Part shown: positions 1 to 32,000 of the stretch, piece after piece | Position numbering within the stretch: the first letter of the stretch is position 1 | Layout of the letters: every line of letters starts with the position of its first letter | Origin: Candidatus Electronema aureum | GTDB lineage: Bacteria > Desulfobacterota > Desulfobulbia > Desulfobulbales > Desulfobulbaceae | Reading direction: 5' to 3' | Assembly (NCBI GenBank): GCA_004284765.1 | Contig: NQJD01000001.1 | Location: forward strand, 199,367 to 231,366 | Length of the DNA: 32,000 nucleotides | Notes under the pieces: generated by a model | What the model saw: only the letters and a program-made list of their open reading frames with translations | The model's database searches: none | Told to the model about the DNA's origin: nothing | Program-made: the position numbers and the translations under genes

Positions 1-350
1 GCAATAGCGGCATCGATCTGGATTCCTCCAGTTTTTCCCTTCTGATCGTCTTGCGACTGGGCGGCGGTCAGGCCAAGCGTATTCTGTAGTTGAAAGCGTA
101 AATTCTGCTGCATCGCTGCTGCATCGCCGGGTAATGCTTGCTGCGTTTCATTTACGGTTGCTGTTTCGCCCTGAACAGAAGTCTGCAACTGATCATTCGC
201 CGGAGGACTGTTTGCAGTGGAATCCTGTAGCGTTTCCTGCTCTCCGGCACCCAGCCCATCGTCTTGCTGCTGCGCTGCTGCTGAACCGGCCAGCAGTAAA
301 CAGCAAACAGCACTGAGAGCGAATTGGGCTACCGATAATTTTTTCCTCAT
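1..350 (-). CDS. secreted hypothetical protein, N-terminal part only (gene runs off the window start)
   Basis: My own translation of the minus strand. ATG at 350-348, with a GGGAGA RBS (complement of 357-362). The product begins MRKKLSVAQFALSAVCCLLLAGSAAAQQQDDGLGAGEQETLQD..., a K-rich n-region plus hydrophobic core plus AAA/Q cleavage-like site. The frame stays open to position 1. It is missing from the ORF track because the window edge truncates it. It starts 15 nt after the stop of the 365-1018 gene on the same strand. Confidence 0.5.
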   Translation of the reverse strand, partial: MRKKLSVAQFALSAVCCLLLAGSAAAQQQDDGLGAGEQETLQDSTANSPPANDQLQTSVQGETATVNETQQALPGDAAAMQQNLRFQLQNTLGLTAAQSQDDQKGKTGGIQIDAAI

Positions 351-364
351 GCTTTTTCTCCCTT

Positions 365-1018
365 TCAGAAGCGCGGGTTTTGCTGCGCAGGCGCGGTAGG
401 CAAAGGAACTGCCGAGGGTTGTATTTGATTCTGCATTTGTCCGGTCATTTGCTGCATCATCTGTGCCTGCATTTTCTGCTGAACAGCAGTCATGTCAGGC
501 ATTCCCTGTGGCATCTGCCCACCCGTCTGCTGGGCTGCACCCTGCATTTGGTTAGCTGGGGAAGCGGCTTGCATTTGTCCGGTCATCTGCTGCATCATCT
601 GCGCCTGCATTTTCTGCTGAATGGCAGTCATGTCAGGCATTCCTTGTGGCATTTGCCCGCCTGCTTGCTGGGCTGCACCCTGCATTTGATTAGCTGGAGA
701 AGCCGCTTGCATTTGTCCGGTCATCTGCTGCATCATCTGCGCCTGCATTTTTTGCTGAATGGCAGTCACGTCAGGCATTCCCTGTGGCATTTGCCCGCCT
801 GCCTGCTGGGCAGCACCCTGCATTTGATTAGCTGGAGAAGCTGCTTGCATTTGTCCGGTCATCTGCTGCATCATTTGCGCCTGCATTTTTTGCTGAATGG
901 CAGTCATGTCAGGCATTCCTTGGCTCGACTGCTGGGCATCTGCGGAGCCAACCAGCAAAAGGCAGCACGCTGTTGCTACCCCTATCGTCAATTTGCCTGC
1001 GGACTGTTTTCTGTTCAT
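365..1018 (-). CDS. secreted Met/Gln-rich tandem-repeat protein (217 aa), function unknown
   Basis: I prefer the internal ATG at 1018: a GGGAGA-type RBS lies just upstream (complement of ~1025-1031), and the track ORF extension to 1084 has no signal peptide. The product starts MNRKQSAGKLTIGVATACCLLLVGSADA, a Sec signal peptide. It continues with about 3.5 copies of the 46-aa unit GMPDMTAIQQKMQAQMMQQMTGQMQAASPANQMQGAAQQAGGQMPQ. By hand count each unit has 9 Met and 14 Gln, and no His or Cys. Confidence 0.7.
   Translation of the reverse strand: MNRKQSAGKLTIGVATACCLLLVGSADAQQSSQGMPDMTAIQQKMQAQMMQQMTGQMQAASPANQMQGAAQQAGGQMPQGMPDVTAIQQKMQAQMMQQMTGQMQAASPANQMQGAAQQAGGQMPQGMPDMTAIQQKMQAQMMQQMTGQMQAASPANQMQGAAQQTGGQMPQGMPDMTAVQQKMQAQMMQQMTGQMQNQIQPSAVPLPTAPAQQNPRF
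431..919 (-). repeat. tandem 138-nt (46-codon) coding repeat, about 3.5 copies
   Basis: The motif gcatttgtccggtcat recurs at about 434, 571 and 709, and again about 138 nt further on. The copies are near-identical at nucleotide level. Confidence 0.9.
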
Positions 1019-1295
1019 GCTTAATTCTCCCTTTTTTTCATCAATGAGCTGCCGCGCCGCCCCCCGGCCCAGCAATGCGTTCATTTTGTTATATCGTAAA
1101 GGTTACCTGCCCGCAATTCTCTTTGTCAATTGGTTTTTCCCGGTCGTGAAGTTGTGGAAAAAGTAATTGGCATTTTCAGGTGCGCCAAGCAGAATTCAAA
1201 CCAAAATTCTACGGCACAGAAAACCGTCTTTTTCTCTCTTGCCTCTCTTTTTTGTTGTTACAAAATAGGCTAATGTTACAGTGCAGTTACTCCTC

Positions 1296-1323
1296 TTGAC
1301 TTTTTTGAATATGCTTGTATAGT
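1296..1323 (+). promoter_or_regulatory. putative sigma70 promoter of the integrase gene
   Basis: TTGACT (1296-1301), a 16-nt spacer, then TATAGT (1318-1323). This lies about 55 nt upstream of the ATG at 1381, which has a GGAGA RBS. Sequence pattern only. Confidence 0.45.
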
Positions 1324-1380
1324 TCCACAAAAAATGTGGGGAAGATTATGGGGAATAAAAAATACTGCGGAGAACGAACT

Positions 1381-2520
1381 ATGGCAAGTATGAAACGGTT
1401 TAAGACCAAATATGCCGGAGTGTTTTATATCGAAGGGACGGCAGCTAACGGAAAAAAGCCTGAAAGAATCTATTACATCCGCTACAGAAAGGATGGAAAA
1501 CTTGTGGAGGAAAAAGCAGGCCGTCAGCATCAGGACGACATGACCGCTGCCAAAGCTTCCGGTCTTCGCTCCGACAAAATAGAAGGCAGGCAACAAAGCA
1601 ATCGAGAACGACGTAGAGCGGCGGAAGAGGTTAGCTCGCGATGGACAATAGGCCAGTTATGGGAAATATATCGCGCCAAATTATTTAACAGCGGGGCAAC
1701 CAGAACCGATTCGGGTAGATATGAAAATCATCTCAAGCAGCTTTTCGGTGACAAAGAGCCGCATGAGCTTGCCAAGTTAGACATCGACCGGATACGGATC
1801 AGCCTGCTGAAAACCCATTCGCCACAGACCGTTAAGCATGTGCTGACCCTGCTGAAAAGAATTATCAACTACGGATGCGGCTTAGGGGTGATTGCCCCAC
1901 TTTCATTCAAGATAGAAATGCCACCCGTTGATAACATCAAGACCGAAGACCTTAGCCATGAGCAGCTACAACGCCTTTTCGAGGTGCTGGAGGCAAGTCG
2001 CCATGTTATGGCGGCAAATATGATGAAATTAGCCTTATACACGGGGATGCGGCGCGGTGAGCTGTTCAAGCTGGCATGGAATGACATAGATTTTGAGCGC
2101 GGCTTCATTCATATCCGGGAGCCGAAGGGGGGGAAGAGCCAGAAAATTCCGCTGAATAGCAGTGCGAGGAAGTTACTGCAATCCATCCCTAAGCAGGGCA
2201 GCGAATATATTTTTTCGGCCAGAAATGGCGGGCCGTGCAAGGATATTGCCAAGGAGGTGCGGGCCATCAAAGAGGCTGCCGGGCTACCTGAAGATTTCCG
2301 CCCGCTGCACGGGCTGAGGCATGTCTATGCCACCATGCTTGCCAACAGCGGTAAAGTTGATATGTTTACCCTGCAAAAGTTGATGACTCATAAAAGCCCT
2401 CAGATGACGCAGCGTTACGCCCATTACCGCGATGAGGCGATGCAGCGGGCTGCAAACGAGGTTAGCGGGATATTGGAGGATGCGCTTTCAGTGCGGAGTG
2501 ACGATAAGGGCGCTAACTAG
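1381..2520 (+). CDS. tyrosine recombinase / phage-type integrase (379 aa)
   Basis: The C-terminal catalytic-domain motifs are present: GMRRGELFKLAWNDID (Arg), HGLRHVYATMLANSG (H-x-x-R) and THKSPQMTQRYAHY (catalytic Tyr context). I chose the ATG at 1381 (MASMKRFKTKYAGVFY...) because the track start at 1315 falls inside the predicted promoter. Confidence 0.9.
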   Translation: MASMKRFKTKYAGVFYIEGTAANGKKPERIYYIRYRKDGKLVEEKAGRQHQDDMTAAKASGLRSDKIEGRQQSNRERRRAAEEVSSRWTIGQLWEIYRAKLFNSGATRTDSGRYENHLKQLFGDKEPHELAKLDIDRIRISLLKTHSPQTVKHVLTLLKRIINYGCGLGVIAPLSFKIEMPPVDNIKTEDLSHEQLQRLFEVLEASRHVMAANMMKLALYTGMRRGELFKLAWNDIDFERGFIHIREPKGGKSQKIPLNSSARKLLQSIPKQGSEYIFSARNGGPCKDIAKEVRAIKEAAGLPEDFRPLHGLRHVYATMLANSGKVDMFTLQKLMTHKSPQMTQRYAHYRDEAMQRAANEVSGILEDALSVRSDDKGAN

Positions 2521-2567
2521 CATATAGGCAACAACAAAGCTTGCACTCTTCCTCAAATAATGAGCTT

Positions 2568-2861
2568 TTAACGGAGCGCATTGATTCTATGTTGCCAGTT
2601 GCAGATGCTGCGCTGCGGGCCGCGCCAGATGCGGCGGTCACGGAAAGCCGGGTTGAGGTCGCGGAGGATGATCCGCTGGCAGCGGCGCAGAGCCGCATCT
2701 TGCAGCAGCTCTTTTTCCGCATCGGTGAGCGTCAGACGCGGGCCGTCCGAGTCGCGGCAGAGCTGCCAGAGGGCGGCATGATAGGCCACCTCCGGCAGCT
2801 CGCCGGAATCCGCCAGCAGAAAAACTTCGTCTTCAATCAGGCGGGCGCGTTCATCAGCCAT
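2568..2861 (-). CDS. hypothetical small acidic protein (97 aa)
   Basis: This ORF lies directly downstream of the 2881-3327 ORF on the same strand. Its composition is balanced (MADERARLIEDEVFLLADSGELPEVAYHAALWQL...), unlike the overlapping + strand ORF, which is A/R/L-rich and TTG-initiated. I recognise no family and see no strong RBS. Confidence 0.35.
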   Translation of the reverse strand: MADERARLIEDEVFLLADSGELPEVAYHAALWQLCRDSDGPRLTLTDAEKELLQDAALRRCQRIILRDLNPAFRDRRIWRGPQRSICNWQHRINALR

Positions 2862-2880
2862 GATGCATTAACAAACTATG

Positions 2881-3327
2881 TTATCTGAATCCCCTTAACC
2901 GTGTGAAAGATAACATCACCTCAATATCGTTAATCAATTGGTTGTCAGGGCTATTTTCAGCATCAGCTGTGTTTCGCAGTTGAACTTCCACTGCGTGTTT
3001 AAATGATGTTCCAAAGTTAATGCTCAATGCGTGTTCACAGTAACTCTCTACAGCTTTTTTGAATTTGACCCTATGGTTATTTGCAAGTACAGCCGCAAAT
3101 TTTTCTGCCGCTGTTTTCACCGTATTGATAGAATTCTTTATCTTGACATACTGGCCACCAACATCACTCCAAGCTGTATCCTTTGGATACACTCCCTGTA
3201 ACTCATGAAGAATAGTTTCCCTAAAGGCATCAGCGGATTCTACCCTTCTTTTCCATCTATGGACGGCAAAACCAAAAAGGATGACGAGCAGACAGCAAAT
3301 CAACGTGACAGCGTAACTTATTTCCAT
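2881..3327 (-). CDS. membrane-anchored hypothetical protein (148 aa)
   Basis: ATG at 3327. The N-terminal hydrophobic helix is ISYAVTLICCLLVILFGFAV, followed by HRWKRR. GC content is visibly lower than in the flanks. I recognise no family. Confidence 0.45.
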   Translation of the reverse strand: MEISYAVTLICCLLVILFGFAVHRWKRRVESADAFRETILHELQGVYPKDTAWSDVGGQYVKIKNSINTVKTAAEKFAAVLANNHRVKFKKAVESYCEHALSINFGTSFKHAVEVQLRNTADAENSPDNQLINDIEVMLSFTRLRGFR

Positions 3328-3413
3328 TTTTTTAAAAACTTCCGAGATAATCAATGCAGATCAAGGCGATTCTTCCGGGACAAGAAGACGTGGCCTGTCC
3401 CGAAAGAAAAAAA

Positions 3414-4169
3414 TCAATCCGCTTCTGAGCAGCAGGATGGAGAAGATTGTTCCGCAGGCTCTTTCAACGCCGCCGCAACAGTCGCCAGCTCAATCAGCAC
3501 GCCTAGCCCTTCCTGAACTTCCTTGCGTTTCAGGGCAGACATCATGCCGAAAATGCCGGTGACGGGTTTCGCATTGTTCAGGTCAATCGCCTTCATCTTC
3601 ACGCTGACCCGCTCGCCAATTGCCAGCATCCGTTCAAAGTCATCAAACAGGCCGCGATGCTTGAGGCTGTCTAAACGTTCAATGATGTCGTTGAAAACCG
3701 GGCCGCTCAGGTGCGCGGCATCTCGTCGCATATCCATCATGGAACTGAGCATCTTCATCAGCTCGGCCATATTGCCCATGTTGACGATGAACTGCCCGAT
3801 CAGCTCGCGGAGGTTCTCGCCCTCAAAGCCGTGCAGGGCGGTCTGGAGCTGGAGCGTCAGCTCATGGAACATGTCCTTGGCGTAGGGTGCGGCATCGCGC
3901 TTGAACTCCATGATGCTGTCCAGTGTCTTGACAGCGTCAGCGATGTTTCTGCTCGATGCCAGCGACTGGCCGATCATGTCGCCGACCTCCTCCAAATCCA
4001 CGCGCTTGTCCAAGCCGCTCAAGCGCGCCGTGGCCTCCCGGACGATGGAGTGAATCAGCGGCTCCAGCTCCTGCTTCAGCTCCGCATAGGGCCTGACCGC
4101 CCGTTTGGCTTCCCGCACTTCCTCGGTGAGTTCATCGAGGCGGGCGAGAATCTTTTCCTCATTGGTCAT
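3414..4169 (-). CDS. DUF1641-like protein, partner of the SQR-like flavoprotein
   Basis: The C-terminal segment GIFGMMSALKRKEVQEGLGVLIELATVAAAL matches my memory of the DUF1641 signature. An AAGGGGG RBS is present, and the start lies 11 nt after the stop of the upstream oxidoreductase. DUF1641 next to this oxidoreductase family is a commonly seen pairing. Confidence 0.75.
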   Translation of the reverse strand: MTNEEKILARLDELTEEVREAKRAVRPYAELKQELEPLIHSIVREATARLSGLDKRVDLEEVGDMIGQSLASSRNIADAVKTLDSIMEFKRDAAPYAKDMFHELTLQLQTALHGFEGENLRELIGQFIVNMGNMAELMKMLSSMMDMRRDAAHLSGPVFNDIIERLDSLKHRGLFDDFERMLAIGERVSVKMKAIDLNNAKPVTGIFGMMSALKRKEVQEGLGVLIELATVAAALKEPAEQSSPSCCSEAD

Positions 4170-4180
4170 GACACGCCCCC

Positions 4181-5410
4181 TTAGTCCTGAACCTTGCCCG
4201 CCAGAGACATCTGCGCCTCAAGCGGCAGCTCCTCGCCCGTCAGCAGTTTGTTCCAATACACCCATTTGAACATCATCTTGCCCCAGTGGTTGGTCTTGGA
4301 TTCGCCGAGCAGAGAGAACGGCCCAAGACCAGGCAGCGGGAACTTGCCCGGTAGCGGCTCGTACTTGTAGTTGAAGTCAATCAGGGATGCCTTGCCGAAG
4401 CCGGTCTCGATGAAGCAGTTGGAATGGCCGTCGTAATCAGGACGGATCGGCTCGCCGTTGATCTCGCGCAGGAAGTTCTCCACCATGATTTCGGCGGAGA
4501 AATGGGCGACCGAACCGGCCTTGGAGGTGGGGATGGTCGTGTTGTCGCCGAGTACGTACATGTTCTCGTGATGCTCTGCCTTCAGGGTGTGGTTGTTCGT
4601 CTTGACATACCCGACTTCATCCATCGAAACCTTGGAGTTGACCAAGTAGCGCGCGCCGACGTTGGGCGGAATGGACACCAGCAGATCCCACTCGATTTCA
4701 TCCCCGGCTGCGGAAATCAGCTTGTTGTTGGCGCAGTCAACTTCGGCGAGAATGAACTCGGCGGTGACCCGGATGTTCTTCTCCTTCATCACCTTGGTGA
4801 AGTAGGCGGAGGCCTTGGGCTTGGTGAAGGCACCAGTCATCGGGGTGACAAAGTGAATATCTATCTTGTCACGCACGCCGCGCTCGGTGAAGTACCAGTC
4901 GGCAAGGTAAACGAATTCCAGCGGCGCAACCGGGCATTTGTAGGGAAATTCGGCAATATTGAGCACCATCTTGCCGCTGTTGAAGGTGCGCAGCCGCTTC
5001 TCCAGATTCACTGCCCCTGCCAAGGTGTAGAAATCAAATATCTTGGTCTGCCAGCCGTCCATCATGCCGGGAATTTCCTGCGGCGCGAGGCTCACGCCGG
5101 TGCAGACAATGATCTTGTCATATTCATATTTGCCCGCTGTGGTTTCCACGGTCTGCGTCGCAGTGTCAACGCCGACAATCTCATCCACAACAAAGTTGAT
5201 TCCTTTGCCGATGAACTCGCTGCGCGGGCGGACAAGCTCCTCCGCCTTGTACATGCCAAAGGGGACAAAAATCAGGCCGGGTTGATACACATGCCGGTCG
5301 TCTTTGTCAATGATTGTGATCGACCACTCGTTGCGGTCCAGCCGCTTGCGCAGTTTGTTGGCAACCATCGTCCCTGCGCAACCTGCGCCAAGAATCACTA
5401 ACTTTTTCAT
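4181..5410 (-). CDS. NAD(P)/FAD-dependent oxidoreductase, sulfide:quinone oxidoreductase-like family (409 aa)
   Basis: The N-terminus carries a Rossmann dinucleotide motif, MKKLVILGAGCAGT. FPYKCPVAPLEF and YVLGDN motifs typical of SQR/FCSD-type flavoproteins are present. I chose the ATG at 5410, which has a GGAGAAAGG RBS; the track start at 5476 adds 22 unlikely residues. Confidence 0.85.
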   Translation of the reverse strand: MKKLVILGAGCAGTMVANKLRKRLDRNEWSITIIDKDDRHVYQPGLIFVPFGMYKAEELVRPRSEFIGKGINFVVDEIVGVDTATQTVETTAGKYEYDKIIVCTGVSLAPQEIPGMMDGWQTKIFDFYTLAGAVNLEKRLRTFNSGKMVLNIAEFPYKCPVAPLEFVYLADWYFTERGVRDKIDIHFVTPMTGAFTKPKASAYFTKVMKEKNIRVTAEFILAEVDCANNKLISAAGDEIEWDLLVSIPPNVGARYLVNSKVSMDEVGYVKTNNHTLKAEHHENMYVLGDNTTIPTSKAGSVAHFSAEIMVENFLREINGEPIRPDYDGHSNCFIETGFGKASLIDFNYKYEPLPGKFPLPGLGPFSLLGESKTNHWGKMMFKWVYWNKLLTGEELPLEAQMSLAGKVQD

Positions 5411-5491
5411 CTTGCCTTTCTCCGTTGAACATTCTGTAGAGCTGACCAATATAATTGCGCCTTTCACGCACGACATCTCACCTAAAGCTAT

Positions 5492-5521
5492 CGTATATCA
5501 CAAAGCAGCTTGCCCCGTCAA
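5492..5521 (-). promoter_or_regulatory. putative sigma70 promoter for the SQR-like/DUF1641 operon
   Basis: On the minus strand: TTGACG (complement of 5516-5521), an 18-nt spacer, then TATACG (complement of 5492-5497), preceded by a TGA (extended -10-like). Pattern only. Confidence 0.3.
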
Positions 5522-5632
5522 GGCTGATTTGCCACGGCGTGGCATTGTTCGCTGCGAAGCATCCTGAAGCCTGGAGATTACAACTTGTTTATTTTACTTA
5601 TTGTCTCAAGCTGAAGGCGTTTCAGTCTGCTG

Positions 5633-5668
5633 AAAAAACAAAAAGGCAGACCAACGCCTGCCTTTTTT
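5633..5668 (-). terminator. rho-independent (bidirectional) terminator
   Basis: The stem is GGCAG (5645-5649) / CTGCC (5658-5662) with an 8-nt loop. An A-run (5633-5644) and a T-run (5663-5668) flank it. Read on the minus strand, the hairpin is followed by TTTTTGTTTTTT. It lies about 20-25 nt after the stop of the clpB-like remnant. Confidence 0.6.
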
Positions 5669-5686
5669 CGAGAGAGATACAAACAG

Positions 5687-5764
5687 TCAGCCTTGCTTTC
5701 TGAAACCCAACCTCCCTTCCGGCAATTCCAAGGCCAGCGGGTCTTCGATCTGCTTGTCAATCCA
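5687..5764 (-). pseudogene. displaced 3'-end remnant of a clpB-like gene (25 codons plus stop)
   Basis: The minus-strand translation is [25 protein letters not shown]. The intact ClpB C-terminus in this window is [38 protein letters not shown]. At nucleotide level, 5726-5752 versus 13861-13887 match at 24 of 27 nt by hand alignment. The remnant begins immediately after the hicB stop codon. Confidence 0.75.
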
Positions 5765-5980
5765 TCACGCAAAAGCTAAACGGCGGCCTTTGGGAACGGG
5801 AATCGGCTCATTGCATTCTTCGGCAGTTTTGAGCCACAAGTTCATTGCCTCTTTAACATTTGCCAAAGCTGAGTCGTATGTGTCGCCGTGCGCCATGCAG
5901 CCAGGAAGCTCTGGGATATCGGCAATAAATGCCATGTCCTCATCGCTCCAGTAAATAATAACTTCATATTTAGCGATCAT
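5765..5980 (-). CDS. hicB: HicB-family antitoxin (71 aa)
   Basis: MIAKYEVIIYWSDEDMAFIADIPELPGCMAHGDTYDSALANVKEAMNLWL... is typical of the HicB/UPF0150 N-terminal fold. ATG at 5980 with a GGAGA RBS; the track start at 5992 is a TTG. The start overlaps the hicA stop. Confidence 0.85.
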   Translation of the reverse strand: MIAKYEVIIYWSDEDMAFIADIPELPGCMAHGDTYDSALANVKEAMNLWLKTAEECNEPIPVPKGRRLAFA

Positions 5981-6216
5981 TTTGTTCTCCAAGCCGGTAT
6001 TTCAGGATGAGATTACGAATTTGCCTGACCTGATACGGTTTCGCCTTGCTGCCGTCTTTCTGTAAATTCGGCTTTTCCTCGATGCCATCTTTCCGAAAAA
6101 TGTGGTGGCTGCCAAAGATGCGCAATTCAAAACCTAAGTAAAGCAGCAGGTTGACTAACTCTGAGAATGAAATGTTGGCATCGCTACTGGTTAAAGACCC
6201 TCAGAACAATTCTCAT
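5970..6216 (-). pseudogene. hicA: HicA-family toxin gene, apparently frameshifted near the 5' end
   Basis: The frame 6200-5970 encodes GSLTSSDANISFSELVNLLLYLGFELRIFGSHHIFRKDGIEEKPNLQKDGSKAKPYQVRQIRNLILKYRLGEQNDR*, which is HicA-like with a GSHH motif. This frame has no start codon after the in-frame TGA at 6203-6201. The only upstream ATG (6216) is in another frame and reads MRIVLRVFNQ*. From 6216 to 5970 is 247 nt, one more than a multiple of 3. Confidence 0.6.
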
Positions 6217-6240
6217 GGTACGCTGCTCCCGTCAGCCTGT

Positions 6241-6275
6241 CAAAACAAAATGGGGCAGACGCAAGGTCTGCCCAT
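6241..6275 (-). terminator. rho-independent terminator after the large surface-protein gene
   Basis: The stem is GGGCAGAC (6253-6260) / GTCTGCCC (6266-6273) with a 5-nt loop. On the minus strand it is followed by ATTTTGTTTTG (complement of 6241-6251). It lies about 90 nt downstream of the stop at 6365. Confidence 0.6.
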
Positions 6276-6364
6276 TTGGGCGTGGCGAGAAAAAATCGAC
6301 ACCAGTCAAGTCTGTTTCAGCATCGCCGCGCAGGAGTTAAAGACTGCGTGAGCAAACAGCGATT

Positions 6365-9300
6365 TCAAGGAGATATTTCACCACAGGGCGTAACTGTTCC
6401 ATCCCTGCCGATGATAACAGAATTCCCCGTTGCTGTTTCAGCAAGCACCAGCTTGTCGCCCGGCTCTGCAAAGCCTTGGAAGCTGCCGTCTCGGTCATAG
6501 ACTGCGGCGCAGGAGGTGTTGCTTGTTGCGGTGTTTTCTGCTGCGTCGATGGTGAATGCCACTGGATATTGATTGCAGGTGCCGATAAACATTAGATTGC
6601 TGTCCTGATTAAAGCTCATGGCCCGGCCAAGATCATCGGATACGCCGCCGCCTTGGCGCAGCCATTCTGGTGTGCCGTCGGCGTGGTATTTGATCATGAA
6701 CAAATCACTCTCCCCGAAGCTGGTCAGGCTTTTAAAGACGGTATCTGCGTCATAAAAATCACAGGACTGGCGGAAGTCTCCGGCAACATAAACCTGTCCT
6801 GCATCATCCGCCGCAACAGCTCGGCCTGTGCAGTTGCTGGTGCCGTTTGCCTTCTGCGCCCAGCGGACATCACCGCTGTCCGCCCTGAATTCGGCAACGA
6901 AGAAGTTTGTTGCATCGCCGGTCGTCAGGGTGATGGGAGATGTGCCGCTGAAGGTGATTGAGTCCTCGTAATAACCGGTTGCCAGCACAGAATCCGCGCC
7001 TTTTGCTGCGACAGACAAGACACTGCCTGACCCGCCGTCAACCTGTTTGGCCCAGACCAAAGTTCCGTCCAACGTGTATTGAGCAATAAATGGATCCGTA
7101 TTGCCATCTATAGAATTCAAGGTGGTGGCCGATGCGCCGCTGCCCAAATTCAGGGTGCCGGTAAACATGCCGCCGATATGCAAACGGCCCGCCGCGCTGT
7201 CCACAGCCAGACTTTCTCCGTAGTCATCCCACTGTCCACCTGCCCGTTCCGCCCATGCCAGCGCACCGGCAGGAGTGTATTTGGCTACAAAAATGTCATG
7301 AGCGCAACCGGGTTCTCCGCTTAAAGTTTTAGCGACAGCAGTTCCATTGAAGAAATTCATTTCAGAATAATACGAGCCGCTGAGATAGAGATTGCCTGTC
7401 GTGTCTACTGCGGCCTTGGACTCGATAATACCATACTCGCTTGAGATGGCCTTTCGTGCCCAGAGTAACTCACCAGAAGCGGTGTACTTTGCAATGTAGA
7501 GCGCATGTTTTTCGGTAGGTGCAGTCAGGGTGACAGGTGCATCCGTTCCCAGCGTGATGCTGCTTTGGAAGGTACCCACCGCAAAAATATTTCCTGCGTC
7601 ATCACGGGCTAACGCTTGGACACCTGGAGGCAGCGCCCATGAATCGCAGTTGACCTTCTCTTGCACCGTGACATACACGCTTGCAGAGGAGGTGCCACGG
7701 CTTGGACTTTTCACCGTGTACGTCAAGGAGTCTGAGCCGGTGAAGCCGAAGTCCGGCGTATAGGTCAGCGTGTTGTCTCCGTTGATTAAAGCCGTGCCGT
7801 GGGCTGGGTCGCTGACGGCAATGACCTCCAACGTTTCGCCTGCTGGCGGATTGTCATTTGTCAGCACCGCAATGAGCACTGCAACGTTTTCTTTTGTGAC
7901 CGCCGCATCATCCACGGCCAGAGGCGTTTCCGCATTTGCATCAGCAATGGTGAAATATCCGTCGCTCAGGTCAGTGGTTGCCGGATCTGCGGAATGCGTC
8001 ACTCTGATTTGATAATCTCCGCCTTCGGAAAGATCGGCTGGGACATGCCAAGAATAGCTGTTGTCGGATGCGCTGACTGTTTGAACGGCTTGCTCAATGC
8101 TTCGATAAAAGTTGCCCGCCTTGAGCAGGTCAATATTCACCGTGCCGTTGAAACTGCTTTTCCAGATGATGTTTCGATTTGTGCCAAAACCGAAGACATC
8201 GCCATTGACCGGAGAGAGCACAGTCAAAGTTTCTGGCCATGTGATGCTGAAGCGGTCGCTGTCATCAAAGATTGAACTGTCTGCATTGCTGGTGATCTTG
8301 ATCCAGTAATGATCTTCCGGCTGAAGTTCCGGTACAGTCCAAGTATAAGAACCAGTGTTCGCCGCCGCCGTCGCAATGGTTTGATTGAAGCTGACGCTCT
8401 TATACAGATCAATCTTGACTGTGCCGCCAATATTGCTGGTCCATTGAATGGTCTGCTGTCTGTCGGACAGCCAAGACGTTGCGGCATTGGGTGTGAGCAC
8501 GGTCATGCTTTGATCAGCAGCAACCTGAATGCTGACCGAAGCCTGGTTGTTGCTTTCGTTGGCTTCCAGCACATTGTCGGCATAATCGGCATAGAAGATG
8601 ATATACTGCTGACCAACGGGCAGGTTTTTGGGAAGGGTCAGAGTTTGTGAAAAAGACTGGCTCTGGCCGGGCAGCAGGGAACCGAAATAATCTGTACTCA
8701 GCAGGATGTCTGCGCTGTCCCAAGCGGCATCAGCGGAGAGATAATAACCGATACGTGAGGCAGCCAAAGTGCCGGTGCCGCCGATGTTGGTCAGAGTTGC
8801 ATTGACGGTGACGCTTTGACCGGGAGCGACATTTCCCGGAGAAACCCTCGGATTGCTGACAGCCAGATCAGCGCCCGTTCTCACCTCAATGCGGACAGCC
8901 GCCGCATTGTTGCCTTCATTGGCCTCAGCAACAGTGTTTTGGTCATCTGCCCGGAAGATCAAGTGATAATCCCCGGAAGCCAAGTGTGCCGGAATGGTGA
9001 TTTCCTGTTCAACAAAGGCGTTGCGTCCGTCAATGATGCTGCTGAACTGTTGCCTATACAGCAGAGTGTCTGCCGCATCCCACGTGCTGCCGTTAGTGGA
9101 AAGATAACAGGCTAATGCGGATGCGTCTGCCGGGCCGCTGCCGATATTGGAAACTCTGGCCCGTGTCAATGTTGTTGCGCCCGGCCCAAGCTGGAAGGGT
9201 TTGGCTTCAGCAGTGTCAACGATCAGGTCAGCGGCACCTTTGTTATGGTTGCCGGGGCCGGGGCAAGTGGCTTTCAGGAGCCAATCCACCAGCCATTTGC

Positions 9301-10087
9301 CATAGAGATCTTCGCGCTGTTCAATGCTGATGTTCTGATTTGTGCTGAAACCAGCGTTGAAGTAAATATCAATATTGCCGTATCCGGCATGATAAATTTC
9401 ACTTTTTCCGATCAATCGGGTCAGGGCGGCATCTTTATAGATATTCACTGCCGTGCCGTTGACAAGGAGTCTGACTGTGCCGCTTGATTTCCAGAGCAGA
9501 TTGCCGGTTGTTGGCTGGATGCTGACATGGCCGACTGGCACAGCGTCAGCAGTTGTTTCTATTGTCAGGCGATAGGTGGCGTGGTATTTATTCTGCCAAT
9601 CTTGGGGGCTGACTCTGTATGTGCAATTTTGGAGAACTGGGGGATTTCCTTTGCCGTTTGTTGCGCCGAGTACGGTGAGGGTGAATTTGTCGGTTCCCAC
9701 GTAGCCGAGGGTATCGCCGACTTGGGCGGTGATGGTGACATCGCCCGGTGTGTTTGGGGCAGTGTAGGTGACGGTGCTGTAGTCGGGGTAGCTTGGGTGC
9801 AGGGTGAAGGTGCCTTGAGCAGCGTACCAATAGAAAAACGGCTCGCCGTTGTGTTTAGTATCTACTGTGGCGTAAGCGGTCAGGTCAACGGTTTCGCCGG
9901 GTTTGATTTTGTTGAGGCTTTCAATGCGTACTGACGGGACCTTTACGCCGGGAACGGGCATTTGCTGTTCGTAATTATTGCCTATCCTATCAGCCAGACT
10001 CTCATTTCCAAGAAGTAGTGCAATCAATACGGTAATGAGAGATATTGAAATTAACAAAAATTGTGTAGGATTTTTTCTATAATTCAT
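6365..10087 (-). CDS. large secreted/cell-surface protein with Ig-like, CARDB x2, Kre9/KNH-like beta-sandwich x2, cadherin-like and C-terminal beta-propeller (SBBP-type) repeats (1240 aa)
   Basis: ATG at 10087 gives MNYRKNPTQFLLISISLITVLIALLLGNESLA, a signal anchor. There are two CARDB-like segments (ADLIVDTAEAKP...EANEGNNAAAVRIEV and ADLAVSNPRVSPG...EANESNNQASVSIQV). There are two roughly 90-aa units (TVLTPNAATSW...IDLYK... and TVLSPVNGDVF...IDLLK...). A cadherin-like segment reads PLAVDDAAVTKENVAVLIAVLTNDN...LTYTPDFGFTGSDSLTYTV. Repeated D..GN.Y..G.F motifs (ARDDAGNIFAVGTF, VDTTGNLYLSGSY, ADDAGQVYVAGDF) are typical of SBBP propeller repeats. Confidence 0.85.
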   Translation of the reverse strand: MNYRKNPTQFLLISISLITVLIALLLGNESLADRIGNNYEQQMPVPGVKVPSVRIESLNKIKPGETVDLTAYATVDTKHNGEPFFYWYAAQGTFTLHPSYPDYSTVTYTAPNTPGDVTITAQVGDTLGYVGTDKFTLTVLGATNGKGNPPVLQNCTYRVSPQDWQNKYHATYRLTIETTADAVPVGHVSIQPTTGNLLWKSSGTVRLLVNGTAVNIYKDAALTRLIGKSEIYHAGYGNIDIYFNAGFSTNQNISIEQREDLYGKWLVDWLLKATCPGPGNHNKGAADLIVDTAEAKPFQLGPGATTLTRARVSNIGSGPADASALACYLSTNGSTWDAADTLLYRQQFSSIIDGRNAFVEQEITIPAHLASGDYHLIFRADDQNTVAEANEGNNAAAVRIEVRTGADLAVSNPRVSPGNVAPGQSVTVNATLTNIGGTGTLAASRIGYYLSADAAWDSADILLSTDYFGSLLPGQSQSFSQTLTLPKNLPVGQQYIIFYADYADNVLEANESNNQASVSIQVAADQSMTVLTPNAATSWLSDRQQTIQWTSNIGGTVKIDLYKSVSFNQTIATAAANTGSYTWTVPELQPEDHYWIKITSNADSSIFDDSDRFSITWPETLTVLSPVNGDVFGFGTNRNIIWKSSFNGTVNIDLLKAGNFYRSIEQAVQTVSASDNSYSWHVPADLSEGGDYQIRVTHSADPATTDLSDGYFTIADANAETPLAVDDAAVTKENVAVLIAVLTNDNPPAGETLEVIAVSDPAHGTALINGDNTLTYTPDFGFTGSDSLTYTVKSPSRGTSSASVYVTVQEKVNCDSWALPPGVQALARDDAGNIFAVGTFQSSITLGTDAPVTLTAPTEKHALYIAKYTASGELLWARKAISSEYGIIESKAAVDTTGNLYLSGSYYSEMNFFNGTAVAKTLSGEPGCAHDIFVAKYTPAGALAWAERAGGQWDDYGESLAVDSAAGRLHIGGMFTGTLNLGSGASATTLNSIDGNTDPFIAQYTLDGTLVWAKQVDGGSGSVLSVAAKGADSVLATGYYEDSITFSGTSPITLTTGDATNFFVAEFRADSGDVRWAQKANGTSNCTGRAVAADDAGQVYVAGDFRQSCDFYDADTVFKSLTSFGESDLFMIKYHADGTPEWLRQGGGVSDDLGRAMSFNQDSNLMFIGTCNQYPVAFTIDAAENTATSNTSCAAVYDRDGSFQGFAEPGDKLVLAETATGNSVIIGRDGTVTPCGEISP

Positions 10088-10137
10088 ATCTGTATCCCTA
10101 ATAGAAAGAAATAATCTGATAAAATTCCGAATAGATC

Positions 10138-12843
10138 TCAATGGGTTATCGACCGATAGAGTGTATAGGCATCATAAACGGCTTTCACTGTTTCTTGTCG
10201 TGAAGCAGGAATTTCTTTATTCATCTCATCTACTATATCGGAGACATTAGAGATAGATATGAACTTTAAACCATTATAAAATGGTTTAATTGTAAGCTGG
10301 TTGGCTTTGTCTATGTACCGATAAAACCAGTAGTATTCGATTGATCTATGTGCGACTGTTCCTGGGCCTGTCATAGCAATTCCAAGAGCAGGACCTGTAG
10401 AAACTGGTTCTAATGGAAAAAAGGTTAATACAACCATCTTGAGCATTTCAGCTCTACTTACAATTTTTCCCGGAAGAAATGGACCTGGTGAGTATCCCTC
10501 TGTTCCATCAGGATAGCCACTGACCGCGCCGTAACCGAATAGTTTCCCAATGTATTTTTCATACCACTCTTCTGTACCAATTATATCACCGAACTGTTCG
10601 GATAATTGCTGGTGTGTTGTAGGCTTCAGTACCAGCTTTATTCCGGCTGCTTCTGCTGCCTCTACTATTATCTTGGAAGCTTCAGCTCTGTTGAGATGAT
10701 CATGAGGTTTGAACGTCCCATCTGGATGACCTTGAATAATGCCTTTTTCGTATAAACTGGCTATTGCGTTGATGTACGGATTACGCTGATTAACATCAGG
10801 GAATATCTCTTTGTTAAGGCTGGATAGTAAGAAATTAGATGGAGCGATTTGAGAAGCTATTGATAGAAATAGAGGTTCCAACCTGAGTTCGTTCCCCTCT
10901 AACTCCTGATCATCTGGCCAAAAACTTATTCCACCAGTTGTTAATGCTGAGTTTATATAAGACTTGCGATCAGAATTATTCTCGAAGCCAGTTTCATGAG
11001 GCGAGTTGTATTCAAGTAAACTGTCGCTGCCTTCCTCAGAGTAAGCTCCACTCTTCATGCGGTCATGATGATAGTCCATAAAAAGCACATGAGTTGCATA
11101 CCCATCGCCCTCGTATTCGTTGTCACTATATCGAAATATTTTTATGGTTGAGTTGCCATTATCAAGCCCTTCCTCTTTCCATGGGGCATACATAGTTACT
11201 TGGTTTGATTGTGACTGTTGTACCAATTCGTCAAATGAATATCTTAAATCTAACAATTGTCCACTAATTGGTACCGGCCCATCGTTTAGGTATCCGTAAT
11301 GTCCACGAAAGAGTGGGTTGAAATCAAAAAGCTCACCAAGGTGCTGAACACCATCTTCTGCCACTCCCATTATAATATTACTCCAACCATCTGTTACATG
11401 GTTGTTTTCATTCCCGCCATTTGCATTAATAGCTCCAAAGAGTATCAGCTTACGTTTGTAATCATTTGGCATATCCTGATATTTTAAACTGATAATGGTA
11501 AGCCAAGGGTTTGGTGTTAAAGGTAAAACAGCATCTATTGACCAATTTCTGTTTAATGGGCTTAGAGTTCCTATTAAATATTCATATTCAGCGTTTTCTC
11601 TTATTTTAAAAACTGGTAATGTTATATTTTTCCCCTTTTCTTTGAATCCCATTTTTAACTCACTTATTTCTTTTCTGAAAAACATATCAAAATTATATGT
11701 TTCATTTATACGAAAAGATGTTTCGTTAAAAAATGGAGATGGCATTCCTTTAACCTTTATATTTCCATAAAAAAAATCTACAGAATCATCATTACTATTA
11801 TATATATCCATCTGTTTAATACCCAATTCTCCTACAAGATCGACATTTGCTACTCCAAAATTATTTGTAATATCTTCAAATACATTCCTACTTATTGCAG
11901 AATTGAATATAGCATCATAATTATCCCATTGAATATCGTTGGCACCTAATGTGTATAAATCTCTTCCAGCTATTGGATTTGTATTACCTGAAACCCATCC
12001 TGGAACAGCAGCAGGACTTCCATGATGAACTCCGTCCAAGAGAATTATCTTTTCTGCATAATCAGGGGAAAGCTTGTGTTCTTCAAAGGCAGACCTGACG
12101 AGAATGGTACCCATGCTATGCGCAACAAATATCGCACCATTTTTCTTTTTAAAGTGTTCTCTCAGCTCAGGGATTGCATTCTCAGAACGTAACATATTTT
12201 TCAATATTGCAGCATTGAACGTAACGTGCTTATAGCTTGGGTATTTATATACATATATTTTGAAGCGGCTTTTAAGGTTATGGTACTGTGTGAAAAATTC
12301 AATGAAGTTTTTCCAATATTCTTCAGGGCTCAACTCAACATCAGTTTGTGCGTACGGGTTAGCGGTGTCGTTGGCCCCTTGCCACCCATGTACCAATATT
12401 ATCGGAGTACGATCTCCCAATTTCTTGCCCGTCTCTGTCGGAAGAAGCTCCCCTTTTATTTTATCTGCTAACGTAGGGTGTTGATCTTTTAAGGAAAAAT
12501 AATAGTAATCTTCAGGTGAATACAGATAGTGAGTCTTGGTGTTGGATATATATTTGTATTCTCCAGTTTTTTCAATTCTTTCATATTCTTCTGGTGGCCA
12601 GTTGTTAAAAATTCTGTAGTCATCTACCTCGTTATATGTATCCTCCATAATCCATTTTGTCCCATAAATATTTGTACCATCGGGATCAATACTCCTAGTT
12701 GCTTCAAGGGTCATGTATGAGTAATAGCAGTTATTGTCTATGGTGGAGCGTTTGACACCGTCGCCAGCGTATAGAGCTTGGGGCATTAAACTGATGATGA
12801 AAGAAACAACGAAGAATCGAGCGACTGATTTGACTGAAAACAT
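10138..12843 (-). CDS. secreted alpha/beta-hydrolase (lipase/esterase-like) with C-terminal SLH domains (901 aa)
   Basis: ATG at 12843 gives MFSVKSVARFFVVSFIISLMPQALYA, a signal peptide. An oxyanion-type PIILVHGW and a nucleophile elbow FVAHSMGT (G/A-x-S-x-G) are present. The C-terminus has FPDVNQRNPYINAIASLYEKGIIQGHPDGTFKPHDHLNRAEASKII and a second ...GAVSGYPDG...VSRAEMLKMVV, which are S-layer-homology-like. The gene is very AT-rich; a hand-counted 60-nt sample at 11701 is 17/60 GC. Confidence 0.8.
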   Translation of the reverse strand: MFSVKSVARFFVVSFIISLMPQALYAGDGVKRSTIDNNCYYSYMTLEATRSIDPDGTNIYGTKWIMEDTYNEVDDYRIFNNWPPEEYERIEKTGEYKYISNTKTHYLYSPEDYYYFSLKDQHPTLADKIKGELLPTETGKKLGDRTPIILVHGWQGANDTANPYAQTDVELSPEEYWKNFIEFFTQYHNLKSRFKIYVYKYPSYKHVTFNAAILKNMLRSENAIPELREHFKKKNGAIFVAHSMGTILVRSAFEEHKLSPDYAEKIILLDGVHHGSPAAVPGWVSGNTNPIAGRDLYTLGANDIQWDNYDAIFNSAISRNVFEDITNNFGVANVDLVGELGIKQMDIYNSNDDSVDFFYGNIKVKGMPSPFFNETSFRINETYNFDMFFRKEISELKMGFKEKGKNITLPVFKIRENAEYEYLIGTLSPLNRNWSIDAVLPLTPNPWLTIISLKYQDMPNDYKRKLILFGAINANGGNENNHVTDGWSNIIMGVAEDGVQHLGELFDFNPLFRGHYGYLNDGPVPISGQLLDLRYSFDELVQQSQSNQVTMYAPWKEEGLDNGNSTIKIFRYSDNEYEGDGYATHVLFMDYHHDRMKSGAYSEEGSDSLLEYNSPHETGFENNSDRKSYINSALTTGGISFWPDDQELEGNELRLEPLFLSIASQIAPSNFLLSSLNKEIFPDVNQRNPYINAIASLYEKGIIQGHPDGTFKPHDHLNRAEASKIIVEAAEAAGIKLVLKPTTHQQLSEQFGDIIGTEEWYEKYIGKLFGYGAVSGYPDGTEGYSPGPFLPGKIVSRAEMLKMVVLTFFPLEPVSTGPALGIAMTGPGTVAHRSIEYYWFYRYIDKANQLTIKPFYNGLKFISISNVSDIVDEMNKEIPASRQETVKAVYDAYTLYRSITH

Positions 12844-12875
12844 GATATAACCTTTCGATATAGTAACGTCTTGAT

Positions 12876-13064
12876 TTAAAAACGAGATATTACGCACATC
12901 CTCGCCTGATGCTCCTGCGCAACAAAGCTCTTCGCAAAGGAATCCGGCTTCCCCTTCCCTCTGAGAAAATCCTGCTCAAACAGCGTCAGATCAACTGCCG
13001 CCCATGCACTGCTGAGAGACAAACAACCCAAAAGAAGAGATGCTGCCATTACGATGCGTTTCAT
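12876..13064 (-). CDS. small signal-peptide ORF (62 aa), possibly the 5' stub of a disrupted secreted-protein gene
   Basis: A strong GGAGGA RBS lies just upstream of the ATG at 13064. MKRIVMAASLLLGCLSLSSAWA is a Sec signal peptide. The last ~7 codons (MCVISRF*) cross into the AT-rich block that starts near 12895. Confidence 0.45.
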   Translation of the reverse strand: MKRIVMAASLLLGCLSLSSAWAAVDLTLFEQDFLRGKGKPDSFAKSFVAQEHQARMCVISRF

Positions 13065-13735
13065 GCTTTTCCTCCGTTATTTTAAATCTGCACAATGATG
13101 ATAAACTGCCAGCGACTTAGGAAAGGTGAAACAAGCCGCAGAGACGGGAAGGTGCCCCGTTTGATGCCGTGAAAAGAGAATGCTGATTTGCTCTGTTAAT
13201 CCTTTTGGTTAAGCAAAAACGCCGCTTCGCCCCTGCACAGCAGGACGCAAACATCTTGCCGAGAAATTGACGCAGACATCACCTGCCGCAATCAATCGTC
13301 CGGCGAGTAAAGACAGAAATTCAGCACCAAAGCAATCGGCCTGAAGATATTTTTGAACGGGAAATGCAAAGAATCGGCAGCCGAAAATCGGCCTGCCGGT
13401 AAGGTAGGAAATTGTACCCTGAGCGGGCACTTTTCTTGTGGAACTCATAACATATTTTCCGGTATTCAGAAGTGAAAGCAGGCAACCCGGCTGTCTCTCA
13501 AGAGAGACCCTTGGCTTTCCGACACCGCCTCGCGACGGCTGTGGCTTTATCAACTTTCCCATTCTGACCGGAAAGTTAAGGCACCTACTCAGGATAAGTA
13601 TTGCCATTTGTTATGATAGACCATCATAAAACTTCTGATTCACGCTTGTCAAGCATTTTTACAGAAAAAATTCTTCAGAAAAATTGATGCGCATCGCCTT
13701 GCTGAGAAGGAAGAGAAACTGCGAGGCATAACGTG

Positions 13736-13762
13736 CAAGGGCGACCATGATGATCGCCCTTG
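13736..13762 (-). terminator. hairpin downstream of clpB (weak terminator candidate, no U-tract)
   Basis: An 8-bp stem, AAGGGCGA / TCGCCCTT, with a 9-nt loop, lies about 20 nt after the clpB stop. It is not followed by a T-run on the minus strand, so its function is uncertain. Confidence 0.3.
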
Positions 13763-13782
13763 ACGAGTTACTTTTTTGCTTC

Positions 13783-16368
13783 TCACTTCCTAAACACCAG
13801 CCCCACCTCCCCCTTATCAATCACAACTCTGTCCCCCTCTCTGAACCTGCCTTCCAATATCTCCAAAGCCAGCGGGTCTTCAATCTGCCTTTGAATAGCC
13901 CGCTTGAGCGGCCGGGCACCGTAGGCGGGATCATAGCCAGCATCCACCAAGAAGAGCTTGGCCGCCTCGGTCAATTCAACAGAGAACTTGCGGTTGGCAA
14001 GACGTTTCGCCATTCTCGCAATCTGAATATCGACGATCTGCATCAAGTCCGCACGGGTCAGGCCGCTGAAGGTGATAATTTCATCAACCCGGTTGAGGAA
14101 TTCAGGCCGGAACTGCCGGTGCAGCAATTCATCCACCTGCCGCCGCATCAGTTCCTGGTTATTCTGGCCTAGCTCCATAATGATCTGACTGCCAAGATTG
14201 GAAGTCATGATGATGATCGTGTTCTTGAAGGAAACAGTGCGGCCTTTGCCGTCAGTCATGCGGCCATCATCGAGAGCTTGCAGCAGGACGTTGAAGACAT
14301 CCGGGTGGGCCTTTTCAATTTCATCCAAGAGCACGACAGAATAAGGCCGCCTGCGCACAGCTTCGGTCAGCATTCCGCCTTCATCGTAGCCGACATAGCC
14401 AGGAGGTGCGCCGATCAGCCGGGCCACGGAGTGCTTCTCCATGTATTCGCTCATGTCAATGCGGATCATGGCTTGCTCGGAATCAAAGAGGAAATCAGCC
14501 AGACTGCGGGCCAGCTCGGTTTTGCCGACACCGGTCGGGCCAAGGAAAATGAAGGAGCCGAGCGGCCTGTCCGGGTCTTGCAATCCGGCACGGGCGCGGC
14601 GCACCGCATTGGCAACCGAGACGATGGCCTCTTTCTGGCCGATCACGCGCCGGGCGAGCTGCTTTTCGGCCTGAACCAGCTTTTCCTTTTCGCCTTCCAG
14701 CAGCTTGTCCACCGGCACGCCCGTCCACTTAGCAACAACCGCCGCCACGTCCTCGGCACTGACCTCCTCCTTGAGCATGTGGTGATCCTGCTGCACCTCA
14801 GCCAGCCTGCGGTTTTCGGCCTCCATCTCCTTTTCCAAGGCGACAATCCGGCCATAGCGGATCTCCGCCACTTTGCTCAGATCACCGGCCCGCTCCGCCC
14901 GCTGTTCCTCGCTGCGGGCCTCGTCAATCTTGGTTTTAATCGCCCGGATGCGCTGGATGACATCCTTTTCCAGCTGCCACTGGCCTTTCATGCCATTGAG
15001 CTTGTCGTTCAGTTCGGCCAAGTCTTTTTTGAGCCGAGCAAGCTGCTCCTGCGAGGCCTTGTCCTTCTCCTTTTTCAACGCCTCCTGCTCGATCTCCATC
15101 TTGATCCGCTTGCGTTCCAGCTCGTCAATCTCGGTGGGCATGGAGTCAATCTCGATGCGCAGGCGCGACGCGGCTTCATCAATCAGATCAATGGCTTTGT
15201 CCGGCAAAAAACGGTCGCTGATGTAGCGGCTGGAGAGGACAACCGCCGCCACGGTGGCCGCATCCTGAATGCGCACGCCGTGATGGACCTCGTATTTTTC
15301 CTTGATGCCGCGCAGGATGGCGATGGTGTCCTCCTCGCTCGGCTCCTGCACCAAAACCGGCTGGAAGCGGCGTTCGAGGGCCGCGTCTTTCTCAATGTAT
15401 TTGCGGTATTCGTCGAGAGTGGTCGCGCCGACGCAGTGCAACTCGCCGCGAGCCAAGGCGGGCTTGAGCATGTTGGAGGCATCCATCGAGCCTTCCGCCG
15501 CGCCCGCGCCGACAAGGGTGTGAATCTCATCAATAAAGAGGATGATCTCCCCGGCTTTTTTCTCCACCTCTTTCAAAACCGCCTTGAGCCGGTCTTCAAA
15601 TTCGCCCCGGTATTTCGCGCCCGCGATGAGCAGGCCGAGATCAAGGGCCAGCACCTGCTTGCCGCGCAGCGAGGCCGGGATGTCGCCGTTGACGATGCGC
15701 TGCGCCAAACCCTCGACAATCGCGGTCTTGCCCACGCCCGGCTCGCCGATCAGCACCGGGTTGTTCTTGGTGCGGCGACTGAGAACCTGAATAATCCGGC
15801 GCACTTCTTCGTCGCGGCCAATGACCGGATCGAGCTTGCCGCGCCGCGCAACATCGGTGAGGTTGCGGGCGTATTTTTCGAGGGCTTGGTATTTGTCTTC
15901 CGGGTATTGGTCGGTCACGCGCTGGTTGCCGCGAATGCTGCTTAATGCTTGAAGAAAACCGGCGGCAGTGATGCCAAGCCGCTCCAGCATTTTCGCAGCG
16001 GCAAGGTGGCCGCTTTTGAGGATGGCGAGGAACAGGTGCTCCTGGCTGACGTATTCGTCCTGCATGGCCGAGGCTTCTTTGAACGCCTGATCAAGCAGCT
16101 TGCTGAAATTCTGAGACGGATACACTTGGCCCGCGCCGGAGCCGCTGACCTTGGGCAGCTTGTCAATGAGCTGCTGGGTTTCGCTGAGGACGGCGGCAGG
16201 GTTCGCGCCCATTTTTTGCAAAACCGGAACCGCAACGCCTTCCGGCTGCTCCAGCACCGCCTTAATCAGGTGCTCCGGCTGAATTTCCTGATTGCCGAAC
16301 TGCTCGGCCAAGCTGACGGTGGCCTGCACCGCTTCCTGCGATTTGACAGTGAATTTGTCGAGTTTCAT
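13783..16368 (-). CDS. clpB: ATP-dependent chaperone ClpB (861 aa)
   Basis: Full-length two-AAA+ architecture: an N-domain ([14 protein letters not shown]...), Walker [10 protein letters not shown] and GPTGVGKTE, a long coiled-coil middle domain and a C-terminal D2 small domain. The sequence is unmistakably Hsp104/ClpB. A GGAGG RBS is present. Confidence 0.97.
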
Positions 16369-16398
16369 AGCTTCCTCCGTGGGGTGGCTGTGCAGGAG

Positions 16399-16426
16399 AA
16401 AATAAGAATTTTTTGCAGGCTGTCAA
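16399..16426 (-). promoter_or_regulatory. putative sigma70-type promoter of clpB
   Basis: On the minus strand: TTGACA (complement of 16421-16426), a 16-nt spacer, then TATTTT (complement of 16399-16404). I recognised no clear sigma32 or CIRCE element. Pattern only. Confidence 0.3.
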
Positions 16427-16453
16427 TACGGGGAGGAATTGAGGATAAACTCA

Positions 16454-16483
16454 TTGCATTTCCATCAATATTCATTGTATGAT
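16454..16483 (+). promoter_or_regulatory. putative sigma70 promoter of cimA (divergent from clpB)
   Basis: TTGCAT (16454-16459), an 18-nt spacer, then TATGAT (16478-16483), about 55 nt upstream of the ATG at 16540. Pattern only. Confidence 0.3.
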
Positions 16484-16539
16484 CGTTGCTGCGGCATTGT
16501 TCAGCACGTTTTACTATCCTTATTCGCCGGAAAAATACC

Positions 16540-18123
16540 ATGATCATCGAATTTTACGACACCACCTTGCGGGACGGAACCCAAGCCGAGAACTTCAACC
16601 TCTCTGTTGATGATAAGATCAGAATCACCCAGCAGTTAGACACGCTCGGCATTGATTTTATTGAGGGCGGCTGGCCTGGTTCTAACCCGCTGGCGGTAGA
16701 GTATTTCGAGAAGATGAAGGCTGTGGCATTAAAGCACGCACGGCTCGCTGCTTTTGGGGCGACCCGACACTTCCAGAATCCGCCCGACAAAGACCCAAAC
16801 TTGCAGGCATTGATTGCCGCACAAACTCCAGCCATCACCATTTTCGGCAAAAGCTGGGATATTCATGTCCATGAGGCTCTGCGCATCGAGCTGGAGGATA
16901 ATCTTCAAATTATTGAGGATTCGCTGGCCTTCTTGCGCCCGCAGGTCAAACACCTGATCTACGATGCCGAGCATTTCTTTGATGGCTTTAAGAATAACCG
17001 GGAATATTGCCTGGCAACCTTAGGCAAAGCGATCAGCGGCGGTGCTGAAACCTTGGCTCTTTGTGACACCAATGGCGGCACACTCCCGCACGAAATTCCG
17101 GCCATCATCGAACGGGTGAAACTGTTTCTCCAAGAACAGGGAAGTACGGTAAAAATTGGTATTCATCCGCACAACGACTCCGAAACAGGGGTGGCCAACG
17201 CCCTAATTGGTGTCTCGCTGGGTGTGCGCCAGGTGCAAGGCACCATAAATGGTTATGGCGAGCGCTGTGGCAATGCCAATCTGACCTCGATTATTCCGGC
17301 CGTGGTCTTTAAGATGGGCTTAGAAGCTGAGGTAGGTAAGAATATTGATAAGCTCTATACGACATCGCGTTTTGTCAATGAGCTGGCTAATCTGCCTCAC
17401 AACCGCTATCAACCTTATGTGGGCGAGTCTGCATTCGCGCATAAAGGCGGCATTCATGTGAGTGCGGTGCAGCGTAATCCGCGCACCTACGAGCATATTG
17501 AACCGGAAAAGGTGGGCAATGTTCGCCGGATATTGATCTCTGATCAGGCAGGCAAGTCGAATGTTCTGCATAAGGCGGTCAAGTATGGTTTGAATCTGAA
17601 GGCAGATGATCCGGCAATGAACACAATCATCCGCGAGCTGAAGGAATTGGAAGCACAAGGTTTTCAGTATGAAGGCGCAGAGGCCAGCTTTGAGCTGCTG
17701 ATGCGGAAAGCAATGGGCATTGAGCATCAATTCTTCACGCTGGAGAGCTTCCGTGTCATGAACAGCAAGCGGATTATGGATACAGCCTCGCTCACCGAAG
17801 CCACGATCCGGTTGACTGTGGATGGGCAGGAGGAGCATACCGCCTCGCTCGGTGACGGCCCGGTTAATGCTTTAGATAAGGCCATGCGCAAGGCATTACT
17901 CCGCTTTTATCCACGCCTTGAAGAAATGGAGCTGATTGACTACAAAGTGCGAGTGCTCTCTGGAGAACATGGCACTGGAGCAAAAGTGCGCGTGCTGGTG
18001 GAAAGTAAAGATGCGGAAAACCATTGGGGTACCGTGGGTGTGTCCTTCAATATCATTGAAGCAAGCTGGCAAGCATTGGAAGATGCAGTCAACTATAAGC
18101 TGATGAAGGATGCGAGAGGATAG
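16540..18123 (+). CDS. cimA: (R)-citramalate synthase, LeuA-related (527 aa)
   Basis: MIIEFYDTTLRDGTQAENFNLSVDDKIRITQQLDTLGIDFIEGGWPGSNP is the N-terminal signature of the CimA/LeuA-related clade (DRE-TIM HMGL-like domain). HPHND and a C-terminal regulatory domain are present. The length fits CimA rather than the longer or shorter LeuA forms. I prefer the ATG at 16540 over the extended track start. Confidence 0.85.
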   Translation: MIIEFYDTTLRDGTQAENFNLSVDDKIRITQQLDTLGIDFIEGGWPGSNPLAVEYFEKMKAVALKHARLAAFGATRHFQNPPDKDPNLQALIAAQTPAITIFGKSWDIHVHEALRIELEDNLQIIEDSLAFLRPQVKHLIYDAEHFFDGFKNNREYCLATLGKAISGGAETLALCDTNGGTLPHEIPAIIERVKLFLQEQGSTVKIGIHPHNDSETGVANALIGVSLGVRQVQGTINGYGERCGNANLTSIIPAVVFKMGLEAEVGKNIDKLYTTSRFVNELANLPHNRYQPYVGESAFAHKGGIHVSAVQRNPRTYEHIEPEKVGNVRRILISDQAGKSNVLHKAVKYGLNLKADDPAMNTIIRELKELEAQGFQYEGAEASFELLMRKAMGIEHQFFTLESFRVMNSKRIMDTASLTEATIRLTVDGQEEHTASLGDGPVNALDKAMRKALLRFYPRLEEMELIDYKVRVLSGEHGTGAKVRVLVESKDAENHWGTVGVSFNIIEASWQALEDAVNYKLMKDARG

Positions 18124-18181
18124 GGGGTTCCTGTTATGCAGCAGTGCCTGAGATTCCTAACGGTATGATGCGCGCTCTCCA

Positions 18182-18616
18182 ATGAGAAGACTGCAGCTGA
18201 ACGACCACCGCCCTTTCGTCCTCATTCTCTTGGCCGCTCTTATTCTCGCATCAGACTGGTACACGCCCAAGCTGGATGCGCAGGTCAGCGCATACTTTTG
18301 GGCAGAGGGGAAGCTGATCCGCACTCAAGACAGCAGGGCAGGGCAGGGCGTTCCGCTCACCGCAGGGATGTCCTGCGCAGACATCCCGCCTGAAATCGCC
18401 CGGTTCTTCAACTTACCGCTGCCAATAAACCGGGCTGATCAATACGCCCTGATTGCGCTGCCAGGCATTGGTCCTAAGCTGGCGGAAAAGATCATCACGT
18501 ACCGGGAAGGGAAGGGCGGTATCACCGGGCCGGATGACCTAATCGAGGTCAATGGTATCGGCCCGAAACGCTCCGCCAGCCTGCTTCCGCTCCTCTGTTT
18601 CGACAAGGCGCAGTGA
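18182..18616 (+). CDS. ComEA-family helix-hairpin-helix DNA-binding protein (144 aa)
   Basis: An N-terminal membrane anchor (FVLILLAALILA) is followed by tandem HhH motifs, ALPGIGPKLAEKIITYRE...GGITGPDDLIEVNGIGPKRSASLLP. The stop overlaps the miaA GTG start (GTGA at 18613-18616). Confidence 0.75.
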   Translation: MRRLQLNDHRPFVLILLAALILASDWYTPKLDAQVSAYFWAEGKLIRTQDSRAGQGVPLTAGMSCADIPPEIARFFNLPLPINRADQYALIALPGIGPKLAEKIITYREGKGGITGPDDLIEVNGIGPKRSASLLPLLCFDKAQ

Positions 18617-19551
18617 AATCTGTCGATTGCCCCGTCATCGTCTTGGTCGGCCCCACTGCTGTGGGCAAAACCGAGCTGTCTTTCCGGCTGGCCGAGCAGT
18701 TCAACTGCGAGATCATCAGTATGGATTCCATGCAGGTCTATCGTGGCATGGACATCGGCACGGCCAAGCCCAGCCTTGAGGAACGAGCGCAGCTTCCCCA
18801 TCACCTCATTGATATTGCCGAGCCAGACGAGCAGTACGACGCGGCCCGCTTTGTCCGCGATGCTCTGACTGTCTTTGAAGGGATTGCCGCCCGCCGCAAA
18901 ACCGCATTACTCACCGGCGGCACTGGTCTTTACTTGAAGGCATTGTTTGAGGGGCTGTTTAATGCTTTGCCAACAAACCCAGAAATTCGAGAGCAGCTAC
19001 GGCGGCGGCTGGAGCTGGAGGGCAGGACGGTTCTTCATGCTGAGTTGAGCCGGATTGACCCCGCAGCTGGGGCGCGGATTCATCCCAACGACACCCAGCG
19101 ACTTCTGCGCGGGCTGGAGATATTTCAGGCTTCCGGTCGGACGTGGACAGAGCTGATTGAGGAGCAAAAGCAGGCAGGGCAGGGCAGGGCGGCGTTCAGC
19201 CGGGTGTATCTGGCAGGCTTACGCTGCGATAAGACAGAACTTCACGAGCGGATTGCCCGCCGGTCGCTGGCGATGATCGAAAGCGGCCTGATTGAGGAGG
19301 TGGAGCGGCTGCGGCAACTGGGTTACGGGCCGGAGCTGCCTTCGATGCAGGCCATCGGCTACCGCCATGTCAACCGGCTGCTCGCCGACGAATGGACGCA
19401 GGCCGAGATGCTGGATCAGCTCATCCTTGACACCCGCAGATATGCCAAGCGGCAGATGACGTGGTTTACTGCCAACAAGGAATTGCGCTGGTTCCGGCGT
19501 GAGGAGTATGAATTGATGGCGGATGAAATTACAAGCAACCTCTCTATATGA
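18613..19551 (+). CDS. miaA: tRNA dimethylallyltransferase MiaA (312 aa)
   Basis: A P-loop (VLVGPTAVGKTELS) is followed by ISMDSMQVYRGMDIGTAKPS and HHLID motifs, which are diagnostic for MiaA/IPPT. Confidence 0.95.
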   Translation: MKSVDCPVIVLVGPTAVGKTELSFRLAEQFNCEIISMDSMQVYRGMDIGTAKPSLEERAQLPHHLIDIAEPDEQYDAARFVRDALTVFEGIAARRKTALLTGGTGLYLKALFEGLFNALPTNPEIREQLRRRLELEGRTVLHAELSRIDPAAGARIHPNDTQRLLRGLEIFQASGRTWTELIEEQKQAGQGRAAFSRVYLAGLRCDKTELHERIARRSLAMIESGLIEEVERLRQLGYGPELPSMQAIGYRHVNRLLADEWTQAEMLDQLILDTRRYAKRQMTWFTANKELRWFRREEYELMADEITSNLSI

Positions 19552-20378
19552 CTATGAGAATTTCTAACAAAGGGCCAAAAGAAGGGTATTGCGTGATATG
19601 CGGAACACATGGAACGTTAACCAGAGATCACGTTCCTCCCAAAAAATGCAATAACCTTAACAATACAGAGTTAAAGGTGCTGCAATCACGATTTGCCAAA
19701 ACAGCACGAGGAACGATATCTCAAGGCGGAACTCAATTTAAAACGTTGTGTGGAAAATGCAACAATGAACGACTTGGCATTCAATATGATCCATCACTCG
19801 TTGACTTGTCGAATGCAATAACATCGTTGGTTTTAGGGGCCAGACGGAAACGTATTCAGCTCCCGCAAAAGATTTATCCCATTATAAAGCCTCAGAGAAT
19901 AGCCAGAGCGGTCGTAGGGCATATGTTGGCAGCGGTTGCAGTTGAGGAAACTAAATCTGGGTTGATAAAAAGCCCGATGTCAGATGCGCTGCGTAAATAT
20001 TTTCTTGATCAGACGCTGCCATTGCCAGAAGAAATGGAAATATATTATTGGCCTTATCCATACAAAGAGCAAGTCTTAATAAAAGGTTTTGGTAAATTCG
20101 ACATCAGAACTAATCATGGTATAATTGGCGATATCTTTAAGTTTCTTCCATTAGGTTTTTTACTAACATGGGAGAAGCCGGACAGTGTAAAAGTGAACAT
20201 TCCTGTCTTGTTGAGAAACAAGGAAATGAATATAGACGAACAAGAACAAATAGAGATTAATCTATATAAATATCCACCTGTTGATTTTCCAGAAGCACCT
20301 AAAGACTGGGAGCTATCTCTGCTGAATGATCAACACGCGTTTATTGGTAGCCCGCAACATAAGACGGAGCAAGCATAA
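19548..20378 (+). CDS. HNH-like zinc-finger (CxxC...DH...CxxCN) protein with an uncharacterised C-terminal domain (276 aa)
   Basis: The N-terminus reads GYCVICGTHGTLTRDHVPPKK...FKTLCGKCNNERLG, which fits the CxxC / (D/E)H / CxxCN layout of HNH/His-Me finger nucleases. I do not recognise the remaining ~190 aa. The gene is AT-rich (24/60 GC in a hand-counted sample at 19621, against 39/60 in miaA at 19261). There is an ATGA overlap with the miaA stop, and the stop lies 2 nt before the recJ ATG. Confidence 0.6.
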   Translation: MTMRISNKGPKEGYCVICGTHGTLTRDHVPPKKCNNLNNTELKVLQSRFAKTARGTISQGGTQFKTLCGKCNNERLGIQYDPSLVDLSNAITSLVLGARRKRIQLPQKIYPIIKPQRIARAVVGHMLAAVAVEETKSGLIKSPMSDALRKYFLDQTLPLPEEMEIYYWPYPYKEQVLIKGFGKFDIRTNHGIIGDIFKFLPLGFLLTWEKPDSVKVNIPVLLRNKEMNIDEQEQIEINLYKYPPVDFPEAPKDWELSLLNDQHAFIGSPQHKTEQA

Positions 20379-20380
20379 GC

Positions 20381-22135
20381 ATGGCTGGGGAGTGGACACT
20401 GCCGCTACCGCTTTCTCAAGCCGAGGCGGCGAGCTGCAAACAGCTGGCCGCTGATCTGCAACTGCCGCCCGTCATTGCGGAAATCCTTTTCCGACGCGGC
20501 TTCACATCGGCTGAGACGGCCCAACGGTTCCTCCAGCCGCAGCTCGCTGACCTGCCTGCGCCCAGCGCGATGAAGGGGCTGGACAAAGCGGCAGAGCTGC
20601 TCGCCGAGGCGGTTGTTCAGCGGCGGCAGATCGTCATTCATGGCGACTACGATGTGGATGGCATCACCGCCACTGTGCTGCTCGCTGATTTCCTGCGCAA
20701 AACCGGCCTTGAGCCGATCTGCCACCTTCCCAACCGCCTGACCGACGAGTACGGCCTGACTATGAAATCCGTGGCAGTGCTGGCGGCGCAGGTAGCCATG
20801 CCCGCGCTGCTGATCACGGTAGACTGCGGCATATCCACGCCGCAGGAAGTGCGCCGCGCCAAGGACTTGGGGTTCACGGTCATCATCACCGATCACCATC
20901 AGCCGCCCGCTGACCCAGCAGATTTGCCTCAAGCTGATGCAGTGGTGAATCCCCGGCAGGCGGGCTGCGCCTTTGCTGGCGGCGAGCTGGCTGGCGTGGG
21001 CGTGGCCTTCTTCCTGCTCATGGCTCTGCGGAGAAACTTGGTCAACAGGGGCTGGTGGACGCAGGACAAGATGCCGAATCTGCGTGATTCGCTCGACCTT
21101 GCCGCCTTGGGCACCATTGCCGATGTCATGCCGCTGACCGGGGTGAACCGGGTGCTTGTCCGTGCCGGGCTGGAGGTCATCAGCGGACGTGGCAGGCCGG
21201 GCATCGCCGCTCTCTGCGAGCGGACTGGACTGCGGGAAGACAGTGTTTCTGCCGAACACGTGGCCTATCAGCTTGGGCCGCGCATCAACGCCGCCGGACG
21301 GCTGGGCAATCCGCAGCTGGCCGCTGATCTGCTGCTGACGCAGGACATGGGCGCGGCGGCGGTGCTGGCTGAGGAGCTGGAGGCGGCGAACATCCTTCGC
21401 CGCGAGCTGGAAGCCGAGGTGCTGGAAGCTGCGCTTCAGCAGGCAGAACAACAGGTTGCGGCAGGGCAGGGGAGTCTTGTCCTGCAAGGCCCGGACTGGC
21501 ATCCCGGCGTGATCGGTATCATCGCCGCTAGGATGATAGACCGCTTTCATCTGCCTGCGCTGGTCTTCACCGGCGACAGCGGTCAAGAAGGAATGCTCAA
21601 AGGGTCAGGCAGATCGTTGCCGGGCCTGAACCTGCATCAGGCACTGGAGCAGTGCAAGGCGTGGATTGTCCATTTCGGCGGCCACGCGATGGCGGCTGGC
21701 CTGACTGTGCGGAACGAGGATTTGGCTCAGTTCCGCACCGCCTTTGCCGAGGCCGTCCGCACTTTGGGCGGCGGGCTGCCCAAGGCAGACCTCAGGATTG
21801 ACGCAGTGCTGGACGAGCAGATGAATTTCCGCGAACTGGCGAGCAGTCTACAGCTGCTGGAGCCGTTCGGCCAAGGCAACCCGGAGCCGGTTTTCCTCCT
21901 GCGCAACATCCGCTTGCGCGAGGTCAATACGCTGCGCGAGCATCTGCGTTTCGCCGTGCCGCTCAACGGCGGCTTGGTCAAGGGCATCGGCTTCTTTATG
22001 GCCGCTCAGTTCGAGGCGGCGGCGGAAGGGGGGGCGGTGGACTTGGCCTTCCGGCTCAAGGAGAGCAGCTACCGGGGCGTGAGCCGAGTGGAAGTCCATG
22101 CGGTGGCCATTTTCAGTGACAAGAATTCAGCATAA
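20381..22135 (+). CDS. recJ: single-stranded-DNA-specific exonuclease RecJ (584 aa)
   Basis: DHH-family motifs are present: IVIHGDYDVDGITA, VDCG, ITDHHQP and GGHAMAAG (DHHA1). Length and domain order are typical of RecJ. Confidence 0.95.
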   Translation: MAGEWTLPLPLSQAEAASCKQLAADLQLPPVIAEILFRRGFTSAETAQRFLQPQLADLPAPSAMKGLDKAAELLAEAVVQRRQIVIHGDYDVDGITATVLLADFLRKTGLEPICHLPNRLTDEYGLTMKSVAVLAAQVAMPALLITVDCGISTPQEVRRAKDLGFTVIITDHHQPPADPADLPQADAVVNPRQAGCAFAGGELAGVGVAFFLLMALRRNLVNRGWWTQDKMPNLRDSLDLAALGTIADVMPLTGVNRVLVRAGLEVISGRGRPGIAALCERTGLREDSVSAEHVAYQLGPRINAAGRLGNPQLAADLLLTQDMGAAAVLAEELEAANILRRELEAEVLEAALQQAEQQVAAGQGSLVLQGPDWHPGVIGIIAARMIDRFHLPALVFTGDSGQEGMLKGSGRSLPGLNLHQALEQCKAWIVHFGGHAMAAGLTVRNEDLAQFRTAFAEAVRTLGGGLPKADLRIDAVLDEQMNFRELASSLQLLEPFGQGNPEPVFLLRNIRLREVNTLREHLRFAVPLNGGLVKGIGFFMAAQFEAAAEGGAVDLAFRLKESSYRGVSRVEVHAVAIFSDKNSA

Positions 22136-22157
22136 CTATTCATAAAGGAGATGCGCA

Positions 22158-22598
22158 ATGAACGCAATGTGTCCAGTATCTTTTGAAAAGATTGATGAGA
22201 ACGTCGCCAGGCTCAATGCCGTGCAGACTGTCATTCTGCTTCTGTTCTTTCTCTTCAGCCCGCCGCTGCAATGGCTCATCCTGATCGTGGCGGCAGACTT
22301 CTGCGTTCGCGCCTTCTGGCAGCCGAAATACAGCCTTTTCGCCATGATCAGCAGGAAGATCATCGCCTTGCTCAAGATCAAGCCAGTTATGGTTGATGTC
22401 GCACCCAAAATTTTTGCCGCCCGGATCGGCTTTCTCTTTTCCTGCCTTCTCATTGCCTGCTGGCTTCTTCATTTGAATGCCGCTGCCCTGATCGTCGGCC
22501 TGATGTTTGCCGTCTGCGCTTTACTGGAAGCTGCCTTCCGCTTCTGCGTGGCTTGCAAGATGTACCCGTTGGTTTGCAAAATAACAGATAGTCATTGA
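22158..22598 (+). CDS. DUF4395-like small membrane protein (146 aa)
   Basis: An AAGGAG RBS is present. The N-terminus CPVSFEKIDENVARLNA, about 4 hydrophobic helices and the C-terminal FRFCVACKMY motif match my recollection of DUF4395. Confidence 0.65.
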   Translation: MNAMCPVSFEKIDENVARLNAVQTVILLLFFLFSPPLQWLILIVAADFCVRAFWQPKYSLFAMISRKIIALLKIKPVMVDVAPKIFAARIGFLFSCLLIACWLLHLNAAALIVGLMFAVCALLEAAFRFCVACKMYPLVCKITDSH

Positions 22599-22722
22599 AA
22601 CTCGACCGCCCTGCCCTGCTTCTCCCCCTCCCCTTCCCTGTGGACTTTTTTGGCGAATTGCGTTTAAATACCGCTGAAGTTTTCTCGCTCCGTATATCAA
22701 CCTTCATCCGCAACATGCCGCT

Positions 22723-24165
22723 ATGAATCACGATATTTATCAGGAACCTTTGGTCAGCCGCTACACCAGCCGGGAAATGCAGGCACTTTTCTCTGAACGC
22801 TTCAAGTTCACCACCTGGCGCAGATGCTGGGTGGCCTTGGCCGAAGCGCAGCACGAGCTGGGCTTGGAGCTGGTCAGCCGGGAAATGGTGGACGAGCTGA
22901 AAAGCCATGTCGAGGACGTTGATTTCGCGGCGGCGGCAAAAAAAGAAAAGGAAATCCGCCACGATGTCATGGCACATGTCCATGTCTACGGCCAGCAGTG
23001 CCCGAAAGCGGAGGCCATCATTCATCTGGGCGCGACCTCGCAGTTTGTCGTCTGCAACACGGATTTGATCATTCAGAAGAAGGCCCTGCGCCTGATCAAA
23101 AAGGCACTGGTCAACGTCATCGCCAATCTGGCCGACTTCTGCCGCAGCTACAAGGACATGGCCACACTGGGCTTCACGCATTATCAGCCTGCCCAACCGA
23201 CCACGGTCGGCAAGCGCAACACGCTGTACATCCAAGATTTGCTGATGGACTTGGACTACATCGAGGCTTTGGAGCGGCAGCTCAAGGCGCGTGGCGCGAA
23301 AGGCACGGTTGGCACGCAGGCCACCTTTATCGAGCTGTTCCACGGCGATCACGCCAAGGTGCGCGAATTAGACCGGCGGGTGGCGGAGAAGCTCGGCTTT
23401 GATCAGGTTTTCCCTGTTACTGGGCAGACCTATCCGCGCAAATTAGACATGAAGACCGCTGAGACGCTGGCTGGCATTGGCGCGTCGGCGCACAAGTTCG
23501 CGGTTGATCTGCGCCTGCTCTCCAACCTCAAGGTGCAGGAGGAGCCGTTTGAGCAGAAGCAGGTCGGCAGCTCGGCAATGGCCTACAAGCGCAACCCGAT
23601 GCGCTCCGAGCGGATGACCGGCCTTGCCCGCAAGCTGATGGGCCTGCCTGCCGATTTCGCCGCCACTGCCGCCAATCAGTGGTTTGAGCGAACGCTGGAC
23701 GACTCAGCGATCCGGCGCATGGACATGGCTCAAGCCTTTCTGCTGACCGACGCAATCCTGCGGCTATATGTCAACATCACCAGCGGGATGGTGGTCTATC
23801 CGAAGCAGATTGAAAAGCATCTGCGGGCCGAGCTGCCGTTTATGGCAACCGAAAAAATCCTCATGGCCTGCGTTGAACAAGGCAAGAGTCGGCAGGAGAT
23901 GCACGAGGTCATCCGCGAGCATTCCGTAGCTGCTGGACTGGCAGTGAAGGAAGAAGGGTTGGACAACGACCTGCTCGTCCGTTTGGCCAAGGATGAGCGT
24001 ATTCCCTTTTCTTTAGGAACGCTGGAAAAGCTGATCGGCAATTATCAGGAGTTTACAGGCCGTGCTCCGCAGCAGACTGAGGAATTCTTGGACGAGGTGG
24101 TTGCGCCGGTGCTGGAAAAGCACAAAGACCTGCTCGGCGGGCTGGATTCCTCGCTGAAGGTTTGA
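22723..24165 (+). CDS. purB: adenylosuccinate lyase PurB (480 aa)
   Basis: The N-terminus reads PLVSRYTSREMQALFS. The fumarate-lyase signature is GSSAMAYKRNPMRSE. The C-terminal extension is typical of long-form PurB. Confidence 0.95.
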   Translation: MNHDIYQEPLVSRYTSREMQALFSERFKFTTWRRCWVALAEAQHELGLELVSREMVDELKSHVEDVDFAAAAKKEKEIRHDVMAHVHVYGQQCPKAEAIIHLGATSQFVVCNTDLIIQKKALRLIKKALVNVIANLADFCRSYKDMATLGFTHYQPAQPTTVGKRNTLYIQDLLMDLDYIEALERQLKARGAKGTVGTQATFIELFHGDHAKVRELDRRVAEKLGFDQVFPVTGQTYPRKLDMKTAETLAGIGASAHKFAVDLRLLSNLKVQEEPFEQKQVGSSAMAYKRNPMRSERMTGLARKLMGLPADFAATAANQWFERTLDDSAIRRMDMAQAFLLTDAILRLYVNITSGMVVYPKQIEKHLRAELPFMATEKILMACVEQGKSRQEMHEVIREHSVAAGLAVKEEGLDNDLLVRLAKDERIPFSLGTLEKLIGNYQEFTGRAPQQTEEFLDEVVAPVLEKHKDLLGGLDSSLKV

Positions 24166-24171
24166 ACCATC

Positions 24172-24414
24172 GTGCGCACCTTTTATCTCCGCATCCGGCC
24201 TGACCGGATCAGCTTATTTCGTTTTCTGCTGGAGGGCTACGACGGCCTGGCCGTGCTTTCCACGCTGGATGCGCGGCAGGGACTTGTTAGGCTGATTGTG
24301 CCAAAATCCAGATATGCGGAGCTGTGGGCACTGCTGGCGGCGATCTGCGAGGAGCTGGTACACGAAGGAAAGGGATTGGCAAAAAATGAAAATTTATTGC
24401 AGGAGTTACCATGA
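24172..24414 (+). CDS. DUF4911-like small protein (80 aa)
   Basis: GTG start 7 nt after the purB stop. FYLRIRPDRISLFRFLLEGYDGLAVLSTLD resembles the DUF4911 family, which I recall as frequently following purB in deltaproteobacterial-type genomes. Confidence 0.6.
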   Translation: MRTFYLRIRPDRISLFRFLLEGYDGLAVLSTLDARQGLVRLIVPKSRYAELWALLAAICEELVHEGKGLAKNENLLQELP

Positions 24415-24740
24415 AAAAACTGATCGAATTTGAACTGGACGGTCAGCCGGTTTATTTTGAAACTGAAATCAGCGAGGCGGAAGGAATGCGCCGAGTGAGC
24501 CGGGGCGGTGGAGAGGACGAGCCGGAAAAGGCCGTTTCCCGCTTCACCGAGGCAGTGGCCCGGATCAAGCCTGCCGCCGAGGTGGTGCTGAACGCCTTCC
24601 GGGAGATGAACACGCCGGACGAGATTGCGCTGGAGTTTGGCCTAAATTTTTCCGCCAAGGCAGGCGTGGTCTTTGCCTCCACTGACAGCACCGCCACCTT
24701 CAAGGTCTCTTTGCGCTGGAAAAACGAGAAGCCGAAATGA
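24411..24740 (+). CDS. Trypco2-like (trypsin co-occurring domain) small protein (109 aa)
   Basis: MKKLIEFELDGQPVYFETE...AVSRFTEAVARIKPAAEVVLNAFREMNTPDEIALEFGLNFSAKAGVVFASTDSTATFKVSLRW. The layout matches my recollection of the trypsin-co-occurring domain 2 / CU044_2847-type family: an N-terminal beta segment, a central helix, and EFG...ak.a.v.a....ea.fkv.L.W at the C-terminus. It lies directly upstream of a trypsin-domain gene. There is an ATGA overlap with the DUF4911 stop. Confidence 0.7.
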   Translation: MKKLIEFELDGQPVYFETEISEAEGMRRVSRGGGEDEPEKAVSRFTEAVARIKPAAEVVLNAFREMNTPDEIALEFGLNFSAKAGVVFASTDSTATFKVSLRWKNEKPK

Positions 24741-24782
24741 TAGAATGAGGTAGCTTTTCCCTTTCTGCCGCAGGAGGCCCGC

Positions 24783-25430
24783 ATGTCTTCCCCGTCCTTG
24801 GAGTTTGCCCTTGTCCGCATCCTGATTAACGATCAAAGCCCGCGCAAGCCAGTTGGCGCGGGCTTTCTTGTCACACCGCGCCATCTGCTGACCTGCGCCC
24901 ATGTCATCAATGACGCACTTGGGAGGAAGCAGAATGCGGCTGAACAGCCTGATCTCCCCGTTTTTCTCGACTTCCCCTTGCTGCCCGGTCAGCCGCTGCT
25001 TCAGGCGAAGATTCTGCATTGGTTTCCTCTCCGGGATGATTCCACCGTCGGCGAGCTGGAGGACATCGCGGTGCTGGAGCTTCCCGCTGATGCAGTCCTG
25101 CCCGCCGGAGTTCAGCCTGCGCCCTTTGAGGTGCTGGACAACAAAGCCTCGTTTCTTGACGATGCGGTCAGAATGTGCGGCTTTCCCGCAGGCGTTGATG
25201 ACGGCACCTACGCCAACGGCAGGCTGCAAGGCCGGAACGCCAAGGGCTGGGTGGAAATTCACCATCAGGACAGCAACATTGTTGAGCAGGGCTTCAGCGG
25301 CACGGCAGTATGGGCGGTGAAGGAGAACGCGGTTTGCGGCATGACCGTGAGCATGTTGAGCAAACGGGATGCCACAATTGCTTATATGATTCCCGCCCTC
25401 ACTTTGCTCAAGGCGTTGCCCGCCATTGAT
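24783..25430 (+). other. trypsin-like (chymotrypsin-fold) protease domain of the giant protein (approximate boundaries)
   Basis: His40 / Asp94 / Ser172 lie in canonical sequence contexts and spacing for S1-type Trypsin_2-like peptidases. Confidence 0.75.
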
Positions 25431-28400
25431 GCGTTCAACCGCTCCTTCAATCCCTACAGGGGCTTGGAAGCGTTCCGGGAAAAGGATGCTCGATTTTATT
25501 TCGGCAGGCAGGAGGCGGTTGAGCTGATCCGGCAGGCTGCGCTCAGGCAGTCGTTTACCGCTGTCATCGGCGCGAGCGGCAGCGGCAAGTCTTCTGCCGT
25601 GTTCGCCGGGCTGGTGCCGCTGTTGAAAGCAAGCAAAACCGACAGATGGCTGTGCGCCGCCTGCCGTCCGAAGAGTCAGCCCTTTGATGAGCTGGCCGCC
25701 TGTCTGATTCCTTTTCTGTATGATGACGCGCTGGAGCAGATCAAAAAGGCCAAGGACTGCGCCGCCGATCTTGCGGCAGGGAAACTGAGCCTGCCTGATC
25801 TGCTCCGGCCTGTGCTCGGCAGAAACAGCGGGGCAAAGCTCCTGCTGATTGTTGACCAATTTGAGGAGCTGTTCACCTTGAACCCGGACAAAGCCCTTGT
25901 CCGGCGGTACATCGAGGAGTTGCTTGCAGCCCGGCAGGCGGAAGGCTGCGCCGCGCTGATCACCATGCGGGCGGATTTCCTCGGCACCGCGATTGCCTAT
26001 GACCTTTTTGCCGAAGCCCTGAATAACTGTCCGCCGATCATGCTGCCGCCGATGGGCGGGCAGGGCTTGCGGGAGGCGGTGGAGCAGCCTGCCGCCCTGC
26101 TGCATGTCTCTTTTGAGCCGGGTCTGGCTGATCTGATTGCTGAGGATGTGGGCAGCGAGCCGGGCAGTCTGCCGCTGCTGGAGTTCTGCCTCACCCAGCT
26201 TTGGGAGAAGCAGGAGCGCAGGCAGATCAGCCACGCCGCCTACAAGGCCAGCGGCGGGGTGCAGGGTGCGCTGGCCGGTCATGCGGACAAGGTGCTCAAG
26301 GAGTTTGACGAGCAGCAGGTCAGGCAGATTTTCCTCAAGTTGGTGCGGCCTGGACAGGGCACGGAAGACACCCGGCAGGTGGCGGCTCTTGAGCAGTTTT
26401 CGCCGGAGCAGTGCGGTCTGATACAAAAACTTGCTGATAAAGACCGGCGGCTTCTAGTGACATCGGGTGATGCGGACGGCAAGGAAAAGAATGTCGAGGT
26501 GGTGCATGAGGCTCTGATCCGCTGCTGGCGGACGCTGCGGCAGTGGGTGGACAAAGAGCGGGAGTTCCTCGTCTGGCGGGAGAAGCTGAAGATGCTGCTG
26601 AAGCAGTGGCAGGAGAGCGGCCATGATGAGGGTGCGTTGCTGCGGGGTCTGCCGCTGGCTGAGGCGGCGCAGTGGCGGGAAAGCCATGCGGGATATTTGG
26701 CAGGCGCGAAGGACGAGCTGGAGTTTATTGCTGCCAGTGAGCAGCTTCGGGAGAGCGAGTGGCTGGCACGGGAGGCGGCAAAGGAGGAAAAGGAAAGGCA
26801 GCGGAAAAGGAGCATGATTGCCTTGGCGGCTGGTTTGATGATAGCAATTGCTCTGTCAGTGTTTGCGGTTGCACAGTGGCAGAAGACGGCGCAGCAGACC
26901 ATTGCAGCGAACTACAACCTTGCCAAGGCATTTGAGAAAGAAGGATTGCGCTCCTTAGAAAGAGCTGATAAGGAAGGCACTGATGCATATAAAAAGGCAT
27001 TGCTATTTGGCTATGCTGCTTTTGAGCAGAAGATTGATCCAAGGAAATCTGCCTTGGATCAATCTTCTGTAGATCTTCTTTTTGCGCCTGAAATATTCAA
27101 TGCTGCACTGGCGGAGCTGACTATTTTTGGAGGGCATGAGAATTTTATCAACAGTGCTGTCTTCAGCCCTGACGACACACGGATCGCTTCTGCTTCTTAC
27201 GACAAGACGGCTCGGATATGGGACATCGAGACAGGCAGAGAGCTGAAAGTCCTCAAAGGGCATAATGAGACTATAAACAGCGTGGCTTTCAGTCCTGACG
27301 GCAGGCGGATTGCTTCCGCTTCTCACGACAAGACAGTGCGGATATGGGATGTTGCAACCGGAAAAGAATTGACCGTCCTCAAAGGGCATGAGGAGGCTGT
27401 AAACAGCGTTGCCTTCAGTCCTGACGGCAGGCAGATTGCTTCTGCATCTGAAGACAAGACTGTGCGGATATGGGACGCTATAACCGGAAAAGAACTGACT
27501 GTTTTTAAGGGGCATGAAAAATTGCTCTTCAGCGTAGCTTTCAGTCCTGACGGCAAGCGGATTGCCTCCGCATCTGAAGACAAAACAGTGCGGATATGGG
27601 ATGCTATAACCGGCAAAGAATTGGCCGTCCTCAAAGGACATGAGGAGGCTGTAAACAGCGTTGCCTTTAGTCCTGACGGCAGGCAGATTGCTTCTGCCTC
27701 TTGGGATAAGACAGTACGGATATGGGATGCTATAACCGGCAAAGAATCGGCCGTCCTCAAAGGGCATGAGGATTTAGTCATCAGCGCGGCTTTTAATCCT
27801 GACGGCAGGCGAATCGCTTCCGCTTCTCACGATAAGACAGTGCGGATATGGGATGCAGAAACTGGCAAAGAGATAGCTGTGTTCCATCATGATGAGGCTG
27901 TTCGCAGCGCGGCCTTCAGTCGTGATGGCAAACGGATTGCTTCCGCTTCTTACGACAAAACGGTACGTATATGGGATGCCGAGACTGGCAGCGATAGATA
28001 CCTCCTTAAAGGACATGAATATGCTGTCTACAGTGCTTCCTTTAGTTCTAACGGCAGATGGATCGTTTCGGCATCTTACGACAAGACAGTGCGGATATGG
28101 AATGCAGAAACCGGCAGAAATTTAGCCGTGTTGAGAGGACATGAATCTGTTGTCCGTAGCGCAACCTTCAGTCCTGATGGCAAATGGATTGCTTCCGCTT
28201 CCGAGGATAAGACAGTACGGATATGGGGGCTGCCAACTGGTAAAGTGCTTGCCGTCCTTAAAGGGCATGAGGATCATGTTACAAGCGTGGCCTTCAGCCC
28301 TGATAGCAAACGGATCGCTTCGGCTTCTGACGACAAGACTGTGCGGATATGGAACGCTGCAACTGGCAAAGTGCTGACCGTCCTTAAAGGGCATGAAAAA

Positions 28401-29099
28401 ACTATCTATAGCGCAACCTTCAGTCCTGACGGCAGACGGATCGCTTCAGCTTCCGAGGATAAGACTGTGCGGATATGGGACGCTGCAACTGGCAAAGTTA
28501 TGGCCGTCTTTAAAGGGCATGAAGGTCGAGTCAACAGCGCAGCCTTCAGTCCTGACGGCAGACGGATCGCTTCAGCTTCCGAGGATAAGACTGTGCGGAT
28601 ATGGGATGCTGCAACTGGCAAAGTGATGGCTGTCTTCAAAGGGCATGAAAGTTATGTCAATAGCGCGGCCTTCAGTCCTGACGGTAAACGGATTGCTTCG
28701 GCTTCTTACGATAAAACGGTGCGGATATGGGATATCAAGAGCGGCAAACTGTTAGCCGTCCTCAATGGGCACGAAAAGCCTGTTAGCAGCACATCTTTCA
28801 ATCCTGACGGTACAAGGGTCGCTTCTGCTTCTAGGGACAATACGGTGCGAATATGGGATTTGAAGCTCTGTACGCTTTTTCTGCAAAATTTTGATAAGCC
28901 CACGCCTTTCTACTTTACCTTCATGGAAGCGGTGAAATTCCTCTGGCAGGTTAAACTGGACGGCCTTGAGTTTGTGTCAACAGACCGCCGCACCGCAGCG
29001 GACATGGAAAAATTCGGCAGCCTGCTTGCGCCCCCGCCGCCCGGTCAAAGCAAATTCGACCAAGTGCTTGAGTGGGCGGAGAAGCAGCAGCCAAAGTGA
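24783..29099 (+). CDS. trypsin-like serine protease / STAND (nSTAND/NACHT-type) P-loop NTPase / TM helix / 14x WD40 repeat protein (1438 aa)
   Basis: AGGAGG RBS at 24772-24777. Protease triad contexts are H40 (LLTCAHV), D94 (EDIAVLEL) and S172 (QGFSGTAVW). NTPase motifs are NPYRGLEAFREKDARFYFGRQ, Walker A GASGSGKSS (25569-25595) and Walker B LLLIVDQFEELF, followed by the helical HEALIRCWRTLRQWVDKEREFLVWREKL module. The hydrophobic helix is MIALAAGLMIAIALSVFAVAQW. Fourteen 42-aa GH...WD units follow, then a 79-aa tail. Confidence 0.9.
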   Translation: MSSPSLEFALVRILINDQSPRKPVGAGFLVTPRHLLTCAHVINDALGRKQNAAEQPDLPVFLDFPLLPGQPLLQAKILHWFPLRDDSTVGELEDIAVLELPADAVLPAGVQPAPFEVLDNKASFLDDAVRMCGFPAGVDDGTYANGRLQGRNAKGWVEIHHQDSNIVEQGFSGTAVWAVKENAVCGMTVSMLSKRDATIAYMIPALTLLKALPAIDAFNRSFNPYRGLEAFREKDARFYFGRQEAVELIRQAALRQSFTAVIGASGSGKSSAVFAGLVPLLKASKTDRWLCAACRPKSQPFDELAACLIPFLYDDALEQIKKAKDCAADLAAGKLSLPDLLRPVLGRNSGAKLLLIVDQFEELFTLNPDKALVRRYIEELLAARQAEGCAALITMRADFLGTAIAYDLFAEALNNCPPIMLPPMGGQGLREAVEQPAALLHVSFEPGLADLIAEDVGSEPGSLPLLEFCLTQLWEKQERRQISHAAYKASGGVQGALAGHADKVLKEFDEQQVRQIFLKLVRPGQGTEDTRQVAALEQFSPEQCGLIQKLADKDRRLLVTSGDADGKEKNVEVVHEALIRCWRTLRQWVDKEREFLVWREKLKMLLKQWQESGHDEGALLRGLPLAEAAQWRESHAGYLAGAKDELEFIAASEQLRESEWLAREAAKEEKERQRKRSMIALAAGLMIAIALSVFAVAQWQKTAQQTIAANYNLAKAFEKEGLRSLERADKEGTDAYKKALLFGYAAFEQKIDPRKSALDQSSVDLLFAPEIFNAALAELTIFGGHENFINSAVFSPDDTRIASASYDKTARIWDIETGRELKVLKGHNETINSVAFSPDGRRIASASHDKTVRIWDVATGKELTVLKGHEEAVNSVAFSPDGRQIASASEDKTVRIWDAITGKELTVFKGHEKLLFSVAFSPDGKRIASASEDKTVRIWDAITGKELAVLKGHEEAVNSVAFSPDGRQIASASWDKTVRIWDAITGKESAVLKGHEDLVISAAFNPDGRRIASASHDKTVRIWDAETGKEIAVFHHDEAVRSAAFSRDGKRIASASYDKTVRIWDAETGSDRYLLKGHEYAVYSASFSSNGRWIVSASYDKTVRIWNAETGRNLAVLRGHESVVRSATFSPDGKWIASASEDKTVRIWGLPTGKVLAVLKGHEDHVTSVAFSPDSKRIASASDDKTVRIWNAATGKVLTVLKGHEKTIYSATFSPDGRRIASASEDKTVRIWDAATGKVMAVFKGHEGRVNSAAFSPDGRRIASASEDKTVRIWDAATGKVMAVFKGHESYVNSAAFSPDGKRIASASYDKTVRIWDIKSGKLLAVLNGHEKPVSSTSFNPDGTRVASASRDNTVRIWDLKLCTLFLQNFDKPTPFYFTFMEAVKFLWQVKLDGLEFVSTDRRTAADMEKFGSLLAPPPPGQSKFDQVLEWAEKQQPK
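25449..26560 (+). other. STAND NTPase module (approximate boundaries)
   Basis: It starts at the NPYRGL motif (N223). Walker A and Walker B are as above, followed by a winged-helix/helical extension ending around HEALIRCW. Confidence 0.75.
26814..26879 (+). other. predicted transmembrane helix between the NTPase and WD40 modules
   Basis: This is a 22-residue uncharged hydrophobic stretch, M678-W699. It is preceded by the strongly basic KEEKERQRKRS and followed by QKTAQQ. Confidence 0.6.
27132..28862 (+). repeat. array of 14 tandem 126-nt WD40-coding units (two predicted 7-bladed propellers)
   Basis: The period is 126 nt. The core ...FSPDG+RIASAS.DKTVRIWD..TGK....LKGHE... repeats 14 times. 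Units 11 and 12 (28411-28523 versus 28537-28649) differ at 5 of 113 nt by hand alignment. Confidence 0.95.
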
Positions 29100-29123
29100 A
29101 CATCTTGAAAAAGGAAAATTAAT

Positions 29124-29387
29124 ATGACGACATCAACTGTCACAACAAGAGGCCAAGTGACTATCCCAAAGCATATTAGAAAACTGCTGAAGATTGACAG
29201 AGGCGATAAAGTCGAATTCATGGTTGATAAAAATGGGGCCGTCATGCTTCAGTCAGTCACATCTGATGTCGCTCTGCTGAAAGGAATGGTGCCTAAACCT
29301 GAAAAATACGTCTCCATTGAAGATATGAACAATGCTGTGCTGGTGACACAATCACCTTTGCCCAGCAGGCAAAGCGAAAGGCTTTGA
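29124..29387 (+). CDS. AbrB/MazE/SpoVT-family (VapB-like) antitoxin-type DNA-binding protein (87 aa), no cognate toxin adjacent
   Basis: MTTSTVTTRGQVTIPKHIRKLLKIDRGDKVEFMVDKNGAVMLQ is the looped-hinge-helix SpoVT/AbrB motif. ...LKGMVPKPEKYVSIEDMNNAV is typical of VapB-type antitoxins. An AAGGAAA RBS is present. miaB starts 9 nt after the stop, leaving no room for a toxin gene. Confidence 0.8.
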   Translation: MTTSTVTTRGQVTIPKHIRKLLKIDRGDKVEFMVDKNGAVMLQSVTSDVALLKGMVPKPEKYVSIEDMNNAVLVTQSPLPSRQSERL

Positions 29388-29396
29388 ATTGTTAAA

Positions 29397-30749
29397 ATGA
29401 CTACCAAACACCTCCACATCAAGACCTTCGGCTGCCAGATGAACGAGCGGGACTCGGAAATCATGGAGCAGCTCCTTGCCCAGCATGGCTATCTTCCCGG
29501 CGCGGCGGCGGAACAGGCCGATCTGATCATCCTCAACACCTGCTCGATTCGGGCCAAAGCGGAGCAGAAGTTCTTCAGCCTGCTTGGCTCGCTCCGGCAG
29601 GAGAAACGGCGGCGACCCGGCCTGCGCATCGTGGCCGCAGGCTGCGTGGCCCAGCAGGAGGGCGAGCGCATCTTCGAGCGGATGCCGCATGTGGATATTG
29701 TCATCGGCACGCAGCAGTTCTGGCGGCTGCCGGAGATGCTTCAGCGTCTGGAGCGGGGCGAGAGCAAGCGCGAGATCGCCTGTGGCTTGGACAAGCAGTT
29801 CGTCATCCCCCCCTTCCAGAAGCTGCTGCGCAACGCCCCCCCTGCCCTGCCCGAATTCCGCAAGTTCGTCACCATCATGCAGGGCTGCGACAACTACTGC
29901 GCCTATTGCGTCGTGCCGACCACGCGGGGCCGCGAGATCAGCCGCCCGGTTGCCGACATTCTGGAGGAAGTGGAGCTGTTAGTCAGCCATGGGGTGAAGG
30001 AAATCACCCTGCTTGGCCAGAACGTCAACTCCTACGGCACGACCAATCCGGTCGCTGATCGGCCTGTCAGCTTCGCCGAGCTGCTGAAGATGACAGCAGC
30101 GGTGCCGGGCCTGCGGCGGCTGCGCTTCACCACCTCCAACCCGCAGGACTTGTCCACTGAGCTGATGCGCTGCTTTGCTGCGCTGCCCAACCTCTGCTCG
30201 CATTTCCACCTGCCGGTGCAGGCTGGCTCCAACGCTGTGCTGCAGCGGATGCACCGCAAGTACACCCGCGAGCTGTATTTAGAGAAAGTGGCGGAGCTGC
30301 GCTCATTCTGTCCAGACATCGCCCTCAGCACGGATGTGATCGTCGGCTTTCCCGGCGAAACCGAGGAAGACTTTGCGCAGACCATGAGCCTGCTGGAGAC
30401 CGTGCGCTTCCACGGCTCCTTTTCTTTCAAATACTCTGACCGGCCCGGCACCCGCTCGGCATCTTTCCCGGACAAGGTGGAGGAGCAGGTCAAGGACGCG
30501 CGACTAGAACGCTTTCAGGCACGACAGGATGAGATCAGCTTGGAGCGGAACCAAGAATTTCTTGGCAAAACTGTTGGGGTGATGGTGGAAAGACGCGGCG
30601 AATCAGAACTGCAAGGCCGTAGCGGCAGCAATCACATCATCCATTTCGCCGGGCCGGATGATCTCCAGCCCGGTGATCTGGTCATGGTGACAATCAATCA
30701 TGCAGGCCAGCGCTCGCTGAAGGGAGAGCTGGCGGCGAGTGAAAACTAA
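29397..30749 (+). CDS. miaB: tRNA-2-methylthio-N6-dimethylallyladenosine synthase MiaB (450 aa)
   Basis: The UPF0004 N-domain reads LHIKTFGCQMNERDSE...LNTCSIR. The radical-SAM motif is GCDNYCAYCVVP. A C-terminal TRAM domain is present. Confidence 0.95.
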   Translation: MTTKHLHIKTFGCQMNERDSEIMEQLLAQHGYLPGAAAEQADLIILNTCSIRAKAEQKFFSLLGSLRQEKRRRPGLRIVAAGCVAQQEGERIFERMPHVDIVIGTQQFWRLPEMLQRLERGESKREIACGLDKQFVIPPFQKLLRNAPPALPEFRKFVTIMQGCDNYCAYCVVPTTRGREISRPVADILEEVELLVSHGVKEITLLGQNVNSYGTTNPVADRPVSFAELLKMTAAVPGLRRLRFTTSNPQDLSTELMRCFAALPNLCSHFHLPVQAGSNAVLQRMHRKYTRELYLEKVAELRSFCPDIALSTDVIVGFPGETEEDFAQTMSLLETVRFHGSFSFKYSDRPGTRSASFPDKVEEQVKDARLERFQARQDEISLERNQEFLGKTVGVMVERRGESELQGRSGSNHIIHFAGPDDLQPGDLVMVTINHAGQRSLKGELAASEN

Positions 30750-31380
30750 TTACGTTCTCATTGACTACGAAAACGTGCAGGTGCAGTCTCTCTCGCTGCT
30801 TAAAGGCGCGGAGAATTTCAGGTGCGGGTCTTTCTTGGCCCGAACAACACCAAGCTGCCGGTGGAGCTGGTCACGGCCATGCAGGGATTAGGAAGCCGGG
30901 CTGAATACATCGTGCTTGAAACCCCCGGTAGCAACGCGCTGGATTTTCATATCGCCTATTACCTCGGCGCACTGGCAGCGGCTGATCCGGCTGGATATTT
31001 TCACATCATCTCCAAAGACACCGGTTTTGATCCCCTGATCCGACATTTGCGGGGGCGGAAAACTTTCGCCGCCCGGCTCTGTATCAATAGAAGAAATGCC
31101 ATGCTTTAAGGTGGCTCCCCAGCAACAGGAAAGCAAGGCTGCACCGGCAGCATCTGCTTCACCTGAAGAGCTGCTCAAATTAGCAGTGGATGATCTCATT
31201 AAACGGAAGGATAAAAAGCCGCGTACTCCCAAGGCACTCCGAAGCACTATTCATGCAAGATGCGGCATAACGCTGCCTGCTACTAAAATTGATGCGGTTT
31301 TGGATGCCTTAGTGAAGCGCGGCTATGTCAAAATCAACGGGGAAGAAGTGACTTACGCCCTACCTGCGCCCAGTTCATAA
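30739..31380 (+). pseudogene. NYN/LabA-like (PIN-like) nuclease-domain gene broken into 2-3 reading frames
   Basis: Frame A starts at a GTG at 30739 and reads KTNYVLIDYENVQVQSLSLLKGAENF. Frame B starts at 30822 and reads VRVFLGPNNTKLPVELVTAMQGLGSRAEYIVLETPGSNALDFHIAYYLG...FHIISKDTGFDPLIRHLRG. Frame C spans 31096-31380 and is linker plus a small wHTH-like domain. Together, LIDYENV plus ALDFHIA plus IISKDTGF reproduce the acidic motifs of an NYN/LabA-like domain. A and B are offset by one base at ~30820. The B/C junction (~31075-31096) is less certain. Confidence 0.5.
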
Positions 31381-31747
31381 TCACTTGCCGCAGCAGGAAG
31401 GCTTTTTTCCCGTCTTGCCAAAGCGGTGTTGCAGACTGTGCAGCATCGCCCCGTGCTTTCCGACCACTGCCGCCGCCGCTTATTCTCCGCTGATCGAACC
31501 CATTGATCCACACGCTTGCATCAACGGTGTAACATGAATCACCTTCTGATGTCAACTGTTGTGCCTGGGCAAGCCATGTGCTTTTCTCCGGTTGCTCCAA
31601 GTTATATGCTCATGAAGCTAGACTACTTTACTTCCACGACAAATATCAAAAATAGATAGGCTAGTATAGCAAAAATATAGGCAGGCAGAAAAAACAAGCT
31701 ACCGCCAAATTTGGGGTCTATCAACCAATGACTTGATACATCTTTTA

Positions 31748-31936
31748 TTATACTTTTCGATTCTTCCTAATCAGAAACCTGAAACAAAAATCAAATAAAA
31801 ATATTAAGATTGCAATTATTTCCAAGGAATAGTTGCCTTCACTGTCGATTATAATGCCCGCACTTTGCAGGGCAATATTGATTCCAACTGCAAGTAATAG
31901 CCATAATAAACCGAGATTATTGTAAATAATAATCAT
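31748..31936 (-). CDS. small two-TM hypothetical membrane protein (62 aa) in an AT-rich segment
   Basis: MIIIYNNLGLLWLLLAVGINIALQSAG...LEIIAILIFLFDFCFRFLIRKNRKV has two hydrophobic helices and a basic tail. There is no family recognition, and AT-rich DNA can generate such ORFs by chance. Confidence 0.3.
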   Translation of the reverse strand: MIIIYNNLGLLWLLLAVGINIALQSAGIIIDSEGNYSLEIIAILIFLFDFCFRFLIRKNRKV

Positions 31937-32000
31937 ATTTCCCTTTTTATTGATAACTTTATTGCCTATATTGCAGTATAGCAACCCCCATTAGTGCTTT

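What the first reader, a model, noticed from the sequence alone, without database searches (positions are those of the whole stretch)
5687..5764. Displaced clpB 3'-end remnant marks the far junction of an ~8-kb insertion into the end of clpB
Immediately after the hicB stop, the minus strand encodes [25 protein letters not shown]. The C-terminus of the intact ClpB 8 kb away is ...[19 protein letters not shown]...GLVFRK*. The DNA identity is 24/27 nt for 5726-5752 versus 13861-13887, and the differences are mostly synonymous.

A canonical hairpin plus U-tract terminator (5633-5668) follows the remnant. The present clpB stop is followed only by a hairpin with no U-tract.

The simplest reading is that an element integrated into the 3' end of clpB and supplied a replacement 3' end. 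This is what happens with elements that target the 3' ends of genes. The original end and its terminator were pushed to 5687-5764. The inserted segment (~5765-13782) carries hicAB at its distal edge, the surface-protein/lipase genes and a 700-nt non-coding stretch next to clpB. It carries no integrase. The only integrase (1381-2520) lies outside these boundaries.
Basis: seen in the sequence. Interest (0 to 1): 0.65.

Follow-up and report, generated by a model that had tools for sequence, protein, structure and literature searches.

The report
Displaced clpB tail marks foreign insertion
A 78-base leftover of the original end of the chaperone gene clpB, still joined to its own terminator, lies 8 kb from the working gene in a cable bacterium, so foreign DNA carrying a substitute gene end was spliced in; this is ordinary genome archaeology, but relatives show the same thing happening repeatedly around clpB.

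Summary
Window 5687-5764 (minus strand) is a decayed copy of the last ~38 codons of clpB. Window 5634-5716 is 89% identical to the clpB stop plus intrinsic terminator of a related Candidatus Electronema genome (L081). A third Electronema contig (L170) has the same layout: intact clpB, insert, clpB tail remnant, the same terminator.

The core reading is right: the native end and terminator were displaced, and the present end is a replacement.

The proposed mechanism, one integrase-borne element targeting a gene's 3' end, is poorly supported:
- No integrase lies in or beside any of four such inserts.
- The only integrase in the window is separated from the remnant by core cable-bacterial genes (type III SQR and DUF1641).
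- Remnant start points in relatives vary (clpB nt 847, about codon 814, codon 824 twice).
- One relative carries a 1.75-kb clpB fragment right after the same hicAB cassette.
- The window's clpB is itself mosaic.
- The "8-kb element" is layered. hicA is 5'-truncated, the lipase gene has low GC and no close relative, and the "700-nt non-coding stretch" holds a c-di-GMP-I riboswitch.

Homology-driven recombination using clpB as anchor fits best. Interest is modest.

The parts
5687..5764 (-). clpB 3'-end remnant (pseudogene fragment). Its first part (5709-5761) repeats clpB codons about 824-841. Its last part (5687-5716) is the L081-type tail. It carries a 45-48-nt in-frame deletion, a lost stop (TAA to CAA) and a Leu-to-Pro change.
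5633..5668 (-). Native clpB intrinsic terminator (stem 5640-5667 plus U-tract). It now lies behind hicB. Compared with L081, one stem pair has changed from A-U to G-C.
5765..5992 (-). hicB antitoxin gene. Its stop codon sits directly against the remnant and in the same reading frame.
5970..6185 (-). hicA toxin gene, 5'-truncated. Homology to the V4 hicA starts at codon 15, with in-frame stops upstream. 6185 is a recombination break-point.
6253..6273 (-). Terminator-like hairpin that ends the surface-protein operon.
6365..10141 (-). 1258-aa surface protein (CARDB, Big_9/cadherin-like and beta-propeller repeats); cargo.
10138..12897 (-). SLH-domain alpha/beta-hydrolase (lipase-like). GC is 35-41% against about 55% in the flanks. 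No homologue above 57% identity in 5.8 billion proteins; cargo.
12876..13064 (-). 62-aa ORF whose N-terminus looks like a signal peptide (by eye).
13478..13555 (-). c-di-GMP-I riboswitch aptamer inside the "700-nt non-coding stretch". A promoter-like site lies upstream at 13623-13652 (11 of 12 consensus positions).
13720..13770 (-). Strong hairpin without a U-tract, directly after the present clpB stop. This sequence was not found in any of the 10 other Electronema loci searched by BLASTN (L081-L085, L169-L172).
13783..13896 (-). Present (replacement) clpB tail, 861-aa allele type. It is the second copy of the direct repeat (13844-13896).
13783..16368 (-). Intact clpB (861 aa). It is mosaic: the first 600-850 nt or so resemble L081 and the rest do not.

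Best explanation
**What it is.** Window 5687-5764 is a dead fragment of this organism's own original clpB 3' end. It is still attached to the original clpB terminator (5633-5668).

**How it got there.** Foreign DNA that carried its own copy of the clpB 3' portion recombined into clpB. The gene stayed whole with a donor-type tail, and the resident tail and terminator were pushed downstream. The step I think most likely is homologous recombination inside clpB, with the conserved gene acting as the anchor. The far side was then closed either by an illegitimate join or by Campbell-type integration of a circle. I do not think an integrase acting at a fixed att site is the most likely route.

**Later changes.**
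- The resident copy was cut down to 78 nt.
- It lost 48 nt between two AGGTT repeats, and its stop codon mutated.
- The cargo next to clpB was replaced by a surface-protein operon under a c-di-GMP riboswitch. That join cut off the start of hicA.

**Present role.** The remnant does nothing now. Its terminator probably ends hicAB transcription.

**Shown versus inferred.** Shown: the identity of the remnant and terminator, the layered cargo, and the recurrence in relatives. Inferred: the recombination mechanism and the order of events.
For: **Remnant and terminator are native**
- Window 5634-5716 matches the clpB stop and terminator of L081 at 89% over 83 nt.
- L170 has intact clpB, a 480-nt insert, a tail remnant, the same terminator, and then L081-like downstream DNA.
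- The remnant carries the extra AGG codon typical of the L081-type 862-aa allele. The present tail is the 861-aa type.
- The 48-nt gap lies between AGGTT repeats in the L081 sequence.

**Homology-driven rather than integrase-driven**
- In V4 (L083) the same hicAB cassette (93% nt identity) is followed by a 1.75-kb clpB fragment (nt 847 to the end). That fragment is only 93.6% identical to V4's own clpB. It has no stop in 575 codons, and its non-synonymous fraction is 0.10, like working alleles.
- Mirror-image 5' clpB fragments, with promoter, lie upstream of an intact clpB in L169 and L172.
- Remnant start points differ: nt 847, about codon 814, and codon 824 twice.
- There is no recombinase gene in any of the four inserts.
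- There is no residual homology and no shared arm beyond the boundary.
- The window's clpB has a significant break at nt 818-962 (maximum chi-square, permutation p <= 0.005 in 3 of 4 triplets; p = 0.098 in the fourth). It resembles L081 before the break and not after, although the remnant's tail and terminator resemble L081.
- None of 80 diverse bacterial clpB loci has such fragments, against 5 of 9 Electronema loci.

**Layering**
- hicA is truncated at 6185.
- The lipase gene has low GC and no close relative.
- The closed Electronema aureum GS genome is reported to be rich in insertion sequences (PMC10030654).
Against: - The window and L170 remnants begin within 3 nt of each other (clpB codon 823/824). 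Each is directly preceded by an in-frame TGA, and the cargo is unrelated. A fixed recombination site would predict exactly this.
- The mosaic signal in clpB is not sharp, and it could come from unrelated older recombination.
- The last 400 nt of clpB are more divergent in all pairs of Electronema genomes, not only in pairs with the window. The "foreign tail" therefore cannot be shown from divergence alone.
- No donor arrangement (clpB followed by this hairpin and riboswitch operon) and no true empty site in a close strain was found.
- The hicB stop lies next to a clpB fragment in two species at different break-points. One is old and one is young, and a simple one-event model does not explain this.
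Confidence: 0.6

Rival explanations
1. Decayed site-specific integrative element. An integrase-encoding element whose attP carried the last ~38 codons of clpB integrated at an att core near codon 824, as phage 21 and e14 do at icd. It later lost its integrase and exchanged cargo.
For: - The direct repeat of the gene tail lies at both ends of the insert.
- The gene is kept intact by a different tail allele.
- The window and L170 share the remnant start point within 3 nt, with unrelated cargo.
- A tyrosine recombinase lies 3.2 kb beyond the remnant.
- Phage 21, e14 and NC-SV use a site inside icd (PMC12803456).
Against: - There is no integrase inside or next to the inserts of the window, L170, L172 or L083.
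- The window's integrase is separated from the remnant by SQR-DUF1641. That gene pair is conserved in the Electronema and Electrothrix loci examined, and cable bacteria universally encode the SQR (PMC13047784).
- The integrase has no relative in any fetched locus.
- The repeat is only 79% identical, and its longest exact run is 14 nt.
- The L172 remnant starts about 10 codons earlier, and the V4 fragment starts at nt 847.
- No conserved arm flanks the remnant.
- The clpB mosaic break lies about 1.7 kb from the stop, not 115 nt from it.
Confidence: 0.25
2. Local tandem duplication of the clpB tail region. Unrelated insertions between the two copies followed, and no foreign clpB sequence was ever supplied.
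For: It would produce a direct repeat of the tail. Electronema genomes are rich in insertion sequences and heavily rearranged (PMC10030654).
Against: - A tandem duplication would place the native terminator after both copies. The present clpB is instead followed by unrelated sequence starting at the stop codon.
- The two tails belong to different allele classes, 861-aa and 862-aa types.
- The two copies in V4 differ by 6.4%, mostly at synonymous sites. That is divergence between lineages, not decay after duplication.
Confidence: 0.08
3. Chance similarity, a functional small ORF coupled to hicB, or an assembly artefact.
For: The protein-level hit alone is weak (tblastn E = 0.003-0.01). hicB and the remnant are in the same reading frame.
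Against: - There were no matches in 100 shuffles.
- The tail and terminator independently match L081 with E = 1e-23, and L170 has the same layout.
- In 61 of the 80 distant hicAB loci, those that aligned to the window, homology ends at or just past the hicB stop.
- The remnant is diverged and carries a deletion, so it is not a collapsed assembly repeat.
- A protein identical to the window's ClpB is on record from a 2.94-Mb contig, which suggests a long, contiguous assembly.
Confidence: 0.03

Closest known systems
Phage 21, e14 and NC-SV prophages integrated inside icd of E. coli. The residual 'icdC' pseudogene is from my own knowledge; that these phages use a site inside icd is cited from PMC12803456.
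   Same: The insert sits inside the 3' end of a housekeeping gene. The gene stays intact because the incoming DNA supplies a substitute tail. The original tail survives as a short pseudogene at the far junction.
   Different: Those elements encode their own tyrosine integrase beside the att site and share an exact core. Here there is no integrase, no exact core, and variable break-points in relatives, including a 1.75-kb duplicate. The cargo is not a prophage.
Campbell-type (single-crossover) integration, and homology-facilitated illegitimate recombination of foreign DNA with one homologous anchor (general knowledge: de Vries and Wackernagel type events in naturally transformable bacteria).
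   Same: This route predicts a whole gene plus a truncated second copy, of whatever length the incoming homologous piece had. It predicts copies that differ like alleles of different lineages. It needs no recombinase gene. It predicts both 3' fragments downstream and 5' fragments upstream, and all of these are seen in Electronema.
   Different: DNA uptake or recombination has not been demonstrated in cable bacteria. Microhomology at the illegitimate joins could not be shown. The coincidence of the window and L170 boundaries is not predicted.
Integration hot spots next to conserved genes that collect defence and toxin-antitoxin islands. One example is the ICEs between clpB and hopR in Pseudomonas syringae (PMC12388829).
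   Same: DNA downstream of clpB differs in all nine Electronema loci. It carries CBASS, caspase-STAND, MmeI/Schlafen, M78/Phd-ParE/HicAB or surface-protein genes.
   Different: In P. syringae the elements are ICEs that lie beside clpB. That they use a neighbouring tRNA gene is from my own recollection, not from the text I read. Here the gene's own coding tail is duplicated.

Membership tests
Integrase-mediated element targeting the 3' end of a protein gene (phage 21/e14-icd type) | Direct repeat of the target gene's 3' end at both junctions, with the gene kept intact | tested here: met
   53-nt repeat at 79% identity. clpB is a full 861-aa ORF with all its domains.
Integrase-mediated element targeting the 3' end of a protein gene (phage 21/e14-icd type) | A tyrosine or serine recombinase encoded within the element, usually beside one att site | tested here: not met
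   Pfam finds no recombinase in 5765-13782. The only one (1315-2520) lies beyond the core genes SQR and DUF1641.
Integrase-mediated element targeting the 3' end of a protein gene (phage 21/e14-icd type) | An identical crossover core at both junctions | tested here: not met
   The longest exact run is 14 nt (GAAGACCCGCTGGC), inside a 79% repeat. Decay after an old event could explain this.
Integrase-mediated element targeting the 3' end of a protein gene (phage 21/e14-icd type) | The same site reused by related elements in other genomes | tested here: inconclusive
   L170 shares the boundary within 3 nt. L172 and V4 differ, and no insert has an integrase or a shared arm.
Homology-anchored (Campbell-type or homology-facilitated illegitimate) insertion | Truncated second gene copy of arbitrary length. 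3' fragments downstream or 5' fragments upstream of the whole gene. | tested here: met
   3' fragments starting at nt 847, about codon 814, and codon 824 twice. 5' fragments in L169 and L172.
Homology-anchored (Campbell-type or homology-facilitated illegitimate) insertion | The two copies differ as alleles of different lineages, and the retained gene is mosaic | tested here: met
   V4's full copy versus its fragment: 93.6% identity, mostly synonymous differences. The window's clpB breaks at nt 818-962, p <= 0.005 in 3 of 4 triplets.
Homology-anchored (Campbell-type or homology-facilitated illegitimate) insertion | Microhomology at the illegitimate join | tested here: inconclusive
   The 12 nt between the hicB stop and the clear clpB homology (TGGATTGACAAG) match clpB at only about 6 of 12 positions.
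HicAB type II toxin-antitoxin | An adjacent HicA (PF07927) and HicB (PF15919) gene pair | tested here: met
   HicB E = 6e-11. HicA E = 2.7e-6, 27.8 bits against a cut-off of 27. However, hicA lacks the 14 N-terminal codons present in V4 and has no obvious start codon.
Rho-independent terminator | GC-rich hairpin followed by a U-tract | tested here: met
   5640-5667 plus UUUUUGUUUUUU. One stem pair differs from L081 (A-U to G-C) and remains paired.
c-di-GMP-I riboswitch (RF01051) | Score above the Rfam gathering threshold over the full-length model | tested here: met
   53.9 bits against a threshold of 35, model positions 1-87 of 87, at 13478-13555 on the minus strand.

The most novel reading that the evidence does not exclude
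In Candidatus Electronema, clpB acts as a recurrent landing pad. DNA carrying toxin-antitoxin, defence or surface-protein cargo is captured again and again through recombination within clpB. The process leaves nested clpB fragments, and old remnants may in turn serve as anchors for later captures. Alternatively, an unrecognised integrase-less mobile unit ending at the hicB stop targets clpB near codon 824. Either way, this would be a lineage-specific route of gene gain in uncultured multicellular cable bacteria.
Probability: 0.3. Interest if true: 0.5.

Novelty: new member of a known kind. Interest (0 to 1): 0.33.

Why it matters
On its own, the remnant is a small piece of genome archaeology. 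It dates and delimits a foreign insert, and it shows that the present clpB tail is not the original one. It also explains why clpB now lacks a proper terminator and why hicAB has a good one.

The wider pattern is more useful. Five of nine Electronema clpB loci carry clpB fragments, and every locus has different cargo downstream, including CBASS, caspase-STAND, MmeI and toxin-antitoxin modules. Cable bacteria cannot be grown in pure culture or manipulated genetically, so such scars are some of the few available clues to how they acquire genes. The work also corrects the annotation of the "non-coding" stretch, which holds a c-di-GMP riboswitch in front of a surface-protein operon.

Tried and rejected
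1. **GTDB genome scan with ClpB.** The best hit was only 65% identical, so it gave no close relatives.
2. **Exact-sequence look-ups of the window's ClpB and SQR ORFs.** Nothing was on record. For SQR the ORF start was wrong. For ClpB the same sequence later turned up as P0121.
3. **Metagenome scan with HicB.** The best hit was only 76% identical, and none of the 80 loci had a clpB piece next to hicB. This served only as a negative control.
4. **Search for a third copy of the repeat near the integrase.** None was found, so there is no sign of tandem elements extending to 1315.
5. **Whole-insert BLASTN against plasmid and phage collections.** No match.
6. **Divergence of the tail as proof of foreign origin.** The last 400 nt are more divergent in every pair of genomes, so this is not diagnostic.
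7. **Search for decayed clpB sequence beyond the remnant boundary in the window, L170 and L172.** Scores were no better than shuffled sequence.
8. **Integrase, p97, p157, the lipase and the large surface protein searched against all fetched loci.** No relatives were found.
9. **Literature on clpB as an integration site.** Only the P. syringae islands next to clpB turned up.

Full report
**1. The observation**

The minus strand of 5687-5773 reads [29 protein letters not shown] is the end of hicB. The intact ClpB (13783-16368, minus strand, 861 aa, all ClpB domains) ends [38 protein letters not shown].

A 26-nt pattern covering the shared stretch occurs only at 5727-5752 and 13862-13887. None of 100 shuffles produced a match. 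The repeat extends to 53 nt at 79% identity, 5709-5761 versus 13844-13896 (self-BLASTN E = 1e-5).

The gene content of 5765-13782 and the position of the only recombinase (1315-2520) are also as described.

**2. The organism**

The ClpB is 98% identical to proteins of Candidatus Electronema, the freshwater cable bacteria, and 88% identical to those of Electrothrix. An identical protein is on record from a 2.94-Mb contig.

I fetched eight other Electronema clpB loci: L081, L082, L083 (sp. V4), L084 (sp. VV), L169, L170, L171 and L172 (sp. JM).

**3. What the remnant is**

- **Match to L081.** Window 5634-5716 aligns at 89% over 83 nt (E = 1e-23) with L081 3139-3220. That stretch is the last 24 nt of L081's intact clpB, its TAA stop and the terminator behind it.
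- **Changes in the remnant.** Relative to L081, TAA has become CAA, which is why the remnant reads ...FRKQG*. A 48-nt in-frame piece is missing. In L081 that piece lies between two AGGTT repeats, so the loss looks like a slippage deletion.
- **Allele type.** The remnant keeps the extra AGG codon of the 862-aa allele type (GRLVFRK). The present tail is the 861-aa type (GLVFRK).
- **Terminator stem.** One stem pair differs from L081 (A-U to G-C) and stays paired.
- **A third genome shows the same design.** In L170, intact clpB ends at 2317. A 480-nt AT-rich insert follows. Then comes a complete tail remnant (2799-2912, [37 protein letters not shown]). After it lie the same terminator and another 140 nt or so that match the DNA downstream of L081's clpB.

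The remnant plus terminator is therefore the native end of clpB, displaced.

**4. What lies beyond the remnant**

The SQR-like gene belongs to the type III sulfide:quinone reductase family NF049943. Together with the DUF1641 gene it forms a pair conserved in Electronema and Electrothrix. Cable bacteria are reported to encode this SQR universally (PMC13047784).

In relatives this pair never neighbours clpB. Its flanks differ in every genome. Homology of the window to L081 and L170 stops at 5634-5639. Another break-point therefore lies between the terminator and SQR.

The integrase at 1315-2520 is a generic Xer-like tyrosine recombinase. It has no relative in any fetched locus, and no third copy of the repeat lies near it.

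**5. The insert is layered**

- The block 5765-6185 (hicB and most of hicA) is 93% identical to V4 (L083 15063-15483). Nothing else in the insert is shared with V4.
- Homology starts at hicA codon 15, and stop codons lie upstream in the window. The surface-protein operon was therefore joined on later, at a break inside hicA.
- The lipase/SLH gene has 35-41% GC. Its best relative is 57% identical.
- The "700-nt non-coding stretch" holds a c-di-GMP-I riboswitch (13478-13555, 53.9 bits against a threshold of 35). It lies behind a near-consensus promoter (13623-13652).
- The insert has no similarity to known plasmids or phages.

**6. clpB fragments recur in Electronema**

- **V4.** hicB is followed, after 17 nt, by clpB nt 847 to the end (1.75 kb). 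This fragment is 93.6% identical to V4's own clpB, which is as distant as another species. It has no stop in 575 codons and the same low non-synonymous share as working alleles, so it became a fragment recently. Only its last ~50 nt are damaged, and they carry the 862-type AGG codon.
- **JM (L172).** A 58-nt piece (about codons 814-836) lies 420 nt behind clpB. The insert is related to that of L170.
- **L169 and JM.** These carry a 5' clpB fragment with promoter, followed by a PIN toxin-antitoxin pair, upstream of the whole gene.
- **Controls.** None of 80 clpB loci from other bacteria has such fragments.
- **Downstream cargo.** It differs in all nine loci:
  - caspase-STAND in L081;
  - CBASS in L082;
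  - M78, IS1, Phd and HicAB in V4;
  - M78 and Phd-ParE in VV;
  - HD and MnmA in L169;
  - a small ORF in L170 and JM;
  - Schlafen, CTD10-MC6 and MmeI in L171.

**7. Mechanism**

Evidence for a fixed site:
- The window and L170 remnants start within 3 nt of each other.
- Each is directly preceded by an in-frame TGA.
- Their cargo is unrelated, and no clpB homology remains beyond the boundary.

Evidence against an integrase:
- No insert has a recombinase, an exact core or a shared arm.
- Boundaries differ in JM and V4.
- 1.75 kb is far longer than an att duplication.
- Mirror-image 5' fragments also exist.

The window's clpB itself changes affinity near nt 818-962. Before that point it shares L081-specific states, and after it rarely does (permutation p <= 0.005 in three of four triplets). 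Yet the remnant's tail and terminator resemble L081. This fits a replaced tract of about 1.7 kb, with its break close to nt 847, where the V4 fragment starts.

I therefore favour recombination within clpB as the entry route. I put that at roughly 0.5-0.6. The decayed site-specific element is the main rival at about 0.25.

The higher divergence of the tail cannot be used as evidence, because it is seen in all genome pairs.

**8. Unexplained**

It is unclear why the hicB stop sits against a clpB fragment in two species at different break-points, one old and one young. One possibility is that an old short remnant served as the anchor for a later incoming clpB segment. I could not test this.

**9. 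Verdict**

The finding is real, and its core reading is correct. Leftover tails of this kind beside inserted DNA are well known from phage 21 and e14 at icd. The novelty lies only in the new gene, the new lineage and the recurrence around clpB in cable bacteria.

Noticed in passing
window 13478-13555 (-), promoter-like site at 13623-13652 (-): A c-di-GMP-I riboswitch aptamer (53.9 bits, gathering threshold 35) lies upstream of a small ORF with a signal-peptide-like N-terminus, the SLH/lipase gene and the CARDB/Big_9 surface-protein gene.
   Followed up: partly
window 5970-6260 (-): hicA lacks the 14 N-terminal codons present in the V4 orthologue and has in-frame stops upstream. The toxin may be inactive or may start at a non-standard codon, while hicB is intact.
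   Followed up: partly
L083 15502-17249: Electronema sp. V4 carries a 1.75-kb 5'-truncated second clpB right after hicB. It is 6.4% divergent from the species' own clpB, has no stop in 575 codons, and has a poly-G frameshift only at the very end. An IS copy follows directly.
   Followed up: yes
L169 2085-2880 and L172 5865-6680: 5' clpB fragments (promoter, codons 1-224, plus a piece around codons 319-385), followed by a PIN-domain toxin-antitoxin pair, lie 2-3 kb upstream of the intact clpB in two Electronema genomes.
   Followed up: partly
L082 8059-11087; L081 3223-6818; L171 13863-21032: Directly downstream of clpB, relatives carry defence systems. L082 has CBASS (SAVED-HNH effector plus a DncV-like cyclase). 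L081 has a caspase-like peptidase fused to a STAND NTPase. L171 has Schlafen/AlbA, CTD10-MC6 and an MmeI-type enzyme. The position looks like a defence-island hot spot.
   Followed up: no
ClpB proteins P0001, P0002, P0121-P0133: The last 40 residues hold 15-26% of all differences (about 20% on average) among the closest Electronema ClpB proteins (96-98% identical to the window's), although they make up under 5% of the length. The last 400 nt of the gene are 4-7 points more divergent than the rest in every genome pair.
   Followed up: partly
window 432-922 (ORF 365-1084, -): Three and a half tandem copies of a 138-nt unit (93% identical) lie inside a 239-aa low-complexity ORF with an apparent signal peptide.
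   Followed up: no
window 27100-28860 (ORF 24783-29099, +): There is a long array of diverged ~126-nt tandem repeats (71-76% identity) inside a 1438-aa ORF.
   Followed up: no
window 10138-12897 (-): The SLH-domain lipase-like gene has 35-41% GC in a roughly 55% GC neighbourhood, and its best homologue among 5.8 billion proteins is 57% identical. This points to recent foreign origin from an unsampled source.
   Followed up: partly
window 4181-5476 (-): The SQR matches the NCBIfam model named "type III SQR, selenoprotein subtype", yet the ORF here is uninterrupted. I did not check whether the usual selenocysteine position is a cysteine. The true start is probably 22 codons inside the longest ORF, because homologues are 409 aa long.
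   Followed up: no

Follow-up and report, generated by a model that had tools for sequence, protein, structure and literature searches.

The locus studied here raises the question of what a long WD40 repeat array does at the end of a bacterial protease–ATPase, and how the variation among its units has arisen. It lies in a window of 32,000 nt (the whole stretch of DNA analyzed) from the cable bacterium Candidatus Electronema aureum, and all features described below are on the plus strand. The main gene (24783..29099) codes for a 1438-aa protein (CAK8719856.1 / TAA76324.1) consisting, in this order, of a trypsin-like protease, an nSTAND1 NTPase, a predicted transmembrane helix, 14 WD40 units, and a C-terminal tail. 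The trypsin-like serine protease domain (aa ~18–210; 24834..25412) is recorded as Trypsin_2 and gave a PADLOC protease match at aa 18–209, and the nSTAND1 domain (aa 224–616; 25452..26630) matched PF20703 with E=6e-107. Reading of the main-gene translation revealed an intact His/Asp/Ser triad (TCAHV, EDIAVLEL, GFSGTAV) in the former and intact Walker A (GASGSGKSS) and Walker B (LLLIVDQFEE) motifs in the latter. The predicted transmembrane helix (aa 678–696, MIALAAGLMIAIALSVFAV; 26814..26870) has a mean Kyte–Doolittle score of 2.61 and is flanked by seven K/R residues within the 15 aa before it and one after; a comparable segment was found in 95 of 109 homologues, at a median position of 672. 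The conserved tail extends ~77 aa past the last WD40 unit (28866..29099), is shared with six relatives (L001, L007, P0002, P0008, P0011, and P0014), and is predicted to form a small alpha/beta domain (model pLDDT 64–81). Directly upstream, and ending 42 nt before the main gene, a small gene (24411..24740) codes for a 109-aa Trypco1 (Pepco) protein (Pfam PF19493, E=1e-25), which also adjoins the homologue in relatives L001, L007, L010, and L013. The neighbors of the main gene are the housekeeping genes recJ, purB, and miaB, with no obvious defence island.

Fourteen WD40 units had been proposed in the first-pass annotation, and these were recovered in frame at 27105–28865; 13 have a length of 42 aa, and u7 has 41. 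TRF reported a period of 126 and 13.7 copies for the array, and Pfam PF00400 delimited 14 WD40 stretches (E=1.7e-192) spaced by 42 aa, and once by 41. The length of the array was checked, as that annotation had asked. It is not an assembly artefact, since two assemblies, one of them a single contig of 2.94 Mb, encode the identical 1438-aa protein. An array of collapsed or chimeric repeats might have been suspected from a short-read Logan contig (L003) that stops within it, at window position 27620; this contig, however, matches the window without difference up to its end. Nanopore reads were used to close the Ca. E. aureum GS genome, whose ANI to the short-read MAG that preceded it is 100%, and the longest exact repeat in the array reaches only 64 nt. 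An artefact has a negligible chance.

Column entropies of the 14 aligned units peaked at position 14 (2.95 bits), followed by positions 13 (2.61), 16 (2.41), 32 (2.26), and 42 (2.18). Eleven positions were invariant in 14/14 units (H11, S17, F20, S29, A30, S31, D33, T35, R37, I38, and W39), among them the complete hydrogen-bond tetrad H11–S29–D33–W39. The residues that had been listed as variable (the patch after GH, the next-but-one residue, and the residue between SAS and D) correspond exactly to columns 12–16 and 32, and the same columns vary in 10 homologous arrays as well. The variability pattern is a real observation, but its description as confined to a few codons was overstated: the positions named (12–16, 32, 41, 42, and 1) account for ~16.4 of 36.4 bits (45%), strand D (positions 3–9) contributes a further ~26% of the summed column entropy, and 87 of 126 nucleotide columns are polymorphic.

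An AlphaFold model of the array (mean pLDDT 91.3) contained 56 strands that follow a regular D-A-B-C order, its confidence dropping only at the junction between units 7 and 8. The 14 units are accordingly predicted to fold into two seven-bladed WD40 propellers, one formed by units 1–7 (27105..27983) and the other by units 8–14 (27984..28865). In this model positions 10–14 of each unit form the D–A loop and positions 32–34 the B–C turn. The WIN-site residues of WDR5, which make contacts on its top face (A47, S49, A65, S91, D107, Y131, F133, and F149, and likewise S175, Y191, S218, Y260, and I305), all fall on unit position 14, 16, or 32, within or beside these two loops. WD40 proteins bind their partners on the top face, and the residues that vary most from blade to blade (13, 14, 16, and 32) are predicted to line this ligand-binding surface. 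When the variable positions were mapped onto the propeller, as had been proposed, 13, 14, 16, and 32 fell on the top face whereas 42 fell on a bottom loop; the residues following IW[DNG], which had been listed among the variable positions, are placed by the model in the bottom C–D loop and not on the top face. The array shares with highly repetitive prokaryotic WD40 proteins a conserved background on which top-face hotspot positions are diverse. As a general observation, every WD40 protein, including those that evolve slowly, varies from blade to blade on its top face.

The first-pass annotation had read this variation as concerted evolution of the kind known from fungal HET-E, in which ongoing shuffling or conversion keeps the units near-identical while positive selection acts on the top face. 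The high nucleotide identity between units that it described was found only in u3–u5 (90%) and u11–u12 (88%); the mean was 72% (range 58–90%), which counts against this explanation, as NLR repeats with high internal conservation, both fungal and bacterial, have units 80–90% identical (Dyrka 2020). The extent of polymorphism among nucleotide columns argues in the same direction. The few or absent synonymous differences between blades that mark a recent amplification were not observed (mean pairwise pS 0.54, dS near 1), low pS being restricted to u11–u12 (0.15) and u3–u5 (0.31), and no conversion tract in the array was significant after correction (best p 0.0024, uncorrected for 91 pairs). Ongoing homogenization or shuffling was therefore not borne out in the window array: most of it is old, not freshly homogenized, and its core is kept constant by purifying selection. 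Some features do favor a process of the HET-E type. Units 11 and 12 (28362..28613), the youngest pair, share the 64-nt exact block and differ at 15 nt, nine of them in codons 13–16 (12 nt); the earlier count of 5 differences in 113 nt outside the GH patch was essentially right (6/114 outside codons 13–16). Within units 3 to 5 (27357..27734), u3 and u5 have the same GH patch and yet differ at all three bases of codon 32 (GAA to TGG), on a mostly synonymous background.

Later duplications in the array are few (u11/u12, u3/u5, and the u10–12 group). Pairs of units with the same residue share the codon in a proportion of 0.60, compared with 0.41–0.42 if codons were drawn at host frequencies, and the array has a private consensus (I27, K34, and an I38 for which all 14 units use ATA). 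As part of the explanation that we favor as the likely one, the array would derive from amplification of one unit within the Electronema aureum lineage, and would therefore have a consensus of its own, unlike that of a relative at the same locus. The syntenic array of relative L010, which is partial (~3.6 units), allowed this comparison. The best matches of the window units were in their own array (0.72–0.90 nucleotide identity versus 0.66–0.78 to L010), the L010 units were likewise closest to their own array, array-specific residues were present, and no positional orthology was detected between the window units and the ~3.6 units of L010. Concerted evolution is thus supported at the level of the whole array, by clustering with respect to L010, but not as an ongoing exchange. 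A second strain for allele comparison was searched for, and none was found.

Substitution rates were then considered by position. The core showed a dN/dS of 0.11 at a dS of 0.94, and dN at positions 13, 14, 16, and 32 was 1.14. With dS saturated, the top-face dN/dS of the window array (0.7–1.4) is indistinguishable from neutral drift; as it cannot be separated from 1, adaptive diversification is unproven in this array. The u11–u12 pair was suggestive (top-face pN 0.58 versus pS 0.15; Fisher p=0.007, nominal). In younger homologous arrays, top-face dN and background dS were 0.69 and 0.21 (P0020), 1.08 and 0.17 (P0042), and 0.83 and 0.41 (L010). Top-face dN exceeded background dS by a factor of 2–6, and the top-face dN/dS was 3.6–8. 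Selection on the top-face codons of these relatives is clearly positive; in the window array the signal is saturated, and u11/u12 alone are suggestive. The values of the relatives, together with a 78-nt block without differences between units in L010 and the array-specific consensus without positional orthology, would agree with HET-E-like concerted evolution; set against the divergence of the window units and their modest top-face dN/dS, this explanation is unlikely for the array as a whole, although it keeps some weight.

A top-face dN close to dS is also what an ordinary structural WD40 scaffold would show, with exposed loops that are simply unconstrained and with neither a sensor role nor rapid evolution. 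The ~55% of the entropy found away from the top face, for instance in the outer strand D and in the bottom C–D loop, and the housekeeping neighbors would agree with such a scaffold. An array fused to protease and STAND NTPase domains and partnered by Trypco1 is, however, an architecture described for conflict systems, the array of the syntenic relative has been amplified differently, homologues with both conserved flanks have from 2 to ~14 units, and the younger arrays of the family have the elevated top-face dN/dS given above. We consider a plain scaffold quite improbable, and a ligand-recognition module the better reading.

The closest PDB match of the array by sequence was 2YMU (E=1.6e-254), the 14-bladed WRAP protein Npun_R6612 of Nostoc punctiforme. 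As in WRAP and other HR-WD40 proteins, 14 blades, here predicted to form two seven-bladed propellers, lie C-terminal to a STAND NTPase, and a conserved core is combined with diverse 'hotspot' positions (Hu et al. 2017). As in the propellers analyzed by Pereira & Lupas 2022, close homologues have been amplified independently; the median unit identity of 0.68 is above the >60% criterion of that study and just below the 0.7 cutoff of Hu 2017. The blades of WRAP have almost no synonymous differences (Pereira & Lupas 2022), in contrast to the pS found here, and the window protein further differs from WRAP in its nSTAND1 NTPase, fused trypsin-like protease, transmembrane helix, and Trypco1 partner, and in belonging to a cable bacterium, not a cyanobacterium. 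The window array is thus a new member of a kind already published: hotspot sites were known to be diverse in highly repetitive prokaryotic WD40s (Hu 2017), and repeats with internal conservation had been described from bacterial NLR-like proteins (Dyrka 2020; Pereira & Lupas 2022).

The HET-E/D/R (HNWD) proteins of Podospora anserina likewise join a STAND NTPase to an array of 42-aa WD40 units that group by array and not by position (the comparison here being with the partial L010 array), and fungal NACHT-WD40 proteins were among the best database matches to the array (44–53% identity). Alignment by spacing, in which the conserved HET-E residues 8 and 26, 18 apart, were equated with V15 and D33, placed the variable positions beside the same conserved residues. 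The proposed likeness to HET-E was upheld in that, of the four HET-E codons reported under positive selection, three match positions 14, 16, and 32; the fourth maps to position 34, where Lys is almost fixed here, the variation being at position 13 instead. Other differences are that the window units are far more diverged at synonymous sites and give no significant sign of ongoing exchange, that nSTAND1 (PF20703) and NACHT are different STAND clades, and that the effectors differ. RIP is not known to occur in bacteria.

Another comparison is with the nSTAND1–CLec sensors diversified by diversity-generating retroelements (DGRs), which share the NTPase family, multicellular hosts, and a C-terminal diversified sensor, some members carrying peptidase or TIR effectors (Doré et al. 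2023). In these a retroelement diversifies a lectin fold, whereas in the window array WD40 blades vary through repeat amplification and substitution. Targeted mutagenesis by a DGR could be suggested here by the DGR-target architectures with FGE/CLec sensors among nSTAND1 homologues, and by position 16, where AAC is the commonest codon and several NNC variants occur. Variation is nevertheless spread across 14 separate units and not placed in one variable repeat, the window ORFs that were examined or annotated included no identified reverse transcriptase, and codons 13, 14, and 32 showed no adenine-specific pattern, making DGR activity extremely unlikely. In Apaf-1, too, two WD40 propellers follow a STAND NTPase, and Apaf-1 chains were among the PDB matches (E≈1e-81). 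Its propellers bind the trigger and are old, differentiated, and conserved among orthologues; unlike the window protein, it recruits its effector instead of being fused to it, and has no transmembrane helix.

A close parallel for the whole locus is SsPepco–SsAvs4 of Streptomyces, where a Trypco1/Pepco gene also lies directly upstream of a trypsin-like protease–STAND ATPase. Trigger-dependent cleavage of Pepco, with cell death or phage defence, was reported for that pair, Pepco was shown to be a protease-activated pore in the Avs4 homologue, and 'transmembrane STAND ATPases' were listed among the sensors fused to Pepco-associated proteases (bioRxiv 10.1101/2025.11.14.688446). The SsAvs4 sensor recognizes the phage portal protein, while the sensor in the window would be a WD40 array behind a predicted transmembrane helix. 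By analogy, Trypco1 is probably both the substrate of the protease and a pore-forming effector.

Taken as a whole, the best explanation, in which we have reasonable confidence, is that a two-gene conflict system, probably anti-phage and acting by abortive infection, uses the array as its ligand-recognition module. The 14 WD40 repeats would probably form the end of a protease–ATPase "suicide switch" at which the ligand is sensed: binding of a ligand to the propeller top faces would lead to NTP-dependent oligomerization of nSTAND1, oligomerization would switch on the N-terminal trypsin-like protease, and the protease would clip the adjacent Trypco1/Pepco, which would then form a pore in the membrane and kill the infected cell. 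The predicted transmembrane helix, if real, would place the sensor in the periplasm and complicate a simple analogy with Apaf-1 or Avs. The protease–STAND core (24960..26630) is 92–100% (mostly ≥95%) identical in nucleotides to L010, with a dS of 0.07–0.12 compared with 0.6–1.2 in the flanking genes, and probably represents a recent recombination tract. Sensor diversity in this family would then, as seems likely to us, come from re-amplification of units, diversifying selection on the top face of young arrays, and recombination, the last of which would make mosaics of the genes.

The gene at window 24783–29099 on the plus strand (4,317 nt) codes for a protein of 1438 aa: a trypsin-like protease lies at the N-terminus (PADLOC and precomputed annotation), followed by an nSTAND1 NTPase (aa 224–616; Pfam, E=6e-107), a strongly hydrophobic predicted transmembrane (TM) helix (aa 678–696; window 26814–26870) between the NTPase and the repeats, and an array of 14 WD40 units (window 27105–28865, plus strand; 14 Pfam stretches, E=1.7e-192). 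The protease triad and the Walker motifs, read off the translation, were complete. After the last unit comes a conserved tail (about 77 aa, …KPTP.Y.TF.EAVKFLWQ…LLAPPPPGQSKFDQVLEWAEKQQ; window 28866–29096), predicted to be a small alpha/beta domain and common to a subfamily with 2 to about 14 units; the same range of units was found in homologues having both the N-terminal part and the tail. In the precomputed annotation of the source contig, a MazE/PrlF-type antitoxin gene stands directly after the WD40 gene (window 29124–29387) and a PIN7-domain gene after miaB.

Anchored on the RIW motif, the array divides into 14 units, all in frame; 13 of them span 42 aa, and unit 7 spans 41. Tandem Repeats Finder (TRF) gave a period of 126 with 13.7 copies. 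An assembly artefact as the source of this 14-unit length was ruled out, since two assemblies agree, the genome was closed with long reads, exact repeats within the array reach no more than 64 nt, and a short-read Logan contig ending inside the array (L003, breaking at window 27620) shows no difference from the window up to its break. The same 1438-aa protein (CAK8719856.1, identical to TAA76324.1, “WD40 repeat”) is encoded in two assemblies, in one of them on the 2.94-Mb contig OW818638.1. Nanopore reads were used to close the genome of the Ca. Electronema aureum strain, and its ANI to the earlier metagenome-assembled genome, built from short reads, is 100%; we infer that OW818638.1 is this closed genome. 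The array length is thus genuine. Logan contigs carry the same sequence as the window, and the protein is the sole member of its 90% cluster, in which there are no allelic variants. On the minus strand, two long ORFs (254 and 152 aa; window 27003–27781) cross the array in antisense; they have repetitive translations and seem to be side effects of the repeat, not genes. Elsewhere in the window there is another tandem repeat, with a 138-nt period (3.5 copies, 94% matches; window 432–919), within overlapping ORFs at 365..1084 (minus) and 380..1024 (plus) that gave weak Pfam matches.

The first-pass annotation had described an array with variation confined to a few codons per unit and high nucleotide identity between units. 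What it observed was for the most part correct, and its lists of variable residues matched the alignment columns exactly. Column entropy was highest at unit position 14 (2.95 bits), followed by positions 13 (2.61), 16 (2.41), 32 (2.26), and 42 (2.18), and 11 positions were invariant, H11, S29, D33, and W39 among them. However, the listed positions held only about 45% of the summed column entropy, strand D (positions 3–9) held about one quarter, and 87 of the 126 nucleotide columns were polymorphic, so variation is not restricted to a few codons. Neither is nucleotide identity generally high: the mean between units was 72% (range 58–90%), and high values were reached only by u3–u5 (90%) and u11–u12 (88%). 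The patchy difference reported between u11 and u12 was recovered: of the 15 differing nucleotides, 9 fall in codons 13–16 (12 nt) and 6 in the remaining 114 nt. The array, whose units have a median identity of 0.68, is a moderately repetitive and mostly aged member of its class.

An AlphaFold model of aa 770–1438 had a mean pLDDT of 91.3 and 56 strands. Since confidence drops only at the junction of units 7 and 8, the model indicates that the array would fold as two 7-bladed propellers. Each unit comprises strand D (positions 4–9, the outer strand), the D–A loop (10–14, top), strand A (15–20), the A–B loop (21–25, bottom), strand B (26–31), the B–C turn (32–34, top), strand C (35–40), and the C–D loop (41–3, bottom). 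In WD40 topology the D–A and B–C loops form the top face, on which the assignment of faces was based. The 16 residues of the peptide-binding (WIN) site of WDR5 were mapped onto the unit profile, and all 16 residue names agreed with the WDR5 sequence used. Thirteen of the 16 fell at unit positions 14, 16, or 32; another two were off by one position owing to an insertion in blade 6, and one lay inside an insertion and was unmapped. Based on this mapping and on the loops of the model, positions 13, 14, 16, and 32 are predicted to be top-face, in agreement with the proposal that variable residues lie on the binding face. The residues after IW[DNG] (positions 41 and 42), which had been grouped with them, sit instead in the bottom loop.

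Divergence between units was calculated by pairwise Nei–Gojobori comparisons. The mean pS was 0.54 (dS near 1), and dN/dS in the core was 0.11. Among the 91 pairs of units, a GENECONV-like permutation analysis gave no conversion tract that was significant after correction (best p=0.0024, u11–u12). These results indicated that it is mainly purifying selection acting on old copies, and not recent homogenisation, that keeps the protein core constant. A signal of shared ancestry does remain among the units: identical residues were encoded by the same codon in 60% of cases versus 41–42% expected from host codon usage, and Ile38 is ATA in 14 of 14 units, a codon whose share among the Ile codons of reference genes is just 3–7%. 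At positions 13, 14, 16, and 32, dN was 1.14 and dN/dS 1.4, and with the five hotspot positions of the family dN/dS was 0.72; dS being saturated, neutrality and positive selection cannot be separated in this array. The only young pairs were u11–u12 (pS 0.15) and u3–u5 (pS 0.31). In the former, top-face pN (0.58) exceeded pS (Fisher p=0.007; seven pairs were compared in this way), and the latter showed a three-base difference at codon 32.

Related loci were reached via the neighbouring Trypco1 gene. Entropy peaks in ten homologous arrays were found again at positions 13, 14, 16, 32, and 34. In two homologous proteins with younger arrays, top-face dN was far above background dS (0.69 vs 0.21 in P0020 and 1.08 vs 0.17 in P0042), and therefore diversifying selection does act in the family while arrays are young. 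Positive selection at top-face codons, as suggested in the first-pass annotation, is thus seen in relatives, but stays unproven for the window array. The syntenic relative L010 (purB–DUF4911–Trypco1–gene) has a contig that stops after about 3.6 units, probably as a short-read assembly break inside the array. Its units 1, 2, and 4 share 78–91% nucleotide identity, and units 1 and 2 have in common a 78-nt block with zero differences and differ at codons 13–16; this array (L010 3418–3909) is much younger than that of the window. Window units found their best match in their own array (0.72–0.90) over L010 units (0.66–0.78), and L010 units were likewise nearer their own array. There was no positional orthology between window units and the about 3.6 units of L010, and the arrays have private residues (I27/L27, K34/N34, and I38/L38 in window and L010, respectively). 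At the level of the array, these comparisons upheld the proposed concerted evolution, and the sequence pattern would correspond to concerted evolution in the operational sense or to independent re-amplification as in WRAP propellers. Since the background dS between window and L010 (purB, DUF4911, and Trypco1; 0.6–1.2) is similar to that between units, amplification of the window array is about as old as the split of the two genomes. In the more distant relatives L001 and L007, the arrays are degenerate (median unit identity 0.44).

The divergence from L010 was uneven along the gene. The protease–STAND core (window about 24960–26630 against L010 1270–2940) showed 92–100% identity, mostly at least 95%, with a dS of 0.07–0.12, versus 0.6–1.2 for the first 60 codons, linker, TM helix, array, and flanking genes. 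The first 60 codons were near-identical to those of L007 instead (dS 0.07). With the core near L010, the first 60 codons near L007, and the remainder at background divergence, the window gene is best read as a patchwork made by recombination among family members. A swap of the sensor module between near-identical orthologues was discarded, since the flanking genes are as diverged as the array and the unusually similar piece is the core. The GC3 of the array is low (0.49 vs 0.76 in neighbouring housekeeping genes), and all units have certain rare codons fixed, among them ATA, AGT, and CCT. A recent horizontal acquisition, at which low GC3 might hint, was set aside because all four orthologues (window, L001, L007, and L010) show an equal drop near codon 700, from about 0.6–0.87 to 0.33–0.60. 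The window also contains a phage-integrase-family gene (1315–2520) and two very large surface-type proteins (6365–12897) with CARDB/Big_9/cadherin-like and SLH domains, whose genes lie partly in a low-GC tract (0.35–0.41 at 10–13 kb).

In database searches, aa 701–1438 had no protein match above 58% identity; the top matches included NACHT-WD40 proteins of fungi (Serendipita, Bisporella, Athelia, Mycena, Lentinula, and others; 44–53% identity), with bacterial kinase-, caspase-, and nSTAND1-linked arrays ranked beside them. A metagenome scan with the linker/TM region gave no match, and with the protease–STAND core, relatives among the matches listed were all at or below 41% identity. A scan of the genome collection returned one relative, L001. 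By sequence, the closest solved structure to the array is the Nostoc 14-blade protein 2YMU. In Podospora HET-E the selected codons are 7, 9, 25, and 27, around conserved residues 8 and 26; placed by spacing (18 residues from the conserved V to D), they correspond to unit positions 14, 16, 32, and 34. Three of the four are thus variable positions of the window array (14, 16, and 32), whereas the fourth, position 34, is here a near-fixed Lys. Diverse hotspot sites on a conserved background were already known in highly repetitive prokaryotic WD40 proteins (Hu 2017), and it was known too that such propellers have been amplified many times independently in STAND proteins (Pereira & Lupas 2022). A diversity-generating retroelement (DGR) as the origin of the variability was rejected, since there was no reverse transcriptase among the window ORFs examined or annotated and no adenine-specific pattern at positions 13, 14, and 32.

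Directly upstream of the gene lies Trypco1, also named Pepco (109 aa; PF19493, E=1e-25). Trypco1/2 take their definition from the conflict systems of multicellular prokaryotes, where they partner trypsin-like peptidases. Streptomyces Pepco is cut by the adjacent Avs4 protease to give a toxic beta-barrel pore, and “transmembrane STAND ATPases” are listed among the sensors fused to Pepco-associated proteases (bioRxiv 10.1101/2025.11.14.688446). The parts of the window system and their conservation are observed, and by homology they would act as follows: binding of a ligand at the propeller top faces would lead to oligomerisation of nSTAND1, the protease would be switched on, Trypco1 would be cut, and the membrane would be permeabilised, resulting in cell death.

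A hydrophobic segment comparable to the TM helix was present in 95 of 109 homologues, and in the window protein the helix, which resembles a signal anchor, is preceded by seven K/R in 15 aa. By the positive-inside rule such a basic flank stays cytoplasmic, and all of the WD40 array would then be periplasmic. The periplasm of cable bacteria contains conductive fibres extending from one end of the filament to the other. Recombination appears to have exchanged parts of the locus between Electronema lineages, dS being near 0.1 in the core and 0.6–1.2 in the genomic background. A wider scenario, which we regard as doubtful, joins these elements: a cytoplasmic protease and NTPase, an array serving as a periplasmic, lineage-specifically re-amplified receptor, a Pepco pore that sacrifices single cells of the filament, and exchange of locus segments between lineages.

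In the literature searched, no paper was found dealing with cable bacteria together with WD40 proteins, and this multicellular electrogenic lineage is a new host group for NLR-like STAND proteins with repetitive WD40 sensors. The locus also provides a worked case for telling apart three processes that look alike in a protein alignment, namely purifying selection on the core, concerted evolution or re-amplification of the array, and positive selection on the binding face; purifying selection on the core dominates in the window array, and the other two are seen at the level of the family. Should the transmembrane topology hold, the system would detect threats from beyond the cytoplasm, and it would offer a useful lead on infection policing in filamentous bacteria.
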